IMG/VR virus record: IMGVR_UViG_3300023174_009216
Length of the DNA: 64,000 nt
DNA from: a virus
Taxonomy: Duplodnaviria > Heunggongvirae > Uroviricota > Caudoviricetes
Direction: 5' to 3' (one strand)
Made by a program: the position numbers and the translations under genes. Shown piece by piece: positions 1 to 64,000 of the stretch. A model generated the notes under the pieces. The model had not been told where the DNA came from and did not search any database. It worked only from the letters and a program-made list of their open reading frames with translations. Every line of letters begins with the position of its first letter. Within the stretch, counting starts at the first letter, position 1.

Positions 1-142
1 GTAGGATACACTCCGCTCGGATGGTGATTCCCCGATTTCTCTTTATTCTCATACCAATTCTTGAATCCCAATACTTTCATTTATTTAGTTTTATATACCT
101 ATCTATCCTGGAATTTTTTCTATCCTAATGGTATAATATCAG

Positions 143-562
143 ATGACAAAAAAAATCTGGATAAATGGAACATTTGATGTCTTACATATAGGACATCTCC
201 ATTTAATTAAAGAAGCTGCTAATCTTGGCAGTGTTAAAGTTGGGATAGATTCAGATCAAAGAGTGAGAGAATTAAAAGGAGAATCCAGACCTATCAATTC
301 AGAGAATGACAGAAGAGATTTTTTACTAGCAATCAAAGGAGTTGATTCAGTTGAGATTTTTAACACAGAGGATGAGCTAATAGATTTGATAAAATCATAT
401 TCACCTGATTGCTTTGTTATAGGGAATGATTACACAGAGAAAAAAATTATAGGAATAGAACATGTTAAAGAAATAGTATTTATACCAAGAATAAAAAACT
501 ATTCAAGCACAGAAATAATATCAAAAATAATATCTAATGAAAAAAGTATTGGTGATAGGTGA
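143..562 (+). CDS. Cytidylyltransferase-like nucleotidyltransferase, HldE/RfaE domain II-like (heptose 1-phosphate adenylyltransferase-like)
   Basis: 139 aa ORF. N-terminal GTFDVLHIGHLHLI matches the HxGH nucleotidyltransferase signature. Size fits stand-alone RfaE domain II. 26-nt overlap with the downstream kinase ORF. Confidence 0.65.
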   Translation: MTKKIWINGTFDVLHIGHLHLIKEAANLGSVKVGIDSDQRVRELKGESRPINSENDRRDFLLAIKGVDSVEIFNTEDELIDLIKSYSPDCFVIGNDYTEKKIIGIEHVKEIVFIPRIKNYSSTEIISKIISNEKSIGDR

Positions 563-1289
563 ATTTGGTATTGATAGATTTGTTTATGGAAATATAGAAA
601 GACTAAATCCTGAAGCACCCACACCTATTTTAAACATCAAAGAGATGAAGGAGAATTGGGGAATGGCAGGTAATGTCTACAAGAATCTAGAATCACTTAA
701 TAAATTTAATCTTGGATTTGTTTCCAATTATGAGCCGGCAATAAAAACAAGATATGTTGATTCTAAATCAAACTATATTCTTCTAAGAACAGATGTGAAT
801 GATAATATAGAAAGAATTGCAAATATTGATGAAGATTATATTTCAAAATTTGATGCTGTGGTAATATCAGATTACAATAAAGGTTATTTATTAGAGGATG
901 ATATAGTTAAAATAGCTGAAGCATCTAAGATGTCTTTTATGGACACTAAAAAGCCATTAGGAAATTGGTGCAAAGGAATTAACTGGATTAAGATAAACGA
1001 GAAAGAAGCACAGAATCCTAAACATCAGGAAGGATTTTTTTATCTTCTTAAAAAATCTCTTATAGTAACACTTGGCGGAGATGGAGCTTTATACAATGAT
1101 AAAAAATATCCAGCGGATAAAACAAATGTTATGGATGTTGTTGGTGCGGGGGATACATTTATATCAGCATTTGCATGCCATATAATGGAAGGAAATAGCG
1201 TTGATGAATCCATTATGTTTGCTAACAAGTGTGCTTCTGAAGCTGTAAAGAGAAGAGGTGTAACACTATTGAGCGAAGTGTTAAAATAA
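537..1289 (+). CDS. PfkB-family sugar kinase, HldE/RfaE domain I-like (heptose 7-phosphate kinase-like)
   Basis: N-terminal VLVIGEFGIDRFVYG..ERLNPEAPTPIL resembles the RfaE-I N-terminus. C-terminal DVVGAGDTF is the PfkB signature. Confidence 0.7.
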   Translation: MKKVLVIGEFGIDRFVYGNIERLNPEAPTPILNIKEMKENWGMAGNVYKNLESLNKFNLGFVSNYEPAIKTRYVDSKSNYILLRTDVNDNIERIANIDEDYISKFDAVVISDYNKGYLLEDDIVKIAEASKMSFMDTKKPLGNWCKGINWIKINEKEAQNPKHQEGFFYLLKKSLIVTLGGDGALYNDKKYPADKTNVMDVVGAGDTFISAFACHIMEGNSVDESIMFANKCASEAVKRRGVTLLSEVLK

Positions 1290-1293
1290 AAAA

Positions 1294-1311
1294 GGTCCAA
1301 TTTCTTGGACC
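1294..1311 (-). terminator. Hairpin GGTCCAA-TTTC-TTGGACC between convergent genes, with T-run on the minus strand
   Basis: Perfect 7-bp stem with 4-nt loop directly after the stops of 537..1289(+) and 1334..1900(-). A-rich on the plus strand upstream, so a T-run follows on the minus strand. Confidence 0.55.
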
Positions 1312-1333
1312 CTTAAAAATGTATCATTACCGG

Positions 1334-1900
1334 TTAGAATAATCCCATATCGGAAACTAATTTTAGATATTCTTGATCCTTAAGACTTGGTGGTACAACT
1401 CTAAGGTTTCTAACAGACATAGGATCTTCTTCCAGCTTTCTTCTAATTATTTCAACGCCACCCTCGACATTCAATAATTCAGTCTTTGTAATAAAGCTAT
1501 CTTTGTATAATAGCTTCTTTATTAGATATTCCAATCTGTTTTCATAATCCTTCATGTCCAGACAAGCCTTATACCATTTAGGATCATGATCCCATTGTAT
1601 ATTAATTCTATAAGCCTTTCCTGAAGGAGCATCTTCCCAGATAGCTCCGTTAAGATTCATACGAATAGACATAGAGAATGAAGGATGCATAAATCTTAGA
1701 TTCCCCTGTCTTTCACCTTGGAAGGTTTCACCCTCAAGCCTTGGCTCGCCTTTAGCATTAACCTCGGTGTATCCTAAAGATATTAAGTCCGCATAAAGAG
1801 CTGATTCTCTTAGAGGTGTGAAATCTGGTATTGGGCATTTTCTAGGTTTTCTTACCTCATTTACCCCAGACCATTTCTTAAAATTTTTAACATTTCCCAT
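1334..1900 (-). CDS. hypothetical protein
   Basis: 188 aa ORF. No recognisable motif. Confidence 0.5.
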   Translation of the reverse strand: MGNVKNFKKWSGVNEVRKPRKCPIPDFTPLRESALYADLISLGYTEVNAKGEPRLEGETFQGERQGNLRFMHPSFSMSIRMNLNGAIWEDAPSGKAYRINIQWDHDPKWYKACLDMKDYENRLEYLIKKLLYKDSFITKTELLNVEGGVEIIRRKLEEDPMSVRNLRVVPPSLKDQEYLKLVSDMGLF

Positions 1901-1948
1901 TTTTTAATCTTGTTTCCTTATATATCAACGTAGCTAAAAGAAACCTTT

Positions 1949-2983
1949 TTAATCTCTGCTTCCAAATCCAATACCGCCTGATTTATTTCCTTTATTCTTA
2001 GGCTTATTCTTCATTTCTCTAAGATGTGTCAATGTTTCATCATAGGGATTGCCAAGAACCAATGTTGATATAACTAATTCTTTTAAATGAGCTAAGCTAA
2101 ATCCTTCAGAGTCCCTTATCCACTTATTGATATCTATATTCTCTAATTCCTCTTTGGGAAGCTTAGATTCCAAATATGCCCTTCTAATCTTAGAATCTGG
2201 TGGATCTATTCTATATCTTCTATCAAATCTTGATGGTCTGTTTGAAACTCTCTCTTCTAATTTTTCAGGATAATTTGTAGAGGCAAGATATATGACACCC
2301 TCTATTTGTTTTATTCCGTCCAATATGTTTAGAAGCTTTGATGTGGTATATTTGTCTTCGCCTGTTAAAGCATCAAGATCTTCCATTACCACAATTAGCG
2401 GTCTTGATGGTTCTATCTTTCTAACTGTTTGTATAAATTCATCAAAAAGTTCAACCTGATAATGATCCTTTATATTAATAACAATTCCGTCCATCTTCTC
2501 TATTACATGTTTCACACATATCTGTATGATGCCACTTTTACCTCCTCCTGGATCACCGTGTAATAAAATTCCCCTCTTATGTATGTAGTTGTATTTTTTA
2601 AATATTGATCTTCCTTCCCAGAATTTTTTGATGTCAGAAATAATATCCTTTATCTCAGGAGATGGTAGAATAAAAAGCTCTTCTGAAACAACATTGATTC
2701 TTTGTAGGTGCATTCCCTTTTGTGAATCATTTTTTATTTCATATAGGCCGGATGGCAATATATCCACCGTCTTATTGATGGGGAGAAATGCACCATTATC
2801 TAAAGTTGCCCATTGTGAATATCCGCCTTCCTTGTTTTTAACATTATTCTCATGTCCATTAGGAAAATACTCATAGTCGTCTTCAATTAGGTCCCTGATC
2901 ATTTTATTTCTCATTATATCTTGTTTAATTAAGTTTATATTTTTAGTCCTAGCCATTATTTTTTGTATTTTTAATCCCACCAA
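1949..2983 (-). CDS. AAA-family ATPase (classic AAA with SRH motif)
   Basis: Walker A GILLHGDPGGGKSG, Walker B LIVVMEDLD, and second-region-of-homology ASTNYPEKLEERVSNRPSRFDRRYRIDPPD. Confidence 0.8.
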   Translation of the reverse strand: MVGLKIQKIMARTKNINLIKQDIMRNKMIRDLIEDDYEYFPNGHENNVKNKEGGYSQWATLDNGAFLPINKTVDILPSGLYEIKNDSQKGMHLQRINVVSEELFILPSPEIKDIISDIKKFWEGRSIFKKYNYIHKRGILLHGDPGGGKSGIIQICVKHVIEKMDGIVINIKDHYQVELFDEFIQTVRKIEPSRPLIVVMEDLDALTGEDKYTTSKLLNILDGIKQIEGVIYLASTNYPEKLEERVSNRPSRFDRRYRIDPPDSKIRRAYLESKLPKEELENIDINKWIRDSEGFSLAHLKELVISTLVLGNPYDETLTHLREMKNKPKNKGNKSGGIGFGSRD

Positions 2984-3573
2984 TGTTTCATTCCGCTTCC
3001 ATCATACCATTCATCCCATTCCTTTCTTTTATGATTAAATTTTTTCATATCCTGTCCTCTGAATATTTCCCAAAGCTCATTCCATTCTTCCTCCTCTATT
3101 TCTCTGGCTCTTTGATAGACCTTTCTGTTATGTGATTTTTCTTCAGGAGTGTCATTATCAACTAATCTGAAAGATCCTGGTCTATCCTCACATTCTTCAA
3201 ATTCAATTGGATTCATGTAAAGTCCGCCTAATTCTTTCTCTGCCATTTCTATATAGGAATCCTCATTCATTCTATTTAGAATCTCAGCAGCTCTTTTCAT
3301 CTTAGCTACCTTTTTCATTCTGGGAACTGGGACCTCGTTTCCTCCATGTTCAAATTTTTCGGACATTATTTCCAAGGATTCCCTCACGAAATTTAATGAA
3401 TATCCATAGCTGTACCATTTAAATTCCCAAAGTGATTTTCTAAACAACCAGATATTCTTAAAGAATCTAGGAATATCATATCTTAATGTTTCCCATAACT
3501 TATAAGGCCATCTAGATTGCCACTTCAATCTCTTTATGCTTTTAAAAAAACTATTCGAAATACTTACTTTCAT
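2971..3573 (-). CDS. hypothetical protein
   Basis: 200 aa ORF overlapping the upstream stop by 13 nt (operon-like). Confidence 0.5.
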   Translation of the reverse strand: MKVSISNSFFKSIKRLKWQSRWPYKLWETLRYDIPRFFKNIWLFRKSLWEFKWYSYGYSLNFVRESLEIMSEKFEHGGNEVPVPRMKKVAKMKRAAEILNRMNEDSYIEMAEKELGGLYMNPIEFEECEDRPGSFRLVDNDTPEEKSHNRKVYQRAREIEEEEWNELWEIFRGQDMKKFNHKRKEWDEWYDGSGMKHWWD

Positions 3574-3577
3574 CTTC

Positions 3578-3946
3578 CTATTTTAATTTTTCCCAAAGTT
3601 CTACTAGACTATATTTAGACATAGCAGATTGTATAATTTGTGACTTTAGGCTTTCCTCTAATGTTTTTGGTTCTTCTACGTTTACAACCACCCCAGTTGA
3701 TACTGGTTCAGGAACCGCATCATGATATTTGCTATTCTTACATGATTCAAGTTCTGCATAAAGTTCCCTTATCTCTCTATTTGCCATTCCTAACATGCCC
3801 ATAAAGGATGCTATGATCTCTTTAGATTTATGCTTGAAATCCTCTGAATTAGGAAAGTTACTAGAGAGTGAAAGAAATGTGTTCGAATCTCTTTCTACTT
3901 TTTTTTGTAATTTTAGATACTCTTCGGATACGTTGTATTTTGTCAT
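3578..3946 (-). CDS. hypothetical protein
   Basis: 122 aa ORF. Confidence 0.45.
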   Translation of the reverse strand: MTKYNVSEEYLKLQKKVERDSNTFLSLSSNFPNSEDFKHKSKEIIASFMGMLGMANREIRELYAELESCKNSKYHDAVPEPVSTGVVVNVEEPKTLEESLKSQIIQSAMSKYSLVELWEKLK

Positions 3947-4082
3947 AATTTAATTTTTATTTAAGATCATAGCATTTGCCCCAACATAAATTTCAAATCA
4001 TTAATTATAAATTGTTGGATCAAATTCAGATATTCGCCGGAGTAGATTATAGAAGCTAGAGATTCACCAGTAGGTGTATTAA

Positions 4083-4292
4083 TTAAAAATTTCCTTTGCC
4101 GAAAACTTTTTCCATCCATATCGTGTCTTCCTTGGTCATTTGAACAACCTTCCATGTTTCATCGTATCGCATACGCATTTTTATACCATTGTTTACAACA
4201 GTGGTATCAGTTTCTGGTTTCTTCTTTTGGGTTTTCTTCTTTTGGGCATTAGCATTAAAGCTAAGAAATAAAAGTGCAATTAGAATTTTCAT
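4083..4292 (-). CDS. small secreted protein (N-terminal signal peptide)
   Basis: MKILIALLFLSFNANAQ signal-peptide-like N-terminus. 69 aa. Confidence 0.4.
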   Translation of the reverse strand: MKILIALLFLSFNANAQKKKTQKKKPETDTTVVNNGIKMRMRYDETWKVVQMTKEDTIWMEKVFGKGNF

Positions 4293-4295
4293 AAG

Positions 4296-4658
4296 TTATC
4301 TTTTAGGAAGTTTATACTTGTCTACTATTTTATATAGGTTATCTAGGCTTAAATAAATGAAAAGATATATGCTTGGACTGGTAAACGTGCTACTTCCTAT
4401 TTCCCCTTTTTCCTCAGCCCAATCCGCACGATGATTATATTCATATCGATCTATCACAACATTATGTGTGTTGAGAGATATATGGTTTTCTATATAATCT
4501 TCAGCAGATAATTCTTCGTGTGTTTCCCTTATCATACCTTTTAGAATATCAACATGATACGAATCGGAGAGAACTAAGGCATCTTTAAAAAGCTGTTTCA
4601 ATACTTCTATGTTCTCGATATGAGACAGATGAAAAAAACCGTTCCAATTATTTCTCAT
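4296..4658 (-). CDS. hypothetical protein
   Basis: 120 aa ORF. Confidence 0.45.
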   Translation of the reverse strand: MRNNWNGFFHLSHIENIEVLKQLFKDALVLSDSYHVDILKGMIRETHEELSAEDYIENHISLNTHNVVIDRYEYNHRADWAEEKGEIGSSTFTSPSIYLFIYLSLDNLYKIVDKYKLPKR

Positions 4659-5736
4659 TCAATAAAAATTTATTAGATATTGCTTTAAAACTAATTGATC
4701 TATCATATGAGCGTACAACTACACCCTCTCTATCAAATTCTGGGTTTAATACTGATTTACTGTCTGCATATTTAATCATATCTTCAATTGTATCGGGTAA
4801 AAGAAATTCAGTTTCAATAATAGGAACAGTTTCCGCTACTATTGCATGTTGTATAGTTGCAAGAAACATCGGTAAACCATAATAACTCCTGCTATCAATA
4901 TCAAACACATTAAAGAACTTAACAGTATGACCTTTTATTTTATATGGATTTCCCTGAATTCCTTCTCCGATAAGTTCGCCCTGCAGAGAAATATTTTTTC
5001 CATATGCTTCTAGTTTTTCTTTAATCCTCATCTCCCTTGCAACCTTCCAGAATGTATTACCTTCGGTTTCAAGTAAATCTAGGTTTCTTGAACAAACCCC
5101 AAACTCCCCATCTTTCCAATAGAAAGTAGCGGAGCTTCCATCTAGTTTTTCAGTCACATAGAACTGATGCTCTGAAGATATCTTATATTCGGCATACTCT
5201 TTAGATAAATTCTGAACTCTCTCCTCGTCTGTCTTTCTTAAGAAACTTGGGAAGCTGCCTTTAACTTTACCTGCAAGTTCTGCAGGGATTGGAGGCTCAT
5301 ATTTAACGATATGTAACCAGTCTGTAACATCTGTTCCCTCTTCAATCACCAATGCATCATCATAAGGACCAAGTTGTAATTGATCCCCCCAAGGTTGTTG
5401 GCTGATGCCTATTTTCATTTCTTCCCCTTTTTCTAATACTGAAAGTGGCAATATTAAGCCTTGTGAAATTTGTCCCCTCAAGCGGATTGTTTTAAGTCTG
5501 AATCCTTCTTGATCCCCCATTTTCTTATAAGAACTTTTTCTTAAAAATTCAAACTCTGGTTCAACAGGTAAAAAAGAGTCAATTTCACAATAGACTACTA
5601 GATCTCCAATTTCGTGTCCTACATTTTTTGCTACTACTACTTTCCAGCCATCTACAATAGCTAGATCAATAGAATCTGCGCCTTCTATAGGTTGGATATC
5701 AGAGATCCTCCTAAGGGTAGCTAATTTTCTTTCCAT
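4648..5736 (-). CDS. ATP-dependent RNA ligase-like nucleotidyltransferase
   Basis: Candidate motif I TEKLDGSSATF (KxDG lysine adenylylation motif) around residue 195, preceded by an N-terminal domain as in Rnl5/DraRnl-type ligases. Family assignment tentative. Confidence 0.5.
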   Translation of the reverse strand: MERKLATLRRISDIQPIEGADSIDLAIVDGWKVVVAKNVGHEIGDLVVYCEIDSFLPVEPEFEFLRKSSYKKMGDQEGFRLKTIRLRGQISQGLILPLSVLEKGEEMKIGISQQPWGDQLQLGPYDDALVIEEGTDVTDWLHIVKYEPPIPAELAGKVKGSFPSFLRKTDEERVQNLSKEYAEYKISSEHQFYVTEKLDGSSATFYWKDGEFGVCSRNLDLLETEGNTFWKVAREMRIKEKLEAYGKNISLQGELIGEGIQGNPYKIKGHTVKFFNVFDIDSRSYYGLPMFLATIQHAIVAETVPIIETEFLLPDTIEDMIKYADSKSVLNPEFDREGVVVRSYDRSISFKAISNKFLLNEK

Positions 5737-5737
5737 T

Positions 5738-5920
5738 TTATTTTTCTTTTGCTTTTTCTAATAAATCATTGAATGCATTCAAGTAGCATTCATTCTCTGG
5801 CATCCCTGAATGATACAGGTCTGTTGCAAGTTTATCAAGATCGTCCGAACTGATGTTTACTAGAGATAGTTCTTCGACCATCCTATTATACTCGGATTCT
5901 TGTATTACCCAACGTTCCAT
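5738..5920 (-). CDS. hypothetical small protein
   Basis: 60 aa ORF abutting the next gene. Confidence 0.35.
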   Translation of the reverse strand: MERWVIQESEYNRMVEELSLVNISSDDLDKLATDLYHSGMPENECYLNAFNDLLEKAKEK

Positions 5921-6327
5921 TAAATTCTAGATTTAAACTCGTTAATAATGTTGTTAGTGCCTACCGGGTTCATCGAATGAACAAAGATTATAGGCAAATC
6001 TTTTCCTTCTGTTTCATAAAATTCTCTCATCCAGCGTGCACAGTCTAATCCAGTTTTCTCTTTATAGTTCTGAGAATCTTGATACTCTTTGGATTTTTCA
6101 TAATCGTCCCAATATTCAGATGGAGTATAATGCTCGTCAGCAAGATCATGATCAAATGAAACGTGTGAGATCTCATTTATGTGCTTAGAAATTGCATCGA
6201 CAAATTCTTTATAGTCTCTTACAACTAGCCATTCTTCCAAATAGATGGGATTTTTGCTACCTATTCTCTGATGCATGTAAGGTATGCAATGTTCTGGATT
6301 GCGGAAATCGTCTAAAAATATTTTCAT
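5920..6327 (-). CDS. hypothetical protein
   Basis: 135 aa ORF. Confidence 0.45.
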   Translation of the reverse strand: MKIFLDDFRNPEHCIPYMHQRIGSKNPIYLEEWLVVRDYKEFVDAISKHINEISHVSFDHDLADEHYTPSEYWDDYEKSKEYQDSQNYKEKTGLDCARWMREFYETEGKDLPIIFVHSMNPVGTNNIINEFKSRI

Positions 6328-6383
6328 AATTATTTCTTTAGATCCAAATATAAGGGATCTTTGTGGGAATTAAAAATGAAAAA

Positions 6384-7559
6384 TTAACACTGGAATTTAA
6401 GTGACCAACGCGTTTGTCCAACTGGTCCAGTTACATTTATAATCAGATCATTAACTTTTTCTTTTTTATCTAAAGAGATCCTCCAATCAACCCCTTTCTC
6501 CTTGTCAAAATTCTTAACTTGATCCTTATCGAGAATATAAGGAACTATATCCTTGTTTTTATTGAACATTTTTTTATCCTGAGGATTTAATTTTTTATCA
6601 GGAAATGCATATTTGAAATCATTAGGATCTGATAAAGTACCGGACTTAGCCTCGTCCAAAATCCTTTCGGCTTCTTTTGCATCTAGCTCTTTGTATTTAA
6701 TATCTTTAAAGTACCAAGGTTTTTCTTTTTCTTTATAAACATTTCCTATAAGCGTTCCTAATGCCAATCGATAATACTCATTAGGAACACCAAGAAATCC
6801 CGTAGATTTTTTTTCTCCGTTATAATCGTATATAAACATATCAGGGACATCCACTGGATTAACTTGTATAACTATTTTACCTTCCCCGTCAGGATATACA
6901 AATTTATATTCTTCACTTAAAAAATCTGTTTCAACACCTGCAACTCCCCCTTTCTCGTCACGAAAATCTTCCTGTGTGCACGTCATTCCTTCAGGAATAA
7001 GATTTTTTATACCTTTAGATTTTGTCTCGCCCTCCGCCTTCAAAACAAATCTTACAAATTGCTCTTTCTTATATTTTTCATCATCTGGTTTATCCACACC
7101 TTTTGTGTAAGGTGTTTCTCCTATAATATAATTGACATCGATTTTTGGATCGTTGGTAAAAAGTTTTTGAGCCTTATATTCATCCAAGATTTTTCTTAGG
7201 ATTGTTCTAACAGTCTCTCCCCTTTTAGAGGATAATACACCTGGTTTTAATTCAGTTCTCTCTTCGGCCTCATTATCGAAGTTTGTAACCTTTGATTCCC
7301 CTGCCTGTACAGCAATAGAGACTGTATTATTTATATACTTCTTTAAATAATCAGTTATTGGTGCTATCTGGTCCCTTAGTGTTTTTTCTAATTCTGGATT
7401 TTTTTCAGCACTCCACATACCCTTGTCAAACTTAAACTCAAAAGGAATTGTTTGCGCCTCAGCCTTAGTTGTGGTTTCTGTTGCTCCTGTTGCACCTGCT
7501 GCTCCTTCTCCTGTTGCACCAGCTGCTTCAAATAATTTAAATGTCTTAAGATATCTCAT
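6384..7559 (-). CDS. putative capsid-targeted (CTS-like N-terminus) protein
   Basis: N-terminus MRYLKTFKLFE|AAGATGEGAAGATGATETTT shares the MKxIKxFExF + (L/I/F)xE signature with six other ORFs in the window. Gly/Ala/Thr linker follows. Confidence 0.55.
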   Translation of the reverse strand: MRYLKTFKLFEAAGATGEGAAGATGATETTTKAEAQTIPFEFKFDKGMWSAEKNPELEKTLRDQIAPITDYLKKYINNTVSIAVQAGESKVTNFDNEAEERTELKPGVLSSKRGETVRTILRKILDEYKAQKLFTNDPKIDVNYIIGETPYTKGVDKPDDEKYKKEQFVRFVLKAEGETKSKGIKNLIPEGMTCTQEDFRDEKGGVAGVETDFLSEEYKFVYPDGEGKIVIQVNPVDVPDMFIYDYNGEKKSTGFLGVPNEYYRLALGTLIGNVYKEKEKPWYFKDIKYKELDAKEAERILDEAKSGTLSDPNDFKYAFPDKKLNPQDKKMFNKNKDIVPYILDKDQVKNFDKEKGVDWRISLDKKEKVNDLIINVTGPVGQTRWSLKFQC

Positions 7560-7586
7560 TTTTTATGTGATTTATGTATATATCAA

Positions 7587-8045
7587 TTACTTTACCAGCA
7601 TGTCTGCTGCATATGTCATCACAGGGGAGTTTCCTTTATGCCTCACTTTATATCCCATCCCTGTTACAATTCCCACAGCAGTTGCTAGGGCTTGATTAGA
7701 TTTATATTTTGGATCTGGATTAATATCTATATCAATCCATGTTGCAACCAAACTAAGTTCGTTTTTAAGGACCTCTGCAACCTCAACAGATTGCCAAACC
7801 TCTGTTAGCAATCTATTTACACTATCTCTCTCCCTTTTAGTGGTGAATCTAGAATAAAGAACATGAGCTCCTTTCCCTGGTCTATACAGACCAACAACTA
7901 TTGCATAAATTGTTTCTTTATCCTTATTTTGTGAATCGCATCCTATTAGAATTTCTGTTTCTGGATGTTCTTGTAAATAGTCCCTGATGTAAGGAACTAG
8001 TTCGATGTCTTTCTTCTCTGACAGAGTTTTAAATACTTTTTTCAT
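7587..8045 (-). CDS. hypothetical protein
   Basis: 152 aa ORF. No confident motif. Confidence 0.45.
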   Translation of the reverse strand: MKKVFKTLSEKKDIELVPYIRDYLQEHPETEILIGCDSQNKDKETIYAIVVGLYRPGKGAHVLYSRFTTKRERDSVNRLLTEVWQSVEVAEVLKNELSLVATWIDIDINPDPKYKSNQALATAVGIVTGMGYKVRHKGNSPVMTYAADMLVK

Positions 8046-8176
8046 AGTCCTTTCTTTTATATATTGTTTAAATTTTATTAAATTAGTTAGGTTTAAATTT
8101 TGTTCTCATTTTCCTAACGTTGATTTACTACACTGTGGAAAAAACCTGGAATATATAATCGGAATCTTAAACCCGT

Positions 8177-8872
8177 ATGAAAACTATAACCATTGTAATA
8201 CCCTGTAAAAATGAAGGATATCTAGTTATAGACACATTAAAATTTCTTATCAATCAATCCATATCTTTTAAAATTATAATTGCAGACTCATCCGATGAAG
8301 AAAGCAGTATACTTCTTCTTAGAAAGTATCAAAAGATTTATTCCGAAAGAATCCAAATAATACCTGGAGGATTACCTGCAATAGCAAGAAATAACGGGGC
8401 AAAGCTAGCCGAAAGCGATTATCTTCTTTTTTTAGATGCAGACATACATATTTATGATAAACATCTGGTTGAGGAATGCTTAAATATAATATCCAAAAAA
8501 GATTATGATCTTGTCACATGTAAAATGAAAACATTAACAGGAGAACATAATTGGGTTTATAGAATATTTGATTTCTTCCAATGGCTAAGTTCTTTAAGCA
8601 AGCCTTTTGCTTTAGGTGGCTTTATGCTATTTAAAACAGAGACATTTAGAAAATTAAACGGATTCAATGAGAAAGACAAGATTGCTGAGGATTATCATCT
8701 TAGTTCGAAGATTAATCCCAGAAAATTTAAGATCCTTGATTTATATGTACATACTCCGAATAGAAGATTTTCTAAGAAGGGCGTGTATTATATGATTAAA
8801 CTAGCATGGAAAAGCTGGATCAATCGTAATAATGATGAATTTTTCCAAAAAGATTATAACTACTGGTCATGA
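8177..8872 (+). CDS. family 2 glycosyltransferase
   Basis: IVIPCKNEG N-terminal GT-A motif and FLDADI DxD motif. Confidence 0.65.
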   Translation: MKTITIVIPCKNEGYLVIDTLKFLINQSISFKIIIADSSDEESSILLLRKYQKIYSERIQIIPGGLPAIARNNGAKLAESDYLLFLDADIHIYDKHLVEECLNIISKKDYDLVTCKMKTLTGEHNWVYRIFDFFQWLSSLSKPFALGGFMLFKTETFRKLNGFNEKDKIAEDYHLSSKINPRKFKILDLYVHTPNRRFSKKGVYYMIKLAWKSWINRNNDEFFQKDYNYWS

Positions 8873-8963
8873 TAAAAAGAAGTAAGGTTAATATACCATT
8901 TCAAAAAATAGTATTGCTAACTCTAGCTGTACTTATTCTATTAATAGAAATAGCTATTAACAT

Positions 8964-9710
8964 ATGAAATCAGATTATAAAGCAATCATAGTTTCAGATT
9001 TACATCTTGGAACTAAAAACTCACAAGCTAAAGAGTTTATAAACTTCTTAGAGAATCATTCCACTGATCTATTGATTCTTAATGGCGACATCATAGATGG
9101 ATGGGCACTGAATAGAGGATCCAAATGGAAAAAGTCTCACACTAAAGTTATTTCTAAATTACTAAAGATCTCAAATAAAACTAAAATAATTTGGATCAGA
9201 GGCAATCATGATGAATTCATATCTGAATTTATAGGTTCAAGATTCGGAAACATAGAAATAAGAGAGGATTATGTACTAGAACTATACGAATGGTATAATG
9301 ACAAATACAATCCCAAACATTATTATGTTTTCCATGGCGATGTGATCGATGTTTTTATTACAAAATATAAATGGCTATCTAAAATAGGGTCTATGGGATA
9401 CGATCTAGCTCTATGGGTAAACAGATGGTATAATAAATACAGATTATGGAGAGGACTTCCATATCAATCAATCTCTCAAAAAATAAAATCAAAGGTCAAG
9501 ACTGCAACTAACTATATCAATGACTTTGAAAGTGCAGCTGTTAAAATGGCCAAGAAAAAAAATTGTCATGGAGCAATCTGTGGACACATTCACAATCCAA
9601 TTGATTTGTATATTGAAGATGGTCATTACCTTAATTCAGGCGACTGGATAGAAAATAGAACTGCTATTTTCCTAGACCATTCAAATAACTTTAGTATAAA
9701 GGAATTTTAG
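8964..9710 (+). CDS. calcineurin-like metallophosphoesterase (LpxH-like)
   Basis: Motifs SDLHLG, GDIIDGW, GNHD and GHIH in the canonical order for a metallophosphoesterase. Confidence 0.6.
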   Translation: MKSDYKAIIVSDLHLGTKNSQAKEFINFLENHSTDLLILNGDIIDGWALNRGSKWKKSHTKVISKLLKISNKTKIIWIRGNHDEFISEFIGSRFGNIEIREDYVLELYEWYNDKYNPKHYYVFHGDVIDVFITKYKWLSKIGSMGYDLALWVNRWYNKYRLWRGLPYQSISQKIKSKVKTATNYINDFESAAVKMAKKKNCHGAICGHIHNPIDLYIEDGHYLNSGDWIENRTAIFLDHSNNFSIKEF

Positions 9711-9910
9711 TTACACTCTTCTTTATTCTCATTCTTATTCTGAAAAAATTCACAAGTGTGTCTTCTGCTAGGAACCATTTTATAATCACTTTTTTCGTTT
9801 CCTGGTTTAACTAAAGTGCATCTTAGTCCTTGCCCTAGTGCGATTAACCAAGCTAGGTGTTTACAGTTGTAGCAAATCTTTTCTGATGGATCTATTTTAT
9901 CTTCTTTCAA
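9707..9910 (-). CDS. small Cys-rich protein
   Basis: 67 aa ORF with CxxC...C...C pattern. Confidence 0.35.
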   Translation of the reverse strand: MKEDKIDPSEKICYNCKHLAWLIALGQGLRCTLVKPGNEKSDYKMVPSRRHTCEFFQNKNENKEECN

Positions 9911-9922
9911 TTTTTATGTTTT

Positions 9923-10930
9923 TTATAAACCGAATCTTGATTTATCAGCTGTCCAGTTAGTGTCTATTCCTGATATTCCAAGATCTTTATTGTAAATACG
10001 AACTATACCTAAATCTCCTCCCCAATAATTGGGGTTGTCCCATCTTCTCATTAGACGTATTCCACCCCCAGAAGAAGATGGGAGAGAGCCACCAGTTTGG
10101 GTTGTACTGATTAATGTATTATTTAAATATGTCTTAATCATCTGGCTGGAATCAACTGTTAAAACAATTTGATACCAATTTCCTGGAGTTAAATTAAATC
10201 CTGGTGATTGATGAAATCCGTTATTATAATATCCACCAGCGAATCCCCCTATTGATCCTATAACATAATTTATAACACCGTTAGCAAATACCTCAGATAT
10301 CAAACATGGTGTATCTGCTGTATTAGTACCGCTCCATCTATGCCAAATTTCAACGGTAAAAACAGGAAGCGAAGGCAAGCTTGTGTTACACTGTGCATAT
10401 TGTTCCGTGCTTGGATTGAAAGTGAAATACTTTTCCCCTGTGCCTGTATATGAAGGACCATTATAGAAATTAAATTCCTTACTTCCTATTGAATCTATCC
10501 AAGGACCAGATCCTGCATATGTTTTAGCATTAAGATTTAAAACAAGTCCTTCTGTTACATTCGATATCGTCGAAAAGCTTGTCCAGTATCCATTTGTGTT
10601 TAGCCATTCTTTGGCATTGACCCCGTTTACAAAACTCTGAGAGAATTTTTGATTAACTAATGAAAGAAATGAGACTTCAGTTTTTTCATCAGATCTATAA
10701 AATCCAACCGATGCGGTAACATTAGGTATAGGAGTGGGCTGACTATTATCTGGAACTGATTCACCTATAACGTAACCAAGATTTTCATCTGGTCCATTCC
10801 ACCAGGTCAAGCCTGTTGCATCAAATCCATCAGATGGAAATCCAACAGCTAAGTCCCCGAATTGTTCTGTTCCCGCTATTGGTCCTCCTGTGTTGTATGC
10901 TAACGGAGTTGCTTTTATTATTGGAGGCAT
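9923..10930 (-). CDS. putative virion structural/fibre protein
   Basis: 335 aa, Gly/Ser/Thr/Asn/Trp-rich. Begins MPPIIKA like the other MP-initiated fibre ORFs. Confidence 0.45.
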   Translation of the reverse strand: MPPIIKATPLAYNTGGPIAGTEQFGDLAVGFPSDGFDATGLTWWNGPDENLGYVIGESVPDNSQPTPIPNVTASVGFYRSDEKTEVSFLSLVNQKFSQSFVNGVNAKEWLNTNGYWTSFSTISNVTEGLVLNLNAKTYAGSGPWIDSIGSKEFNFYNGPSYTGTGEKYFTFNPSTEQYAQCNTSLPSLPVFTVEIWHRWSGTNTADTPCLISEVFANGVINYVIGSIGGFAGGYYNNGFHQSPGFNLTPGNWYQIVLTVDSSQMIKTYLNNTLISTTQTGGSLPSSSGGGIRLMRRWDNPNYWGGDLGIVRIYNKDLGISGIDTNWTADKSRFGL

Positions 10931-10970
10931 ATTGTAATTCTTTTGAATTTTATATATCCAAAAATATAGG

Positions 10971-11042
10971 TAGTCCCACCTAGACTCGAACTAGGATATC
11001 AGGTTTAGAAAACCTGCGTTCTATCCCTTGAACTATGGGACC
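10971..11042 (-). tRNA. tRNA-Arg(TCT)
   Basis: Hand-folded cloverleaf. Acceptor GGTCCCA/TGGGACT, D stem GTTC/GAAC, anticodon stem CAGGT/ACCTG with loop TTTCTAA, T arm CCTAG-TTCGAGT-CTAGG. Confidence 0.75.
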
Positions 11043-11138
11043 ATTTCGACATGGAGTAGTCACGGCCACCTCTAATCCTTCCATGTCTGTTTGTAACCGA
11101 AGCAAAATGTGGCTCGACTCTAGTTACAATCTTTTTAT

Positions 11139-11795
11139 TTATCTTCTTTTTAAAAATTTGTTTCTTAAAACTGGAATTAAAAAAGCCATTAAGGTAGCTA
11201 ACGAGAATACTAGATCCACACCCTCTGTGTTTAATCCTTTTGTCCAATAGCTTGCTACCAGCCTTATACCTAATACTCCTATCACCCAATAAGCTATTTT
11301 TTCTAAAAGTGGAACTTCCTCTAGGACTTTTACGAATGCAGTCGTGGCAAATCTCATTGCAAATATACCAATGAATACACCGCCACAGATCAACCAAAGA
11401 TTATCAGTGAAAGCCACAGAAGCAAATACATTATCAATACTAAATACCAGATCCATAATCTCTATCATCACCACAGTTGACCAGAATGTGTTTAGGAAAG
11501 GTATTTTTATAGGTTTAACGTGTCCGTTCTTCTGCTCTTTAAAAAGTGAGCTATAAGCTAAATAAACAAGGTATAAACCTCCTAGAACTTTAAGCCATAG
11601 TATATTGATCAGAACAGAAGCAAACACTAGTGCCAAGCCTCTAAAGACGTATGCACCAATGATTCCATAAGTTAGAGATTTCTTTTGCTGGCTCTTAGGT
11701 AACTGCTTTACCATTGTTGCTAAGACAGCTGCATTGTCTATACTTAGGACTATTTCTAGTAATAAGATATTTAGAAAGATTATTATCTGTGTCAT
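11139..11795 (-). CDS. TerC-family integral membrane protein
   Basis: Multiple TM segments with repeated SIDNAAVLA / SIDNVFA motifs typical of TerC. Confidence 0.7.
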   Translation of the reverse strand: MTQIIIFLNILLLEIVLSIDNAAVLATMVKQLPKSQQKKSLTYGIIGAYVFRGLALVFASVLINILWLKVLGGLYLVYLAYSSLFKEQKNGHVKPIKIPFLNTFWSTVVMIEIMDLVFSIDNVFASVAFTDNLWLICGGVFIGIFAMRFATTAFVKVLEEVPLLEKIAYWVIGVLGIRLVASYWTKGLNTEGVDLVFSLATLMAFLIPVLRNKFLKRR

Positions 11796-12079
11796 AAGGA
11801 TTTATTGATTATAGAATTTTTTCCATTAAAAAATTCGATCATGGAAATTTTTCCACTAAAACAAGATTTTTGGAGAATTTTTTCCATTATACTATTTTTC
11901 TTCTATTGCTTCCCAGGGAAACTCTGTAAGCAAAAGAATTTTATGCATTATCTCTTTATCTATAGCCATTCTCAATTCCTCCACCAAAAAATTAGTTATT
12001 TTACGTTCTGCCTTCTTTTTTTTCAGATATATTCTTTCTCTTCTTTTCATATTGTTTTTTATCTAACCTAAGAATTATG

Positions 12080-12152
12080 TGGACCCAACAGGATTCGAAC
12101 CTGTGACCTCAAAATTATGAGTTTTTTGCTCTACCAGCTGAGCTATGGGTCC
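12080..12152 (-). tRNA. tRNA-Met or Ile2 (CAT)
   Basis: Acceptor GGACCCA/TGGGTCC, D arm GCTC-AGCTGGTA-GAGC, anticodon loop CTCATAA, T arm ACAGG-TTCGAAT-CCTGT. Confidence 0.8.
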
Positions 12153-12163
12153 AGTTATATTTG

Positions 12164-12242
12164 TAGCCAGGACAGGATTCGAACCTGTAATACCGGTTTG
12201 ACCACTCGACGTGGTTGCGTCTATCCATTCCGCCACCTGGCT
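12164..12242 (-). tRNA. tRNA-like gene with Leu-type D arm and atypical anticodon arm (possible TCG anticodon)
   Basis: Acceptor AGCCAGG/CCTGGCT, D arm GCGG-AATGGATAGA-CGC, T arm ACAGG-TTCGAAT-CCTGT. Anticodon region ACCAC-GTCGA-GTGGT gives a 5-nt loop or a 4-bp stem with loop CGTCGAG (G33). 79 nt. Confidence 0.45.
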
Positions 12243-12362
12243 ATTTTTCTTTACTTCTTTTTACCAGTATTAACGGCAATCACAAATAATGATAATGTAC
12301 AGAATACAGTACATACAGGATAAAGTATATGCGTTAAAAAATTTTCCATATTATTTTATTTT

Positions 12363-12458
12363 TCATATTTCTTTTTTATCTTTTCTATGTATTTTTATTC
12401 TAACTCCGAAGAATGTAAAAAACACAATAACAAAAATAAATCCTATAATTAATTTCAT
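12363..12458 (-). CDS. small hydrophobic peptide (31 aa)
   Basis: ATG preceded by the conserved upstream motif AAAACAATAGAAAGTT. Encodes MKLIIGFIFVIVFFTFFGVRIKIHRKDKKEI. Below the ORF-track length cutoff. Confidence 0.3.
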   Translation of the reverse strand: MKLIIGFIFVIVFFTFFGVRIKIHRKDKKEI

Positions 12459-12464
12459 AACTTT

Positions 12465-12674
12465 CTATTGTTTTACGTAGTCCATTGTTTCTCTCATTTT
12501 TGCAATCAATGCTTCCATGCTTTCAGTATTCAAATATAATCTACCATTGTGATAGTCGTCAGCACTTTCTTTAAATTCTATAACGATACCATCGAATTCA
12601 GGTGTAGGCTGTATTCTAATGTCCTGATCGTTTTCTGTTGTGATTTCTGTTTTTATCCAGACTTTACTTTTCAT
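12465..12674 (-). CDS. hypothetical protein
   Basis: 69 aa acidic ORF inside the tRNA region. Confidence 0.4.
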   Translation of the reverse strand: MKSKVWIKTEITTENDQDIRIQPTPEFDGIVIEFKESADDYHNGRLYLNTESMEALIAKMRETMDYVKQ

Positions 12675-12758
12675 ACTATTTAAGTTTTAAGATAGTTTAT
12701 TTTTTCTCGTATAATATTACTTATAGTAACAAAATACGAGAATTTTTAAACTAAAAAG

Positions 12759-12832
12759 CGGATCGGACGGGACTCGAACCCGTGACCTCTGCCGTGACAG
12801 GGCAGCATTCTAACCAACTGAACTACCGATCC
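12759..12832 (-). tRNA. tRNA-Asp(GTC)
   Basis: Acceptor GGATCGG/CCGATCC, D arm GTTC-AGTTGGTTA-GAAT, anticodon stem CTGCC/GGCAG with loop CTGTCAC, T arm ACGGG-TTCGAGT-CCCGT. Confidence 0.85.
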
Positions 12833-12838
12833 TAGCGG

Positions 12839-12911
12839 TACCATGTACGGGGGTCGAACCCGTAATCTTCTCCGTGAAAGGGAGACGACTTAACCATTTG
12901 TCCAACACGGC
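12839..12911 (-). tRNA. tRNA-Glu(TTC)
   Basis: Acceptor GCCGTGT/ACATGGT (two G-U pairs), anticodon stem TCTCC/GGAGA with loop CTTTCAC, T arm ACGGG-TTCGACC-CCCGT. CC encoded. Confidence 0.75.
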
Positions 12912-12997
12912 ATTTTAATTCCTTATATCAAAGAACTCGTTATTTTTATTAACGAAGCAAATATAAAGTTTACGAGGGAAAAGAAAAAATGCTTTTT

Positions 12998-13669
12998 TTA
13001 AATCACCTGTTCTCTGTTATCTATATGAAAAATAACACAGGTATAATATTCTATAAAATGTTCATTCCACAAATCCCATTTTATATTCACACCATTAAGG
13101 GAGAAAACTTCAAAATTTGGAAATTGAGGAAGTATATTATCTCTGAAGTTTCTAAATCTTTCTTTATCTACTTCTGATAAATGCCATTCTCCGACAATCT
13201 TTTTAACTTTTGATTTTATGAATTCCATATTCTCTTCACAAAATATATCATATTCTCCGCCTTCACAATCTGTCTTTAAAAAATCTATTCTTTCTATACC
13301 ATATAATTTTAAAAAAGTAGAGAATTTAATGGTTTCTATTAGTTCTCCTCCTGGTCCCTCATAGTAAACACCAGGCATAAATTTTTGACCATCAGAATTT
13401 GAGATTGCCTTGCTTATGTGTGTAACTGGATGGCCCATTGTATTTTTAACCAGGAGGGGCAAAATAGTCCTTGATGGTTCAAAACAGAAAAAATGTTTAG
13501 CACCCTTATCTAAATTATTATAAGTAAAAGGTCCCCAACTAGCTCCGATATCAACAACTAGATCTCCTGGCTCAACTTCAAAAAACCTAGAATATTGGTT
13601 TATGTCATCAATATATTGATTCACATATTGTTCTTGATCACCTCCCCATTGAAAATTAGTAAAATCCAT
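12998..13669 (-). CDS. SAM-dependent methyltransferase, FkbM family
   Basis: LVVDIGASWGPFT glycine-rich SAM-binding motif followed by FCFEPS, matching the FkbM pattern. 223 aa. Confidence 0.6.
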   Translation of the reverse strand: MDFTNFQWGGDQEQYVNQYIDDINQYSRFFEVEPGDLVVDIGASWGPFTYNNLDKGAKHFFCFEPSRTILPLLVKNTMGHPVTHISKAISNSDGQKFMPGVYYEGPGGELIETIKFSTFLKLYGIERIDFLKTDCEGGEYDIFCEENMEFIKSKVKKIVGEWHLSEVDKERFRNFRDNILPQFPNFEVFSLNGVNIKWDLWNEHFIEYYTCVIFHIDNREQVI

Positions 13670-13753
13670 AGTTTTTATTTTTATATTCTCTTTATACTAA
13701 CAGTGGTTAGGCAAAGTTTCTTCTTGGAAGGAAAAAATGCTTTTAATTTTTTG

Positions 13754-13837
13754 TCGGACAGGTGAGAGTCGAACTCACTCAGCTATAAAGCAACGGTGTT
13801 ACAGACCGTCCTGGCTCTCCAACTCCAGCGCTATCCG
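13754..13837 (-). tRNA. tRNA-Tyr(GTA), class II with long variable arm (bacterial type)
   Basis: Acceptor CGGATAG/CTGTCCG, D arm CTGG-AGTTGGAGAG-CCAG, anticodon stem ACGGT/ACCGT with loop CTGTAAC, 14-nt variable arm with GCT-TTAT-AGC hairpin, T arm GTGAG-TTCGACT-CTCAC. Confidence 0.8.
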
Positions 13838-13843
13838 AAATTG

Positions 13844-13915
13844 AGGACTGGGAGAATTACGATATCTCGACCCCGAAGTTAACAGCTTCGTGCTCTGCCT
13901 CTGAGCTACCAGTCC
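13844..13915 (-). tRNA. tRNA-Asn(GTT) with non-canonical T loop
   Basis: Acceptor GGACTGG/CCAGTCC, D arm GCTC-AGAGGCA-GAGC, anticodon stem CGAAG/CTTCG with loop CTGTTAA. T arm GAGAT-ATCGTAA-TTCTC has A54 and one mismatch. Confidence 0.65.
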
Positions 13916-13967
13916 ATTTTGCTATTATGTTGCAACCAACGTTTTCTTGATGAGGAACGACCTGGTG

Positions 13968-14041
13968 TGCTTATGGGAAGACTCGAACTTCCAACCTTCC
14001 ACGTATCAGGCGGATGCTCTAACCAATTGAGCTACATAAAC
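13968..14041 (-). tRNA. tRNA-Ile(GAT)
   Basis: Acceptor GTTTATG/CATAAGC, D arm GCTC-AATTGGTTA-GAGC, anticodon loop CTGATAC, T arm GGAAG-TTCGAGT-CTTCC. Confidence 0.85.
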
Positions 14042-14161
14042 ATTTGATACGATTGCTGTTATTGGTTCGTATCAGACCTCCCCTTGCCCGTAATATAGTC
14101 TACTCGCTACTGTTATTCGCTTTCACTATACCCTAAAGGTTTGCCGGATGCACTAGTAAGG

Positions 14162-14249
14162 CGGAAAAGGCAGGATTCGAACCTGCGCGCCAGCTTTCAC
14201 CGACGAACGGTTTAGCAAACCGCGGCAGTACCACTATGCTTACTCTTCC
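14162..14249 (-). tRNA. tRNA-Ser(GCT), class II
   Basis: Acceptor GGAAGAG/CTTTTCC, anticodon stem GCGGT/ACCGT with loop TTGCTAA, long variable arm of about 20 nt, T arm GCAGG-TTCGAAT-CCTGC. CC encoded. Confidence 0.75.
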
Positions 14250-14254
14250 TAATG

Positions 14255-14328
14255 TGTTCTGAGCGGGATTCGAACCCGCACTGTATAAATTTTAAGTCTA
14301 TCACCTCTCCCTGTTGGGTTACCAGAAC
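14255..14328 (-). tRNA. tRNA-Leu(TAA), class-I-like (short variable loop)
   Basis: Acceptor GTTCTGG/TCAGAAC, anticodon stem ATAGA/TTTAT with loop CTTAAAA, 5-nt variable loop, T arm GCGGG-TTCGAAT-CCCGC. 74 nt. Confidence 0.7.
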
Positions 14329-14333
14329 TTCTG

Positions 14334-14406
14334 TACTCTTGGTCGGATTCGAACCGACACTGAATGGCTTCTAAGACCATTGCCTCTCCCGTTGGGCTAC
14401 AAGAGC
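14334..14406 (-). tRNA. tRNA-Leu(TAG), class-I-like (short variable loop)
   Basis: Paralogous to the preceding gene. Acceptor GCTCTTG/CAAGAGT, anticodon stem ATGGT/GCCAT with loop CTTAGAA, T arm GTCGG-TTCGAAT-CCGAC. Confidence 0.7.
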
Positions 14407-14412
14407 ATTTGG

Positions 14413-14483
14413 TGTGACAGTGGGTATCGATCCCTATCTAACTGCTTCACAAACAGTCGTGCTACCATTACACTACAGTCACC
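14413..14483 (-). tRNA. tRNA-His(GTG) with encoded G-1 and aberrant T arm
   Basis: Extra 5' G before acceptor GTGACTG/CTGTCAC, D arm GTGT-AATGGTA-GCAC, anticodon stem ACTGT/GCAGT with loop TTGTGAA. T arm GGG-ATCGATA-CCC is only 3 bp and has A54. CCA encoded at 14410..14412. Confidence 0.7.
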
Positions 14484-14489
14484 ATATTA

Positions 14490-14548
14490 AAAATAGCATG
14501 TGTAGGATTGCTCACCTACTTCAGCCGTCGGACTGCGCATGCTATTTT
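14490..14548. repeat. 11-bp inverted repeat AAAATAGCATG / CATGCTATTTT with nested GTAGG/CCTAC hairpin
   Basis: Perfect 11-bp arms at 14490..14500 and 14538..14548. The spacer contains GTAGGATTGCTCACCTAC. Lies between tRNA-His and tRNA-Ser. Confidence 0.6.
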
Positions 14549-14550
14549 GG

Positions 14551-14632
14551 CGGAAAGTGACGGACTCGAACCCCCACGGCTGTTACACCCTCATAGTTTT
14601 CAAGACTACGTACCACTCCTTTGGGACCTTCC
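14551..14632 (-). tRNA. tRNA-Ser(TGA)-like, class II
   Basis: Acceptor GGAAGGT/ACTTTCC, anticodon stem GTAGT/ACTAT with loop CTTGAAA, 17-nt variable region, T arm GGGGG-TTCGAGT-CCGTC (one mismatch). D arm weak. CCA encoded. Confidence 0.6.
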
Positions 14633-14639
14633 TTTTTTG

Positions 14640-14712
14640 ATGCCACAGCTGGATTTGAACCAACACCAACTCAGTCAAAGTGAGTTATGCTAAACCGTTA
14701 CACTATATGGCA
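14640..14712 (-). tRNA. tRNA-Gln(TTG)
   Basis: Acceptor TGCCATA/TGTGGCA, anticodon stem ACTCA/TGAGT with loop CTTTGAC, T arm GTTGG-TTCAAAT-CCAGC. Confidence 0.8.
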
Positions 14713-14804
14713 ATAAAGAAATTAGAGAATTTTTAAAAAGTGTGTGTTTGGGTCAAATTTTCCTTTTGATGATGTAACACTTTCTACCGCTTCTAACTTC
14801 AGTG

Positions 14805-14876
14805 AGCGGGTAAATGGAATCAAACCATCGTCTGCTGGTTGGAAGCCAGCCATAATAATCACTATACGATACCCGC
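14805..14876 (-). tRNA. tRNA-Gly(TCC)
   Basis: Acceptor GCGGGTA/TACCCGC, anticodon stem GCTGG/CCAGC with loop CTTCCAA, T arm GATGG-TTTGATT-CCATT. Ends +/-1 nt. Confidence 0.75.
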
Positions 14877-14883
14877 TTGTTGG

Positions 14884-14956
14884 AGGCCAATCCCAGAGTC
14901 GAACTGGGGACTCATGATTACAAATCACGTATTCTCACCAACTGAACTAATCGGCC
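14884..14956 (-). tRNA. tRNA-Thr(TGT)
   Basis: Acceptor GGCCGAT/ATTGGCC, D arm GTTC-AGTTGGTGA-GAAT, anticodon stem CGTGA/TCATG with loop TTTGTAA, T arm CCCAG-TTCGACT-CTGGG. Confidence 0.8.
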
Positions 14957-15067
14957 ATACTTAAAATATTTTAATGTACCATATACTTGTGTCGATCAAG
15001 TCTAATATCGGATATGAGCCAATATTGGTCGCCGGACCATATGGTAGATAATAATATGTTTAATATT

Positions 15068-15898
15068 TTATATCTTGTCTTGAATCTTATATCTTTCTAA
15101 AAATAAATTAAATTCACTTTCAACAAATTTGGGATTGAATTTTCCCATATCTTTTATAACATAAGGAGAATATCCGCATTTTTTAATCTCCTCTATTTTA
15201 ATTTTATCCCTATTCTGGACCTGTTCTAGTGAATGCGATTTTTTTATTTTTCTATAATGCCAAACTCCATTCCACATTATAGCAATTTTCTCGTTATGTA
15301 AAATTATATCTGCATCCCATCCATTAAAAATATTTTCGTTATTGGTAACATTTTTGAATTTATCTTTACAAAGATCATAAAAAAGTTCTTCATTTTTGCT
15401 TCTCCTACCCTGAACTGAATTCCTTCCACCTACAGATCCAACGCAATTTAAACTGCAATATTTTCTACTTGATTTCTTATTACATTCAAAAACTTTATTA
15501 CAAAGTAAACAGTTTCTTTTATCTTTAAAATTCTTTGTTTTTTGTTTATTTCTATTCTCTTTATTTTTATCGTCTTTGTTTTTATTTCTGAGTGTTTTTG
15601 AAATTTTATTTTTAACTTCTTCATCCAGTATTCTAATATTAGAGCATTTATAAGAACAATTTTTTTTATATTTTCCTTCTATAAATCTTTTATTACTTAC
15701 TAATACTTCATATTCAACTCCACATTTTTCACAATTCAATATTCTTTTTTGTTTAATGTTAGGATTAGATCTCTTAACATTTTCCAAAAATTGATTTCTT
15801 TTTGGATTCATTAAACAATTTGTTTTATGAGCTCCTGGCTGTGTTCTTTTATCGAAGATAAAAGTTTCTTTACAATAATCGCAATTATAAGTATACAT
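15068..15898 (-). CDS. Zn-finger protein with C-terminal PD-(D/E)xK (Vsr/DUF559-like) endonuclease domain, putative homing endonuclease
   Basis: N-terminal half has at least four CxxC pairs and K/N-rich linkers. C-terminus WDADIILHNEKIAIMWNGVWHY fits the D..(D/E)xK nuclease motif. Sits between two tRNA sub-arrays. Confidence 0.45.
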   Translation of the reverse strand: MYTYNCDYCKETFIFDKRTQPGAHKTNCLMNPKRNQFLENVKRSNPNIKQKRILNCEKCGVEYEVLVSNKRFIEGKYKKNCSYKCSNIRILDEEVKNKISKTLRNKNKDDKNKENRNKQKTKNFKDKRNCLLCNKVFECNKKSSRKYCSLNCVGSVGGRNSVQGRRSKNEELFYDLCKDKFKNVTNNENIFNGWDADIILHNEKIAIMWNGVWHYRKIKKSHSLEQVQNRDKIKIEEIKKCGYSPYVIKDMGKFNPKFVESEFNLFLERYKIQDKI

Positions 15899-15962
15899 AG
15901 ATTATATATCATTGCGGCTAATGAAATCGAGCCTATTTAAAAAATCTTTTTATAAAAATAGT

Positions 15963-16049
15963 TGCAGGTGCCGGAATCGAACCGGACGTGTCCTTTGTTA
16001 AGAACTTTGGGTTATGAGCCCAACGAGTTTGACCTCTACTCTAACCTGC
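15963..16049 (-). tRNA. tRNA-like gene, CAT anticodon, 87 nt with 20-nt extra/variable region
   Basis: Acceptor GCAGGTT/CACCTGC (one mismatch), D arm GAGT-AGAGGTCAA-ACTC, anticodon stem TTGGG/CCCAA with loop CTCATAA, then 20 extra nt before T arm CCGG-TTCGATT-CCGG. Confidence 0.5.
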
Positions 16050-16054
16050 GATTT

Positions 16055-16143
16055 TTTCTGGGTTCCTGTTAATTCAGGTATTGATAGTCCACTGACGACT
16101 ATCTGTTTTTACTCCTCAGCAGAGATCTAAACTAAACCCATTG
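16055..16143 (-). other. degenerate tRNA-like cloverleaf / structured spacer
   Basis: Closing stem TGGGTT/AACCCA and three hairpins: CTC-TGCTGAG-GAG, GATAGTC-GTCAGTG-GACTATC (7 bp) and CCTG-AATTAA-CAGG. No canonical T loop. Confidence 0.35.
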
Positions 16144-16220
16144 TAGCCATTCCCAGAATCGAACTGGGGCAATACCCAGCTTGTAAGGCTGGAGCTCTAA
16201 ACCAACTGAGCTAAACGGCT
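16144..16220 (-). tRNA. tRNA-Val(TAC)
   Basis: Acceptor AGCCGTT/AATGGCT, D arm GCTC-AGTTGGTTTA-GAGC, anticodon stem CCAGC/GCTGG with loop CTTACAA, 7-nt variable loop, T arm CCCAG-TTCGATT-CTGGG. Confidence 0.75.
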
Positions 16221-16223
16221 GTG

Positions 16224-16295
16224 TGGACACGTGGGGAATCGAACCCTCATACGAATTGATTGCAAATCAATCGGTCTGCCATTGACTTCCGGCCC
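16224..16295 (-). tRNA. tRNA-Ala(TGC)-like, weak acceptor and D stems
   Basis: Perfect anticodon stem ATTGA/TCAAT with loop TTTGCAA and T arm GGG-TTCGATT-CCC. Acceptor GGGCCGG/CGTGTCC pairs at only 5 of 7 positions. Possible pseudogene. Confidence 0.45.
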
Positions 16296-16301
16296 ATATC
16301 G

Positions 16302-16377
16302 TAGAGTAAGCCGGGGTCGAACCGGCATGAATGTCTACATCCCAAATGTAGCGGCTTTCCAATTAGCCCATTACTCT
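16302..16377 (-). tRNA. tRNA-Pro(TGG)
   Basis: Acceptor AGAGTAA/TTACTCT, D arm GGCT-AATTGGAA-AGCC, anticodon stem CTACA/TGTAG with loop TTTGGGA, 8-nt variable loop, T arm GCCGG-TTCGACC-CCGGC. Confidence 0.75.
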
Positions 16378-16383
16378 ATAAAT

Positions 16384-16407
16384 GCTGGCTGATTAGGCTC
16401 AGCCAGC
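16384..16407. repeat. perfect 9-bp hairpin GCTGGCTGA-TTAGGC-TCAGCCAGC
   Basis: GC-rich perfect inverted repeat directly upstream (on the minus strand) of tRNA-Pro. Confidence 0.6.
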
Positions 16408-16440
16408 TAAGCCAATTTTTTCCACAATGTCAAAGATCTG

Positions 16441-16510
16441 AGGTTAGTGTTGGGATCGAACCAACTCCGTAGATTTTGCAGATCTACTGGCCTCCTAGAC
16501 CAAACTAACC
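16441..16510 (-). tRNA. tRNA-Cys(GCA)
   Basis: Acceptor GGTTAGT/ACTAACC, anticodon stem TAGAT/ATCTA with loop CTGCAAA, T arm GTTGG-TTCGATC-CCAAC. Short D arm. Confidence 0.7.
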
Positions 16511-16556
16511 ATCAATCCAGATTTTAATTATCACGCCAGATCTGGAACTGGACCTG

Positions 16557-16628
16557 TGCTCTCGAAAGGATTCGAACCCTTATTCTCTGATCCGTAGTCA
16601 GATGTTCTATCCATTAAACTACAAGAGC
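16557..16628 (-). tRNA. tRNA-Arg(ACG)
   Basis: Acceptor GCTCTTG/CGAGAGC, D arm GTTT-AATGGATA-GAAC, anticodon stem TCTGA/TCAGA with loop CTACGGA, T arm AAGGG-TTCGAAT-CCTTT. Confidence 0.8.
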
Positions 16629-16636
16629 AATTTTGG

Positions 16637-16707
16637 CGCGGGTTAGACGAATCGAACGTCTCCGGCGAGGTTTTGGAGACCTGCCCGGCTCCTTGCCTGT
16701 AACCCGC
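16637..16707 (-). tRNA. tRNA-Trp(CCA)
   Basis: Acceptor GCGGGTT/AACCCGC, anticodon stem AGGT/ACCT with loop CTCCAAA, T arm AGACG-TTCGATT-CGTCT. CCA encoded at 16634..16636. Confidence 0.7.
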
Positions 16708-16728
16708 TTATTATTTTTGTTCCCCCTA

Positions 16729-16823
16729 ACGGTACTGCCCCGTTTTCCACGAGTTAAAAGCTCGTTACTTCACTTTAAAGCTTAGAGGGATTTTTATACT
16801 CCCTTCCTGCTTTTAGTGAAGGG
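16729..16823. promoter_or_regulatory. cluster of four hairpins upstream of the tRNA array; the last two are mutually exclusive
   Basis: ACGG-TACTGCC-CCGT (16729..16743), ACGAG-TTAAAAG-CTCGT (16749..16765), AGGGA-TTTTTATAC-TCCCT (16786..16804), CCTTC-CTGCTTTTAGT-GAAGG (16801..16823). The last two share the CCCTTCC segment. Confidence 0.4.
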
Positions 16824-16987
16824 AGCTTATGTCTTTCGTTTTCGTTTCATATCTTCTTTACTTTTTTGTAATAGCTTCATAAAATCTTCAATCTCTTCTG
16901 ATCCAATTTTATACTCTTTGGATTTTGATTTTTTTAAATCATCGAATGTTGAATATTTAGTTAGCTTTTTCATTTTCATTTTTTATG

Positions 16988-17059
16988 TGGTGATGGGGAA
17001 TTCCGAGATCCCAACGCCCAGTTCTTCAAACTGGCGCTCTACCTTTGAGCTACATCACC
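16988..17059 (-). tRNA. tRNA-Phe(GAA) with non-canonical T loop
   Basis: Acceptor GGTGATG/CATCACC, D arm GCTC-AAAGGTA-GAGC, anticodon stem CCAGT/ACTGG with loop TTGAAGA. T arm GGGAT-CTCGGAA-TTCCC (C54, one mismatch). Confidence 0.65.
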
Positions 17060-17061
17060 AT

Positions 17062-17097
17062 AAAAAAACCCTGAATCTTTATGATCCAGGGTTTTTT
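17062..17097. terminator. bidirectional terminator-like hairpin (A-run, ACCCTG...CAGGGT, T-run)
   Basis: 6-bp GC-containing stem at 17068..17073 / 17087..17092 with 13-nt loop. Flanked by AAAAAAA and TTTTTT. Confidence 0.55.
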
Positions 17098-17475
17098 AAT
17101 ATTTTTAGTTATTTCTTTTTTAACTTATATCTATATCATATATTAACCCTGGATTTTCTTTCGGCTTACTTTGATCAATCGTCATTGTATTCACTGAGCA
17201 ATAGCCTGTCGATAAGAGAATTTCATTCCCTCTAAACCAACGATTTGTATGTATTGCCAAGTTTTTCATTATCGAAAATTTCTGAGTTTGTTTTTTATAT
17301 ATCTTTTCTTCTTAGAAGTTCCAAAGATAAATCAAATTTTTTTAGAAAAAAAATATTTTTTGTTTCTTTTTTAAATTATCCGAAATTGAGGACTGTGAGA
17401 ATTACACCGTCTCGAAGGAATAAAATAAAAAACCCAATCTTTAAAGATTGGGCTATGCTAGGTTCTATATGTTTT

Positions 17476-17919
17476 TTACCAATTAGGTTCCATCCCGTAT
17501 CCTTTTATAGGTAGATATTTAGATGCTATTTTATATTTTGTTTGTGGATTCATTATCAACGCAATCTCTGATAATAACCTAGCTTCTCTTTTTCCTAATT
17601 CTCGACCTTTCGTATTCCATTCGTCATTCTTCAAATCGTAGTAAATATATAAGGTTAAATCCATAGATGGTTTAATATATGTAACAATGACCCTATCTAT
17701 ACTGGATTTATCATAATTCAGTTGTATCTCTATATCTGAGAGTGTTCCATCTAGGAATGGCTTATCCATATAATTATAGAAGTGTGTTTTTAATAATTCT
17801 CCTGCTCTACCTGGCTGACCTTGCGACACAGCAACATCAGCGGCACTTTTAATTGTCTCAGATGATATCTCGTTTAATTCTCCAGGAACGAAACTTTCGA
17901 ATACTTTAATGTGCTTCAT
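17476..17919 (-). CDS. putative capsid-targeted (CTS-like N-terminus) protein
   Basis: MKHIKVFESFVPGE N-terminus. A TATAAATA octamer lies 11 nt upstream of the ATG on the coding strand (T4 late-promoter-like; may be chance). Confidence 0.55.
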   Translation of the reverse strand: MKHIKVFESFVPGELNEISSETIKSAADVAVSQGQPGRAGELLKTHFYNYMDKPFLDGTLSDIEIQLNYDKSSIDRVIVTYIKPSMDLTLYIYYDLKNDEWNTKGRELGKREARLLSEIALIMNPQTKYKIASKYLPIKGYGMEPNW

Positions 17920-17966
17920 GACTATTTTTTTATTTATATATCCAAGTTATCTTATTAAATTATTTT

Positions 17967-18890
17967 TTAGGTAAATTTAAAGGTATCTTTACCTATTTTT
18001 ATTCCTTTCGTAATTTGATCGTATAAAGCTTTATTTATACCTTTACTGATATCTCCAAAATATATAGCGTTATTACCTGTTCCTTCAGTTGCCCGCCCTG
18101 CTGTTAAAATAGCTCTTTGAGTCATGTTTCCGTAGTTTCCTGTAGCAGCAGGTATATTCAAATATTTTAATTCGATTAGTTTATTCTGAAGATCTGTTAT
18201 GTATTTGCCATCAGATCCTTTATCTGTTGTTCCTATTGGTATATAGGCTCTTTTCGGATCTTTAGTTTCATCGTTAACAAATGGACTACCCTTATATGGC
18301 TTCATCTTATACTTATTCTTAATAAAACTGTCAATGATTTTTCCATTAGAACAACTCCATGTTGAATCTATCCACTTTGCATTCTTAGAATCAGGACCCA
18401 TAGAATTACTTCCTGCCATTAAAGATTTTGATTTACCGTTAGGATAGTAACGAACAGTACCTTGTGAAGTTCTGGTTGTAAACATATCAATAATACCATC
18501 ATTATCGGTATCTTGTGGAATATATTTTTGAAAATCCTGTTTTGTTATACATTCAAATTTACCTAAAAATCCTGGATCATACTTGTATTTATCTTTAGTG
18601 ATATAGTTAGGTGTTGGTGCTTGATCTACCTTTCTATATTCACCACCAATATCTTTATAATATCTTAGAAAATTAATATCCATGAATGGCGACTTAAACC
18701 CGCTTCTGTCCATTTTATCCTCTACTTTTGGAAATCCTGCAGACCATAATTTTTCATCATCATTTCTATTTTCAGTACCATCGTAAAGGGATTTCTTCAC
18801 CATGGTCGGTAATTTATTAAAATCTATAACAGGTGCTGTTGATGCCTCTGATACTGAGCTAAAATTTTCGAAAACTTGTAAATACTTCAT
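17967..18890 (-). CDS. putative capsid-targeted protein with C-terminal peptidoglycan-binding-like domain
   Basis: MKYLQVFENFSSVSE N-terminus. C-terminal DGKYITDLQNKLIELKYLNIPAATGNYGNMTQRAILTAG matches the PG_binding_1 pattern (LQ..L..LGY...G.FG..T..A). Confidence 0.55.
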   Translation of the reverse strand: MKYLQVFENFSSVSEASTAPVIDFNKLPTMVKKSLYDGTENRNDDEKLWSAGFPKVEDKMDRSGFKSPFMDINFLRYYKDIGGEYRKVDQAPTPNYITKDKYKYDPGFLGKFECITKQDFQKYIPQDTDNDGIIDMFTTRTSQGTVRYYPNGKSKSLMAGSNSMGPDSKNAKWIDSTWSCSNGKIIDSFIKNKYKMKPYKGSPFVNDETKDPKRAYIPIGTTDKGSDGKYITDLQNKLIELKYLNIPAATGNYGNMTQRAILTAGRATEGTGNNAIYFGDISKGINKALYDQITKGIKIGKDTFKFT

Positions 18891-18906
18891 ATTGTTTAAA
18901 TATTTA

Positions 18907-19332
18907 TTATGCTATATCTTCTCTTTTATCCCCTTGAATAAGGCCTTTATCTTTTGTGTATGTGGTATTAGTAGCTAGTCTATCAATAAGTTGATCGTAT
19001 AATTTTTTATCTACTTTTTGACCCTTCTTATATATGTCGCTATTATTCATTTCTAATCCTGCATCAGTCATGGGACCAAAATAACCAGTAACTAAATTTT
19101 TACCTTTGCTACTCACAAGGCGCATTAATTCCTGTAATGCCTTAACCTTTTCGTTGTTTCTCATTCCCTTTTGGATAAACTCTGTAGATCCCCATGTAAT
19201 ACTTTTTGCGTTTTTATACAAAGAGCTTACTGAGCTTGAGAGATTTGATGTATTTATTGGATTTGATGGGGTTACTGGGCGTCCATCTTCATTCAGATCG
19301 CTCCATTTTTCGAAAACTTGTATATGCTTCAT
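18907..19332 (-). CDS. putative capsid-targeted protein with peptidoglycan-binding-like segment
   Basis: MKHIQVFEKWSDLNE N-terminus. VKALQELMRLVSSKGKNLVTGYFGPMTDAGLE resembles PG_binding_1. Confidence 0.5.
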   Translation of the reverse strand: MKHIQVFEKWSDLNEDGRPVTPSNPINTSNLSSSVSSLYKNAKSITWGSTEFIQKGMRNNEKVKALQELMRLVSSKGKNLVTGYFGPMTDAGLEMNNSDIYKKGQKVDKKLYDQLIDRLATNTTYTKDKGLIQGDKREDIA

Positions 19333-19395
19333 ATTGTTTTTATATATTCTTATATATCACCAGAATAAAAGAAAAATATAAAAAAATATTTTAAA

Positions 19396-19821
19396 TTAGC
19401 CTATTTCATCTCTATTGACTTGTCCATAGTTAAATGCTCTTTGTCTGTACATTGCTTCGTCCAATATATCCAAAGCAGCAGGTAATGCCGCTCGGTCATC
19501 TAAGAAGTGGTTACAATAAGGCTTGCTTCCTTTTTGTCCATAAGGCAATTCAATAGGAGTTTGGTTGATTGAATCTACCTTGATTCCAATCTTATCACAG
19601 TACTCCATTATATACTGGTGTCTGTCCTCGTTGCACGCGGTGTGTATCACGGTGTAGCAACCAACCCCTTGACAATCTTTAAGAAGCTTGATTGTTCTAT
19701 CAATATCTTCTTGGTTATCCAATGTGTGATAGGGCGAGATTGTTGAATCAAAGTCAACCCCTATAATAATTTTACCGTGGGATTGCCACTCATTAACTAG
19801 TCTGTCTACGTATTTTTTCAT
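19396..19821 (-). CDS. HAD-superfamily phosphatase (possible nucleotidase)
   Basis: Motif I IGVDFDSTI (DxDxT). Start chosen at the internal ATG giving MKKYVDR, because the track ORF extends upstream into the neighbouring gene. Confidence 0.55.
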   Translation of the reverse strand: MKKYVDRLVNEWQSHGKIIIGVDFDSTISPYHTLDNQEDIDRTIKLLKDCQGVGCYTVIHTACNEDRHQYIMEYCDKIGIKVDSINQTPIELPYGQKGSKPYCNHFLDDRAALPAALDILDEAMYRQRAFNYGQVNRDEIG

Positions 19822-20266
19822 GAAAGTGTTTTTTAAATTCGTCAAGTGATTCAAATAATGGAATGTTATATTTATTGCAAACGATATCAACGTTACCTTT
19901 GCGCCAGAATCCATTAGGACATACCACATATAAATTTTTATTGGATGCATGTAAACCTAATTCCATCAGGCTAATCGGAGACATCGTTTCTGGTACCAAG
20001 TATAATAAGATATGATCTGCTTTTTCAAGTGCATCCAGTTCCCAATTTACTTGTTGGTAGAATTGCGGGTTTTCAAACTCTTGAGTCCAGGAGTTATTCC
20101 AATCTTTTCTTCTTGGATTAAATGAACCTATACCCATTTCTAAAAAGTATTGTGTCATGTCTGACTGCCAATCTTCGGATTTTCCCATTTCGATCGAACC
20201 GGCCAGAAAAACATATTCTTTTGACTTGTCTCTCCGTGCAATGTTCTGTGGTGGTGTGTATATCAT
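19793..20266 (-). CDS. nucleoside 2-deoxyribosyltransferase-like (DNPH1/Rcl-like) protein
   Basis: YVFLAGSIEMG...W near the N-terminus resembles the N-deoxyribosyltransferase/Rcl family motif (YFCGSIRGG). 157 aa. Confidence 0.45.
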   Translation of the reverse strand: MIYTPPQNIARRDKSKEYVFLAGSIEMGKSEDWQSDMTQYFLEMGIGSFNPRRKDWNNSWTQEFENPQFYQQVNWELDALEKADHILLYLVPETMSPISLMELGLHASNKNLYVVCPNGFWRKGNVDIVCNKYNIPLFESLDEFKKHFHEKIRRQTS

Positions 20267-20279
20267 TGTTTATTTTAAG

Positions 20280-20819
20280 TTATCTTAAAGAATTATAAAT
20301 CGATAAAACTTTTGGAATGTATAATTTAGTATGGGCTTTAGCGTACATTTTTTCTGCAAATAGACCGTCAGCATTATATCTATCAATTATCCATCTCTCC
20401 TCCCCTATGATATCGCTTTTTACTAAAAAGTTATGACTATCTATTTGATATAACTGGACATTTTCACCTGATAGTCTAAGACTCCCATCTTTTTCATTTT
20501 GCATAAAATGAATTATATCATGGTTAAGGTCTTTAATATTTTCCCAAAGATCTGGATGAATCTCTGTATCATCATCATTAAAATATACCCATCCATCAGT
20601 TATCATGCCTATTGCATAATTTCGTTGGCCGTGTCCCACTGTACTATTTTCTACCCGGATTGCATATGCCTCGCAGTTAGTTGGAATATTTTCAGGAACT
20701 GAATCAGCATCAAATACTACGATCCATCTATATCTTTCCCTTGGGATGCTCATTATACTTTCAGAAACTTTATTCAAATTTTGGGGTCGACTGCAAGGTG
20801 TTATTATATTTAAAAACAT
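20280..20819 (-). CDS. hypothetical protein (possible glycosyltransferase-like, DxD motifs)
   Basis: 179 aa with VVFDADS and FNDDDTE acidic motifs. Confidence 0.35.
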   Translation of the reverse strand: MFLNIITPCSRPQNLNKVSESIMSIPRERYRWIVVFDADSVPENIPTNCEAYAIRVENSTVGHGQRNYAIGMITDGWVYFNDDDTEIHPDLWENIKDLNHDIIHFMQNEKDGSLRLSGENVQLYQIDSHNFLVKSDIIGEERWIIDRYNADGLFAEKMYAKAHTKLYIPKVLSIYNSLR

Positions 20820-20821
20820 AT

Positions 20822-21031
20822 TTATATTTTATTTTCTATAAATTCTTTGTAAAGCAATTCCCAATCGTCAGATAAATAATTCTTTTCACCTAGCCATTTA
20901 AAGACATCCTTGATTGTAAAACCATTAACTGATTTGGTCATTGTTTCTTTGTATTCTTGCGAACTGCCTGAAAACTCATGACCACATTGACAAGGTGTTG
21001 ACCAGCATTCTGTGCAATCTGATAGTGCCAT
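20822..21031 (-). CDS. small Cys-rich protein
   Basis: 69 aa with CTECWSTPCQCGH. Confidence 0.35.
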   Translation of the reverse strand: MALSDCTECWSTPCQCGHEFSGSSQEYKETMTKSVNGFTIKDVFKWLGEKNYLSDDWELLYKEFIENKI

Positions 21032-21041
21032 AAATATTATT

Positions 21042-21290
21042 TTAACTTTTAAATATTAAAAAATTTCCATCCCTTTGATCTGAGCGCCAAGCGACATCTC
21101 TCCAACCAGCCTTTGTGTATCTTTGATTAAGAACGCTAAAATGACTCGTGCTCATTCCATCAGGAACCTCTATAGTAACAATTCCACCATTTGCCAATTT
21201 ATGGCAGGATAGTTTTGAATCTATCTTTTTTTCATAATCTGCAACTTCCGCTAAGAAGTTTTCGTTTAATAACTTTGGTCCGATTGCCAT
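21042..21290 (-). CDS. hypothetical protein
   Basis: 82 aa ORF. Confidence 0.4.
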   Translation of the reverse strand: MAIGPKLLNENFLAEVADYEKKIDSKLSCHKLANGGIVTIEVPDGMSTSHFSVLNQRYTKAGWRDVAWRSDQRDGNFLIFKS

Positions 21291-21291
21291 A

Positions 21292-21771
21292 TTAAAGTGT
21301 TTTTAATTCTTGCTTAACTAACGTAAGTGCTTGTCCTAGAAGGTTTAATCCTAACCAAAAAGATGGATTATTAATACCTTCGGCATCTTCTGCTAATCCT
21401 ATTCCCCAGATGTGGTCCAAAGGTGATGCCTCTACAAACACCTTATCTCCTGTTTCTAGCATTTGTTCTTTAAGGTCTTGGTTCTGACTGAACTTAGCTA
21501 GATTACCTTCGTATACAATTGACAAGCAATTCTTATCCCAGGTGGTTTTGTCAAAGTTTTTAATCATTCTACCAAATCTTTTTTGTTCTCTGGGATTTGA
21601 TTCTTGCATGATTTGTTCAGCGATTTCTGTGTCGCCAAATAGCAAGGCTTTCTGATGCATCATGTATTGTTCGCATGAGTTGTATTCACGGCCATCGATG
21701 GTCATGTTAGCTTTATGCCATTGGGAATATATCCCATTCCAAAAAAATACGTAGTTGTCTGTTATTTTCAT
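21292..21771 (-). CDS. NADAR-domain protein (YbiA-like N-glycosidase)
   Basis: FFWNGIYSQWH...SCEQYMMHQKALLFGD...RFGRMIKNFD...EASPLDHIWGIGL follows the NADAR (DUF1768) pattern. Confidence 0.7.
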   Translation of the reverse strand: MKITDNYVFFWNGIYSQWHKANMTIDGREYNSCEQYMMHQKALLFGDTEIAEQIMQESNPREQKRFGRMIKNFDKTTWDKNCLSIVYEGNLAKFSQNQDLKEQMLETGDKVFVEASPLDHIWGIGLAEDAEGINNPSFWLGLNLLGQALTLVKQELKTL

Positions 21772-23273
21772 TTTAAACGATTTTTAATTTCAGTTAATGT
21801 TGTTGGATTTTCAAATTGACCATTTAAGTAGATAGCTTTTAAAATACCCTTTCCTTCTTGCTCCCATGATAACTTATCTTCAAGTCTAAGAGAATCATCA
21901 CCATTTAAGAATACACCTAATAATCCTGTTGCTGATTTCTTCATGCCATCATCTGTGATTGGATCTTTAAAGATTTCTCTAGCTTCACCATTCACTTCAA
22001 CATAAGTTGCTTTCATCGCAAAACCAAATGTGTCACGAGTATTGAATTGATAGGTGAATGAACCAACACCCAATACAATGTTGGTACTTGCAAATCCTTT
22101 AGCTTCTAATCTAGTACAGATTTCTTCTGCTCTATCAATTGTAATACTATCACCATAGATTGCTCCGATATGTGGGTCAAGAACCTTGTAACCTTGTTCG
22201 TTAACTGTACCACCGAATACATCCCAAAGTAATTCAATAACACCTTTATCATCAGGATTTAACCCTGATATTCTAGATTTATTAAAATCAAATTCCCCTT
22301 TATTTTCCCATACTATTTTACCACAAATAATATCAACTGGATTACCAGAGTCAGGGCGTATTACCAATTTGCCATCACGAGCTAGAATTTGTTCCTTAAA
22401 TCTTGGAAGATATACCGTACAAATGTCCCAAAGATTGAACGTATCTGAAACCATACTCAAAATTCCTGTTGGGTATGTTTTTAAAAGATGGGTAATATAT
22501 GAAGTTTCATCAATTTTTCCATCGACAATGTTCATATGTGCACAAGCTACACTATGTTCGGTGGCATTCACACTACCACCAACGAATCCTGTTTCACCAT
22601 AATACTTTCTAGCACCACCGATAGCTGGTAATGAATCTGTACCTGAGAATGATGTCAAGTGACCAAGCCCTGAACTTATTGTGGCATCAATTGAATCCAT
22701 ACCTCTCATTGAGAAGTCATGTCCTTGCCAGTCAACAAACCAAGCTCTTTCCTTATCAGTTTTTTCTTGCCATCTGGTAAGAACTTTACGATATTGGTGA
22801 GCAATAGTTGCAGATGTCATTGGCTTCCATAAAAGATTTGAAATGATTGTTTCAAGATAATTTGTTACCCAATAGAAATCAGGATGTGTGTTATAGATAG
22901 TCAGTACAGGAACTCTCATTGGTACTAAAGTTCCTTCTTCGATTATCTTTACATGGATGGGTAAATATCCTAAGTCATGTAGTTTTTCAAAGTGGGTGAC
23001 ATCGTAGTCTGTACCTAAGTACATTGATAATTCTCGTTTCATTTCGTCGCAAACTTCTTCCTTCTGTTTTGAGAAGAATTCATTCTGGAATGCTTCATGA
23101 ATTTGTTTCATTACCATTTGCTGACCAAATGAAACAAGCTGATCACAACCTTTAGGTGCATGTCTATTGCTACGTGGTGTGAAGTTTGAATAAACTAGTG
23201 TGGTACCTTCTGGGTACTGTTGATGGTGTCCTGTTTTGTAACCATCCGTAAGCAAAAGCGGATTTATTTTCAT
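21768..23273 (-). CDS. nicotinamide/nicotinate phosphoribosyltransferase (NAMPT/NadV-like)
   Basis: N-terminus NPLLLTDGYKTGHHQQYPEGT matches the NAMPT signature (TDSYK.TH...YP). 501 aa. Overlaps the downstream NADAR gene by 4 nt. Confidence 0.75.
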   Translation of the reverse strand: MKINPLLLTDGYKTGHHQQYPEGTTLVYSNFTPRSNRHAPKGCDQLVSFGQQMVMKQIHEAFQNEFFSKQKEEVCDEMKRELSMYLGTDYDVTHFEKLHDLGYLPIHVKIIEEGTLVPMRVPVLTIYNTHPDFYWVTNYLETIISNLLWKPMTSATIAHQYRKVLTRWQEKTDKERAWFVDWQGHDFSMRGMDSIDATISSGLGHLTSFSGTDSLPAIGGARKYYGETGFVGGSVNATEHSVACAHMNIVDGKIDETSYITHLLKTYPTGILSMVSDTFNLWDICTVYLPRFKEQILARDGKLVIRPDSGNPVDIICGKIVWENKGEFDFNKSRISGLNPDDKGVIELLWDVFGGTVNEQGYKVLDPHIGAIYGDSITIDRAEEICTRLEAKGFASTNIVLGVGSFTYQFNTRDTFGFAMKATYVEVNGEAREIFKDPITDDGMKKSATGLLGVFLNGDDSLRLEDKLSWEQEGKGILKAIYLNGQFENPTTLTEIKNRLK

Positions 23274-23277
23274 ATTA

Positions 23278-24051
23278 TTATATTTTAAAATTTTTGAATA
23301 CTTTTAAGTTAGATAATTCGTAGTTATCATACTTGCTATTGGTGCAATAGATTCTTTCGTATAAGTTTTCTAATTCTTTATTGGGATTCTGTACTGTGAT
23401 ATGACTTACTGCAAGATAAAGTTTGCCTGCGTTTTTTGTTTTAAGAAGTTTAGCCAGACCTACAAATGTTCCACCATATACACAAAGATCGTCTAGTACT
23501 AATATGTCAGCGCCTTCGAAATCTTCTTTGTCAATGGTTTGTGTTAACTTATGGGTTACCAGATCTCTAGATTTGCTAGCAGAATATACACCAGCTTCGT
23601 GATGTAATGTATCAGCAAGCTTGTTTATCCATTTGAATGAACCAGCATCTGTTGATAAAAAGATAGGTTTTGATCCAATGTCTTCAAGCACATCGACAAT
23701 AAAGACCGAATTATCTATAAGCCTGCTGTTATTTAAACCCATCAGTGTTGAATCACTATGCGGATGAAAGACGTAAACCCTTACGAAGTTACACGAGTTA
23801 ATAAAATCACAAACTAATTTTAATTCGAATGATTGGTTGGTTTCAAATCTACGATCATGTTGTTGCTGGAACATACACGGGATTCTAAGAACAACATTCT
23901 GAATTTGATTAAAATCGCATATATCTTTAAGCGACTTAATAAAGAATAAATCTTCGTATGTGTTTATTCTTTCAGTGATTACTGGATCTTTGAAATCTGT
24001 AATTTGGGCATAGACTGTGCCATCTGGGTATCTGTGTCTTGTGTATATCAT
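23278..24051 (-). CDS. type I phosphoribosyltransferase-domain protein, PRPP-synthetase-like
   Basis: ADILVLDDLCVYGGTFVGLAKLL is the PRPP-binding motif of type I PRTases. Its position in a 257-aa protein suggests ribose-phosphate pyrophosphokinase. N-terminal half not confirmed. Confidence 0.5.
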   Translation of the reverse strand: MIYTRHRYPDGTVYAQITDFKDPVITERINTYEDLFFIKSLKDICDFNQIQNVVLRIPCMFQQQHDRRFETNQSFELKLVCDFINSCNFVRVYVFHPHSDSTLMGLNNSRLIDNSVFIVDVLEDIGSKPIFLSTDAGSFKWINKLADTLHHEAGVYSASKSRDLVTHKLTQTIDKEDFEGADILVLDDLCVYGGTFVGLAKLLKTKNAGKLYLAVSHITVQNPNKELENLYERIYCTNSKYDNYELSNLKVFKNFKI

Positions 24052-24236
24052 AATGTTATTTTTTCTATTTTACCGCATTTGTTGCAAATAAGTGTTTGTC
24101 TGGTTTCAATAGGCTTGGAATCCTTAGCCCTCCAGTGGACATTCTCATATATGTCTGTTGAGCTGTGTATTCTCCAATCATGATGACATGATATTTTATT
24201 TAGTATTTCTATTAATGATTTCCACATAAATTTATT

Positions 24237-24800
24237 TTATTTCCAATTGATTATAGGACAGGTTTTAGTGTAGATTGCTTTGATCATAGCTGAAGGAATC
24301 TTAATTACATTTAGATTTCTAATTTTATCACCATACTTTAATATTCCAGATATTGTCCAAACAATAGTAGTACCAATACCTATCAAAGTGAATAGGAATC
24401 TTATTAAACTATACCATCCGTCTTTTTTAACCACAAAATATAGGGATAAAGATAAAAGTCCTAAAAGAAATAATAGGAATATACCGATTACAATCTTGCC
24501 TGTTATCTCACTCATTTTTTCTCTTCTCTTGAGATCTTCCATCTCCTTTTTAATTTCTTCCTCTGTCATCTCAGATTCTGGCTTTTTAACTGGCTCTTCT
24601 TTTCGGGAAAAAAGATCCGTCAAAAATCTCATAATAATTGAGATCAATCTAAAAGATAAAAATATTGGTGAGAAAACAACGATTGCAACCATGCTCCAAA
24701 AATAAGGACATAATGATTTTGGGGTTCTGCCTTTAAACACCATTGAATAGATTTTAAAATGCCAACTGTCTTTGTTAAGTGTAATATTCATTTTTTCCAA
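24237..24800 (-). CDS. membrane protein
   Basis: Multiple hydrophobic segments flanking a charged KKPESEMTEEEIKKEMEDLKRREK segment. Confidence 0.5.
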   Translation of the reverse strand: MEKMNITLNKDSWHFKIYSMVFKGRTPKSLCPYFWSMVAIVVFSPIFLSFRLISIIMRFLTDLFSRKEEPVKKPESEMTEEEIKKEMEDLKRREKMSEITGKIVIGIFLLFLLGLLSLSLYFVVKKDGWYSLIRFLFTLIGIGTTIVWTISGILKYGDKIRNLNVIKIPSAMIKAIYTKTCPIINWK

Positions 24801-25090
24801 TTTTTGGGATTAAATATGATGTTAATAATCTTATCAATATTTGACTTTTTATTTCGTGGAATTTCTTGCTTTTTTTCTGTGTTGTTCCATACAACAATGT
24901 TCTTGTCGTATTGATATGAAAGTGATTGTAGATACACACCATGTAAATGCTGTGGTATTTTACTAAAGTCTGCAATCACCTTGACGGGTAGGCTTGTACC
25001 AGTTCCCGCAATTTCAATGGTGTTAAGAATTACAGCATCAGTGCTCCCTTTCATTGTTAGGGAATTATTTGTGTCAAGTGATAGATTCAT
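24788..25090 (-). CDS. hypothetical protein
   Basis: 100 aa ORF. Confidence 0.35.
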   Translation of the reverse strand: MNLSLDTNNSLTMKGSTDAVILNTIEIAGTGTSLPVKVIADFSKIPQHLHGVYLQSLSYQYDKNIVVWNNTEKKQEIPRNKKSNIDKIINIIFNPKNWKK

Positions 25091-25327
25091 CTGCCTTATA
25101 TTTTAATTCTTGGCAAATATAGGTTTCATTATCGGAAAGAAAAAATGTTTAAGAGTATATTGTATAGAGCCTGCTAAATTTCCTAAATCATTCCTTTCCA
25201 TGCTAGGCTAAAAAGAAGCAGGTCTTACTTGATTGAGCATTCCATCTCTTCTCAAAGCCTATTACCAGTGGGTTAGTGGTTACTTCCTATTATTATTTAT
25301 GATAAACTTTCCCTGTGATTACTAACC

Positions 25328-27067
25328 CTATTTTATTTTTTGAGAGTCATCTATCCAAGGTTCTATCTTTTTCATAATTTCATCTTTTGCATCAATCATT
25401 GCCATCACACGTTCATAAATACCAGGACTTTCCTCATAGAGATTTCTCCAGGATGGGTCTTTATCCCATCTATTTTTAAAGTCCAGCATTCTTATAAAAT
25501 TTCTAATAGTTGCTTCTGCAACTTTTCCCATAAATTCTGAATCAGGACTAGGAAATATAGCATCAAATACTTCGATAGAAACCCTATTCATTAATCCACC
25601 AGCAATTCTTGGATTCGAATTCTCATTTCCCCTGAAAGCATCTTTAATGGCATTCATTTCTCTCTCCCCAGCATTTAATAAAATACCCTGTATAACAATT
25701 TTAAAGAATATTGATTTAATTTCATTAAAAGAATCATCACTAGTATATCGATAAGAGCTCTTAATAAAATTATTAACAGCTTGGCCTATATTACGGTTAT
25801 CCCTATAGAAATCATCAGTTACTTTCTTTAATGCGAATTCCTCCCTAAAAACCCTTTTGATCTCATCAATCATTTCCTGCGGGTATCCTAATCTCTTTAG
25901 CTGATCATAGTACTTCTCACCATTCTGTTTTATATTATCATTATTAATATCACTAGACGAATAAACACCTCCGTCTTCAGAGATTGTTACACCTATAAGA
26001 TGTAATTTATCGCTCTCAGGAACCCCAAAATTAAATATATTAAGTTGAACTCTTCCACCTGCGTATGACCAGAATCTGGTGTCATTAATACACCAGGTAC
26101 CTGCAATAGAACATAATCCTTTCTGAGCATCCTCTGATCTTATAGAAAGAGCTACATATTGACCATCCTCATATAAGATAGCAACCCCAGGTTTCAGGGA
26201 TTCTGCATCTTTCAATATTTTATTGATATTAGATCCCATGGATTCTATAAATTTTTCCCCAAATTTTATAAGGGATTTAATAGAATCATAAGAAGATACT
26301 CTACTAAGAAATCTTTTTTTGATTGTTTCCGATTCTTCAGCAGCCTCTATTTTGGTTGCTATGTTGATGATCTTTTGTTTATCTTCTGGTCCTGATTTTC
26401 TATATTCATCCTTAAGGTTAACAACTCTACCCGCCACATATAAAGGATTACGAGGATCTGAAGCTGCACTGGTTGGGAGTGCATCTACAAGCCATCTAGC
26501 ATCTCTTTCTTTACCAATCTCCCTTAATGCATCTTCGAGCATCTCAAATCCAGATCTAATCTCAGATTGTGAATTGACCTTTTCAATTTGAGATTTTATT
26601 CCCTCTATTCTATCTACATCACCTGATTTTTCAGATCTCATTAAATCAGATTCTAGTTTTTTTAAGGTCTCTGATTTTGGAAGAATCTTAGCATATTGCT
26701 CAATATTCATTGGAAGACTTCCAAGGAAAGGTGCATATGTTCCTAATTTATTTTTAAGAACCACTAGGTCAGGAAGAGAAACATCCTGATCAAAGTGAAA
26801 TCTAACAAAAGCATTTAACAATCCCTGCTGATCAGCAACTATAGAATTTTTAATTTCTAAATATTCTTTATTGGAAAGTATTGCTATTTCTTCTTCTTTT
26901 GTTACCTCCGATGGTTTCTTTTTAGAAAACTTATTTATCATGAAGGATTTAGCTGCCTGTACGTTCTCATTTAAGATTTTTAAATAATCTTGGTTTTCCC
27001 ATGAAGATCCTATTCTTTTTATATTTTCATTCAGAGAAAAACTTTTAAAATTCTTAATTCTTTTCAT
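25328..27067 (-). CDS. putative capsid-targeted (CTS-like N-terminus) large protein, paralog A
   Basis: Start set at ATG 27067 giving MKRIKNFKSFSLNE (the track begins at an upstream GTG). Long blocks shared with 27092..28888, e.g. RSGFEMLED...ARWLVDALP..AASDPRNPLYVAGRVVNLKD. Confidence 0.6.
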   Translation of the reverse strand: MKRIKNFKSFSLNENIKRIGSSWENQDYLKILNENVQAAKSFMINKFSKKKPSEVTKEEEIAILSNKEYLEIKNSIVADQQGLLNAFVRFHFDQDVSLPDLVVLKNKLGTYAPFLGSLPMNIEQYAKILPKSETLKKLESDLMRSEKSGDVDRIEGIKSQIEKVNSQSEIRSGFEMLEDALREIGKERDARWLVDALPTSAASDPRNPLYVAGRVVNLKDEYRKSGPEDKQKIINIATKIEAAEESETIKKRFLSRVSSYDSIKSLIKFGEKFIESMGSNINKILKDAESLKPGVAILYEDGQYVALSIRSEDAQKGLCSIAGTWCINDTRFWSYAGGRVQLNIFNFGVPESDKLHLIGVTISEDGGVYSSSDINNDNIKQNGEKYYDQLKRLGYPQEMIDEIKRVFREEFALKKVTDDFYRDNRNIGQAVNNFIKSSYRYTSDDSFNEIKSIFFKIVIQGILLNAGEREMNAIKDAFRGNENSNPRIAGGLMNRVSIEVFDAIFPSPDSEFMGKVAEATIRNFIRMLDFKNRWDKDPSWRNLYEESPGIYERVMAMIDAKDEIMKKIEPWIDDSQKIK

Positions 27068-27091
27068 TTTCACATTTATATTAATTTCATC

Positions 27092-28888
27092 CTACTTAGA
27101 TTTAAGGGTTTTTTTGGAAAATTTATTAGACATAAATGATGAGGAGTTTAAACTTTCTTTTATTTTGTCGCCTTCAATACTTTGATCATTACCTAGCCAT
27201 GGTTTTATCTTATCTATGATCTCATCTTTTGCTTCTATCATTGCAGATAGTTGTCCATAAAAATCTGGACTGGAATTGAACTTAGCTTTAAACCCAGGTT
27301 GAGTGTCCATTCTATCCTTAAGATTCGTCATTGCGCTAACATTTTTAAGAGTTGCTTCAGCAACCTGTTTCATAAATTCAGGCTCGGGATTAGGATATAT
27401 TGTATCAAATAATTCTATAGCAGTGGTGTTCATTATACCGCCTGCAATATTTCTTGATGGGTCTCCAGTGAAACATTTTCTAACAAGTTCCATTTCATTT
27501 TTACTCTTAAGCATGTTTAATTCTATATTTTGTTTAAGAATTTGATAGAATATAGATTTAACAGACTCAAATGCAACTTTGTTTTCGTAAATATAGGAAA
27601 CCCTAAGAAATTTATTAATAGATTCTGAGAGGCTTTTGCCATCTTTATAAAAATCATCGGTTAGTGACTTTACCTTGTGCTCTTGATCAAAGTATTTTTG
27701 AATCTCACTTATCATAATATTAGGATAGCCCATTCTAGCAAGCTGCTCGTAATACTTTTCTGAACCATTACTTATTCTGGAGTCATTAACATCATGTGAT
27801 GTTGTAACTTTTCCATCTTTAGCTATTGTTATACCTATTAAGAAAAATCTATCCGTTGGTGCCAGCTCAAAATTAAAAACAGCAAGTTGTATATTTCCTT
27901 TTGCATAACTCCAAAATGCTCCTCTATTAATACACCAGTTAGCAGCACCGCATAATTCTTTCTGAGCATCCTCTGATCTTAATGAAAGAGCTACATATTG
28001 TTCATCGCTATACATAATAGCAACCCCTGGATATAGTGCTTCAGCTTGTTTTAAAAGCTTATCAGTATTACCACCAAGTGCTTTAGAGAAAGATGATGCA
28101 GTGATAGATAGATTCTCTATAGAATCAAATGCTGATATCTTTTTTAAAAATCTCTCCTTATTTTCCTCTGCATTTTCAGATTTAGCTATTATGCTTCCTG
28201 CATTAATAATCTGATTTTTTAACTCAGGATCTGCATTTCTATATTGATCTTTAAGATTAACGACCCTACCTGCCACATATAAAGGATTACGTGGATCAGA
28301 AGCTGCATTGCTAGGAAGAGCATCTATAAGCCATCTAGCTTCTCTTTCCTTCTCGATGTATGCTAATTCATCATCTAACATTTCAAATCCTGATCTGATA
28401 TCTGTTTCTTCCTGTGCTCTAACAGATTTTATTTGATTCATTACTCCTTCTATTCTGGCTTCGTCACCAGATTCTTGCGCTTTTCTTAAAGTATTCTCTA
28501 GCTTTTTTATCTTTTCCGCTTTTGGCTCATATACAATTTTAGCATACTCGTCTATATTCTTAGGTAGACCTCCTAGAAAATTTTTATAGGTTTCTAAATT
28601 ATTCCTAAGACCTATTAAATCTTCTAAAGATTTACCTTGATCAAAATGGAATCTAACAAAAGCATTAACCCATCCTGGATATTTAGCACAGATTACATTT
28701 TTAATCTCCTGGTATTCTTTATTGGAAAGGATCTCTATCTCTTCCTCTTTTGATACAGGTGTTTTCTTAGCGAATTTTTTGAGCATGAATGCTTTAGCTG
28801 CTTGCACGTTTTCGTTTAAATTTTTTAGATAATCTTCTTTTTTTCTCTCATTAAGGAAAAAACCTTTGAAATCTTTAATTCTTTTCAT
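27092..28888 (-). CDS. putative capsid-targeted (CTS-like N-terminus) large protein, paralog B
   Basis: MKRIKDFKGFFLNE N-terminus. Tandem paralog of 25328..27067. Confidence 0.6.
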   Translation of the reverse strand: MKRIKDFKGFFLNERKKEDYLKNLNENVQAAKAFMLKKFAKKTPVSKEEEIEILSNKEYQEIKNVICAKYPGWVNAFVRFHFDQGKSLEDLIGLRNNLETYKNFLGGLPKNIDEYAKIVYEPKAEKIKKLENTLRKAQESGDEARIEGVMNQIKSVRAQEETDIRSGFEMLDDELAYIEKEREARWLIDALPSNAASDPRNPLYVAGRVVNLKDQYRNADPELKNQIINAGSIIAKSENAEENKERFLKKISAFDSIENLSITASSFSKALGGNTDKLLKQAEALYPGVAIMYSDEQYVALSLRSEDAQKELCGAANWCINRGAFWSYAKGNIQLAVFNFELAPTDRFFLIGITIAKDGKVTTSHDVNDSRISNGSEKYYEQLARMGYPNIMISEIQKYFDQEHKVKSLTDDFYKDGKSLSESINKFLRVSYIYENKVAFESVKSIFYQILKQNIELNMLKSKNEMELVRKCFTGDPSRNIAGGIMNTTAIELFDTIYPNPEPEFMKQVAEATLKNVSAMTNLKDRMDTQPGFKAKFNSSPDFYGQLSAMIEAKDEIIDKIKPWLGNDQSIEGDKIKESLNSSSFMSNKFSKKTLKSK

Positions 28889-29039
28889 TCTTAAATTTTA
28901 ATTCTTTTTGCAGATGCCTGCTAAAACTATAAGTTATATATCCAAGCAAAAAAGATAAAACAATTAAAGCTTAAGATACAATATGCTTTTAGCTTATTCA
29001 AAAGAATCATCGGGATTTTTCGGATTAGAAATGAGATTT

Positions 29040-29170
29040 TTAAATTGTTGTACAGGAGGTAGGGCTTGCACCTACATGGTTCGGTTACCCTATACCGGCC
29101 CCTTGACAGGGCTACGTCTTTCTATTGTCTGGTGTCGACCCCAGTCTCTTTCGCCACTCCTGTATGTTTA
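29040..29170. ncRNA. GC-rich island in an intergenic gap, candidate structured RNA
   Basis: About 55% GC over 130 nt versus about 30% for the surroundings. No credible ORF. Hairpins GTAGG-GCTTGCA-CCTAC and GCCCC-TTGAC-AGGGC. Confidence 0.3.
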
Positions 29171-29313
29171 GGAAAGCAGAAGATGGGTGAGTGGACAACT
29201 GCTTTTATGATTGGCATTACTGTGTATTTCAAGGATTATCTCCTATTACCCCTCCGATTAATAACTGTTTCTAATGTTACCACCATTATTAATCTATTCC
29301 CCAATCAACCTTT

Positions 29314-29661
29314 TTATTCATCTGTGATCCCATAAAAATCTTTATAGGTACCACTATTATTTTCCACCGCAGCCATAAAGTCTCCCCATGACCTAACAGT
29401 AAAAGACATTGAAAACTTATCGTCAAAAAGAAAGAAATAGACCTCACAAAATCTAATGGATCTAAAATCTTCTTCCATCTCATCACGAAAAACATATACA
29501 AGCTCTTTGATAGATTCAAGTCTTTCATGTAGATCTTTATCAAATCCAGTAAGATAATAATTCCAGGTCATTTGCCCCTTAAATCCACCATAAACTATCT
29601 TACGGTCTTTGTAGAAATCTTCCTTAAGATATTCTTTTCTTTTTACAAGATCTACATTCAT
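29314..29661 (-). CDS. hypothetical protein
   Basis: 115 aa ORF. Confidence 0.45.
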   Translation of the reverse strand: MNVDLVKRKEYLKEDFYKDRKIVYGGFKGQMTWNYYLTGFDKDLHERLESIKELVYVFRDEMEEDFRSIRFCEVYFFLFDDKFSMSFTVRSWGDFMAAVENNSGTYKDFYGITDE

Positions 29662-29663
29662 TT

Positions 29664-30365
29664 TTACCTAATTAATTTAAGACCTTTTGCTCTGTTTTCC
29701 AATTCGTAACTTTCCAGATCCTTTAGGAGATCAAAGATTTCAGTTAGGGAATAGGGTCTGAATTCAGGATGCCCGCACATCCCTACATCCATTCTTTTAC
29801 CATTTCCAAATCTTTGATCTCCCTTAAGATGCTGGTGTCCATGTAACATATATGAGCCTTTGCGCATATTGTTCCAAGATACTATTGGGTAATGACAAAG
29901 AATTAACTTCGATGTCGATGTTTTTTCTTTGCTGTTGCTATCTTTAATTGTCACTTCAAGATATGAATTAACAGAGGAAAAATATCTTCTAATACCATCT
30001 TTATTAGATTCTATATGATGATCGTGGTTTCCCGTGATAAGATGTATATTTTTACAATTAATTCTGTATCTAAATTCTGTGATATTCTCTATTCCCCCGA
30101 AACTCCAATCCCCCATATGAAAAAGTATATCATTCTCTTTAACATGCAGATTAATATTATTGATCATGGCCTCATTCATGTCCTCAATAGTATCGAAATC
30201 TCTAACAGCATCTAAAGGTATAAAGAGATTACCCTCACTATCTTTTGCTCTCCAGTGTGTTGTTCCCCTACAAATTCCACCATGTGAGTAATGCGTATCT
30301 GATGTAAGCCATATGCTTACTCCATCTTTTTTAAAATCTTCGTTTATTTCTATTTTTAAATTCAT
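29664..30365 (-). CDS. metallophosphoesterase
   Basis: Motifs DTHYSHGG, GDWSFGG, GNHDHH, LHGHQH. Confidence 0.65.
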   Translation of the reverse strand: MNLKIEINEDFKKDGVSIWLTSDTHYSHGGICRGTTHWRAKDSEGNLFIPLDAVRDFDTIEDMNEAMINNINLHVKENDILFHMGDWSFGGIENITEFRYRINCKNIHLITGNHDHHIESNKDGIRRYFSSVNSYLEVTIKDSNSKEKTSTSKLILCHYPIVSWNNMRKGSYMLHGHQHLKGDQRFGNGKRMDVGMCGHPEFRPYSLTEIFDLLKDLESYELENRAKGLKLIR

Positions 30366-30481
30366 CTATTTCTTGTGTGTAAATATAAGACTCAATAACG
30401 GATTAAAAAAATGCTACAACACATTTAATATCCACTATTTATACATTTGAGTGAATAAATGTTTCTTCCAAATATTAAAAA

Positions 30482-32413
30482 TTAGACAGCAGTGCAATCA
30501 AAAAACACACTGCCATTTGTTAAAGCCTGTATCTGATATCTTCCTGCTGGGCTAGATGTCCAGGTGAAAGATGCTGTTGTTCCTATAGTATTGTTTAAAT
30601 ATATTACAATTCCTGTATTAAGATCACATATCTGAACCATGAATGCCGTTTTTACGCCGCTAGTTCTACTTATATTAAAAGTGTATGAATTAGAGGTACT
30701 TGATATGCTAGGCACATTTATATTGGAAGAACCCAATGCCCATGATGCCAGTGTGCCAGTTGTGGCTGTAAGCGATGCCGTTCCCACAATTGCCGCCCCA
30801 ATGTATTGGAAACTTATAATTGTAGGAGAGCATCCTAGTGGTGTGCTAACTATTGTTTGGCAAAGGCCAGTAGCGGGATTATAGGAGTAATTAGTAGGAC
30901 ATGTAAAATTTGTACAGTAAGGAGATGCAGCATTAACACCCCCTGTTCTATATGTGCTAGTACTAAATAGTATACTTAGACCAGCGTTTGAAGTTGCCGC
31001 AGATAATTGTGCTAAGGTGTTATCATAAATTTCCGCACCAAATGCACCATCAGATCCTACATTATTATTTGAAAGAGTTAATATATTACTACCCGCTTGG
31101 AGATAAACAGGATAAATATGCCAATATTGAAAATTTTGGCCTAATCCAGAATTAGCAGTCTGGGAGACTATAGTTTGATTGATACCTGGACCATTAATGG
31201 CTATGGATATACCATTATCTCCTGCTGTTCCAACATAATATATTTTACTCGTAGGCACATTAACAACAGCGCAGAGCGAAAGTATACCTACATATTGGGG
31301 GTTGGCTGGATTCCATATCCCACTCGTAACTCCTAGTTTGCTAGCCCAATATGTTCTTACTGCTGCATTAGGAAAACTGGCATCACCAAGTACAGCATAA
31401 GATCCAGAGGGTGTAGGATTACCTATAGAGTCATATCCATTTATATTATAGATTAAAAATCCAAGTGACCCATATGCACCGTTATTAGGAGAGCTCCCAG
31501 TAAAAATAGTTTGTCCTGATCCTGTTGGAGCTTGTGTTAAGGTTTGAACGCATAATGTGTTATCTGGATTAGGTACAGCTGGAGCGGTACAAGTAGATCC
31601 GATACAAAAAACTGCATATATTCTGTTGTATGCTGTTAGCTGTGTGTCAGTATAATTTATTTGTAGGGGATTGGATGTGCTATATACAGATCCTTGAGAT
31701 GATTCAAGCACCCATTGGGAAAAAGCAAATCCGGAAGAAGGGATAGCTTCAATCTGCTTAGATGCGATACTACTTGGTATGTACAGTGGCTTAAGTGATG
31801 TTGCTGGACCTATATTATAGGGATATGTCATTTTTACCGTTCCCCCTGTTGTGGCATACACATCAAACTTGTAAAAAAATTGTCCCGTTGATCCCCCGTA
31901 TTGGCTTGTCTGATACCAGGAGAATGGTGAATATTTTTTGGTATCAACTGCAAGCATCGATATAGGGGCAGATATAGGATCAAGTTGTACTGTAGGACAT
32001 GCAGTAAAAGCTGTATTAGATCCTATTAAAATCTGTAATCTATATGTTTTTCTTGCAGCAAATGTTATTGGAATATCAGATGCAGTAATGTTTATTCCAG
32101 AAGACACTGTACCTCCTGTGCTAGAATCACATAGATTATATGCAAGGATTCCAGTAGTACCTGTTCTTGTTAATGAAATAGAATATGTTCCTGCAATAAG
32201 ATAAAATGAATCAGTGATTGAAGAACTAAGTGGCACATAAGCAGATGGGTTAGACTGGTCAGAAGCTGTGCTAATCACCAATGTTCCTGTAGCTGCAGCA
32301 ACAAATATAACCTCCAGATTAAGTGTAAATTTACTAGGGTCATTTAATGCCCATGGATAAAAATCTGTAAACTTTATCCCTGTATTAGATCCTGGTACTA
32401 GATATTTAGGCAT
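30482..32413 (-). CDS. fibre/structural protein, Ser/Thr/Gly-rich
   Basis: 643 aa. MPKYLVPGS N-terminus shared with the next ORF. Low-complexity S/T/G/Y composition with conserved Cys. Confidence 0.55.
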   Translation of the reverse strand: MPKYLVPGSNTGIKFTDFYPWALNDPSKFTLNLEVIFVAAATGTLVISTASDQSNPSAYVPLSSSITDSFYLIAGTYSISLTRTGTTGILAYNLCDSSTGGTVSSGINITASDIPITFAARKTYRLQILIGSNTAFTACPTVQLDPISAPISMLAVDTKKYSPFSWYQTSQYGGSTGQFFYKFDVYATTGGTVKMTYPYNIGPATSLKPLYIPSSIASKQIEAIPSSGFAFSQWVLESSQGSVYSTSNPLQINYTDTQLTAYNRIYAVFCIGSTCTAPAVPNPDNTLCVQTLTQAPTGSGQTIFTGSSPNNGAYGSLGFLIYNINGYDSIGNPTPSGSYAVLGDASFPNAAVRTYWASKLGVTSGIWNPANPQYVGILSLCAVVNVPTSKIYYVGTAGDNGISIAINGPGINQTIVSQTANSGLGQNFQYWHIYPVYLQAGSNILTLSNNNVGSDGAFGAEIYDNTLAQLSAATSNAGLSILFSTSTYRTGGVNAASPYCTNFTCPTNYSYNPATGLCQTIVSTPLGCSPTIISFQYIGAAIVGTASLTATTGTLASWALGSSNINVPSISSTSNSYTFNISRTSGVKTAFMVQICDLNTGIVIYLNNTIGTTASFTWTSSPAGRYQIQALTNGSVFFDCTAV

Positions 32414-32435
32414 ACTCTCTTATATATAAAAATTT

Positions 32436-35285
32436 TTAAACACCGCATATTGGTATATTAGCCCCAGCTGGACCTAATCCTAATGAATACCCAGGTCCTA
32501 CAGTTGCATTGAAAGGTACAGATACCTCCCCTGTCAAATTGGGATTACCACTAATCTGAGTTGATGCGTTAATATCACAAAACTGATAAGTTAAACTACC
32601 ATCAATTGATGAAACATGGGTTATTTTTAAAGTATACTGGCCTGGTATTAAATAATACTCTCTTGTTAAATAGAGTCCATCCTCTAGATTCTCAAGAATT
32701 TTCCATTCCCCTGTATCTGTGTTTGTCAGAAGTACCCTGCAATAAAAATTTACTGTTGCTGTAGTCCTAAAAAATATAGTGAATGGTATAGATCCCTCAG
32801 TGTCTTTTACGCATCTAACGGCAGCACCCGCTGTGGGATTAATTATTACCCCCTTGGATAATGTAGTTGTATTATAAGCAAGCGAGTATCCTGTCCAGCC
32901 TATATTAGGAGTGAGATCCACTGGCCAATAAGTACTAGTCCAGTATAGTGCATTTGTTCCTATATTTGAAAATGCCCCTGCTGCAGATATACCTCCGCTG
33001 GGTATAGAATCGAATCCATAAGCATCAGTGGCTCCTGTATTTGGTGTGGTCCAATGTGTGGTACCAATTTCTTTTAATTTGTATCCGTTTGAACTACCCC
33101 CTATATAGGTTGAGAGTTTTTGCCATTCATAATCTGATGGTATATGCCATCCAAGTGGGGCCAATCCCCTAGGATCAGTTATAGCATAGTTGTTATATAG
33201 CTTTCCATAGACTGTTCCATATGAAGCATAATTAAATCCATACCAGCACCAAGCTCCTGTTGTTGCAGCTGCCCATGCTGTTGCATTTGTTATCTGGAGT
33301 ATACTATCTCCGTTTCTATACTGTGTTACATCCAGATTTGTTGCCATCCATGTTTGTGTTCCTATTGTAGATACGGGCATAACATATCTCACACTCATCC
33401 CAGCATTCTTACCACCTACGTTTCCTGGGTATTGCTTGGATATCTGTCCACAGGGGGGATCTGCAGCGTGCGATAGTTTCCATCCTGTATTAAAAGATCC
33501 AGCACGTGAATCTGTAAGGACTGGTGTTACTGTAAGGCTGGATCCCCCTGTGCTATATGCAGCAACAGTTCCTGTAACTTGTCTATAGAAAGACACAGAT
33601 ACAGTATCTCCAGGGGCTACCCCTGATATTACCCCATTTATTGTTAATGTCAGATTGGATCCTAAAGTGGGAGGAAATGTAATAGCTGTTGTAGAAGATC
33701 CTGTATATGATGGTCCTATAGATACAGACCAGGGGAGGGATCTAGCCCCCGATATATTTGAAGCATTGGTGTATGAATTAATAGTAAATGTAAAAGCATT
33801 AGTTATGGAAGAAACAAGTGTTCCTGTAAGTGAAAAATCTGCTATAATGTTTATGTTTTGTCCAACTTGCCACGACTGACCTGCAGCTGAAGTGAAGGAA
33901 AAATTAACACCAGACGTCACAGGGAAAGTTACTGTTGTATTTAATTCATAAAAAAATCCAGGTGGTAACGGCCAGTATGGTTCAGTGTGTCCAGTCGCCC
34001 TATAGAATTTAACAGTTCCTGATGTTGGAGGGGTTGTCACTACAGTTCGGGGACTTACCCCTGTACCGTCGCTTAAAGTGACCCATGGCCCAGAAACTGA
34101 TGTTGATGTTTCTATAGTTACCCTATTAAGATTGCTAGGACTGAAAGTCCAGCTAAACGACAATGATGTTGAGTTATTTGGAGAAACCGTAAATGAATTA
34201 AGAGATCCATTTGTGCAACCTCCTAGATTATCAGTAGGGGTTATTCTTTGGGAATAAACAGAGGATCCAAGAGAATCTATAGTTTTAAAAAGTGCTTGTG
34301 TTGGATCTGTGGGATCTTCTGTGGAGCTCCACCAATATCCACTAACTGTGGAATCCAAATAAGATCCCTCCGAAGTTCTATATCCACCTCCCCTAGCATT
34401 AAAACCACTAGAATTATCCGCTCCTGTATTATTTACGTTCCATAAAATCTGAGTTACATCTTCCTTCATTCTATTTCCTGCAGATGAAGTTCCGCCCAGA
34501 CAATTAATTAAAACATCCCAGTCGCTAGATAATGCTGGTGGATCCGCTGCTGTCGGTATCCGGCATCCAACAGGTGCCAATCCCCTAACATCATTTACAG
34601 CGGACCAATTATATAATGCACCAAATAGTTTTGTTTGTTTTAGAGTATTACCATAGTATGTATATGAACCTGTAGTTGCTGCTTGCCATGATGATGCAAG
34701 GGTCACTAATGGAATTGATGTATAATCCCTGTATGTGTTAGTTCTTAAATTTTCTAAAGACCAAGCATATGTGCAAGGTCTATATGTAGATATGGATGGT
34801 AAAGAATCAGGAACAAATACCGCATATAAAATAGATGAGTCTGTTACAGAATTAGCATAATTCACACTCGTGTTTGCATTACTAGAATACGATAAACCGT
34901 CTGGTGTTTGTATTGCCCAGTGATCAAATACATATCCTAAAGTAGCAGTGGCAGTGATTGAAAATGATGAGAAAAGACCGCTAGGAAACCACAGTGGTGT
35001 AAAATCAGTTGCAGTTGCAGCTATAGAGTATGGAAAAGTCATGGATACAGTTCCTTCACCAATAACTGCAATTTTTAATCTATAAAAATATTGGCCAGGA
35101 GCAGTTGTTGATCCATATAGACCTAATCCATACCAGTTCGTAGAGACCCCTGAATATTTTTGTGTGTTAACAAAGTTCATGGAAACATTAACCTGGGGCT
35201 GTCCCTCATAAGCCCATGCAGACAATTCTGAGAACTTAGTTCCTCCCGCTCCTGATAATGCTTGTGTTACTAGGTATTTAGGCAT
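32436..35285 (-). CDS. large fibre protein with two Fibrobacter succinogenes major paralogous (FISUMP)-like domains
   Basis: 949 aa. MPKYLVTQ N-terminus. Segments GALYNWSAVNDVRGLAPVGCRIPTAADPPALS and GKLYNNYAITDPRGLAPLGWHIPSDYEWQKL match the FISUMP motif. Confidence 0.55.
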   Translation of the reverse strand: MPKYLVTQALSGAGGTKFSELSAWAYEGQPQVNVSMNFVNTQKYSGVSTNWYGLGLYGSTTAPGQYFYRLKIAVIGEGTVSMTFPYSIAATATDFTPLWFPSGLFSSFSITATATLGYVFDHWAIQTPDGLSYSSNANTSVNYANSVTDSSILYAVFVPDSLPSISTYRPCTYAWSLENLRTNTYRDYTSIPLVTLASSWQAATTGSYTYYGNTLKQTKLFGALYNWSAVNDVRGLAPVGCRIPTAADPPALSSDWDVLINCLGGTSSAGNRMKEDVTQILWNVNNTGADNSSGFNARGGGYRTSEGSYLDSTVSGYWWSSTEDPTDPTQALFKTIDSLGSSVYSQRITPTDNLGGCTNGSLNSFTVSPNNSTSLSFSWTFSPSNLNRVTIETSTSVSGPWVTLSDGTGVSPRTVVTTPPTSGTVKFYRATGHTEPYWPLPPGFFYELNTTVTFPVTSGVNFSFTSAAGQSWQVGQNINIIADFSLTGTLVSSITNAFTFTINSYTNASNISGARSLPWSVSIGPSYTGSSTTAITFPPTLGSNLTLTINGVISGVAPGDTVSVSFYRQVTGTVAAYSTGGSSLTVTPVLTDSRAGSFNTGWKLSHAADPPCGQISKQYPGNVGGKNAGMSVRYVMPVSTIGTQTWMATNLDVTQYRNGDSILQITNATAWAAATTGAWCWYGFNYASYGTVYGKLYNNYAITDPRGLAPLGWHIPSDYEWQKLSTYIGGSSNGYKLKEIGTTHWTTPNTGATDAYGFDSIPSGGISAAGAFSNIGTNALYWTSTYWPVDLTPNIGWTGYSLAYNTTTLSKGVIINPTAGAAVRCVKDTEGSIPFTIFFRTTATVNFYCRVLLTNTDTGEWKILENLEDGLYLTREYYLIPGQYTLKITHVSSIDGSLTYQFCDINASTQISGNPNLTGEVSVPFNATVGPGYSLGLGPAGANIPICGV

Positions 35286-35657
35286 TTATATCTCATCCGT
35301 TATATTATTCAAACCAAATATCTCAGAAAATCTCTCTCTAACTAATGAATATGAATATCCATAAAGATCTTCAAAATTGGTTTGTCTATCTATCACAGAT
35401 TCTATAATAACTGGATAATTCATAACTGCACCATTATAAATTATTTCCACCCCGATAACCCCTGAAAATTGTGACCCTATAAGATCATCATAAATTGGGA
35501 AACTTAGTTTAGCATCATCCCACGAGGGATAAGCAGCCACGACTATAGTGATAGAATTAGATCTCCTATCAAAAATAAGATTCTCTATCCGGACATAAAA
35601 TTCATGTAATGATCCTTGATTTGTTGTGCCTATTGGCTGAGATATTTTTAAACCCAT
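35286..35657 (-). CDS. hypothetical protein
   Basis: 123 aa ORF. Confidence 0.45.
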   Translation of the reverse strand: MGLKISQPIGTTNQGSLHEFYVRIENLIFDRRSNSITIVVAAYPSWDDAKLSFPIYDDLIGSQFSGVIGVEIIYNGAVMNYPVIIESVIDRQTNFEDLYGYSYSLVRERFSEIFGLNNITDEI

Positions 35658-35677
35658 GATTTATATATCAAACTAAA

Positions 35678-36061
35678 TTACGGCTGTATAAACAGTTCAT
35701 ATACGCTATTCTCTGTGTTGAATTTAATATATCCATCGCCCTTCTCTAGAATTTCTGTGATTGATGTGGTCATCCAGACATAGTTACCATATGCGAAATC
35801 TAGAACTAGGCTTCTTCCAATTTCAGGTTCTTCATGCTTTTCTTTGAATAGGCCTTTTTTATTCCATTCTAGCCAAAGAGCAGTATTGCCTCTCTTTTCT
35901 AATCCATCCCTTTCTCTAACTAATCTGTATTTATGTAATGAATCGCCTCCGCATTTCCCGCATAGGAGATCCTCAGTGATGCCTTCTGAGATTATAGAAC
36001 TACATTTGGTGCAAAGTGTTGCACCATTTCCACCGTTAAATTTATGTATTGGTTTTTTCAT
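35678..36061 (-). CDS. zinc-ribbon protein
   Basis: CTKCSSII...LCGKCGG double CxxC. Confidence 0.4.
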   Translation of the reverse strand: MKKPIHKFNGGNGATLCTKCSSIISEGITEDLLCGKCGGDSLHKYRLVRERDGLEKRGNTALWLEWNKKGLFKEKHEEPEIGRSLVLDFAYGNYVWMTTSITEILEKGDGYIKFNTENSVYELFIQP

Positions 36062-36062
36062 A

Positions 36063-36362
36063 CTATTCTGTTTGACTCATTATTAGATCAAGCTGGTCTC
36101 TGCAATTTCCTGTCAGTTCTTCTTCCGCCCTTTCAAATATATATACATATCTCATTAAATCAATGTCTCTAACAAAGATCTCCGATTTTAATGAGTCGCA
36201 TTCTTTTCTTTCTTGATAAAGTGAATCTCTAAGTCTTACGACCTCATTGCTAGGTTTTTTTAAATCCTTTATAGTCTCATTCTGTGTATAGAGAGAATAG
36301 ACTAATGAAATCATAGCAATCATAACAAGAACAATTGCAAAAGTGAGCCTGGTGTTTTTCAT
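36063..36362 (-). CDS. small membrane protein
   Basis: N-terminal TM helix LTFAIVLVMIAMISLVYSL. Confidence 0.4.
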   Translation of the reverse strand: MKNTRLTFAIVLVMIAMISLVYSLYTQNETIKDLKKPSNEVVRLRDSLYQERKECDSLKSEIFVRDIDLMRYVYIFERAEEELTGNCRDQLDLIMSQTE

Positions 36363-36384
36363 AAATGTATTTTTAAATTAAATC

Positions 36385-36615
36385 TTATTGTGGGTTATTT
36401 TGATAGATCCAAAAATGAAAATAAACATTCAATATAGTTAATTCTATAGTGAATGCTGGGCTATGATCATCTTTGTATCTATCCCAATTTACATTACAAC
36501 AAAAGAATCTAATCCCATCTTTATAGGATCTGATCAGGGCAAATAGCTGAGCCTCCCAATAAATTCTTTTCCTTTTTGAAATCGTTCCGTGTGGTGTGAA
36601 TCCTATAAAACTCAT
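36385..36615 (-). CDS. hypothetical protein
   Basis: 76 aa ORF. Confidence 0.35.
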   Translation of the reverse strand: MSFIGFTPHGTISKRKRIYWEAQLFALIRSYKDGIRFFCCNVNWDRYKDDHSPAFTIELTILNVYFHFWIYQNNPQ

Positions 36616-36778
36616 GCTTCTTCTTTTATGATTAATTCTGGATTTTTTTCCATGATATCTGCTATCATATCAACTATCTCTTCCGGACCAAAGTGTGTGA
36701 CCCAATCACATTCTTCTGTGATAAAATCAACCCTTGCCATATAAAGGTCGTATAATTTTTTTCTTTCTATTTTCATAA

Positions 36779-37051
36779 TTAGTCCTTTTTTATTCTTAGA
36801 CCTTCTTTTTCAAAATCAGTGGAGTCTTTTTGAGTTGGTAAATGATCATAGGTTTTTCTGCTCATGTAAACATTACCAACCGAATCATAGCACGGTATTG
36901 ACTCTATTGTATATGATTGTTTTTTAGCAGGAGGTGTGTCTTCTCTACATAATGCTATGCAATAACCAATACCTATTATAAATGGAGTTGCTAAGAATAG
37001 CAATATTAGAACTTTTGCAATTGGTGAAGATTTTTCTGGTATTCCGTACAT
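36779..37051 (-). CDS. small membrane protein
   Basis: TM helix VLILLFLATPFIIGIGYCIALC. Confidence 0.4.
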   Translation of the reverse strand: MYGIPEKSSPIAKVLILLFLATPFIIGIGYCIALCREDTPPAKKQSYTIESIPCYDSVGNVYMSRKTYDHLPTQKDSTDFEKEGLRIKKD

Positions 37052-37056
37052 ATTGT

Positions 37057-37284
37057 TTATTTATTTTGTGCTAGTACTTTAATTTGAATTCTACTTGGTG
37101 GGTTGGTGTGGTATTCGTACCATGTATTTGCCTCCTTTTTATTATAAAAGGTTGCGCTATCATGGAAATGTTCTTCGAAGTATTTTGACCACCATAACCC
37201 TAAGATTAGTTTTTCAACTCTCCAGTATGGTTTGCCTTTGTTGTCTAACTTGTCTTTAACTTCTAATAATCTATATCTTGCCAT
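37057..37284 (-). CDS. hypothetical protein
   Basis: Start moved to the internal ATG (MARYRL) to remove a 77-nt overlap with the upstream gene. Confidence 0.35.
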   Translation of the reverse strand: MARYRLLEVKDKLDNKGKPYWRVEKLILGLWWSKYFEEHFHDSATFYNKKEANTWYEYHTNPPSRIQIKVLAQNK

Positions 37285-37285
37285 A

Positions 37286-38002
37286 TCAATTAAATTTTCT
37301 TTCTCTTTCCATTCTACGCAAACATTCCAAAGGAGTTTCATTTGGCAATAAATCATATCCACATCCTAGTGTTCCCCCTTTCCAACTGCCTGCTCTTTCA
37401 CCAACCTCATCATTGAAATCCACATTGATGGTTTTTCTTTTTTTAGCAAATAGAGATGTCCATTTAAACCATCTAGGTCTCCACTCTCGTTCTTCCACTC
37501 TAATAGTAGCAGTTCTCGCCTGAACTGTTCCATTCTTTAGTGTATATGTATAGGGATAGGTCCAGCTCCAAAGTATGCCATCCCACTTCTCCTTGTTATA
37601 AAATTCTTTATTTCTTCTTCCTAATTTTTCTGCTAGGAATTCATGCTCCCATTCTCCGTCCATTCTCATGCATGATGTTCTGACCCATGTTAAATCCCAT
37701 GGCATATAGATGAATTTAGTTTTCTTTCCCAGACAAAAAACAAGGGAAGTTGGAAACCATGAATCATTTGAATAAAGATAAAAACCATATTGAGGTGGAT
37801 CACACTCGTCATATTTGCTTCTAATAAACGGAATGTGAATGTAAAATTGTCCCCAACCAAGGCTGAAGGATAGCATTGCCCTGTTATCGAAATAACCCGC
37901 TGGAGCTACCTTGAAATTTAATTTCTTCCATCCTGTACAAAACTCAAACCAGTCGTTCCTATAAATTGTGTTCTCTCTGTATTTTTCTTTTCTTAGTTTC
38001 AT
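37286..38002 (-). CDS. hypothetical protein
   Basis: About 238 aa Trp/Tyr-rich ORF. Start at the second ATG to avoid overlap. Confidence 0.45.
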   Translation of the reverse strand: MKLRKEKYRENTIYRNDWFEFCTGWKKLNFKVAPAGYFDNRAMLSFSLGWGQFYIHIPFIRSKYDECDPPQYGFYLYSNDSWFPTSLVFCLGKKTKFIYMPWDLTWVRTSCMRMDGEWEHEFLAEKLGRRNKEFYNKEKWDGILWSWTYPYTYTLKNGTVQARTATIRVEEREWRPRWFKWTSLFAKKRKTINVDFNDEVGERAGSWKGGTLGCGYDLLPNETPLECLRRMERERKFN

Positions 38003-38003
38003 C

Positions 38004-38333
38004 TTAGTATAAATCTTCACTAAATAATCTGGTTTCAAAATCTATTGTGTGTCCATTTGCTTGATGAATTTGTGCTCCTTCTTCTCTATCTACAAAACGA
38101 TTCTTACTGGTAAGAAATCCCTGTACGTGTTCACCGGAACAGTCTTCACCAATTTCGCAAGTTCGTAAACCTGTTAATGAACTCATGGTCCACATACACT
38201 GTCCATGACGATGTCCTAAGATTACTAATCCTTTATCACAATTCTTTGGAAGCACCCCATCTATAATTTTCTTTAGAGGTATTTCTTTATACCATATCGC
38301 TGCGCAAAGGATGTATTCGTCTTTTGTTTTCAT
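38004..38333 (-). CDS. hypothetical protein
   Basis: 109 aa ORF. Confidence 0.4.
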   Translation of the reverse strand: MKTKDEYILCAAIWYKEIPLKKIIDGVLPKNCDKGLVILGHRHGQCMWTMSSLTGLRTCEIGEDCSGEHVQGFLTSKNRFVDREEGAQIHQANGHTIDFETRLFSEDLY

Positions 38334-38563
38334 AATTTTTCTATTTCTTTTTTAACTTCTATCCAATAATATACCCATTTTGAATTAGCATTACTTGCAG
38401 TTTCAGTATACTCATCATCCATTTTCATAAATTCCATTATCTCATCAACTGCTTTTGATGCACATTTTTTAGCATTCCTATTTTTCATGCTATCACTCAA
38501 AAATGACATTATTGTATTTCTGTATTCATCAACTAACTTTTGAGCTTTTTCTTTTGGCGTCAT
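38330..38563 (-). CDS. hypothetical protein
   Basis: 77 aa ORF with 4-nt overlaps on both sides. Confidence 0.4.
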   Translation of the reverse strand: MTPKEKAQKLVDEYRNTIMSFLSDSMKNRNAKKCASKAVDEIMEFMKMDDEYTETASNANSKWVYYWIEVKKEIEKL

Positions 38564-39399
38564 ATCTTCTCTTTATAGTAGTGATCTAGAATTTGATTCA
38601 TGGTTGCCTCGTTACCCATAGAGTCCGCCCATCCAAAGAATTGGCCATCATTGGTGGTAGAGTAATGTTTAGTAAACCAGCGTAAGAATAAAGCAAACTC
38701 TCTCTTTTCATCTTCCTTGTCTATTGGTTTTTCATTCAAAGATTCAAATGGAGATGTATATGTGGAAACTTCTTTAATTGCTTGTTTGTAAAATTCCACA
38801 TCAATTTGTGTTTTTTGTATCATTTCGTCTTCATCTTTAAATGGATATAATCCTAAATCCTCCATAATCATCTGCATAACTCTTTCATTTGGAGTTTCCC
38901 ATTTCCAATCTCCATAAAACCAACTCTTTGCCAGTAATTTTGCTAAAGCCTCTAGATTCTCAATCTTACCTAATGTTCCATTGTTTGCTCTTATTAAAAA
39001 TTCTTTAAAAAGATTGTTTACCTCACCAGCATCATTGATTACCTTCCCCTTATAGCTAAATCCATTTTCATTCATAACAATCATCTCTTCTCCTTTGATT
39101 TTGAAAATAATTGAGTTATCTTGATTCTGATTCTGTGCTATTTTCAACACATAATTGTCAGGGATATCTATTGGTTCTCCCTGTGTAATCAGCTTAGCAT
39201 ATTCTTTTATTCCAGGAACGTTTTGATAATCAACATAATCCCTTACGGCTTCAAACTCCACCTGTTCTCCATAAACTAAATCATCATTCACATCATCAGG
39301 ATGTAATGGAAGTTCTGTTTCATGAAATCCAAAATCGTCATGGGTAAACGCAATGTACCAACCGCTCGGCTGTGTTTTTTTGTATAGGTATCCTTTCAT
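38560..39399 (-). CDS. hypothetical protein
   Basis: 279 aa ORF. Confidence 0.5.
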   Translation of the reverse strand: MKGYLYKKTQPSGWYIAFTHDDFGFHETELPLHPDDVNDDLVYGEQVEFEAVRDYVDYQNVPGIKEYAKLITQGEPIDIPDNYVLKIAQNQNQDNSIIFKIKGEEMIVMNENGFSYKGKVINDAGEVNNLFKEFLIRANNGTLGKIENLEALAKLLAKSWFYGDWKWETPNERVMQMIMEDLGLYPFKDEDEMIQKTQIDVEFYKQAIKEVSTYTSPFESLNEKPIDKEDEKREFALFLRWFTKHYSTTNDGQFFGWADSMGNEATMNQILDHYYKEKI

Positions 39400-39636
39400 T
39401 TAATAAGTTTTTATAGTTGGATATTCTGTTACGGAAACAAATCTTTTGTCGATTTTATAATGGTGTTCAAGAACTTCTTTTAATAGCTCTTCTTTTGAGT
39501 CTTTACGATAGATATAATTTATCGATCCATATCCTGTGTCTACCCAATATCTAATATACTTCCAGCCATACCATGTTTTGCGTTGAAGTATGAAATCCTT
39601 TTCACGTTGGATGAATCGTATTTTAATTTTTTTCAC
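39400..39636 (-). CDS. hypothetical protein
   Basis: 78 aa ORF. Confidence 0.4.
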   Translation of the reverse strand: MKKIKIRFIQREKDFILQRKTWYGWKYIRYWVDTGYGSINYIYRKDSKEELLKEVLEHHYKIDKRFVSVTEYPTIKTY

Positions 39637-39647
39637 AATGCCTACTT

Positions 39648-39998
39648 TTATTTTGTTTTAACAACTTTAAATAGTCCTTTTTCTATTGTATAACCATTGT
39701 TAATAAAATGTTTCAGACTATCAACATTACAATGGGCATATACTGTTTTATCTGTGTCTTTTATCTTTGAGTCTCGATAGTTCCATAAGAGTTTATAAAT
39801 ACCTTTACTTCTATGTTCTTCCTTGACATACGCATGACATAAGTAGATCACAGATTCGTGTTCCACGTAAGACACAACGCCAACCAATTCATTTTTAATT
39901 AAACATCCGTAGTAAGTGGCATGTTTATCTAATAGGTCAGGTTTGAGTTCTTTAAACTCATTCTCAACGTCATTATATGGGATCTTTTTAATTTCCAT
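39648..39998 (-). CDS. GNAT-family N-acetyltransferase
   Basis: VGVVSY...YLCHAYVKEEHRSKGIYKLLW resembles GNAT motif A. Confidence 0.45.
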   Translation of the reverse strand: MEIKKIPYNDVENEFKELKPDLLDKHATYYGCLIKNELVGVVSYVEHESVIYLCHAYVKEEHRSKGIYKLLWNYRDSKIKDTDKTVYAHCNVDSLKHFINNGYTIEKGLFKVVKTK

Positions 39999-40001
39999 TG
40001 G

Positions 40002-40890
40002 TTAATTACTTAGAGGTGCTTTGATTGCTGGATGTGATTGATAGTTTTCTAATTGAAAATCTTTTGGATCTAGGTGACCATATAGAGATTGGTTTTCTGA
40101 TAGAGATTTGTAAAACTCATCTGTCTTCATGTGTTTTAATGTAGGTAATTCAAAAGGCTGTCTTGTTCTTTTCGGAATGTTAGCTTCCATAAATTCTTGA
40201 CGTTTACCATCAACCAATGCGTCCATGCCAGTTTTTTGCAGAAACTCTATTCTTTCTTCTTCCGTGTATTCTCTACCTATCTGCTCTTTAGCCTGCTCAA
40301 TGTGGTTGCTATAAAGGTGTACATCACCCAAGTTACCAATCAATTCATCAGGAACCATGTTGACTTCTTTGGCTATGATTTCAAGTAGTAATCCATAAGA
40401 TGCTATGTTGAATGGTAAACCAAGGAAGGTATCTACTGAGCGTTGATTCCACATTAATGAGATTGCTCTGGTTGGAACTCTACTTGCTCTCATATCATCT
40501 TCTTCATTTTCTAACCCTGCTTCTAAACGTTCTAAAACTACATTATTCTTTTTACACCAGTCTCTTCTTTCTTCCAAACTCAACTCTCTCGTATATACTT
40601 GAAATCCATAATGACAGGGTGGCAAAACCATTGAATCCAAATCTGAACAGTTCCAGCTATTAACCATTAATCGTCTTGAGTCAGGATTTGTTTTGAGTTC
40701 AGAGATTAGGTTTGCGATTTGGTCTATTCTATATGTTGACATTCTCATCTCTGACCTATCAATACCTCTCCAATTTCTCCACTGCTTTCCGTATATTGGT
40801 CCAAGGTCTCCAAATCGATCAGAAAATTCTTTGTTTGTTTTAATTTTTTCTACAAACTCTTCTTTAGTATAAGGCCTTCCTTCTGGGTGT
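40002..40890 (-). CDS. thyA: thymidylate synthase, 3' exon / C-terminal portion (5' boundary approximate)
   Basis: GDLGPIYGKQWRNW, MVNSWNCSDLDSMVLPPCHYGFQVY (active-site PPCH) and GDVHLYSNHIEQ match ThyA. The N-terminal ThyA region is absent from this ORF and found at 41571..41831. Confidence 0.7.
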
Positions 40891-41570
40891 AAATGTTCTT
40901 TATTCATAAGTTTATTTTTTATATTCCCATTTGTAATTTCCTGATGATTTTCTTTTTCCTTTACACACATTACATATATTACTAGCCGCTAATTTTAATT
41001 CCCTTTGTATATCTGCTAAGCTATCCCATGTTTTAATATATTCATCATTTAAAGTGTATTGGTTTATTTTAATACTAGAAAAATGCAATACCCCAATTTT
41101 TTCAAACATACCATGATTCTCTCCAGATATTAAATAACCCTTGCCAAACATCGGATTGTTTTTACCGATCCTTTTACCTTTCCTGTTTTTCCTCATCAAT
41201 GATTTTGTATCTTCTGAGTGTTTACCGTTGCTACCTGGATCTTTTATATTCAACATTTCAAATTCACAATCTTTATATTGTTGCCAATAATATATCTCAT
41301 AATCATTTAGAATGGTTTGTGATACATCTTTTGGAAGTATTGTAAGAATTTGAAATTTATGATTTTCCCATCCGTATTTAATTATTGAATTATATAGCTT
41401 TTTTTGGCGACTGCAATGAGTTTTTTCATATTGATTAATTCTCCTTCTAATACACCAACTTTGGCCTATATAAATTTTATTTGTTGGGCTAACGATTTTG
41501 TATATTGCTATCATCAATCCTTATTTTGTTTCTCTAATCTTTCGCACTCTTTCAAATAAGCTTGATAACA
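40891..41570 (-). mobile_element. putative group I intron (or intervening mobile insertion) carrying a GIY-YIG homing endonuclease ORF within thyA
   Basis: ThyA N-terminal and C-terminal coding parts are separated by about 680 nt that encode a GIY-YIG/NUMOD protein. Architecture mirrors the T4 td intron with I-TevI. Splice sites not determined. Confidence 0.5.
40912..41514 (-). CDS. GIY-YIG homing endonuclease with NUMOD3-like motifs
   Basis: AIYKIVSPTNKIYIGQSWCIRRR...H (GIY-YIG core) plus GKRIGKNNPMFGKG and GENHGMFEK repeats. ATG at 41514 overlaps the TGA of the upstream thyA reading frame. Confidence 0.75.
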   Translation of the reverse strand: MIAIYKIVSPTNKIYIGQSWCIRRRINQYEKTHCSRQKKLYNSIIKYGWENHKFQILTILPKDVSQTILNDYEIYYWQQYKDCEFEMLNIKDPGSNGKHSEDTKSLMRKNRKGKRIGKNNPMFGKGYLISGENHGMFEKIGVLHFSSIKINQYTLNDEYIKTWDSLADIQRELKLAASNICNVCKGKRKSSGNYKWEYKK

Positions 41571-41831
41571 GTCCCCAGTCCAGATGTTGCAATCGTTATC
41601 CAGCAAATACTTCAAATCAGACCGTCCTTGCAAAAACCACAATAGTTCTGTTACAACTCCTTTAAAATAAAGTTTTTTGGTGGTTAAAGCAGGAAACCCG
41701 GTTTTCATATCATGTCTTATGGTTATTCCAAAGACACTTAAAGTACCGGTTCCTGTTCGGTCTTTCTTTTCAACTCCATTATCAAGAATATCTTGTAAAA
41801 GAGCTTGATAATCTAAATCTAATTTATTCAT
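41571..41831 (-). CDS. thyA: thymidylate synthase, 5' exon / N-terminal portion (3' boundary approximate)
   Basis: [12 protein letters not shown]...GFPALTTKK...ELLWFLQG...NIW is the conserved ThyA N-terminus. The frame runs on to a stop at 41514 inside the insertion. Confidence 0.7.
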
Positions 41832-41847
41832 AACTTTCTATTGTTTT
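41832..41847 (-). promoter_or_regulatory. conserved translation-initiation-region motif AAAACAATAGAAAGTT immediately 5' of ATG
   Basis: Same 16-mer (coding-strand sense) abuts the ATG of seven small minus-strand genes: 12459, 41832, 42196, 42463, 42691, 43602, 44107. Confidence 0.5.
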
Positions 41848-41988
41848 ATTTGATTAACTACACTTACTATACTCTTCATCCAAGCACCCATAATATCTCT
41901 TCTTCCGAACAATACATTCCATATTGACATATCAGCATCCCAGATTTCTTTTGGCACTTCTACTTTAATAACTTGTCTATTCTTCATA

Positions 41989-42195
41989 TTATTTATTTTT
42001 TATTTTTGTAGTTAATAAATGATATTTTTGACAATGACAACATTTATATGCGACTAATTTAGTATCGGGTTTTGGGTCTTTCCCATTCACTATTTTAGCC
42101 GCGGCTATTGCGGCATTGTCAGTATCATAGGATTTCTTTGGTATTCCATTTCTTGATATACAAGTAAATTTACCTTTATCAACACATTTAACCAT
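41989..42195 (-). CDS. small zinc-ribbon protein
   Basis: CxxxxC...CCHC pattern. 68 aa. Conserved upstream motif. Confidence 0.4.
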   Translation of the reverse strand: MVKCVDKGKFTCISRNGIPKKSYDTDNAAIAAAKIVNGKDPKPDTKLVAYKCCHCQKYHLLTTKIKNK

Positions 42196-42210
42196 AACTT
42201 TCTATTTTTA
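42196..42210 (-). promoter_or_regulatory. conserved upstream motif instance (AAAAATAGAAAGTT-ATG)
   Basis: Variant of the 16-mer directly 5' of the 41989..42195 ATG. Confidence 0.45.
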
Positions 42211-42462
42211 ATCTAATCTTGTTAGTTTATCGTGTATTTTTGAAATCATTTCAATTTGTTCACCTCTCAAAAATTTAATTTCACCTGTTTCGTCATTTCT
42301 GATAAAAACACCAGCACCCAAACCTCTCTTACTTATTCTTTCATCCACCGCTAGATAATAAGTTTCGGTGTTCCGAAATGCATCAAGTGTAACTTGGCCA
42401 ACGGGAGTTAATAAGATTTCTCCTAAGAACGGATCTTTATGTTTTATGGGTTCTTTATTCAT
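42208..42462 (-). CDS. hypothetical protein
   Basis: 84 aa ORF. Conserved upstream motif at 42463..42480. Confidence 0.45.
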   Translation of the reverse strand: MNKEPIKHKDPFLGEILLTPVGQVTLDAFRNTETYYLAVDERISKRGLGAGVFIRNDETGEIKFLRGEQIEMISKIHDKLTRLD

Positions 42463-42468
42463 AACTTT

Positions 42469-42690
42469 CTATTGTTTGTTTAAAATATAACCTCTATAGT
42501 ATTTGGTGCCATATCCTTTATAGTCTTTATAGACATAAAGAATAGCATCGTCTTTTATTTCAGAAAACCCTCGGGGATATGTTTGTACGGTAATCATCTT
42601 CCAATTACCATCCATCGGTACATAGCTAACTTCTGTTGGGTTATCTAAGTTAATTAAAAATGTTGGTTGGGCTACTTCTATTTTATTCAT
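42469..42690 (-). CDS. hypothetical protein
   Basis: 73 aa ORF. Conserved upstream motif variant at 42691..42710. Confidence 0.45.
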   Translation of the reverse strand: MNKIEVAQPTFLINLDNPTEVSYVPMDGNWKMITVQTYPRGFSEIKDDAILYVYKDYKGYGTKYYRGYILNKQ

Positions 42691-43001
42691 AACTTACTAT
42701 TATTGTTTATCTGTTCGTATAACTCTTTTAGTTTGTCCTTGAAAGCGGTCATCACTATGTCTACTGCTATGAGATGTCCATGTGGGCTAAACATATCTTC
42801 ACAGAGTTGGCATCCTAAGAAAACATTCTCTTCAAGGCCTAGCATGGTCATTTTAGTTGAAACGCCAAGTTGCCCAATTGGATAATGTTCTGATGGTTCT
42901 GTTCTCGTCATTTCACCTATGAACTCTACTTCCAAACCATCATTAACTCGTTTCATTAAGTCAACGGCTGCAATGATGATAGGACTGATTTCGTTATTCA
43001 T
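42687..43001 (-). CDS. hypothetical protein
   Basis: 104 aa ORF. Confidence 0.45.
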   Translation of the reverse strand: MNNEISPIIIAAVDLMKRVNDGLEVEFIGEMTRTEPSEHYPIGQLGVSTKMTMLGLEENVFLGCQLCEDMFSPHGHLIAVDIVMTAFKDKLKELYEQINNNSKL

Positions 43002-43007
43002 AATCTT

Positions 43008-43601
43008 TTAATTTAATCTTTTTGATATGTTTTCATTTATTTTCTCACCCAGCTTCCAACCTTCTATCTCATCCTCTTTAATCTGTATGTTTATATCATT
43101 ATTAAGAAATCTATATGCCTTGTTGGTGTATTGATAATAAACATATCCATGTTTTTCAAAATCAAGGGGTCTTCCGTAAGATACAGTAAATTCAAATTCT
43201 TTGCCATTAGTGTCAACTGTTTTAAATGTGCCGCCATAAAAATCTTCAACAATTTCAGGTAATTCAAATTCTTTATGAATTGTCAAATAACAATCCAAAT
43301 AGGTGTCATGTGAGAACGCCCACCACGATTCTTCATATTTTATATGACCAAGATACTTTTGCATAAGGTTCGGTTTCTTTGAATTCAAATCCCCTCCATA
43401 TAAACTAACCAATGTGATTGTTGCAATTTCTTCGTTATTTACAATCAATGGAAAAGAATAAACAAAATAAGGATAATCACGCTTTTCCAAATCAAGTGGT
43501 GTATTCGCTTTTTTGTTATTCCAATCTAAAAGAATTTGTTCTGGATTTTTGTCAGTACATTGTTTTATTATATCTAAAACTTCGGGTTCATTATAATTCA
43601 T
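43008..43601 (-). CDS. hypothetical protein
   Basis: 197 aa ORF. Conserved upstream motif at 43602..43620. Confidence 0.5.
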   Translation of the reverse strand: MNYNEPEVLDIIKQCTDKNPEQILLDWNNKKANTPLDLEKRDYPYFVYSFPLIVNNEEIATITLVSLYGGDLNSKKPNLMQKYLGHIKYEESWWAFSHDTYLDCYLTIHKEFELPEIVEDFYGGTFKTVDTNGKEFEFTVSYGRPLDFEKHGYVYYQYTNKAYRFLNNDINIQIKEDEIEGWKLGEKINENISKRLN

Positions 43602-44106
43602 AACTTTCTATTGTTTTGTTGGTTGGGATGTTATTATCATCCATAACTTTAATATGTCCTGATGGATAATGTAACATAGCAGATTCAGCTTCTAATTTTT
43701 TTCTTAGTTCTAAATTTTTGTAAGCAATCTTAAACCGTTCATCATAGCTCAACTCTCTAGTTATTGTGATTAGTTTGGTTGGGATATCATTTTCATCATA
43801 TTGATTATGTGTATAGATATTACCGACAGGATTATGTGTATTATTCCATATTGTTGCTCTTTCTTCCAAACTCAACTCCCTTTCCTCAATCTTTAATCCC
43901 CACCTTTCACTGAACTCCGGGTCAGTTTTACATTTGATGATAAACTCTTCTTGTGAGTAATGAACATAATTAGGATATCCGCTATTAAATTCAAGTCCAT
44001 CTGATTTGAAATGTTTACCTCTATCACTAAAAGTAATTGAACCTATTAAAGTGGTGCAGTAATTCTCATACGCCTCACTCAATAATTCTTGTTGTTCGTT
44101 ACTCAT
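43591..44106 (-). CDS. hypothetical protein
   Basis: 171 aa. N-terminus MSNEQQELL is shared with the next small ORF. Conserved upstream motif at 44107..44122. Confidence 0.5.
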   Translation of the reverse strand: MSNEQQELLSEAYENYCTTLIGSITFSDRGKHFKSDGLEFNSGYPNYVHYSQEEFIIKCKTDPEFSERWGLKIEERELSLEERATIWNNTHNPVGNIYTHNQYDENDIPTKLITITRELSYDERFKIAYKNLELRKKLEAESAMLHYPSGHIKVMDDNNIPTNKTIESYEL

Positions 44107-44112
44107 AACTTG

Positions 44113-44244
44113 TTATTGTTTTATTAAATCCTCAACCATTTTATCAAAAGGACATTTAACACCTTGCTGTCCTTCGACACAACTGTGTGGGCATTGATGG
44201 CAAGGTTTGAATTCAAATAATAATTCTTGTTGTTCGTTATTCAT
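44113..44244 (-). CDS. small Cys-rich protein (43 aa)
   Basis: Below the ORF-track cutoff. MNNEQQELLFEFKPCHQCPHSCVEGQQGVKCPFDKMVEDLIKQ. Same N-terminal heptapeptide as the 43591..44106 product. Confidence 0.3.
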   Translation of the reverse strand: MNNEQQELLFEFKPCHQCPHSCVEGQQGVKCPFDKMVEDLIKQ

Positions 44245-44500
44245 TTTCTGCTATGTTTTCAATGTAATGTTTAACAATATAATCAGGAGCTGGAAGTATA
44301 TCAAGTCTGTGAGCCGTCTCAGTAAGTCCAAAACTTTCATCAGTCATTAGCTCTTCTCTTAAACTGTCTGCATCTGTTTTTGTTGGCTTGTTCCAATATC
44401 CACAGAAATGCAGTATGTCCAGCATTTCGCCTTCTTGCAGTGGATCGATAACGATCAATCCATATTTTATGTCTTTTGGGTTGTGTTGCTCATTAGCCAT
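44237..44500 (-). CDS. hypothetical protein
   Basis: 87 aa acidic ORF. Confidence 0.4.
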   Translation of the reverse strand: MANEQHNPKDIKYGLIVIDPLQEGEMLDILHFCGYWNKPTKTDADSLREELMTDESFGLTETAHRLDILPAPDYIVKHYIENIAENE

Positions 44501-44625
44501 TGATGATAGCTTTAAGACGTTTAATCTCTGAGATTACATCATCTCCAAGTTCAATCTTGGACATCATTGACAAGTCCACTATTTGGTTTTCTAAGATTTC
44601 AATTAATTGTGTTTTTGCTTCTTCT

Positions 44626-45210
44626 TTATTCATGATTTTCTATTTTATCTTCTAATTCTTCTAAACGTTTTTCTAGACTGCTAATCGTAGTATTGACTAT
44701 TTTAGCTTCTGGATCTAATTCTTTGATTCTCTGTATCAAATCATCTCTGTGTCCCTCTTCGTAGAATTTACCTGCTATAGCACTTTTAAGAGATTCCATT
44801 TGTTGAGTTCCGCTTATTGATATTCTGAGATCATAATCGCTCCATTTAGTTTTATAATCCCAGATAAGGAATCCTCCAGTGATTCTATTTTGTAAATCAT
44901 GAAGCCATCTATTTCTAACTCTCACTATGCTTTTATCGGACCCAAACAAATGTAAAAATCTAAGAAACCATCTTGGACACCACCACGGCTTAGCTTTATA
45001 ATCCATAAAGATAACTAGTGGCTCCATTGCTTTAAAAATATTTCCTCCTTCATTCCATGGCACTGAACCAAGATATCCATATTTTTCATTAAAGTCTTTA
45101 GGAAAAAATATCTCCCTGATATCATCTAAGACTATATTCCTTGTGTGTACTGGTCCGCTCTTTGCCTTCTTACCTTTAAAGATAACTATATCCTTTATTT
45201 TTTTACTCAT
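44626..45210 (-). CDS. hypothetical protein
   Basis: 194 aa ORF. Confidence 0.45.
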   Translation of the reverse strand: MSKKIKDIVIFKGKKAKSGPVHTRNIVLDDIREIFFPKDFNEKYGYLGSVPWNEGGNIFKAMEPLVIFMDYKAKPWWCPRWFLRFLHLFGSDKSIVRVRNRWLHDLQNRITGGFLIWDYKTKWSDYDLRISISGTQQMESLKSAIAGKFYEEGHRDDLIQRIKELDPEAKIVNTTISSLEKRLEELEDKIENHE

Positions 45211-45212
45211 AG

Positions 45213-45425
45213 CTAATTCTCCATATTTTTTATAAAGTGATTATTAATTTCCTGTTCTTCCCCTTCTGTCAATTCATCTTCACCATCACACTCTATACTA
45301 TCTACTGACCATCCATCCCAATCGTTCCATTCTGCAATAAGAGTGAACGTTCTTCCATCTTCCATGCTTCCGTTGAATTTCTTAGTGACACTAAATGTCT
45401 CTGGGGTTTCAAAATTAATTTCCAT
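45213..45425 (-). CDS. hypothetical acidic protein
   Basis: 70 aa ORF. Confidence 0.35.
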   Translation of the reverse strand: MEINFETPETFSVTKKFNGSMEDGRTFTLIAEWNDWDGWSVDSIECDGEDELTEGEEQEINNHFIKNMEN

Positions 45426-45436
45426 GATTTTATCTT

Positions 45437-46384
45437 TTAGTCCTTATTTGGCATATTCATAATAACTCCTTGTCCGTTACCCATCATGTAGTTAGGTAAT
45501 TTACCGTCCCATTTATTAATCCACTCCAATTGAATAATTTTTGGATTAGAAGCAATAGATGAACCTTTGATTTGTAGGGATTTAGCTTCACCCTCTGCTT
45601 TTTGAATTGCGATATCCTTATCAATCATTGCTTGCTTTAATGCTTCATCTTTCTGACGAGTGATCTGAACCATTGTTAGAACTTTTTGTTCTTCTAGTTT
45701 TTTCTGATTTATGCTAGCTTCATACGCTGGATTATAAAAAACTTCTCTAATTTGAGCAACCTCTACGATAAGATGATTACTCTGTAATTCTTTTCTAAGA
45801 GCTGCTTGTACCTTGGCCTGGATCTCAGAACGCTTATCTGAATAACATTCAATAGGAGTGTACTTTGAAACAGTAAGCGGCATGATAGATTTGATGGCTG
45901 GTCGAATAATATTTTCTTCTATCCAGTGGTATTTGCCTTCCCCGTCTTGATCTGCAGATATATTTGCAAAGATCCAAGATGCCTGATTGGGATCAATACG
46001 CCAATTCACTGAGATATCAAATCCCATTTTGATACCATCCGATGTTGGTGCCCAGATAGCGTCGTCAGTTGGTTTAGCACCTTCTTTAGGATTAGAGGTT
46101 AGGGTGTAGACCCAAACTGTTTTGTCCATTATCTTAACCGTGTTCCACGGTGCAACAAAATTCCAACCGGTTGTTAATTCCGTTTCGTTCACCCCTCTTG
46201 GTGTTACTACCACACCTACCTCTTGTGCATCGATCTTGTAGAGGGTTATATTAAAGATGAAAAAGAAAATAAAAGAAAAAATTGCGGGAATTAAAATACC
46301 TTTGAAAGGTAATTCACCATTGATCTTAGCAACTACTCCATAGACTAGAGCTAAGAAAGATAAGACTGTTAAAACTGTGATCAT
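45437..46384 (-). CDS. SPFH/band-7 (prohibitin/HflK-like) membrane protein
   Basis: N-terminal TM helix, a central band-7-like region, and a C-terminal coiled-coil QKKLEEQKVLTMVQITRQKDEALKQAMIDKDIAIQKAEGEAKSLQ. Confidence 0.45.
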   Translation of the reverse strand: MITVLTVLSFLALVYGVVAKINGELPFKGILIPAIFSFIFFFIFNITLYKIDAQEVGVVVTPRGVNETELTTGWNFVAPWNTVKIMDKTVWVYTLTSNPKEGAKPTDDAIWAPTSDGIKMGFDISVNWRIDPNQASWIFANISADQDGEGKYHWIEENIIRPAIKSIMPLTVSKYTPIECYSDKRSEIQAKVQAALRKELQSNHLIVEVAQIREVFYNPAYEASINQKKLEEQKVLTMVQITRQKDEALKQAMIDKDIAIQKAEGEAKSLQIKGSSIASNPKIIQLEWINKWDGKLPNYMMGNGQGVIMNMPNKD

Positions 46385-46411
46385 TTTTTTTAGATTTAAA
46401 TTGTTTATTAA

Positions 46412-46813
46412 TTATTGATTATCGATTATATAGATATACATAAAGCTGTCATAAATAACAGCTATACTTGAATTCATTGTTTTGTCCCTGTATGACATAA
46501 GGGCTACTATACATTTTCTATTTTTCTCATCCAGACATGACGCACTGGTTGTTTCTTTATTACGATCCTTTTTAGTTGGAAGATCTTCTATGATTCTATA
46601 GATAGAATGACTTTGATCATCCACTGAAATATAATCATCTTTGAATGTAAATGTGATTCCAGCATAGGCATAGTCCTGGAAATCATATTGCTCAGAAGAA
46701 GAGTTCCAATAGCCCAAACAATTCTTAAATGTTTTAAGTCTAACGGTATTATCCTGGGAATATGAGATTACTCCAGATAATAAGAATGCAAGAAGAATGG
46801 TGATTTTTTTCAT
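46412..46813 (-). CDS. putative lipoprotein
   Basis: MKKITILLAFLLSGVISYSQ signal peptide of the type common in Bacteroidetes secreted/lipoproteins. Confidence 0.4.
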   Translation of the reverse strand: MKKITILLAFLLSGVISYSQDNTVRLKTFKNCLGYWNSSSEQYDFQDYAYAGITFTFKDDYISVDDQSHSIYRIIEDLPTKKDRNKETTSASCLDEKNRKCIVALMSYRDKTMNSSIAVIYDSFMYIYIIDNQ

Positions 46814-46827
46814 TTTTAATTTTTATA

Positions 46828-47082
46828 TTATACTACTAATTTATCCGGGCTAATATCATGTTCATTTAGAATTTCCCAGAATTTGTCATATATTTTATCG
46901 AGTAATTCATACTCAGCAGCTATTGTGCTATCTTTGGCTTGAAGATCCCATACCATACTCTTTCTAGAGTTATATACAAACTCCCAGATAGACATTGCCA
47001 TGCCATATGACTTGGCTGCACGTTCAAATTCCAAGAGATCGTCAGGATCGGTTAGATCAAATTCCAGTATTGCTTTTGCCAT
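46828..47082 (-). CDS. hypothetical protein
   Basis: 84 aa ORF. Confidence 0.4.
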   Translation of the reverse strand: MAKAILEFDLTDPDDLLEFERAAKSYGMAMSIWEFVYNSRKSMVWDLQAKDSTIAAEYELLDKIYDKFWEILNEHDISPDKLVV

Positions 47083-47146
47083 TTTAATTTATTTAAACAA
47101 ATGTAATAATTTTTAAGGGGAATAAAAAATGTAAAATATTATCTTT

Positions 47147-48157
47147 CTATTCCGCTATTTGTAAATTATGATATTTTATAACATAATACTTACTAACAAA
47201 CGTACATAATGTAGCATCTGTATCGATAGAATAAGAATTTGAAAAATTAACTTCCCCTATTTTTACATTAATTTTTTTTCCTGAGATTATAAAATCAGTT
47301 ACATCTATAACATTTACTGAATAGTTTGGCCTAATAGAATGAATTCTCTTCTCGTCATCAATTTGTATTTCCAAAATATAATCCTTAGATTTATTGGTAA
47401 AAACTGAGACGAAGTAATTTTCAAGCCCCTGTTCTTTAGTAAGATAAATTATAATTTCTCCATTTATTATATTTGTATCAAATTTATGAAAATCTATAAC
47501 ATTATCAGAGTTTAATAGTAATGATCTGTCATCGCTTTTTATTTTTAAACCATTTTTATCAGAGAAATATTTATGTATAAAACTTTCTAGAACCGGCTCA
47601 TTCTCTACTAGAAAATCTTTTTTAGATTTTATATTCTTAGAGCAATTTAAAAAAGGATCAATTCTGGCTGAAAAAATTCCGCAATCTAAAGATCTCATAT
47701 TAGCATCATAAGAAAGATCATGATAACCAAATATGTCACAGGATTCAAGCATGTATGAATGTTTCTTCAAAAGTGATTCCTCATTTATTATATAATCGTA
47801 ATTGACAAAATGAGAAATCGAATATCCGTTAGCCCAAGCTATAGCTAAAGCATTTGTGTATAATCTTAGTATAGAGTATGAATGATATTTTATTGCCTGT
47901 GATGATTGATAATAATCTCCGTTAGTAAAATAAAAAGAATAAGACTTATCAAACTCATCTTCCCCAAAGATTATAGGCAAATTCGTAGAGTCGTAAACAA
48001 AATAATTTACAGTATTTACTATATTTTCGGGAATTGGTATATGACTACTTAAAATAATATCAAATCCCTGCTTATTAATTTGGGATATACAATTAGATAA
48101 GGTTAATATTTTTTCTTCACTATCAGCATGAGACGATATTATTACTATTTCTTTCAT
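47147..48157 (-). CDS. hypothetical protein
   Basis: 336 aa ORF. Confidence 0.5.
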   Translation of the reverse strand: MKEIVIISSHADSEEKILTLSNCISQINKQGFDIILSSHIPIPENIVNTVNYFVYDSTNLPIIFGEDEFDKSYSFYFTNGDYYQSSQAIKYHSYSILRLYTNALAIAWANGYSISHFVNYDYIINEESLLKKHSYMLESCDIFGYHDLSYDANMRSLDCGIFSARIDPFLNCSKNIKSKKDFLVENEPVLESFIHKYFSDKNGLKIKSDDRSLLLNSDNVIDFHKFDTNIINGEIIIYLTKEQGLENYFVSVFTNKSKDYILEIQIDDEKRIHSIRPNYSVNVIDVTDFIISGKKINVKIGEVNFSNSYSIDTDATLCTFVSKYYVIKYHNLQIAE

Positions 48158-48173
48158 CCTATATTTTTAATAT

Positions 48174-48830
48174 TTATATTATATCATAATAGCCGCCTAT
48201 CTCAAAAACCGTTTTTTCGTTTTTAGTTTTTCTTTGGCTGCTTTTAAAATTTGATTCGCTAGAAATTCTAAAGTCCATGCTAATCCTAGTGTCTTCTGTG
48301 ATGTTTATTTTGTTTCCATGTCTTAAATTAGTTCCGTCCCATCTAACAATTTCGCCGTAGTTGCAATTCATAGGTATGTAATCTCCTTTATCCTCCTGTG
48401 TTTCAAACCATATTGTATTGGTATCATATGCATCGGTAAATGGCAAATAATAGTTATCTTCTTTTATTGATTGATGCCAATCGCTTTCTCTTAAATCCTT
48501 ATCTTTATGAAACATCCCTACTGAAAGCCCATTTGGAAAATGTATTCTAAATGTTGGTATCTTTTGGTAAACAATTCTTTCACCATCATATAAGGGTTTT
48601 ATTACTTTCTGAATTAAATCTTTATAGATAGAGCTAATTGATTCAAAGTTGCTGTAATACTTTTGATGATATTTGGATTGCTGAAAATTATGAGTGTCTT
48701 CGACTGATTTTTTTATAAGATCTGTAAAATTTTCTGATAAATGAATTTTTGATAGATCACCATATTCTAATACTTGAGAAATCCTATCCCTGAATGGATA
48801 TAGATCTTTATCGTAAATTATTTTTTTCAT
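48174..48830 (-). CDS. hypothetical protein
   Basis: 218 aa ORF. Confidence 0.5.
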   Translation of the reverse strand: MKKIIYDKDLYPFRDRISQVLEYGDLSKIHLSENFTDLIKKSVEDTHNFQQSKYHQKYYSNFESISSIYKDLIQKVIKPLYDGERIVYQKIPTFRIHFPNGLSVGMFHKDKDLRESDWHQSIKEDNYYLPFTDAYDTNTIWFETQEDKGDYIPMNCNYGEIVRWDGTNLRHGNKINITEDTRISMDFRISSESNFKSSQRKTKNEKTVFEIGGYYDII

Positions 48831-48833
48831 TTT

Positions 48834-49427
48834 CTATTTTTTAATTCCCCAGAAATATAGATCGCAATGGTTAGGCTCAACAGAGAATTCATAGGAAGAA
48901 AATATTAGATCAACATCTATACATTCTCTTATGTCTTTTTCTGTCACATTTCTATAGTATTCATTATCCCACTCCCTTCTAAAAACATTAGGCATTGTGA
49001 TCCAAGAATTTGCAGGATTTCCTTGAGCTGTTTTTAAATTTTTTCTATCTATAGAATCTTGTGTTTTAGTCCCATGAACAGGTCTTCCTGTTGTTGCACA
49101 TGTGAAAATAAAAAATCCTCCAGATTTTAGCATTCTTACTGAATTCTGAATACTCTCCTTGTAAAATGGATTATGCTCCCAACACTCACAAGATATTATA
49201 GTATCAAACGTTTCATCAGGGGCATCGTATTCATTTGCAGGACAAACAACATCTACTCCTTTCCCGGGACCTATGTCTAGTCCGATAAAATCACATTCAT
49301 CAAACCATGGTTTTTCGTTACCATTAACATCAAAAGACCCTATATCCAAAACTTTCTTACATTTAAAAGCCTCTGGAAATTTATTTTTCATTAAATCAAG
49401 AAAATCTTTCTGCTCTTTGTGCGCCAT
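48834..49427 (-). CDS. class I SAM-dependent methyltransferase
   Basis: VLDIGSFDVNG / GLDIGPGKG motif I and LKSGGFFIF motif. Confidence 0.55.
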   Translation of the reverse strand: MAHKEQKDFLDLMKNKFPEAFKCKKVLDIGSFDVNGNEKPWFDECDFIGLDIGPGKGVDVVCPANEYDAPDETFDTIISCECWEHNPFYKESIQNSVRMLKSGGFFIFTCATTGRPVHGTKTQDSIDRKNLKTAQGNPANSWITMPNVFRREWDNEYYRNVTEKDIRECIDVDLIFSSYEFSVEPNHCDLYFWGIKK

Positions 49428-49461
49428 TCTTTCTAATTAAGGTTGTTACCTCTATTATAGA

Positions 49462-49674
49462 TTAAAGGCCCATTAAATGTTTCCCGAAATCAGTCCAATC
49501 GAGTCCGCCTGTTTTTTTATCAATGAAAAGTATTTTCTTTTCAAAGACACAATGCTTCAGAAATTTTTCGCCAAATTTTTCTGAAGCAACTTCCATTGTG
49601 CAAAGATCCGTCATAATTTTTTTGTCCTTCACAAAGCACATTAAATTGAACTCTTTGCTAAATATCTCTAGCAT
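49462..49674 (-). CDS. hypothetical protein
   Basis: 70 aa ORF. Confidence 0.35.
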   Translation of the reverse strand: MLEIFSKEFNLMCFVKDKKIMTDLCTMEVASEKFGEKFLKHCVFEKKILFIDKKTGGLDWTDFGKHLMGL

Positions 49675-49697
49675 TTTTATTTTTTATAGTATGGGTT

Positions 49698-49895
49698 TCA
49701 GATGTTATCTTCGCCTTGATGTGTTTCTAGCTCCTTAATGATATCGTCTATCTTCTGTACATCTGTTTTAAGAAGAGACATGAGTTTATCTATCTGTTCT
49801 TGAGAGAGAACAAGAGGTAACTTATCTGCGTTCTCTAGCAGATAGTTTATTTTTTCCTCATCAAAATTTAAAAGTGATTCTAGATTATTCTCCAT
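49698..49895 (-). CDS. hypothetical protein
   Basis: 65 aa ORF. Confidence 0.35.
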   Translation of the reverse strand: MENNLESLLNFDEEKINYLLENADKLPLVLSQEQIDKLMSLLKTDVQKIDDIIKELETHQGEDNI

Positions 49896-50142
49896 CTAAA
49901 ATAATTGATTTGTTTTCTAATAATGAATCCGGAATTCCTTTTATCTTAGATGCAACAAATTCTGGAATTTTTCCACATTCCTGACATGCAACAAGATCTA
50001 TAGGAGCATGTTCTTCTTTCCCTGTTGGTGATTCAAATTGGGAGATTTTTTTAACCATCGTAACAGGCTTAAATAAATAAGAGCCACATTTACAATTTAT
50101 CCACGGAGCATCTGAAATGCTAAAAGGAACTTGATTTTCCAT
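49885..50142 (-). CDS. zinc-ribbon protein
   Basis: CKCGSYLF...CQECGKIPEF. Confidence 0.4.
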   Translation of the reverse strand: MENQVPFSISDAPWINCKCGSYLFKPVTMVKKISQFESPTGKEEHAPIDLVACQECGKIPEFVASKIKGIPDSLLENKSIILDGE

Positions 50143-50149
50143 ATTTAAT

Positions 50150-50542
50150 TTATATTATTTTTTTCTTTAGGGTTGATACTATACTGTAAACATCATCAGA
50201 AGGACATTCAGGATGTTCTTTAGACATATTAATTAGAAGATCGAAAAAATTTCGTGTTGATTCTTCGTGTTCAGGAGTGTTCATCCTATTATTTACTATA
50301 CTCCATGATTTAGAAACTGCCTTAATTATGTTGCTCTTATTTTCGTAATTGGAGTTTATAATTCTCCAGATATTTTCTCTTATCTCTTTCTCCGAGAAAT
50401 AAAAATCGTGTATAGCGGGAGCGTATTCTCCCTCGTTAACATAACAATCAGATTTGGTCATGTAATGATTAAATGATTCAAAGTTTTTTGAACCAACCAT
50501 TAATAGGGATTCGTCGGAAATAAATCTTTTATTCAAGCCCAT
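50150..50542 (-). CDS. hypothetical protein
   Basis: 130 aa ORF. Confidence 0.45.
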   Translation of the reverse strand: MGLNKRFISDESLLMVGSKNFESFNHYMTKSDCYVNEGEYAPAIHDFYFSEKEIRENIWRIINSNYENKSNIIKAVSKSWSIVNNRMNTPEHEESTRNFFDLLINMSKEHPECPSDDVYSIVSTLKKKII

Positions 50543-50925
50543 TATTTTTTATTATTAGAAAATAGATTTTTTATTTGCTGAAGTCTTTCCCCATCAGTCA
50601 TTTCTTTTTTTGGAACATACTCCTCGAAATCATCTGCTACTCTTAATTTTTCAACGCAGTCCCAAAGTGAAGGAATATCATAGCAAATTGGTGTGCCATC
50701 CTCGTCCCATGCTTGATCCCCGCCTTCATCTGACCTTTCATATAAAAACCAAGATATCCAATCCTCCCCAGCTTCTCCGTAATAGACCTTTAATAAATGA
50801 CTTATTATTTTATGATAGGGATCTGAGATAGATTGTATATCCAATCCCATCTTGTAAAATTTACTATCAGTCTCTGAAGCAGATTTTATCTCACTAATTA
50901 AATATTGGAATGTCTCTATCTTCAT
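50542..50925 (-). CDS. hypothetical protein
   Basis: 127 aa ORF. Confidence 0.45.
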   Translation of the reverse strand: MKIETFQYLISEIKSASETDSKFYKMGLDIQSISDPYHKIISHLLKVYYGEAGEDWISWFLYERSDEGGDQAWDEDGTPICYDIPSLWDCVEKLRVADDFEEYVPKKEMTDGERLQQIKNLFSNNKK

Positions 50926-50968
50926 ATCTTTATTCTATTCTTAAGATCCTTAAATGTTTCTTAGATGA

Positions 50969-51433
50969 TTATATATCGGAATTTTTAGAAAATATTGGTT
51001 CCGAAATCTTTATGACTGGTCTAGATCTTAATGATTCTTCTGGGTCTATTATTTTTTCTTCCATCTCTTCAGGATCAGTTTCAAGCTTAACATTCACACC
51101 AAAATAATTAAAAGTGTTTCTTATGTGGTCAACAGTTATTATAGGTTCATCCTCTGTCTTTGATTTCTCGATTCCATTAACCTTTATAATTATCTTTTTA
51201 AACTTCTCCCTCTTTTCCTTTTCTACTTTCTTTTCTATCTTTTTATCTATCCAATCCAATGGATCTCTTTCAGGCATAAATCCACCACCCCCACCTCCAA
51301 TAGCTTCTCCTACCTCTATAATGATAAAGACCTCGCTCCAGATAAAATCTATAGTTCCCTCTGGACCCGCATTTGGTCCATTCCACCAAACCCTATCATC
51401 ACTCCAATCAAGGTAAATTTTTTGTTGTGCCAT
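50969..51433 (-). CDS. hypothetical protein
   Basis: 154 aa ORF with a GGGGGF tract. Confidence 0.45.
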   Translation of the reverse strand: MAQQKIYLDWSDDRVWWNGPNAGPEGTIDFIWSEVFIIIEVGEAIGGGGGGFMPERDPLDWIDKKIEKKVEKEKREKFKKIIIKVNGIEKSKTEDEPIITVDHIRNTFNYFGVNVKLETDPEEMEEKIIDPEESLRSRPVIKISEPIFSKNSDI

Positions 51434-51448
51434 ATTTTATAAGTGTAT

Positions 51449-54046
51449 CTATCCTACACCACCTGAACTTAAGAGAGATTGTGAACTAGGTGGAATAGTA
51501 AATATCCACCCAGAACCAACCGTAGCTACAGCCTGGTTATTAGTGCTATTAGCTCCCGCATACCATGTTGATGCTGGGGATGCAACACTATGTTGAATAT
51601 TAAGATAATCACAATTTACGATTCCCCTTCCTTGTCTGCTCAATGAATGGGCTGCTGTTGTTGTACTATTGATAGTTATTAGAGCACCAGCGCTCCCTCT
51701 CACATTAAATCTAACAAAATTATTTACACTAGCTGCAGTGAATATTAAAGAATGAGCTGCAGTAGATGTGGTGTCTATAAAGTTTACAAATGTATTGTTT
51801 CCACTAAGGGTAAGAGTTCCTCCACCCCCACCTCTAGCATATTCTAATGTATAATAAACAATAGATCCCCCCGCAAAAGTAACAGCAGTAGCTGATGTAT
51901 CAGTAATAACTATTCTACTCTTTTGAGGATCAAGTCCCATGTTAGTGGAAGTAGCTAAATTCCAAACTGTACCTGTACCTGTAAGGGTCCAAGTCCCACT
52001 GCCCATATATAATACCCGGGTATTTGTGTTAGCGCTAGAAAATATTCCACAAGTTATATTAGCACCATTGTAAACATAGATCGAGCTATTAATATTGCTT
52101 GAAGTAAAAGTAAATGTTCCTGTACCAATATTAAAATTACCATTAATAAGAAATAATCCAGCTCCCGTAATAGTAACAGCAGCATTGGTTAAAGTAAATG
52201 TGCTATTAATATTGACTGTTCCCGCTGAAGATACTGCTAAAAGGGCATTAGAGTTAAATGCATCCACAAATGTAAATGTACCATTCAAAATCCCTGGTCC
52301 TAGTGTATCATTTAATGTTATGTTACCAGTAACAAGACTTTTACCGGCAAGAGTTATTCTTGAGTTGTTTAATAATGCATATCCAAGTCCTCTAAATATA
52401 AACGAAGGAGTAAGTGTCGGATTACCCATTGTGGAAACAAGTGTAAGATCCCCGTCTATAGTTATTACTTGGGAGCCTCCATTAGACCAAACCACGTTTG
52501 TTCCCCCGCTAAAAATAAGTTCAGCAACATTCCCTGTACTAAAAGAAACAACAGCTCCCCCAGTATTTGTTACATAAACTCTAGGATCACCTGTAGTACC
52601 TGGTGCAAGAGTAATAGATCCTGAACCGGTTCCACCTAATTCGCAGTATCCGTTACCAGGATACACCACAGTATTGAAACTGAGCGTTCTAGCAGATGTT
52701 TGAGCCCCTGTTACAATTATTGAATTGGTATTCCAGCCTAATCCTGTAACTGTAGTAGCTGTTATTAATGTACCAAGTCCGGTTAAATACAGGGTTCCTC
52801 CAATTTGAAAAGTTCTACTATTAGAATTAGATGTTGTAATCTGACCTATATAAGCATCAGTAGAAGTTACAAATAAACCTGCGGTTAAGGTAAAAAGGGC
52901 TGAAGTTGTAAAAGTTGCGCTAGCTGTAGCACCATTAATAAGTCCGCTATTTGTAATTGTTACAGGGCCACTAGTTGTAAAAGCATCAGCAAATGTATAT
53001 GCAACATTGTTTCCCACATCAGATATAGTTATTGTTCCTGTTACAAAACTTTTACCAGCACTTGTGATAGTTTGAGAATTTGCTCCTGCACCATTTAATG
53101 TTATAGACGGGGTAAGGACAGGAGCTCCCTGTGTAGATGTCAATGTAACATTACCTATACAAGTGAGTGTTTGAGATGCTGCATTAGACCACACAGCATT
53201 TGTTCCTGATTGAAATGTAATATTATTATAAAGTCCTGTTCCAAGACTTATAGCAGCTCCACCTGTATTAGTAACTATAATATTACAATAAACACCAGTG
53301 GCAGTAGTGGATGTAAATGTCATATTTCCAGATCCTGAACCAGCTAAATAAACATTTGTATTAAAAGGATAAAAAAATCCTGTTATAGCTAAAGATCTAG
53401 CTGAAGCTTGTGCTCCTGTTATATAAAAATCATTAACGTTAAATGAAAGATTTGTTTGTGTAGCTCCTATAGTTGCAAGAGTTCCTGCTCCTGTAAAGCT
53501 CATAGAATTAAAACTAATATTTCTAGTTAATGAATTACTAGTTATTGTAAAAGTACCAACACTTATAGTGGATCCATTTATACCACCTTGTGTCATAGTC
53601 AATATTCCTGATGTAGCAAATGCATCTGTACAGCTAAGATTTAAATTTGAACCACTAATAGTTATGTTACTACCTGGCCATGTTACACCATTAGATGTTA
53701 TATTAAAACCTGTTGTACCATTAAATGTTATAGCTCCTGCATATGTATATGTAGTAGATGCACTAAGAATTAACCCTCCAGATATAAAAACAGCTCCTGT
53801 ACCACTTTGAGCAAAAGTCCCTGTATAGTCTGATGTACCTGATAAGCCTCTAAAGCTAAGGCTTAAACATACTCTGTTAGATGTATTCACTGTAACTGTA
53901 CCACCACCTGAGTTAGCATCAAAATAAACATCATCAGCAGCTGTAGGTATAGAAGCTCCTCCTGTTCCACCAGATGTAGCAGACCATTTAGTACCTACAG
54001 TAGCATCCCAGGTACCAGTTCCTCCTACCCAAAATCTGTTTGCCAT
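51449..54046 (-). CDS. large fibre/structural protein, Gly/Thr/Ser/Asn-rich repeats (beta-helix-like)
   Basis: 865 aa with recurring GxG, TFT and NxT short repeats typical of tail-fibre-like proteins. Confidence 0.55.
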   Translation of the reverse strand: MANRFWVGGTGTWDATVGTKWSATSGGTGGASIPTAADDVYFDANSGGGTVTVNTSNRVCLSLSFRGLSGTSDYTGTFAQSGTGAVFISGGLILSASTTYTYAGAITFNGTTGFNITSNGVTWPGSNITISGSNLNLSCTDAFATSGILTMTQGGINGSTISVGTFTITSNSLTRNISFNSMSFTGAGTLATIGATQTNLSFNVNDFYITGAQASARSLAITGFFYPFNTNVYLAGSGSGNMTFTSTTATGVYCNIIVTNTGGAAISLGTGLYNNITFQSGTNAVWSNAASQTLTCIGNVTLTSTQGAPVLTPSITLNGAGANSQTITSAGKSFVTGTITISDVGNNVAYTFADAFTTSGPVTITNSGLINGATASATFTTSALFTLTAGLFVTSTDAYIGQITTSNSNSRTFQIGGTLYLTGLGTLITATTVTGLGWNTNSIIVTGAQTSARTLSFNTVVYPGNGYCELGGTGSGSITLAPGTTGDPRVYVTNTGGAVVSFSTGNVAELIFSGGTNVVWSNGGSQVITIDGDLTLVSTMGNPTLTPSFIFRGLGYALLNNSRITLAGKSLVTGNITLNDTLGPGILNGTFTFVDAFNSNALLAVSSAGTVNINSTFTLTNAAVTITGAGLFLINGNFNIGTGTFTFTSSNINSSIYVYNGANITCGIFSSANTNTRVLYMGSGTWTLTGTGTVWNLATSTNMGLDPQKSRIVITDTSATAVTFAGGSIVYYTLEYARGGGGGTLTLSGNNTFVNFIDTTSTAAHSLIFTAASVNNFVRFNVRGSAGALITINSTTTAAHSLSRQGRGIVNCDYLNIQHSVASPASTWYAGANSTNNQAVATVGSGWIFTIPPSSQSLLSSGGVG

Positions 54047-54047
54047 A

Positions 54048-54296
54048 TTAGATAGCTTCTGTTAAATTAAGTTGTTGTAATACGTAGTTTTTAACTACGT
54101 TATCATCTGTTCCCCATGTATCTATAATAGACTGAGGTAATATCATAGTGCCTTCTTTAGAAATACCATTACCACTCACTTTCCAAAATACATTTACAGA
54201 TGTAGGGAATAAAGGAAATGGTTGCACTATAATTTCAAGTGTGTCAGCTGTACCATCTAATGGTAATTGGACAAAATTTGTAGGAACAATTTGCAT
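54048..54296 (-). CDS. hypothetical structural-module protein
   Basis: 82 aa ORF in tight array with the fibre genes. Confidence 0.4.
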   Translation of the reverse strand: MQIVPTNFVQLPLDGTADTLEIIVQPFPLFPTSVNVFWKVSGNGISKEGTMILPQSIIDTWGTDDNVVKNYVLQQLNLTEAI

Positions 54297-54302
54297 ATTA
54301 GT

Positions 54303-54764
54303 TTATTTATAAAATATATTAATAATAAGATCATTAAGAGCAACTGCTGTATTATCAGCATTAGTTAAACCTGTAACTGTTGTGATTGCTATACCTGTGC
54401 TAAAATCTATTCCATCAGGAAATGATACGTTAGCTGCTGCAAGACCTGGAATAACTATAGATAGATACACTGCAGATCCAGCTGTTGGTGTACCTGCTGT
54501 ATTATGAAAAGCTACCTTTCTAGCAGAAGCATTTGAATTGTATATATACCACCCTGTTACTTTACCTGCACTAGCTTTTATAGATATCGGATTAGTAGTA
54601 GCAGCACTAACAATTGCTTGTGAACTTACTGCAGATACAGAATCACCACCTGTTGCTCCCGCTTGTATAGTTACAGGAACGGCTGTTTGGTTATTAGCTA
54701 TTGCTACGGGCAATGAGCCCGACATTGATGTTTGGCCTAAAGCTGGTTGCGGATTATATGCCAT
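54303..54764 (-). CDS. hypothetical Ala/Thr/Gly-rich structural protein
   Basis: 153 aa ORF. Confidence 0.45.
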   Translation of the reverse strand: MAYNPQPALGQTSMSGSLPVAIANNQTAVPVTIQAGATGGDSVSAVSSQAIVSAATTNPISIKASAGKVTGWYIYNSNASARKVAFHNTAGTPTAGSAVYLSIVIPGLAAANVSFPDGIDFSTGIAITTVTGLTNADNTAVALNDLIINIFYK

Positions 54765-54782
54765 GTTTTTATACTAATTTAT

Positions 54783-57293
54783 TTATACTATATACCAGTT
54801 TGCGTTATTAGATACTAAAGAGATTGCTGCATATTGAACTAAAAGTGTTGCTGTTGTTCCGTCATCTATTTTTTCAGTACCGCTTCCGTCTACTATTACT
54901 GAGTTAGCACCAGAGTCAGTTTTTTTAATTGTAAACTTAGCGGTGTTTCCCACAGCAGTTGGCAAGTTAATTGTTACTGTACCTCCTGCAGTTGCAGCAT
55001 CAACTAATATAATAATTTCACCAGAAGTTTGAGATGCATTATAAGTGGTGGAACTTTGTGATACTATTGTGTATGATCCACCAATACCAGATGTACCGGA
55101 AGATCCACTTGTTCCGGTAGATCCAGATGTACCAGAAGAACCAGAGCTTCCAGTTGATCCTGAAGAACCAGAAGAACCTGATGTCCCAGAAGAACCATTA
55201 GCACCTGATGTTCCAGAGGATCCAGATGTACCAGAAGAACCAGAGCTTCCAGTTGATCCTGAAGAACCAGAAGAACCTGATGTACCTGAAGAACCAGAAG
55301 AACCTGATGTACCAGAAGAACCATTAGCACCTGATGTTCCAGAGGATCCAGATGTACCAGAAGAACCAGAGCTTCCAGTTGATCCTGAAGAACCAGAAGA
55401 ACCTGATGTCCCAGAAGAACCATTAGCACCTGATGTCCCAGAGGATCCAGATGTACCTGAAGAACCAGATGTCCCAGAAGAACCATTAGCACCTGATGTT
55501 CCAGAGGATCCAGATGTACCAGAGGAACCAGAGCTTCCAGTTGATCCTGAAGAACCTGATGTACCAGAAGAACCATTAGCTCCTGATGTTCCAGAGGATC
55601 CAGATGTACCAGAAGAACCAGAGCTTCCAGTTGATCCTGAAGAACCAGAAGAACCTGATGTACCAGAAGAACCATTAGCACCTGATGTTCCGGAAGAACC
55701 AGAAGAACCTGTTGATCCTGAAGAACCAGATATACCAGATGTTCCGGAAGAACCTGAAGAACCTGTTGATCCTGAAGAACCTGATGTACCAGAAGAACCA
55801 CTAGCGCCTGAAGTACCGGATGTACCAGAAGAACCATTAGCACCTGATGTTCCAGAGGATCCAGATGTACCTGAAGAACCTGATGTACCAGAAGAACCAT
55901 TAGCTCCTGATGTTCCGGAGGATCCAGATGTACCAGAGGAGCCAGAGCTTCCAGTTGATCCTGAAGAACCTGATGTACCAGAAGAACCATTAGCTCCTGA
56001 TGTTCCGGAGGATCCAGATGTACCAGAAGAACCATTAGCTCCTGATGTTCCGGAGGATCCAGATGTACCAGAAGAACCATTAGCACCTGATGTTCCGGAG
56101 GATCCAGATGTACCAGAGGAACCAGAGCTTCCAGTTGATCCTGAAGAACCTGATGTACCAGAAGAACCATTAGCACCTGATGTTCCGGAAGAACCAGAAG
56201 AACCTGTTGATCCTGAAGAACCAGATATACCAGATGTTCCGGAAGAACCTGAAGAACCTGAAGAACCTGAAGATCCGCTTGTTCCAGAAGAGCCATTAGC
56301 ACCTGATGTACCTGAAGAACCTGTTGATCCGGAAGAACCTGTTGATCCGGAAGATCCTGATGTTCCTGTAGATCCTGAACTACCTGTTGAACCAGATGAT
56401 CCTGATGTACCTGTAGATCCTGATGTACCGCTTGAGCCAGAAGAACCTGATGTACCAGAGGAGCCTGTTGATCCTGATGTACCCGATATACCAGATGATC
56501 CAGAAGTTCCTGATGAACCATTAGCTCCTGAAGTTCCTGATGAACCATTAGCTCCTGATATTCCAGATGTCCCTGATGTACCAGGTGATCCTGTTCCTGA
56601 CGTTCCAGAAGAACCTGAATTTCCAGAAGATCCTGATGATCCATTAGATCCAAGAAACATCCAGGATATGGAATATTCTTTTCCTACTTGTAAACTTCCA
56701 TTGTATGATAATGCACTAAATAATGTATATTCAACAGTATTAACATCACTTAATGCCACATCGCTAACAATATAAATCCCACCAACTGTGTGATCATTAA
56801 CTTCAACTAGTTGGAGTATTAATTTTTGATTGTTGTTATCCTCCCAATTCTTAGCTGCATTATGCCAGTTATCTATAACTGACCCATAGACATCAAAATC
56901 ATAGCTAATTCCAAATTTAGTAACAGAAGATAATGTAGAGCTATTAGCTTGGAAGCTCCCATCGCTAACAGATCCAACTAAAGGTCCTTCATATTGAAAT
57001 CTTAAAGAATTACCTCCATCATTTCCTGTTTGTCCTGATGATCCCGATGTTCCACTAATTCCAGAGGATCCTGATGATCCGCTTTCCCCCGATGTTCCAG
57101 ATGTGCCATATGTTGCTCCAGATGTACCAGAAACACCAGAAGATCCCGATGTTCCTGTACCACCTCCTGAAATTTGTATCTCATCCCCTAGGCCATTATA
57201 AAATGTCCCATCATCTGATCTCTGGACAACGTGTTGAAATGTCTCAGAAATCTTTTGATTGGTAAGATTAAAATTCGGATTATTTCCAGGCAT
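54783..57293 (-). CDS. collagen-like (Gly-X-Y triplet repeat) fibre protein
   Basis: 836 aa. Central region of about 530 aa is uninterrupted G-S/T/A/N-S/T triplets (GSS GTS GSS GST ... GAN GSS GTS). Globular N- and C-terminal domains. Confidence 0.65.
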   Translation of the reverse strand: MPGNNPNFNLTNQKISETFQHVVQRSDDGTFYNGLGDEIQISGGGTGTSGSSGVSGTSGATYGTSGTSGESGSSGSSGISGTSGSSGQTGNDGGNSLRFQYEGPLVGSVSDGSFQANSSTLSSVTKFGISYDFDVYGSVIDNWHNAAKNWEDNNNQKLILQLVEVNDHTVGGIYIVSDVALSDVNTVEYTLFSALSYNGSLQVGKEYSISWMFLGSNGSSGSSGNSGSSGTSGTGSPGTSGTSGISGANGSSGTSGANGSSGTSGSSGISGTSGSTGSSGTSGSSGSSGTSGSTGTSGSSGSTGSSGSTGTSGSSGSTGSSGSTGSSGTSGANGSSGTSGSSGSSGSSGSSGTSGISGSSGSTGSSGSSGTSGANGSSGTSGSSGSTGSSGSSGTSGSSGTSGANGSSGTSGSSGTSGANGSSGTSGSSGTSGANGSSGTSGSSGSTGSSGSSGTSGSSGTSGANGSSGTSGSSGTSGSSGTSGANGSSGTSGTSGASGSSGTSGSSGSTGSSGSSGTSGISGSSGSTGSSGSSGTSGANGSSGTSGSSGSSGSTGSSGSSGTSGSSGTSGANGSSGTSGSSGSTGSSGSSGTSGSSGTSGANGSSGTSGSSGTSGSSGTSGANGSSGTSGSSGSSGSTGSSGSSGTSGSSGTSGANGSSGTSGSSGSSGTSGSSGSSGSTGSSGSSGTSGSSGTSGANGSSGTSGSSGSSGSTGSSGSSGTSGSTGTSGSSGTSGIGGSYTIVSQSSTTYNASQTSGEIIILVDAATAGGTVTINLPTAVGNTAKFTIKKTDSGANSVIVDGSGTEKIDDGTTATLLVQYAAISLVSNNANWYIV
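55060..56660. repeat. nucleotide tandem repeats encoding the Gly-X-Y region
   Basis: Near-identical 9/27/45/63-nt periodic units, e.g. ggatccagatgtaccagaagaaccattagcacctgatgttccagag recurring many times. Confidence 0.8.
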
Positions 57294-57295
57294 CT

Positions 57296-58105
57296 TTATC
57301 TCCTATTTAGTGATGGCATTACCTGTACCGATACTTTCTTAGCCGATGAGACTTTGAAAGGACTTTCCCAAGGAATAAAAATGATGTCATCTACTATTAT
57401 TTCTAGACAAGCTTCACCAATTGTTCCATCAGGAAATACGGACAGTTTTTTTAATGGGACCACGCAGGTTCCATCTTTTCTTACTGTGCCATCAAAAACT
57501 AAATTCCAGAGATCTGTTTTTAATACTAATCTTGCAATGGTATTTTCGGGATTACCCCCTTCTACTGTTACTTTACATTCGAATGTTTCATCCGAATCTC
57601 TATGAAAAATATATTCTTTCTTTCTTCTGATCAACTCGGGCATCGGTTCATCTTCGTAGAAATAGTCAGATTCTTTTATGGGTTGTATCTTTGATGGCGA
57701 TTTTTTTTGAGCAGACTCAGTGTTTTTAATTTTCTTCTTTTTAGGAGCTTCTTCTTTAGATTCTGTAATGCCCTTTTTACTTTCTAAAAGGAATTCCTCA
57801 AAGGGTGATAGCTCTTTCTCTTTTATTTTATTTGATTCTTCTGCTTGATTTTTTTCTTTCCTTTCAGGCGAAAATTTTTTCTTTATGCTATTTAGTGTTT
57901 CATTTACACTATTTAATGTTTCTTCTATAGAATTAGATGGTGCTAATGTAGGCGGGGGAAGAGCAGGTCTGTTAGATTCGTTTAGATCTGGATTTTCTTT
58001 AAATCTGTTACCTAGCGTTGATCTAATAAGATCCTCAACAGATCCATGTATCTGTACAGAATTTTGTTGATTAAGTCCCTGAAGAATTCCACCTATTAAG
58101 CTCAT
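57296..58105 (-). CDS. hypothetical Lys/Glu-rich protein
   Basis: 269 aa ORF. Confidence 0.45.
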   Translation of the reverse strand: MSLIGGILQGLNQQNSVQIHGSVEDLIRSTLGNRFKENPDLNESNRPALPPPTLAPSNSIEETLNSVNETLNSIKKKFSPERKEKNQAEESNKIKEKELSPFEEFLLESKKGITESKEEAPKKKKIKNTESAQKKSPSKIQPIKESDYFYEDEPMPELIRRKKEYIFHRDSDETFECKVTVEGGNPENTIARLVLKTDLWNLVFDGTVRKDGTCVVPLKKLSVFPDGTIGEACLEIIVDDIIFIPWESPFKVSSAKKVSVQVMPSLNRR

Positions 58106-58147
58106 TGTAAAATTATCTATTCTTTAGTACTCTATGTATCCCTTTTT

Positions 58148-58681
58148 TTACTTAAGAGTTAATAGGTACTTAAATTTGGAAACTGCTCCAAGTAATTCAT
58201 CCATTATGTTTAAAAGATCGCTAGATCCTTTAAATACCCTTTCAGTACTTTCCCTTAATTGCTCAATAACATTTATTACCCCAGATAGCCACTCCTCAGT
58301 GTTAACATCTTCATAATCAAGAATATTAAGTTGTCCTCCAAATCTTAATCTTTCATCTTTCATATATCCCTGATAAGCTTCAACCAATGTATCTAGAATA
58401 TCGTCTACAGAATCATAGGTGGCACCAGCACCTGAATGTTCAGAGAAAGATTTTGTTTGCCAATGAAATGCTTTTAATTGTACATGAAATTCAACTAGGC
58501 TTCTAAAGAGAGCATTCATATCAAGGATCCCCATTGTTGGCTCATCAGAATCAGTATTTTTCTGGTCGCGAGAATCAACAGGTTCTACTTCTAGATCATT
58601 AGTGGTATCGATTTCATCGCTGTTTACCTCCATATCATCCTGTTCGTTCACTCTTTTTCTAAAATCCATAAAATTCCTCAT
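58148..58681 (-). CDS. hypothetical acidic protein
   Basis: 177 aa ORF. Confidence 0.45.
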   Translation of the reverse strand: MRNFMDFRKRVNEQDDMEVNSDEIDTTNDLEVEPVDSRDQKNTDSDEPTMGILDMNALFRSLVEFHVQLKAFHWQTKSFSEHSGAGATYDSVDDILDTLVEAYQGYMKDERLRFGGQLNILDYEDVNTEEWLSGVINVIEQLRESTERVFKGSSDLLNIMDELLGAVSKFKYLLTLK

Positions 58682-58715
58682 AGTATTTTTTTATTTATAT
58701 ATCTATGAGAAAGAA

Positions 58716-59873
58716 TTAAAAAAGTGCTTTAACTAAAAGTAAATTAGGGGAGAGCGGTTGATATCCCATAACTTCTATAAATCTATTGATGGGATCTAAG
58801 ATGGTACGGTTAAATTGTGCATCAAAATCTATAGGAGGTGCAAGTTCGTATGGATAAGCTCCGTTTAAATAGCCGAAGACATTGTTTTCTTGCTCGCTAT
58901 TGACCGCTACAAAGTAATACTTGATTTTCTCTGATGAACGAATTAGCGAGTATTTTGCCTTGTATTTTGAGTTATTAAGGATATAGTTATGATACCCAGA
59001 TGCTCTAACATGCATAGGGCATCCTTTTGCTACCTCAAATCCTGTTGTATCGTTTAGAATAAATTTTTCTATATTATTAACACCAACACCTATAGAGATA
59101 GCATCAGGCTTCTGAATCTTAAATTCAGATTTAATTTCCCTTAGCATTTTTACAAACGTCCTTAGATCAAAATTTTTACCTGTTTGGAAGATATGCTTAA
59201 GTAAAAGAATAAGTTTTTCTCTTGCAAATGGAGGGGTTCCTCCTTGAACTATTTCAATACCTGTGGGCTTAATTCTTGAAAGATCAGCATAATGTTTTCC
59301 TGGTGCTTCGTATGTTAGATTAACAATGTACTTTTTCTTACCTAAGAAAACCGCATTTCTTGATATGGTTTCCAGTTCAAAGTCTTGGTGATTATCAGTG
59401 CTCCATTTCTTAGCATAAACATTAAAACAATTGTTTAAATATTCAGCTAATCTGTTCTTGTTTATATTTAAAATAAGATCAAGAGGTTCACAATCAAATT
59501 CACATGAAGCTATAATATTTCCAAAGTTAACATAGTTAGAATCTGTGTCTGCATAAATTATCATTTCTGCTGTTACAGGTCTAACATTTCTAGCACCTAT
59601 TTTTTCATGAAGCTCTGTGTCTAAATGCCAATGCTCATGAAAATACCTATTGATTACTTTCTCTGCAAACTTAACAAGATCCTGTCCCTGAAGGGTTACG
59701 CTTTCTGCAACATCAGAATTGAAGCATGCAAAGTAGGCGTTTCCCGTTGCTCCGTAGATACTATTAAGTGTTAGCTTAATTCCTTGTTCTTCGTTTTTAT
59801 AATCCGCAGACATCTTTTTAAGCCTGCTGATTTCCTTCTTGATTTCTTCAACACTTAATTCTTCGTAATTCAC
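58716..59873 (-). CDS. DNA polymerase B family, C-terminal fragment (T4 gp43-like, motifs B and C only)
   Basis: EEQGIKLTLNSIYGATGNAYFACF...TLQGQ...YADTDSNYV aligns with T4 gp43 ERQGRKILINSLYGALGNIHFRYY...GDTDSVYV. Lacks motif A and the exonuclease domain. 385 aa. Confidence 0.75.
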   Translation of the reverse strand: MNYEELSVEEIKKEISRLKKMSADYKNEEQGIKLTLNSIYGATGNAYFACFNSDVAESVTLQGQDLVKFAEKVINRYFHEHWHLDTELHEKIGARNVRPVTAEMIIYADTDSNYVNFGNIIASCEFDCEPLDLILNINKNRLAEYLNNCFNVYAKKWSTDNHQDFELETISRNAVFLGKKKYIVNLTYEAPGKHYADLSRIKPTGIEIVQGGTPPFAREKLILLLKHIFQTGKNFDLRTFVKMLREIKSEFKIQKPDAISIGVGVNNIEKFILNDTTGFEVAKGCPMHVRASGYHNYILNNSKYKAKYSLIRSSEKIKYYFVAVNSEQENNVFGYLNGAYPYELAPPIDFDAQFNRTILDPINRFIEVMGYQPLSPNLLLVKALF

Positions 59874-59885
59874 TATTTTTATTTT

Positions 59886-60650
59886 TTAAACTTCAACTAA
59901 TCCTATTGCAATGATTGAATTGCTTTCTTCTGAGATAACTACTATTCTATTTTCTTGAACATGAAAAGATGAATTTTCCTGATCAATAAAATTAAATTGA
60001 TTCTTGTAGATTGTATAATTTGAATCCTCTTTGTATTCAGGCAAAGGACCATCTTTAACTATATTGTACTGAAAAGAATTACCTTTAACTGAAAGTCCAT
60101 TTGCATGAACCTGGAAATTAAGAAGTTCCTCTGAATTACTTTCTATGGTTGTTAAAGAGCTTATCTTAGAAAATGAGTCTTTAGAAACATTAAATGATAT
60201 AATTGCTCCTTCGCTGGTGTGTATGGTTTTTTGTATTTTATCTTCTATATAAGATAGCAAAGAAATATCTGCACATTTAAATTTGATATTAATACTTGGG
60301 GAATACACTCTAAATCCTGTAGCAATCAAAGCAGAATCCATCGTCTGTGCAGTGAACTCAATATATGTTTCTTCCTCCGGTCCAAAATATTTAAAAACGT
60401 CTATAAGTTTTCCTATCTCTAGTATTCCTATTTTTACTCTGCTAGGGCTAGAATCACCATCAAAAAAATCATCTATTGTCGATCCAACAAATTTAATGAC
60501 AGATTTATCTGGTGTTCTCACTTTAGCAAAAAATTCTCTGCCTTCTAATTCTAATATAATAGATCTGTCTACCATTTTCAATTTCTTCAAAAAAGTAATT
60601 AGATTCCCCGAATTAGTAATTCTAAAATTTAATTTTAATTCTTTTTTCAT
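59886..60650 (-). CDS. sliding clamp-like protein (T4 gp45-like)
   Basis: 254 aa. N-terminal LKLNFRITNSGNLITF resembles T4 gp45 LLKNFATINSGIMLKS. Adjacent to the polymerase fragment. Moderate confidence. Confidence 0.45.
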   Translation of the reverse strand: MKKELKLNFRITNSGNLITFLKKLKMVDRSIILELEGREFFAKVRTPDKSVIKFVGSTIDDFFDGDSSPSRVKIGILEIGKLIDVFKYFGPEEETYIEFTAQTMDSALIATGFRVYSPSINIKFKCADISLLSYIEDKIQKTIHTSEGAIISFNVSKDSFSKISSLTTIESNSEELLNFQVHANGLSVKGNSFQYNIVKDGPLPEYKEDSNYTIYKNQFNFIDQENSSFHVQENRIVVISEESNSIIAIGLVEV

Positions 60651-60689
60651 TCTCTTTTAATTATAAGATTTATATTCTTTAGCTTGCAT

Positions 60690-62123
60690 TTAGTTATTTG
60701 TTTCCTCTTCTCCGTCTACTTCCCCGTTTATGATTATTTCCTCCTCTATGTGATCTTCTGGGTTCCAAACCTGTATTCCATTAAAAGTGTCACTAACAGA
60801 ATTCATAATGAGTGAGGATTGTTTGATAGTATTTTTAGAAAGTCTATTCCATTCCTTAATTACTTTTTTCACAATAATTTCTTGCTCCTTTATGGCGCTC
60901 TTGATTTCTTTACCACTCTTCTTGGTTTCCTCTATTTTTTGTTTTGTTATCTCTATCTCGTTAGATGATAATTTTATCAAGGGTATAGCTTCTAATCTAT
61001 TTTTAATCCATGTTTGAAATTGTTTTAAGAATTCTATAATTTCATCATTATCTCTTTTATTAGCAGACATGAATACTAAGAACTTAAGTTTAGCTTCTAA
61101 AAATTCTAATTCTCTGTCATTATAAAATGAATCTCTCACTAATCTTTTTAAAAGAACCTCCTCCTTATGAACCCTGAATTGATCAAGGTATTCCTCAACA
61201 GATGTGTATTCAAGGACTGCCCCGTCTCTAACAAGCACTATGTTTTCTGTAACTATCTGCTGGGTCTCTTTTTTTATCCTATCGCTTATCTCCTTAAATT
61301 GATCATCACTGCATTTAAATTTCAAAGAGAATTCAACCTCCTCTTTAGATCTGTTATCCATTCTATAATCTATTCCTGATATCTCTAAAATCCTATTAAT
61401 TCTTTCTAGAAAAGAAGCATATCTTGTTAACGGTGAAAGACTAAGTACCCCAATGGTTTTTGTTTTAGGATCTGAAGAAAACTGGCCCTCTATTAACCAG
61501 GCAGATCTTATTCCATCCACTCTTGAGATCTTTCCTTTAAAACCCTTAAAATAAGGCTTTATTTTTCTTGTCACGTCACCATTAAGATATGCAACAATAT
61601 CATCATGCTTTCGTGGAAGTATATTAGATCTATATCCAACTGCTATACCAACTATATGCGTGGACAATCCTATTGGATATGTAACATGCAACCAGTCATA
61701 TCCACCCTCCTCATTCTCGATGTTTAGATCCTTATGCTCATCTATAATTGATTTATATCTACTAGATATCCTAACAGAGGTGTATCTAGGAGCGGACGGG
61801 GTGGGATTAACAGGGGTTCCAAAAAATCCATCTCCCTCCATTATCAAATCACCACATCCAAAAGGCCTAGCAAGTTTTGAAATTGCGGAGGAAAGTGAAG
61901 AATCTCCGTGGTGGTATAGCTGAGTTCTAAATACCTCGCCTACAACACCTATGGTCTTATTAAATGATGTTGGGGACTTCTGTAGAATTAATCTTTGAAC
62001 AGGTGTAAGACAGTCATAAAAATTAGGAATCCCCCTACTCTGTATAACATAAAGGGCGTATTTTCTATAATCTTGATCTATTTGATCTGGTATACTAATT
62101 GTGTTTTTATTCTGACCGCTCAT
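60690..62123 (-). CDS. type II DNA topoisomerase subunit with catalytic Tyr region (T4 gp52 / GyrA N-terminal-like)
   Basis: DCLTPVQRLILQK, YHHGDSSLSSAI, GDGFFGT and APRYTSVRIS correspond to the GyrA/ParC/gp52 motifs LKPVQRRIL, YHPHGD, GNFGS, AARYTE. 477 aa. Confidence 0.7.
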   Translation of the reverse strand: MSGQNKNTISIPDQIDQDYRKYALYVIQSRGIPNFYDCLTPVQRLILQKSPTSFNKTIGVVGEVFRTQLYHHGDSSLSSAISKLARPFGCGDLIMEGDGFFGTPVNPTPSAPRYTSVRISSRYKSIIDEHKDLNIENEEGGYDWLHVTYPIGLSTHIVGIAVGYRSNILPRKHDDIVAYLNGDVTRKIKPYFKGFKGKISRVDGIRSAWLIEGQFSSDPKTKTIGVLSLSPLTRYASFLERINRILEISGIDYRMDNRSKEEVEFSLKFKCSDDQFKEISDRIKKETQQIVTENIVLVRDGAVLEYTSVEEYLDQFRVHKEEVLLKRLVRDSFYNDRELEFLEAKLKFLVFMSANKRDNDEIIEFLKQFQTWIKNRLEAIPLIKLSSNEIEITKQKIEETKKSGKEIKSAIKEQEIIVKKVIKEWNRLSKNTIKQSSLIMNSVSDTFNGIQVWNPEDHIEEEIIINGEVDGEEETNN

Positions 62124-62170
62124 CTAATTTATTGTTTACTATCTTTTTATCATAAAAATAAATAAAATTC

Positions 62171-62198
62171 CATAAAAAAGAGGCTTTAAAAGCCTCTT
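62171..62198 (-). terminator. rho-independent terminator-like hairpin (AAGAGGC...GCCTCTT) with T-run on the minus strand
   Basis: 7 to 10-bp GC-containing stem immediately 3' of the 62230..63591 stop, followed on the minus strand by TTTTTTATG. Confidence 0.6.
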
Positions 62199-62229
62199 TA
62201 GAAAATTATCGATTTAATATTATTTTTTA

Positions 62230-63591
62230 TTATGATTCATCGTCATCTTTAGACTTACTTTTAGAACCTGATGTTGCAGTAAGCTTTTTAAGTTCTGATC
62301 CTGATAATGCTCTATCCAGGTCTTCTATCACATCCACCTTATATTTGCTTTTATACAAATTCTTAAATTTCTTTGCTGTGCTGCTATTAGTAACAACCGA
62401 ATTATAAAGATCTATAAGCTTATCCTCGTCAGAAAAAGTTTTATCTAATTCATTTCTAATCTCATCTGCCACGTCATCCATTTCATCTTCCGCTCTTTCT
62501 TCTGATGCTTCTTTTTTAGCCTTTTTAGCAGAGCTTAATTTTTCATCCTCCTCAGATTTTTTTTCCTCCTCCTCAGATTTTTTAGCGGCAATACCGTCTG
62601 CATCCTTTTTTTCTATGTCTCCTAATTCATCATTCTCTATCAAAGCGTAGAGATAATTTCCACCGTTCTGTGATGCTTCTTTAAGTGCAGTCATAAATTT
62701 ATTAAAATCTTCGCCATTTGCAAATACCTGGCATCCTGCAGAATATGGTCCTACACAAACACCTGGTCCTTTAGATCCTCTATGAATATTAATTCCATAT
62801 CCGTCACCCTTATCTGGATTTCCTGGTTCGTATGTATCTATATCGCTACTACCTGGTTTGTATCTTTCTATTTGCATTGGACCCGCTTGAAGTAATGCTT
62901 CATGCTCTGTTGGGCTTCCTTTTTTATGTATGCCTATTTTATATTGATATACGCCAGGCTGCATTATAGCAACCCCTGCTGCATTTAAGGATCTGCTAGG
63001 ACTTCCATAATAAGAAACCGAAGGAGTTGTTGTTACTGCATAAGTTTCTGGTGTTTCATTAGGCTTAGAAGGATCTATGATCAATAATTTATCTATAAAT
63101 TTATCACCCTCTCTTTTTTTAATCTCTAGCTTTTCTCTAATTCCCAATATAAATACTTTATTGCTTCCCGCATAAGGCTTAGACGCTCCAGTTGCTCCTG
63201 TTGCACCTGTCGCTCCAGTTGCTCCTGTTCCACCAGCTCCGTAATTAGAACCGGTTAACTCTTTAGATATTTCAATATACGCATCTTTTTTAGATAATGC
63301 ACCATCAGGATATACAAAAAGATCTATGATCCATTTATTGGTTTTGTTGACAGGAGAAATTTGATAAGCGCTGCTACCACATGCGGTGTAAGGTAATCCA
63401 CCTTTAGTCTCTTTTGTGTCTGCAATTTTGGAATAATCCTTGTCTTCAAATCCTAACTTAGATAATGCTTGCTGTACAAGAGCTGTTCCTATTCCGCCTG
63501 CGCTAAGATCCATTCCTAATCCTGAATCTTTTTTGTCCTTCTCCTCTTGCTCGAAAATGAACTGTTTAAAAGAAAATATTCTTCTATGCAT
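62230..63591 (-). CDS. putative capsid-targeted (CTS-like N-terminus) protein with Gly/Ala/Thr linker
   Basis: MHRRIFSFKQFIFE N-terminus. GAGGTGATGATGATGATGAS linker (compare GATGEGAAGATGATETTT in 6384..7559). Early segment GIGTALVQQALSKLGFEDKDY is PG-binding-like. Highly charged C-terminus. Confidence 0.55.
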   Translation of the reverse strand: MHRRIFSFKQFIFEQEEKDKKDSGLGMDLSAGGIGTALVQQALSKLGFEDKDYSKIADTKETKGGLPYTACGSSAYQISPVNKTNKWIIDLFVYPDGALSKKDAYIEISKELTGSNYGAGGTGATGATGATGATGASKPYAGSNKVFILGIREKLEIKKREGDKFIDKLLIIDPSKPNETPETYAVTTTPSVSYYGSPSRSLNAAGVAIMQPGVYQYKIGIHKKGSPTEHEALLQAGPMQIERYKPGSSDIDTYEPGNPDKGDGYGINIHRGSKGPGVCVGPYSAGCQVFANGEDFNKFMTALKEASQNGGNYLYALIENDELGDIEKKDADGIAAKKSEEEEKKSEEDEKLSSAKKAKKEASEERAEDEMDDVADEIRNELDKTFSDEDKLIDLYNSVVTNSSTAKKFKNLYKSKYKVDVIEDLDRALSGSELKKLTATSGSKSKSKDDDES

Positions 63592-63620
63592 TTGTATATT
63601 TAAATATTACTTCTATTTAT

Positions 63621-63920
63621 CTATTTCCCTCCTGAAAAAAGGAAATATATTAATCCATTCATAAAAGCATTGAATCCAGAGGATATAAATCCCCAGAAAA
63701 GAAATCCTATATAAGGATGAAAATATTGAGGAAGATCTCTAAAACAGAGAAATAATAACATCCCTGCCCAGAATCCACAGCATTGATGACATGTGAGAAC
63801 GCCCTGCATAAATCCGCTTTTGATCATTAACCAATTTCTTGGCTTATCAAAAATACTTCCTTTTACTAAAATGTGAGTCAGTCCCCAAGATGTTAGGAGA
63901 AAAATTAAAATTGTTGTCAT
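63621..63920 (-). CDS. small membrane protein
   Basis: 99 aa with three or four hydrophobic helices. Confidence 0.45.
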   Translation of the reverse strand: MTTILIFLLTSWGLTHILVKGSIFDKPRNWLMIKSGFMQGVLTCHQCCGFWAGMLLFLCFRDLPQYFHPYIGFLFWGFISSGFNAFMNGLIYFLFSGGK

Positions 63921-64000
63921 AATATAAAAAGTTCTTTTTCTTTTATTTCTTCTAGCATAGATATATCCTCTTGGTTTCTAGGTTTAGGAACTCTAATATG

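Follow-up and report, generated by a model that had tools for sequence, protein, structure and literature searches.

Phage-encoded tRNAs have been described that keep translation going against PARIS and retron effectors (PMC11464382, PMC11555353), and phage tRNAs have been proposed to bear anticodon-loop changes that evade nucleases (PMC10264068). Among departures from the standard tRNA elbow, an A54:A58 combination is found in a working tRNA, the eukaryotic initiator (PMC7912444). The locus described here is an array of 26 tRNA-like genes, about ten of unconventional architecture, within a 64,000-nucleotide stretch of viral DNA (the window). The DNA that carries it is low in G+C (about 34%) and belongs to a large tailed phage whose lineage is uncultivated. 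The phage context is given by genes for a tail fibre, NAMPT and topoisomerase II, and no close cultured relative of the phage was found. The host is probably a member of the Bacteroidota.

All 26 genes lie on the minus strand between 10969 and 17059 and were assembled from ARAGORN, Rfam, and folding or homology. With default settings, ARAGORN reports 22 minus-strand tRNAs (10969..16628), and lowering its threshold adds Trp(CCA) and Ala(TGC). Rfam model RF00005 places 20 tRNAs above its gathering score (29 bits), including tRNA-Phe, which ARAGORN misses. The last gene, tRNA-Lys(UUU), escaped both programs as well as the preliminary description of this DNA, which had counted about 25 genes; those 25 were recovered with exactly the anticodons it listed, and the total rises to 26. 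Many genes are just 3-10 nt apart, with a few small ORFs interrupting. Syntenic arrays with the same gene order are present in relatives L101, L275, L255 and L247. The features are as follows.

10969..11042, minus strand: tRNA-Arg(TCT), reads AGA (ARAGORN; Rfam 64.7 bits)
11139..11795, minus strand: TerC/YkoY-family membrane protein ORF (Pfam PF03741, E = 4e-49; homologues found)
12079..12152, minus strand: tRNA(CAT) (ARAGORN; Rfam 71.5 bits)
12163..12242, minus strand: tRNA-like RNA, here called X (ARAGORN; Rfam 41.1 bits; folding)
12758..12832, minus strand: tRNA-Asp(GTC) (ARAGORN; Rfam 71.5 bits)
12837..12911, minus strand: tRNA-Glu(TTC) (ARAGORN; Rfam 61.3 bits)
12998..13669, minus strand: FkbM-family methyltransferase ORF (Pfam PF05050, E = 4e-9)
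13753..13837, minus strand: tRNA-Tyr(GTA), class II (ARAGORN)
13843..13915, minus strand: tRNA-Asn(GTT) (ARAGORN; Rfam 49.1 bits)
13967..14041, minus strand: tRNA-Ile(GAT) (ARAGORN; Rfam 68.1 bits; 93% identity to L275 gene)
14160..14249, minus strand: tRNA-Ser(GCT), class II (ARAGORN; Rfam 48.7 bits)
14254..14328, minus strand: tRNA-Leu(TAA), 75 nt, 5-nt variable loop (ARAGORN; Rfam 53.2 bits)
14333..14406, minus strand: tRNA-Leu(TAG), 74 nt, 5-nt variable loop, G1·U72, A73 (ARAGORN; Rfam 58.9 bits)
14410..14483, minus strand: tRNA-His(GTG), CCA encoded (ARAGORN; Rfam 47.6 bits)
14548..14632, minus strand: tRNA-Ser(TGA), class II, CCA encoded (ARAGORN; weak tRNA-Sec match in Rfam)
14639..14712, minus strand: tRNA-Gln(TTG) (ARAGORN; Rfam 60 bits)
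14804..14876, minus strand: tRNA-Gly(TCC) (ARAGORN; Rfam 57.8 bits)
14881..14956, minus strand: tRNA-Thr(TGT), CCA encoded (ARAGORN; Rfam 62.2 bits)
14976..15045, minus strand: compact-core tRNA(CAT) (ARAGORN only; minimum-energy fold a cloverleaf, z -2.3)
15068..15898, minus strand: 276-aa ORF with Cys-rich zinc-ribbon-like motifs (ORF listing)
15961..16050, minus strand: initiator-type tRNA(CAT), long variable arm (ARAGORN; Rfam 46 bits)
16143..16220, minus strand: tRNA-Val(TAC) (ARAGORN; Rfam 59.8 bits)
16223..16295, minus strand: tRNA-Ala(TGC) (ARAGORN at lowered threshold only; Rfam 25.9 bits, below 29)
16301..16377, minus strand: tRNA-Pro(TGG) (ARAGORN; Rfam 55.2 bits)
16440..16510, minus strand: tRNA-Cys(GCA) (ARAGORN; Rfam 39.2 bits; 87% identity to L275 gene)
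16556..16628, minus strand: tRNA-Arg(ACG), canonical (ARAGORN; Rfam 65.2 bits)
16634..16707, minus strand: tRNA-Trp(CCA), CCA encoded (ARAGORN at lowered threshold only)
16720..16790, minus strand: tRNA-Lys(UUU), non-canonical elbow (minimum-energy fold a cloverleaf, z -2.3; homologues)
16988..17059, minus strand: tRNA-Phe(GAA) (Rfam 51.2 bits; missed by ARAGORN)
17062..17093, minus strand: intrinsic-terminator-like hairpin with a U7 run (15 bp, -20.2 kcal/mol, z -6.1 by folding)

The best joint explanation of the locus, to which we assign a probability of roughly 0.8, is a complete-decoder array that combines conserved, odd tRNA designs with one non-decoding member, X. In this reading the array decodes every codon that the phage uses with a minimal set, adjusted to a preference for codons ending in A or U. 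Each codon box has one tRNA, all 20 amino acids are covered, and an initiator is present as well. Wobble bases are U34 in eight four-codon and split boxes, an I34-type ACG for Arg, and G34 or U34 in the two-codon boxes. This set fits the codon usage of the phage: the third position is A or T in 76% of codons, ATA accounts for 49% of Ile codons and AGA for 72% of Arg codons, and TTA is the commonest Leu codon. About ten members are non-standard: the two short-arm Leu tRNAs, the long-arm initiator, the compact candidate Met tRNA, a Lys tRNA with a rewired elbow, and the Asn, Phe, His, Trp and Ser tRNAs.

Three tRNAs carry a CAU anticodon, and we infer that they serve as initiator, tRNA-Ile2 (lysidine) and elongator Met. 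The gene at 15961..16050 had been described as a second CAT gene with a 20-nt insertion; the extra segment is indeed there, as a variable region of 19-20 nt that folds into a 5-6-bp hairpin. The three hallmarks of a bacterial initiator (C1xA72, A11:U24 and G29-31:C39-41), on which the preliminary description was silent, are all present in the same gene, and on these sequence features it is probably an initiator tRNA. Its long-arm family comprises 95 IMG/VR stretches with about 65 distinct sequences. Most have 6/6 acceptor pairs at positions 2-7 and a non-Watson-Crick 1:72, nearly all have A73, and the variable regions are mostly hairpins. In the alignment of a six-sequence subgroup (A2), paired cells make up 98.6% of the total; for the helix of the variable arm the figure is 93%, and this helix shows compensatory changes. 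The compact tRNA at 14976..15045 is probably elongator Met. It lacks the 8-9 linker and has a 4-bp D stem, a 4-nt D loop, an 8-bp anticodon stem, a 2-nt variable loop and the T loop AUCGACA; comparison with two close homologues (L501 and L513) reveals compensatory changes in three stems. Further compact CAT tRNAs occur besides these. The third gene, 12079..12152, is probably the AUA-reading tRNA-Ile2, and its antisense strand matches the Rfam family Plastid-ycf2 (49.3 bits), a family located opposite plastid trnI-CAU.

The two Leu genes are a tandem pair separated by 4 nt and belong to one class-I-like family, and ARAGORN bears out their reported short variable loops at 5 nt each. A pattern for this architecture in which the anticodon was left free matched more than 120 viral contigs; of the 123 matches, about 120 are tRNAs of 69-79 nt that carry one of five Leu anticodons. 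An alignment of 33 sequences is paired in 99.2% of its cells and has double changes at 15 of 20 pairs, a level of covariation reached by none of 500 shuffles.

Unusual T loops had been proposed for Asn, His and Phe from hand folding, and these folds are not mis-registered: ARAGORN (Asn, His) and Rfam (Phe) give the same register. The tRNA-Asn has the D arm UAGCUCAGAGGCAGAGC and the T arm GAGAU-AUCGUAA-UUCUC, with U53·U61 and A54:U58. The exact 20-mer of this T arm recurs in over 120 IMG/VR contigs, which yield 67 distinct tRNAs with varying acceptor and anticodon stems, and in cultured phages of at least nine host genera (Vibrio, Cellulophaga, Klebsiella, Gordonia and others). One and the same Asn-type scaffold of D and T arms underlies tRNAs for Asn, Met, Val, Lys, Ile, Thr, Pro and Gly. 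In tRNA-His the T arm reads (A)GGG-AUCGAUA-CCC(A) in the ARAGORN register, with A54 and A58 in the loop, a 3-bp T stem plus A·A, and U6xU67. Its encoded G-1, also as previously described, lies at 14483 and faces A73, whereas bacterial tRNA-His has C73; the L275 tRNA-His shares both G-1/A73 and the short T stem. For tRNA-Phe, the Rfam alignment sets the T arm as GGGAU-CUCGGAA-UUCCC, with C54:G58 and an innermost pair, U53·U61, flagged as non-standard. The Phe T loops of L275 and L255 are GUCGGAA and retain G58. Over 2661 distinct phage tRNAs, a sample biased by the way loci were retrieved, positions 54:58 covary as T:A (2445), A:T (151), A:A (26), G:G (16) and C:G (3).

The tRNA-Lys departs furthest at the elbow, with the D loop UAAAGUG and the T loop GGCAGUA. 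It shares position and acceptor stem with the tRNA-Lys of relatives L275 and L101 and has 11 metagenomic homologues with covarying stems; its alignment (A1) has 99.2% paired cells, with compensatory changes at 14 of 21 pairs. The tRNA-Trp, which has no Rfam match, has a 3-bp D stem, a 5-nt D loop and C27xC43, and comparison with one homologue (L268) shows a compensatory D-stem change from GGC/GCC to GAC/GUC. Ser(TGA) has a short D arm that puts its anticodon at position 31, and it shares 91% identity with its L275 counterpart, the differences including a compensatory change in the acceptor stem. The tRNA-Ala retains G3·U70 and has two acceptor and two T-stem mismatches. Given these four mismatches, a fold z-score of +0.5, a sub-threshold Rfam score and perfect stems in the Ala genes of relatives, it looks like the sole decayed member of the array. 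The compact CAT core, the Trp and Ser(TGA) D arms and the Ala mismatches were absent from the preliminary description. In the covariance-model check that it proposed, Lys, Ala and the compact CAT gene fall below the Rfam threshold and Trp is unmatched; X, the initiator, the Leu pair, Asn, His and Phe score above it.

The RNA X begins at an A (12242), and its acceptor, D arm (GGCGGAAUGGAUAGACGC) and T arm are of the tRNA(Leu) type. Its anticodon region can be drawn in the two ways first proposed: as a GUCGA pentaloop on a 5-bp ACCAC/GUGGU stem, or as C32-G33-UCG-A37-G38. Related units occur in more than 120 IMG/VR contigs (155 distinct units, 55-183 nt), with invariant ends and diverse inserted hairpins in place of the anticodon arm. 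The loops of this cargo have no anticodon-loop signature. The family was not found in cultured phages, and a scan of 185,579 genomes found it in no isolate genome and in only 17 metagenome-assembled genome contigs. CGA, the codon of X's nominal anticodon, is used 15 times among 15,513 phage codons. By these comparisons X represents a short form within a tRNA(Leu)-like scaffold-plus-cargo family and is predicted to be non-decoding; a decoy role is plausible for X alone among the array members.

The odd architectures of the presumed decoders are, judged from their substitution patterns, conserved phage tRNA designs kept by compensatory substitution and apparently functional rather than decayed; for the His A54/A58 loop and the Ser D arm, the support is recurrence of the same form. 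Because the retrieval patterns for the families fix the diagnostic loops, loop conservation is partly by construction and stem covariation alone is independent. Such conserved structure attests to selection on the RNA and is not proof of decoding. The preliminary suggestion of real translational oddities is upheld in the sense of conserved, functional RNAs, with decoding itself an extrapolation. That the oddities are family traits, not peculiar to one genome, had previously been missed.

In the proposed mechanism, the array would be transcribed as polycistronic precursors that are cut by host RNase P and 3' nucleases. CCA would be added where it is not encoded, host synthetases would charge the products, and phage translation could continue when host tRNAs mismatch phage codons or run low. 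The altered elbows, variable arms and cores may keep synthetase and ribosome use and escape host enzymes that read tRNA shape or sequence. Escape from host tRNA-directed enzymes is our leading guess as to why the odd shapes persist.

A sharper form of the same explanation, rather than a true alternative, is that the variants were selected to resist host tRNA-directed defences, toxins or modification enzymes, with PrrC, PARIS AriB, retron PtuAB, VapC, colicins, and T-loop or acceptor-stem nucleases as candidates. We regard this as possible and put it forward tentatively. It agrees with the published rescue from PARIS and retron effectors (PMC11464382, PMC11555353) and with the proposed nuclease-evading changes in phage tRNAs (PMC10264068). 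Deviant families occur in phages of many host phyla, and the X family, the sole one scanned against cellular genomes, is essentially absent there. The most deviant elbow belongs to tRNA-Lys, a classic nuclease target. However, the odd decoders keep canonical anticodon loops (for instance CUUUUAA in Lys and CUCAUAA in the initiator), so known anticodon nucleases would still find their cleavage sites. The changes lie instead in the elbow, variable arm and core, and we know of no phage-defence nuclease documented as reading these regions.

Alternatively, the deviations could be neutral or near-neutral fold solutions of single origin that spread horizontally among phages, leaving functional decoders whose peculiarities are non-adaptive. 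Compact cores do work in tRNAPyl and mitochondrial tRNA-Ser(UCN). A working A54:A58 tRNA likewise has a precedent (PMC7912444), the 54:58 swap preserves a pair and is plausibly isosteric, and an Asn-type scaffold on eight amino acids fits duplication and anticodon switching in a mobile pool. We nevertheless consider this account unlikely: the 17-nt Asn T arm is constant base for base in more than 120 contigs and across several host phyla, alongside freely varying stems, which suggests a constraint beyond fold maintenance, and one array combines several independent deviations. That the aberrant members are pseudogenes, as once suggested, or non-decoding decoys or sponges is improbable, since apart from Ala, with its mismatches and unremarkable folding energy, the odd architectures turn up again in independent phage contigs, where changes in their base pairs are compensated; X's lack of an anticodon-type loop, the arbitrary hairpins of its family, the rarity of CGA, and the scores of Lys, Trp and the compact CAT gene under the Rfam default threshold (Lys and Trp also under that of ARAGORN) are in its favour, but the set would lose Lys and elongator Met without Lys(UUU) and the compact gene, although AAA and AAG together account for 7.4% of codons, and 99% pairing over divergent phages is not expected of pseudogenes.

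The hairpin at 17062..17093, directly upstream of the first tRNA, marks the boundary of the upstream unit. Among the interrupting ORFs, the 276-aa product has no PHROG, Pfam or PDB match. The L006 homologue of the FkbM-family ORF likewise has tRNAs on its flanks.

The array packs 26 tRNA genes, all on the minus strand, into 6.1 kb (10969..17059), with phage genes on its surroundings. Run at default settings on the whole 64-kb window, ARAGORN found 22 tRNA genes, all on the minus strand, between 10969 and 16628, and called no tmRNA; a lowered threshold added Trp(CCA) and Ala(TGC). The Rfam tRNA model placed 20 genes above its gathering score, among them Phe(GAA), which ARAGORN had missed. Relaxed settings or comparative evidence were required for four genes, namely Trp, Ala, Lys and the compact CAT tRNA, the last being detected by ARAGORN only. 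A preliminary description had proposed 25 genes with several unusual members. These runs reproduced all 25 and every anticodon it named, and its observation of an odd tRNA array is confirmed overall; the total is nevertheless 26, a tRNA-Lys having been missed. The members discussed below, and the hairpin that adjoins them, are as follows.

12079..12152, minus strand, tRNA with CAT anticodon, candidate tRNA-Ile2
12163..12242, minus strand, X, a putative non-decoding tRNA-like gene
13843..13915, minus strand, tRNA-Asn
14254..14328, minus strand, tRNA-Leu(TAA)
14333..14406, minus strand, tRNA-Leu(TAG)
14410..14483, minus strand, tRNA-His
14548..14632, minus strand, tRNA-Ser(TGA)
14976..15045, minus strand, compact tRNA with CAT anticodon
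15961..16050, minus strand, initiator-type tRNA with a long variable arm
16223..16295, minus strand, tRNA-Ala(TGC)
16634..16707, minus strand, tRNA-Trp(CCA)
16720..16790, minus strand, tRNA-Lys
16988..17059, minus strand, tRNA-Phe(GAA)
17062..17093, strong terminator hairpin

To our knowledge, bacterial tRNA-Leu always carries a long variable arm and initiator tRNAs are class I. The pairs G53-C61 and U54-A58 are near-universal in tRNAs, and the elbow is made by G18 and G19 together with the TΨC sequence. This single array breaks all four of these rules. The odd designs are not annotation noise, since the comparative data show them to be conserved in many environmental phages. Related loci and contigs fetched for this comparison are designated by L-numbers.

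The tRNA-Lys was found through synteny. Arrays of relatives carry a tRNA-Lys between Phe and Trp, a position at which the window at first seemed to have none. The 71-nt gene located there (TCCCTCT-AA-GCTT-TAAAGTG-AAGT-A-ACGAG-CTTTTAA-CTCGT-GGAA-AACGG-GGCAGTA-CCGTT-AGGGGGA-A) forms a perfect cloverleaf with a canonical Lys(UUU) anticodon loop, and this cloverleaf is also its minimum-energy fold (z -2.3). Its D loop lacks GG and its T loop is GGCAGUA in place of TΨCRANY, with G at positions 54, 55 and 58. A metagenome scan using both loops and five acceptor G's returned 24 loci, 11 of them with distinct homologues that have the same D and T loops. In the resulting 12-sequence alignment, 99.2% of pair cells are standard and 14 of the 21 pairs have changed on both sides; none of 500 shuffles reaches this level, and slid registers pair only 37-50%. 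The gene belongs to a real and conserved tRNA-Lys family. Standard finders under-count phage tRNAs, a needed tRNA-Lys being invisible here to both ARAGORN and Rfam, and this affects studies tying phage tRNA content to codon usage or defence evasion.

With the tRNA-Lys included, the array covers all 20 amino acids and supplies exactly one tRNA per codon box. Four-codon boxes are served by anticodons UAG, UAC, UGA, UGG, UGU, UGC and UCC, with ACG for Arg; two-codon boxes and Trp by GAA, UAA, GAU, GUA, GUG, UUG, GUU, UUU, GUC, UUC, GCA, CCA, GCU and UCU. The set fits the codon preference of the phage, as tabulated from 15,513 codons in 53 ORFs of the window: third positions are T 38%, A 38%, G 12% and C 12%, ATA makes up 49% of Ile codons and AGA 72% of Arg codons, and TTA is the top Leu codon. 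Three genes have a CAU anticodon. Because ATA is heavily used and a UAU anticodon is absent, one of the three must be a lysidine-type tRNA-Ile2. The best candidate is 12079..12152, whose antisense strand matches, at 49 bits, an Rfam element lying opposite plastid trnI-CAU. The long-arm gene is probably the initiator, and with the other two so assigned the compact gene would be the elongator tRNA-Met.

The presumptive initiator shows the three marks of its bacterial counterparts, C1xA72, A11:U24 and GGG/CCC in the anticodon stem, together with a GAGU/ACUC D stem, a CUCAUAA anticodon loop and A73. What had been described as a 20-nt insertion in a second CAT gene corresponds to the variable region of an initiator-type tRNA, 19-20 nt in all, folding as GUUCU-UAACAA-AGGAC into a 5-6-bp hairpin. 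An intron can be rejected: a group I intron would not fit in so few nucleotides, and the hairpin is conserved. We scanned for relatives with GGGCTCATAACCC followed by GGTTCRA after 17-40 nt. The 95 stretches recovered include about 65 distinct relatives with intact acceptor stems, A73 and a mostly non-Watson-Crick 1:72 pair. Bacterial initiator tRNA-fMet, which resembles the window gene in 1:72, 11:24, the three G:C pairs, the anticodon loop and A73, has a 5-nt variable loop, whereas in the window gene and its phage relatives this region measures 12-27 nt and is usually a small hairpin, often with a GNRA-type loop. Within the six closest sequences, the helix of the variable arm reaches 93% pairing and has undergone compensatory changes. 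A11:U24 is invariant in the alignment of this subgroup, as are the three anticodon-stem G:C pairs, although the latter were fixed beforehand by the retrieval pattern.

The compact CAT tRNA departs from the standard core in other ways. It has no acceptor-D linker, a 4-bp D stem with a 4-nt loop, an 8-bp anticodon stem and a 2-nt variable loop. The same design occurs in L501 and L513, with compensated acceptor, anticodon and T stems, and the fetched loci hold about 10 further examples. A short or absent acceptor-D linker, a small D loop, a longer anticodon stem and a short variable loop are also features of tRNAPyl and mammalian mitochondrial tRNA-Ser(UCN). The window gene resembles these compact cores without our claiming membership for it, and differs in its CAU anticodon, its origin in a bacterial virus and its still longer anticodon stem.

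The two Leu genes (75 nt for TAA, 74 nt for TAG) have variable loops of 5 nt each in ARAGORN, bearing out the earlier report of short, class-I-like loops. The long variable arm of bacterial class II tRNA-Leu (>10 nt, stem-loop) is absent from both genes and from all 33 aligned members of their family, each of which likewise has a variable loop of 5 nt. A pattern built from the D arm and variable loop, with the anticodon left free, matched more than 120 IMG/VR contigs; about 120 of the 123 matches lie in tRNAs of 69-79 nt with the anticodon TAA, CAA, TAG, GAG or CAG. In the 33-sequence alignment, 99.2% of cells are paired and 15 of the 20 pairs show double changes, with A73 in every sequence and G1·U72 in 23. 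Derivation of the Leu genes from the adjacent His gene, of the kind known for yeast mitochondrial tRNA-Thr, is rejected by the Leu-like D arm and by a family with Leu anticodons only. The long arm is not known to be required by E. coli LeuRS. The sole earlier mention of a short-arm tRNA-Leu that we found concerns horizontally acquired tRNA clusters of M. mucogenicum and M. phocaicum, in which a cluster tRNA-Leu(TAG) has a short variable loop beside a normal long-arm chromosomal isoacceptor (PMC6582537). That case is a passing remark on one gene of a bacterial cluster, whereas the present design defines a family that spans five Leu anticodons and more than 120 viral contigs and shows formal covariation.

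The canonical T arm (G53-C61, U54-A58, U55, C56) is broken in several members. Asn combines U53·U61 with A54:U58, Phe combines U53·U61 with C54:G58, and A54 stands with A58 in both His (AUCGAUA) and the compact CAT tRNA (AUCGACA); C56 is retained in these four and in Lys. The registers in which the T loops were first read are those of the ARAGORN drawings for Asn and His and of the Rfam alignment for Phe. G53-C61 and U54-A58 have been called strictly conserved, with A54:A58 in the eukaryotic initiator only (PMC7912444). The A54 and A58 of His and the compact CAT tRNA are common to that initiator, whose T loop has A54, A58 and A60, whereas the Asn and Phe combinations depart both from it and from the universal rules. 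We found no description of these two combinations in the literature, and only general reviews touching on A54:U58 in phages or on long-arm initiators. Across 2661 distinct tRNAs from the fetched loci, a sample biased by the manner of fetching, positions 54 and 58 covary (T:A 2445, A:T 151, A:A 26, G:G 16, C:A 11, C:G 3) and 53:61 is U·U in 82. Relatives of Phe keep G58 in GUCGGAA loops; an exact search with the Phe T arm and acceptor stem gave no match.

The Asn T arm is widespread. An exact 20-mer across it occurs in more than 120 viral contigs, in 67 distinct tRNAs, for the most part Asn and otherwise Met, Val, Lys, Ile, Thr, Pro or Gly. Nearly all have the D arm TAGCTCAGAGGMAGAGC, with minor variants, and acceptor and anticodon stems that vary freely. 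Related Asn genes are annotated in cultured phages of Vibrio, Cellulophaga, Klebsiella, Cronobacter, Gordonia, Salmonella, Proteus, Sinorhizobium and Rhodococcus, and several share the T arm. The tRNA-Asn of the cultured Vibrio phage 2.275.O (L582, 1495-1566) has the D arm of the window gene and U53·U61, yet its T loop is the canonical UUCGAAA. This gene represents an intermediate version of the Asn scaffold, in a phage amenable to experiment.

Other members are unusual in smaller respects. The G-1 reported earlier in tRNA-His is present at 14483, opposite A73, as it is in L275, a relative with a syntenic array; the T stem of this gene has just three G:C pairs plus A·A. Trp has a 3-bp D stem and a 5-nt D loop, and L268 carries a compensatory change in that stem. 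Ser(TGA), which had not been flagged, has an unusually short D arm with the anticodon at position 31, and a T stem containing G·U and mismatches. Its form is kept in the syntenic arrays of L275, L255 and L247, and Rfam gives it only a weak tRNA-Sec score. Further anticodon-loop variants appeared among 2679 phage tRNAs of the fetched loci. C33 replaces the near-universal U33 in 60 of them, and G33 is found in 16, most within a C32-G33-NNN-A37-G38 context (CGGAGAG, CGUCCAG, CGCUGAG, CGUUAAG, CGUGAAG; loci L101 2139-2211, L188, L258/L259, L209, L225 and L303). This loop can close to a GNNNA pentaloop, as in X of the window, and the L101 gene has the array position of X with a different body. Judged by anticodon, possible suppressor tRNAs occur in L225 (tta), L263 (cta) and L190 (tca).

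X itself has tRNA(Leu)-like ends and D arm, and its anticodon arm is replaced by a 5-bp stem with a GUCGA pentaloop, in keeping with the Leu-type D arm and 5-nt anticodon loop first noted at 12164..12242. Related arrays hold units that share its 5' part (AGTCAGGTGGCGGAATGGTAGACGC) and 3' part (ACAGGTTCGAATCCTGTCCTGACTAC) and differ in the middle. We defined the family by a 5' AGYCAGGUGGCGRAA..., a 3' CAGGUUCGAAUCCUGUCCUGRCUAC and a non-anticodon hairpin between them. Both motifs occur once in the window, in X, with 0 mismatches. More than 120 viral contigs contain the exact 25-nt 3' motif, a single locus having as many as 6 copies, and the family comprises 155 distinct units of 55-183 nt with nearly every middle unique. 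About one third of the middles have homologues at 85-100% in other contigs, so that they represent discrete conserved cargo types and not random sequence. Loop length in the cargo hairpins is not biased towards 7 nt, and just 2 of 27 seven-nt loops carry the U33/R37 signature; on these grounds the units appear not to be decoders, and an intron-containing or odd-anticodon decoder is rejected. Rfam sees the units as weak tRNAs only. We read X as a putative scaffold RNA compatible with tRNA processing. Its topology is that of the tmRNA tRNA-like domain and of engineered tRNA scaffolds, in which the acceptor and T arm are formed from two ends and a foreign RNA takes the place of the anticodon arm. 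The family differs from tmRNA in being Leu-like (A73, Leu-type D arm) and not Ala-like, and in its unit size. X units were found in no cultured phages. Among 185,579 species genomes they occur on 17 contigs only, all from metagenome-assembled genomes and 10 of them labelled Bacteroidota, which is the sole clue to the host. Tandem X-type arrays were also seen, with at least 8 units in 3.5 kb in L219, 6 in L453, and others in L320, L500, L520, L483 and L463. Their ends are invariant and their inserts diverse (30-130 nt), with some insert types 85-100% conserved between contigs, and they may form a new class of tRNA-scaffolded phage RNAs.

Together, these comparisons show purifying selection on the structure of most of the odd architectures. 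Pairing stands at 98-99% among homologues of Leu, Lys and the initiator, which have compensatory changes, and the compact CAT and Trp genes are also compensated. The most far-reaching joint reading, to which we give a probability of roughly 0.35, is of a re-engineered phage tRNA set, comprising a long-arm initiator, short-arm Leu, compact-core Met and rewired-elbow Lys, Asn and Phe, that is largely absent from cells and is accompanied by an undescribed modular RNA class, probably in uncultivated phages of Bacteroidota. The modular class would consist of a near-invariant tRNA(Leu)-like scaffold bearing dozens of individually conserved hairpin cargos, often in tandem. If this is true, phages would possess a semi-independent tRNA layer with shapes usable by synthetases and ribosomes and not by host tRNA-directed enzymes, and would use host tRNA processing for making small functional RNAs. 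As to the probable operation of the array, polycistronic transcription would start after the terminator hairpin, and RNase P and 3' processing would be helped by the 3-10-nt spacers. CCA is encoded by Trp, His, Thr and Ser(TGA) only, and CCA addition would be needed for most genes. Host synthetases would then charge the tRNAs, which would keep phage translation going.

The shapes may also have arisen as evasion of tRNA-directed host defences, an explanation that we regard as tentative, with the odds somewhat against it. Published studies support a role for phage tRNAs against defences that cleave tRNAs (PMC10264068, PMC11464382, PMC11555353). Anticodon loops in the array decoders are nevertheless canonical, so any evasion would act through the elbow, variable arm or core. 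Neutral alternative folds spread through gene exchange are a slightly less likely explanation of the shapes. Of the explanations offered in the preliminary description, decoys for anticodon nucleases could now apply to X alone, and pseudogenes are rejected by the paired and compensated homologues. The exception is Ala, which has lost pairing (four stem mismatches, fold z +0.5, Rfam 25.9 bits) where its relatives have intact stems, and is the sole member that looks damaged.

Phage tRNA arrays are themselves well known among large lytic phages. The cluster of T4 has 8 tRNAs along with stable RNAs C and D, that of T5 has about 24 tRNAs, and those of cluster C1 mycobacteriophages have 30-40. The present array resembles these and that of Vibrio phage 2.275.O in its co-oriented, tightly spaced tRNAs and interspersed small ORFs, in matching anticodons to phage codon usage and in embedding non-tRNA stable RNAs. 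It differs from them as a complete minimal one-per-box set with unusually many non-canonical architectures. The novelty lies in so many conserved non-canonical designs occurring together, in the hidden tRNA-Lys and in the X family. The odd tRNAs are natural test cases for the requirements of synthetases, formyltransferase, RNase P, the CCA-adding enzyme, EF-Tu and the ribosome, and possible parts for orthogonal translation systems; the X scaffold indicates that phages have a class of small RNAs still to be explored.

The surrounding genes, which include a collagen-like tail fibre, a nicotinamide phosphoribosyltransferase, a topoisomerase II subunit and a lectin-fold structural protein, assign the window (G+C about 34%) to a tailed phage. 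Among 50,697 GenBank phage records there is no close relative and, beyond single tRNAs, no close match to the genes of the array; megablast of the whole array against GenBank phages gave one 84-nt match only. Locus searches with a flanking 307-aa protein and with TerC returned no viral relatives, and promoter and terminator scans no excess over shuffled expectation. For the TerC/YkoY-family membrane protein encoded in the array (11139..11795, minus strand), homologues labelled 'YkoY family' number in the hundreds, at about 72% identity, and phage relatives share 76-96%. Its gene looks like a host-derived auxiliary gene and could help to name the host. Its homologues lead to related phage contigs L415-L421, in which X-type units are present and a tRNA array is not evident. 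An FkbM-family methyltransferase gene (12998..13669, minus strand) lies between tRNA genes, as it does in L006 (10001-10576), and a role in RNA methylation is conceivable; of 80 loci found with it, L006 alone has tRNAs nearby and about 75 other viral contigs have none. A Vsr-like homing endonuclease was considered as the product of a 276-aa in-array ORF, for which PHROG, Pfam and PDB give no support, and the identification is not claimed.

In the collagen-like tail-fibre gene (54783..57293), long overlapping ORFs run on the opposite strand (55045..56775) and in another frame of the same strand (55064..56653). They are probably not genes, being expected from Gly-X-Y repeat composition. Three minus-strand segments in the array fold strongly. 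The 92-nt spacer between Val and the initiator (16051..16142) forms a three-way junction closed by GGGUUU/AACCC, beats 200 of 200 shuffles (z -3.6) and could be a further tRNA-like or structured RNA that has escaped recognition. The spacer of 65 nt that separates His from Ser(TGA) (14483..14547) has a 10-bp closing stem, two inner hairpins and then a U run (z -3.9), and may be a small RNA or else an element of terminator-like or processing type. Between a 50-aa ORF and the tRNA-Lys, 16791..16830 forms a strong hairpin, GCUCCCUUC...GAAGGGAGU (z -4.6).

Follow-up and report, generated by a model that had tools for sequence, protein, structure and literature searches.

A predicted NARP1-type NAD+ reconstitution operon with candidate accessory enzymes in an uncultured tailed phage

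The window, a 64,000-nucleotide stretch of phage DNA, contains a block of eight tightly packed minus-strand open reading frames (ORFs; positions 19396-24051) that we interpret, with a probability of about 0.75 and on the basis of sequence comparison, as a phage NARP1 NAD+ reconstitution operon with accessory enzymes. In the NARP1 pathway, ADP-ribose and ATP are converted by Adps to ADPR-PP, which Namat then ligates to nicotinamide to form NAD+ (10.1101/2024.02.11.579819; PMC12774641; PMC13586617). The assignment of the two core genes to this pathway is very likely. Three further genes, encoding a NADAR domain protein, a PF15891 protein, and a HAD-superfamily phosphatase, are each found repeatedly beside Adps/Namat in many uncultured phages, with varying gene order. 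The first-pass annotation had described the block as a counter-defence module built around NAD+, of the "NAD+ reconstitution" type, that differs from the NadV/NatV pair of KVP40 (the NARP2 pair). Both points were supported, with the core pair being Adps/Namat-like.

Organization of the locus

All genes described here lie on the minus strand. The Adps-like gene (23278..24051, 257 aa) encodes a protein of the PRPS fold, the predicted ADP-ribose pyrophosphokinase and first NARP1 enzyme, and is followed after 4 nt by the gene for the Nampt-like second enzyme, a predicted nicotinamide ADP-ribose transferase (Namat; 21768..23273, 501 aa). The stop of Namat overlaps by 4 nt the start of the NADAR gene (21292..21771, 159 aa). 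The PF15891 gene (19793..20266, 157 aa), which belongs to a family named "nucleoside 2-deoxyribosyltransferase-like", and the gene for a capless (C0) HAD phosphatase (19396..19821, 141 aa) close the block. The start of the HAD gene is most likely 19821 rather than 19950, as indicated by gene prediction on the source (a phage-like metagenome contig, ENA ERZ2680843 NODE_321, 117.7 kb) and by its 141-aa homologues. From 24227 down to 19396, neighbouring genes overlap by up to 29 nt or are separated by up to 13 nt, and no minus-strand terminator-like sites were found inside this block. The first-pass annotation was right about the strand, outer coordinates, and domain calls of the five named genes, but they are not consecutive, since three further, unrelated ORFs lie between the NADAR gene and the PF15891 and HAD genes.

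These three ORFs and an upstream one differ in how often they recur. The 82-aa ORF (21042..21290) had no match in Pfam, PHROG, or NCBIfam; about 10 related loci carry homologues (46-55% identity) close to NADAR or Namat, and the closest relative lacks it. The 69-aa Cys-rich, Zn-ribbon-like ORF (20822..21031), with only a sub-threshold Zn_ribbon_CSL match and a homologue in 1 of 111 related loci, is probably a passenger gene. The same probably holds for the fragment-sized, 179-aa GT2-like glycosyltransferase ORF (20280..20819), which matches Glycos_transf_2 weakly and over its N-terminal half only (27.6 bits, cut-off 23.3) and had no homologue in the 111 related loci of the first set examined. 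Upstream, a 59-aa ORF (24048..24227) shares 4 nt at its stop with the start of Adps. It matches phrog_7696, a family of unknown function (1.4e-6), and had no homologues in the related loci examined, and it is an uncertain member of the module. Genes for NMNAT, Nudix, or macro proteins were not found among window ORFs of at least 150 aa, nor within 10 kb on the source contig. An anti-CBASS gene (Acb3) lies 13 kb from the block, and an RNA ligase gene (4648-5736) lies 14 kb from it.

The core pair

The alignment of the 257-aa protein with PRPS covers both domains (TIGR01251 positions 29-274 of 309), and the protein matches phrog_619 (3e-44). Among the profiles proposed in the first-pass annotation, Pribosyltran matched it (29.3 bits) and PF13793 (Pribosyltran_N) did not; its PRPS likeness nevertheless extends across two domains, unlike the different PRTase lacking a PRPS N-domain that had been raised as an alternative. 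The protein falls under all NCBIfam PRPS cut-offs (66 bits versus 113; 65 versus 296) and lacks the C-terminal regulatory helices of PRPS. It shows 28% identity to ICP1 Adps (75 bits) and 22% to E. coli Prs (42 bits), and an HMM of Namat-adjacent Prs-like proteins gave 241.5 bits for the window protein versus 96.9 bits for E. coli Prs. Residues H98, D135, K160, D187/D188, and F69 are conserved (H121, D161, K185, D212/D213, and F92 in ICP1 numbering), and all of these except F69 correspond to positions at which mutations reduce or eliminate the activity of ICP1 Adps. It should be noted that Y8, Q64, V191, and Y192 replace F18, R87, D216, and G217 of ICP1, placing the window protein in a minority sub-clade (about 8 of 70) substituted at these ligand-contacting positions (F18Y, R87Q, D216V, G217Y). 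D216 is also missing from the validated Adps of SPbetaL1.

The 501-aa protein matches NAPRTase (125 bits), as the first-pass annotation had expected, together with NAMPT_N in Pfam. Its best PDB matches are structures of SPbetaL1 Namat (9W5X/9W5W; E 1.5e-153, 515 bits), compared with 1.4e-59 and 205 bits for mammalian Nampt, and it is ~50% identical to the Namat proteins of the validated phages SPbetaL1 and FADO. A loss of catalytic residues had been considered, and H240 and R306 are both retained. The Namat-specific adenine clamp is also kept, as R37 (R40), F406 (F392), and F410 (Y396), whereas G and K occupy the positions equivalent to F406 and F410 in mouse Nampt. In nearly all Namat homologues linked to Adps, both clamp-helix positions hold aromatic residues, and mutagenesis showed that the clamp residues matched by R37, F406, and F410 confer the use of ADPR-PP (PMC12774641). 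Sequence scores, diagnostic residues, and genomic context thus place the window pair on the Adps/Namat side.

Accessory genes and their neighbourhoods

Reciprocal neighbourhood tests were carried out in IMG/VR on loci of the closest relatives of the window proteins, and all counts below ignore kinship among loci. In the 80 Namat-seeded loci of the window clade, PF15891 homologues were found in 39, macro genes in 21, HAD genes in 16, and NADAR genes in 7. Gene order was shuffled across loci, with proximity of the accessory genes to the core kept, and the active-site motifs of the NADAR, PF15891, and HAD proteins were intact. In related phages, tRNA-repair genes (Thg1-like, CCA-adding enzyme, RNA ligase, and HAD_SAK_2) and a P-loop kinase gene are found in the NARP1 region as well, so the accessory genes may be clustered there in part because the region collects auxiliary genes in general.

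The HAD protein has no Pfam match of its own, and one relative matches Hydrolase_3 above the cut-off. Its AlphaFold model (pLDDT 94) is closest in the PDB to 2OBB, the HAD phosphatase BT_0820, and the motifs D23-x-D25-x-T27, T61, K100, and D108-D109 vary little or not at all among 44 homologues. The family is small, with 142 proteins in a 5.8-billion-protein database, and these are mostly NARP1-linked. HAD genes occur in 27 of 212 Namat-seeded loci, including the ICP1-like (9/80) and SPbetaL1-like (2/52) Namat clades. In 22 of these 27 loci the gene is flanked by Adps on one side and Namat on the other, whichever of the two comes first, and this holds across three divergent Namat clades. The slot between the two is the one occupied in NARP1-AP by the macro phosphatase Adpp. 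Conversely, Adps or Namat lies within 8 kb in 59 of 80 HAD-seeded loci, directly adjacent in 50. Macro and HAD genes share one operon in 6 of these 80 loci, suggesting that they are not simply redundant. The HAD protein is probably a NARP1-linked phosphatase; its assignment specifically to ADPR-1''-P is tentative.

The NADAR protein is of the YbiA type and matches PF08719 (173 bits), confirming the first-pass domain call, and TIGR02464 (154 bits, cut-off 74). Its PDB matches include 8BAU (4e-16) and YbiA (3e-6), and the ribose-binding glutamates E43 and E125 of 8BAU are kept as E34 and E114. Because NADARs are common in large phages, a figure of 7% of loci with a NADAR no more than 8 kb from Namat is close to chance outside this NADAR clade. 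Namat was found within 10 kb in 25 of 31 NADAR-seeded loci with close relatives, and one locus carries a fusion of NADAR to NAD synthase (NadE) directly after Namat. The earlier proposal that NADAR belongs functionally with the pair thus gains comparative support, and we keep it as a suggestion; that NADAR feeds ADPR into the pathway is possible, at somewhat less than even odds. A NADAR of an Erwinia jumbo phage adjoins genes for an RNA ligase and a CCA-adding enzyme.

The first-pass annotation had called the 157-aa protein deoxyribosyltransferase-like. The call holds through PF15891 (Nuc_deoxyri_tr2, 108 bits), while the proposed PF05014 profile matches weakly. The protein resembles the uncharacterized structure 4MCJ (1e-28) and carries the family-invariant motifs S96-P-I-S-x-x-E102-x-G104 and N50-P-R-R53. 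Its structural neighbours include the dNMP/CMP N-hydrolases Rcl/DNPH1 and MilB. Adps or Namat lies within 8 kb in 63 of 80 PF15891-seeded loci, and we give an even chance to an NAD-related role.

Alternative explanations and proposed pathway

The block could instead encode a classical, host-dependent salvage shunt, in which a true PRPP synthetase supplies a true NAMPT and host NMN adenylyltransferase converts NMN to NAD+. The Pfam, PHROG, and NCBIfam names read exactly so, the two-domain fold and the catalytic Lys and Asp-Asp are common to PRPS, and R87Q and D216V mark an Adps sub-clade unlike the ICP1 enzyme at ligand contacts. Furthermore, Namat homologues can use PRPP to form NMN in vitro, with roughly half the activity of Nampt (PMC12774641), so some PRPP-dependent flux may occur. 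However, the same gene pair, with the same Pfam names, in Bas63, SPbetaL1, and ICP1 homologues is not a PRPP supplier with a NAMPT (10.1101/2024.02.11.579819; PMC12774641; PMC13586617). For the Bas63 and SPbetaL1 pair, the PRPP-synthetase product was undetected and rescue did not depend on host pncC or nadR (10.1101/2024.02.11.579819). The window proteins score as Adps and Namat (2.5 times the E. coli Prs score on the Adps profile, far under every PRPS cut-off, and with the adenine clamp in place), and no NMNAT gene was found in the range searched. The shunt, whose PRPP-supplier mechanism the first-pass annotation had favoured, is thus highly improbable.

Two other explanations accept the NARP1 core and separate the accessory genes from it. 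The accessories may be independent counter-defence or nucleotide-metabolism genes sharing an anti-defence or auxiliary island, which we regard as rather unlikely. NADAR would then be an AdfN-like "orphan antitoxin" stripping DarT1-type ADP-ribose from phage DNA, as phage NADARs of several clades neutralize DarTG1 (PMC11825919) and every tested NADAR removes ADP-ribose from guanine (PMC11125620). The PF15891 and HAD proteins would destroy a nucleotide alarm signal or a modified dNMP such as m6dAMP, which triggers the NAD+-cleaving Metis system; its removal would mimic the host HAD phosphatase MisB, which acts on m6dAMP, and Metis is not countered by NARP1 (10.1101/2025.11.05.686725). The Rcl/DNPH1 and MilB resemblance and the nearby Acb3 gene fit this explanation, as do HAD-PF15891 pairs adjoining each other without Namat in three loci (L127, L406, and L407) and the seven cultured phages checked, where NADAR and PF15891 homologues were not within 6-10 kb of NARP1. 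However, the position of the HAD gene exactly between Adps and Namat is hard to square with an unrelated function, and the tiny, mostly NARP1-linked HAD family and the NADAR-NadE fusion beside Namat, which connects NADAR with NAD+ metabolism, also argue against it. MisB is a capped HAD (PF13419), a profile that the window protein does not match. It is less likely still that NADAR, HAD, and the macro proteins of relatives form a tRNA/RNA-repair module with NARP1 merely beside it, clearing ADPR-1''-2''-cyclic phosphate and ADPR-1''-P left by Tpt1/KptA-type 2'-phosphate removal. The repair genes flanking NARP1 in related loci, the Erwinia NADAR neighbourhood, an earlier in-silico link of NADAR to RNA repair (PMC9503650), the tRNA-splicing role of Poa1p (the closest characterized relative of Adpp), and the RNA ligase of the window all favour such a module. 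Nevertheless, Tpt1/KptA and 2H phosphoesterase genes were not seen near the block, the ligase is distant, the macro protein in the same position experimentally serves NARP1, and the HAD gene is placed within the Adps-Namat pair rather than beside repair genes.

Under the preferred NARP1 reading, bacterial NADase defences (SIR2, TIR, DSR, and similar systems) would split NAD+ into ADP-ribose and nicotinamide. By homology to characterized enzymes, Adps would move pyrophosphate from ATP onto the 1'' position of ADP-ribose, and nicotinamide would then displace the pyrophosphate of ADPR-PP on Namat, regenerating NAD+. Conserved neighbourhood and fold suggest that the three co-transcribed accessory enzymes may widen the input of the pathway or protect it; a precedent is given by Adpp and RyDEP, accessories with a proven "feeder" role in NARP1 (10.64898/2026.01.28.702374; PMC13232231). 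NADAR, a predicted N-glycosidase of ADP-ribose or ribosyl conjugates, may cut the N-glycosidic ADP-ribosyl linkage of ADP-ribosyl-guanine or a small N-linked conjugate to yield ADPR, and the PF15891 protein, a predicted N-glycosidic bond hydrolase/transferase, may cleave or exchange the base on a phosphorylated ribosyl compound. The HAD phosphatase would strip phosphate from a phosphorylated ADPR derivative, its likeliest substrate being ADPR-1''-phosphate from aRES-type defences, whose removal is the job of macro-domain Adpp in NARP1-AP, and the alternative being 2'-phospho-ADPR from NADP+. The core system is already known, and the locus looks like an undescribed accessory variant of it, with accessory functions as predicted here, including a type of phosphatase so far unreported for the NARP1 pathway.

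Organization of the gene array

The window is an identical segment of the 117.7-kb metagenome contig ENA ERZ2680843 NODE_321, and a separate gene call on that contig returned the same genes, with the last (HAD) gene starting at 19821. The phage-like content of the window included a collagen-like tail fibre, topoisomerase II, a split DNA polymerase, and an Acb3 homologue. Against cultured phages, the block gave a nucleotide match of only 34 nt, suggesting a phage without close cultured relatives.

On the minus strand, a tightly packed array encodes a 59-aa ORF (24048-24227), a 257-aa Prs-like protein (23278-24051), a 501-aa Nampt-like protein (21768-23273), a 159-aa NADAR protein (21292-21771), an 82-aa ORF (21042-21290), a 69-aa ORF (20822-21031), a 179-aa GT2-like protein (20280-20819), a 157-aa PF15891 protein (19793-20266), and a small 141-aa HAD-like protein (19396-19821). 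We refer to the Prs-like and Nampt-like proteins as the putative Adps and Namat, after the two enzymes of the phage NAD+ reconstitution pathway NARP1. Neighbouring genes overlap by up to 29 nt or are separated by up to 13 nt, with 4-nt overlaps between the 59-aa ORF and Adps and between Namat and NADAR. No minus-strand terminator-like site was found inside the array, and the promoter and terminator scan performed no better than on shuffled sequences and was uninformative on operon limits.

Pfam, PHROG, and NCBIfam searches bore out all five domain assignments of the first-pass annotation, the HAD assignment through family-level evidence and not through a direct Pfam match of the window protein. 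Its description of five consecutive genes did not hold, since three other ORFs are interspersed among them. The GT2-like ORF is missing from related loci and from the closest relative (L006), and the 69-aa ORF from L006 and all but one of the related loci, so both were treated as passengers. The 82-aa ORF, located after NADAR, had no family match. In ~10 related loci, homologues sharing 46-55% identity occur next to NADAR or Namat, and the ORF could encode a small accessory or inhibitor protein.

Genes with a similar N-terminal motif ('MKHIKVFESF', 'MKYLQVFENF', 'MKHIQVFEKW'; loosely 'MKMKRIKNFKSF') flank the block at 17476-19332 and 25328-27073 (both minus strand), which suggests a paralogous family; a 307-aa member weakly matches peptidoglycan-binding. 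A second candidate anti-defence gene, ~13 kb from the block (37286-38038, minus strand), encodes a 250-aa protein matching Pfam PF25187 'CBASS inhibitor Acb3' (5.6e-51, 174 bits). At 40002-41517 (minus strand), a thymidylate synthase ORF (322 aa, PF00303 1e-56) is overlapped at its upstream end by a GIY-YIG endonuclease ORF (201 aa), which may represent a homing-endonuclease insertion; a GIY-YIG gene likewise separates PF15891 from the HAD gene in L006. Other genes in the window encode a PfkB-family kinase (537-1289, plus strand), an RNA ligase (4648-5736, minus strand; PHA02142 OB + RNA_ligase), a GT2 glycosyltransferase followed by a calcineurin-like phosphoesterase (8177-9710, plus strand), and an SPFH/Band-7 protein (45437-46384, minus strand).

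The core pair and the NARP1 pathway

Osterman et al. showed for phage Bas63, in which a Prs annotation stands next to a Nampt annotation, that the reactions predicted from these names are not the real ones (10.1101/2024.02.11.579819). The Prs-like Adps pyrophosphorylates ADP-ribose (ADPR) and the Nampt-like Namat ligates the product, ADPR-PP, to nicotinamide, so that the two enzymes restore NAD+ from the products of defensive NADases without host NMN salvage (10.1101/2024.02.11.579819). The distinguishing features of Namat and Adps are now known from structures. In the window, the two genes are co-directional and 4 nt apart, and Adps was found with Namat in 68/80 loci related to the window, 50/52 of the SPbetaL1-like set, and 78/80 of the ICP1-like set.

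By sequence, the Nampt-like protein (21768-23273) is nearer to validated Namat than to Nampt. Its best solved relatives were the Namat structures of phage SPbetaL1 (9W5X and 9W5W; E 1.5e-153, 515 bits), compared with 1.4e-59 and 205 bits for mammalian Nampt, and it is ~50% identical to the experimentally validated Namat enzymes of SPbetaL1 and FADO. The catalytic His (H240) and Arg (R306, aligned to SPbetaL1 R306 and human R311) are kept, and the R306A mutation abolishes activity in SPbetaL1 Namat (PMC12774641). The clamp for ADPR-PP is also kept, as R37 (SPbetaL1 R40, SCL), F406 (F392, SCH), and F410 (Y396, SCH); combined mutation of the three clamp residues selectively destroys the use of ADPR-PP by Namat (PMC12774641). 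The clamp-helix segment reads 'GVGSFTYQFNTRD' in the window, including F406 and F410, versus 'GSGGALLQKLTRD' in mouse Nampt, which has Gly and Lys at these two positions. In nearly all of the >200 Adps-linked homologues, both positions are aromatic.

The alignment of the 257-aa protein (23278-24051) to PRPP synthetase (PRPS) spans both domains, with scores far below the cut-off of every curated or equivalog model (66.1 vs 113 for TIGR01251, and 65 vs 296 for another PRPS model). It matched the Adps of phage ICP1 with 75 bits and 28% identity, compared with 42 bits and 22% for E. coli Prs. An Adps profile built from 69 Namat-adjacent Prs-like proteins scored it at 241.5 bits and E. coli Prs at 96.9 bits. 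The C-terminal alpha11-alpha12 helices of PRPS are lost, as the alignment stops short of the C-terminal segment of E. coli Prs. A search against PDB sequences returned cellular PRPS only, the set searched lacking the ICP1 Adps structures, and the comparison with Adps was made against the ICP1 and SPbetaL1 sequences. Residues K160, D187/D188, H98, and D135 correspond to ICP1 K185, D212/D213, H121, and D161, at which mutations cost ICP1 Adps some or all of its activity; these positions were invariant in 70/70 family members.

It should be noted that the residues contacting the ADPR adenine or forming the PP loop are partly changed: in ICP1 numbering, F92 is kept, while F18 is replaced by Y, R87 by Q, and D216 by V. 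The window protein belongs with L072, L076, L086, L089, L092, L093, and L104 to a minority sub-clade (~8/70 family members, all beside Namat), in which Y/Q/V/Y replace F/R/D/G at positions 18/87/216/217 and the changes co-vary. In the structure of ICP1 Adps, two of the four touch either the adenine of ADPR or the PP loop, so the handling of acceptor or donor may differ in the sub-clade. These substitutions are the chief sequence-level reservation about the Adps assignment. D216 is also missing from the validated Adps of SPbetaL1.

The pair had been read in the first-pass annotation as a PRPP supplier next to a NAMPT. Such a classical route through PRPP and NMN could draw on the NMN-forming activity that Namat retains in part, and the folds and catalytic cores are those of cellular PRPP synthetase and NAMPT/NadV salvage. 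It is unlikely here, as the Prs-like protein falls below the PRPS thresholds and lacks the regulatory elements of the cellular enzyme, and the Nampt-like protein carries an adenine-binding clamp that is missing from Nampt. We therefore favour NARP1 over PRPP synthetase plus NAMPT for the core pair, with a probability of roughly 0.85; the reactions are those shown for the homologues and would apply here by similarity.

Genes for NMN adenylyltransferase, Nudix, and macro proteins were found neither among window ORFs of at least 150 aa nor within 10 kb on the contig, and a tblastn search with eight NARP1-linked macro proteins found no macro homologue in the 64-kb window. The locus thus corresponds neither to NARP2 nor to NARP1-AP as described. 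The earlier statement that the block differs from the NadV/NatV pair of KVP40 stands, since no NatV/NadM-type family was found among the scanned window ORFs or within 10 kb on the source contig.

Accessory genes and their linkage to NARP1

The NADAR protein (21292-21771) is of the YbiA type (PF08719, 173 bits; TIGR02464, 154 bits vs a cut-off of 74). Its E34 and E114 correspond to E43 and E125 of the P. nicotianae NADAR structure (8BAU), both of which are ribose-binding glutamates, and its last strand carries Glu, not Asp or His, so that it is not of the His type represented by T4 AdfN. Every NADAR assayed to date removes ADP-ribose from guanine in vitro (PMC11125620). The family of the HAD-like protein (19396-19821) is very small: a large protein database contained 142 homologues, all of them metagenomic, and one family member exceeds the Pfam Hydrolase_3 threshold. 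HAD motifs I-IV (DxDxT, T/S, K, DD) were conserved across 44 sequences, as D23, D25, T27, T61, K100, D108, and D109. The AlphaFold model (pLDDT 94) had the capless HAD phosphatase BT_0820 as its top Foldseek match (probability 1.0, TM 0.58/0.66). For the PF15891 protein (19793-20266), a profile search of the family alignment against PDB sequences reached 4MCJ only, so the proposed equivalence of its Glu with the catalytic Glu of NDT/DNPH1, which in that superfamily opens the helix following the fourth strand, is based on fold and motif. The literature search found nothing on the function of PF15891 or 4MCJ, and the family has no known function in any organism.

Linkage was tested in both directions in IMG/VR, with Namat seeds and accessory seeds; the sampled loci are the nearest relatives of the window proteins and are not phylogenetically independent. 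Among the 80 Namat-seeded loci closest to the window, PF15891 was found in 39, macro in 21, HAD in 16, and NADAR in 7. The corresponding counts were 0, 10, 2, and 6 in the 52 SPbetaL1-like loci and 2, 8, 9, and 1 in the 80 ICP1-like loci. After dereplication at 98% Namat identity, the 176 loci contained macro (34), PF15891 (36), HAD (24), and NADAR (13). When the neighbouring ORFs of the closest set were clustered without annotation, the accessory families came out top-ranked, as did an SPFH membrane protein and genes for tRNA repair. In the reverse direction, Namat lay within 10 kb of NADAR in 25/31 relatives, Adps or Namat within 8 kb of HAD in 59/80 (directly adjacent in 50), and the core within 8 kb of PF15891 in 63/80 (directly adjacent in 34). 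Other metagenome collections gave the same picture.

Gene order was shuffled among loci while proximity was retained. The window order is Adps-Namat-NADAR-x-x-GT2-PF15891-HAD, and that of L006 is Namat-NADAR-PF15891-[GIY-YIG endonuclease]-HAD. Elsewhere we found Adps-HAD-Namat, Namat-HAD-Adps, Adps-PF15891-Namat, Adps-HAD-PF15891-Namat, HAD-NADAR-Namat, and Adps-macro-NADAR-HAD-Namat...PF15891. In an SPbetaL1-like NARP1 locus (L178:9437-10639, plus strand), a single ORF overlapping the end of Namat fuses NADAR to NAD synthase (NadE, PF02540). As a side observation, a 166-aa family without a Pfam match ('MSNRTYRM.GLVPYN.SPIQQGIQFGHA...') lies between Adps and the macro gene in 12/80 loci (Adps-x-[166-aa]-macro; the L037-L116 set, e.g., L041, L055, L058, and L060). 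An SPFH/Band-7 membrane protein is another recurrent neighbour of NARP1.

The HAD gene lay between Adps and Namat in 22/27 Namat-seeded occurrences, across several divergent Namat clades. In NARP1-AP, an operon proven by experiment, the same slot is taken by the macro phosphatase Adpp. HAD and macro occurred together in 0/27 Namat-seeded HAD loci, compared with 39 macro loci (Fisher p = 0.003). Mutual exclusivity was rejected by the reciprocal HAD-seeded scan, in which six operons held both (e.g., Adps-macro-HAD-Namat), and the relationship is now considered a negative association. Since the two are negatively associated yet not redundant, the HAD protein may have another phosphorylated form of ADPR as its substrate.

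Part of the linkage signal could be explained by a general auxiliary region, as the NARP1 region of related phages also holds genes for Thg1-like, CCA-adding, RNA-ligase, and HAD_SAK_2 proteins. A rival reading in keeping with these neighbours is that the accessories clear by-products of RNA repair. Alternatively, they could be independent counter-defence genes: NADAR would act as an anti-DarT1 'orphan antitoxin', and HAD and PF15891 would eliminate an alarm nucleotide. One example is m6dAMP, the trigger of Metis, a NAD+-cleaving system not countered by NARP1 (10.1101/2025.11.05.686725). The window NADAR shares with the AdfN anti-DarTG1 NADARs (T4 gp30.3, Bas32, Bas60) a stand-alone phage form and a conserved active site; it differs in being YbiA-type (Glu), where T4 is His-type, in its translational coupling to Namat, and in a clade that is NARP1-linked. 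NADARs are frequent in large phages (PMC9503650), so that mere presence within 8 kb says little about linkage for NADARs outside this clade. NADAR or PF15891 homologues (36-56% identity) were not near NARP1 in any of seven cultured phages (CcrColossus, RsoM2USA, Slicko01, Erwinia SNUABM_19, Bacillus WH1, Staphylococcus PG-2021_40, and Vibrio pv27), indicating that this linkage is not universal.

In one 129.7-kb contig (L127, JGI 3300073843), the HAD-like and PF15891 genes occur together with no Namat within 5 kb, and a PARP-domain (ADP-ribosyltransferase) protein is encoded 1.1 kb downstream of PF15891.

Relation to known systems and proposed function

The core pair resembles NARP1 of Bas63, SPbetaL1, FADO, and ICP1 (NrsAB) in its adjacent, co-directional Prs-like and Nampt-like genes, in the catalytic and clamp residues of Namat and its degree of identity to validated enzymes, and in the catalytic Lys, Asp-Asp, His, and Asp of Adps together with the lost PRPS regulatory C-terminus. 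It differs in the low identity (27-29%) of the window Adps to characterised Adps enzymes, in the placement of this Adps in the R87Q, F18Y, D216V, G217Y sub-clade, and in that the pair lies within a longer array with NADAR, PF15891, and HAD genes. NARP1 is present in ~4% of sequenced phages, and the core is an ordinary member in that respect.

As in NARP1-AP (Adps-Adpp-Namat, Vibrio phage Gary), a small putative phosphatase is genetically tied to Adps and Namat, and relatives carry HAD in the same slot. In contrast to NARP1-AP, the fold of the predicted phosphatase is that of a capless HAD, where Adpp is a macro domain of the Poa1p type; no macro gene was found in the window, and its HAD gene is the sixth gene after Namat. 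Because HAD and macro co-occur in some operons, their substrates may differ. The proposed logic is also that of RyDEP in the NARP1 locus of mycobacteriophage DyoEdafos, an inserted hydrolase turning an ADPR-based immune molecule into linear ADPR for use by Adps and Namat. RyDEP is a RyR-domain O-glycosidase for 2'/3'cADPR, whereas the window candidates are a predicted NADAR N-glycosidase and a deoxyribosyltransferase-like protein. NARP2 (Nampt with a bifunctional Nmnat; NadV/NatV in KVP40) likewise uses a Nampt-family enzyme to restore NAD+. Here, in contrast, the Nampt-family protein has the Namat clamp and a Prs-like partner, and no gene for an NMN adenylyltransferase was found.

By analogy with the homologues, defensive NADases would release ADPR and nicotinamide, Adps would convert ADPR and ATP to ADPR-PP, and Namat would join ADPR-PP to nicotinamide to give NAD+. 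From context and fold, the predicted HAD phosphatase may convert phosphorylated ADPR to ADPR, the candidate substrates being ADPR-1''-P, a product of RES-type NADases, and 2'-phospho-ADPR, derived from NADP+; NADAR may free ADPR from an N-glycosidic conjugate, and the PF15891 enzyme may cleave or exchange the base on a phosphorylated ribosyl compound. We tentatively propose, as a possibility that we consider rather doubtful, an as yet undescribed, extended NARP1 in which the capless HAD, non-homologous to Adpp, dephosphorylates the phosphorylated ADPR of non-canonical NAD(P)+ cleavage, and NADAR and PF15891 act as 'feeders' converting N-linked ADPR conjugates or other NAD-derived nucleotides (immune signals, DNA adducts, NMN-type products) into the ADPR and nicotinamide required by Adps and Namat. 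We infer these accessory mechanisms; the locus is of moderate interest for the testable hypotheses on accessory enzymes that it offers.

In the literature, we found no report of a HAD-fold phosphatase in the Adps-X-Namat slot or of a HAD phosphatase linked to NARP1, of a strong PF15891-Namat linkage, or of a Namat-coupled YbiA-type NADAR clade, and NADAR and NARP1 were found combined in passing mention only. That phage domains of the NADAR, macro, and SLOG types act on small derivatives of ADPR was predicted in general terms by Iyer et al. (PMC9503650).

Automatic labels of 'PRPP synthetase + NAMPT' in phage genomes are better read as Adps plus Namat. NAD+ depletion is among the commonest bacterial anti-phage strategies and NARP1 is the main known phage answer, with the known weakness that it requires plain ADP-ribose as input. 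The 'feeder' accessories Adpp and RyDEP were each discovered in 2026 (10.64898/2026.01.28.702374; PMC13232231). Three further candidates emerge from this locus and its relatives, each yielding a directly testable substrate hypothesis, and they may reveal further NAD+-derived molecules in bacterial defence. If the extended form is true, NARP1 would act against defences that now defeat it.
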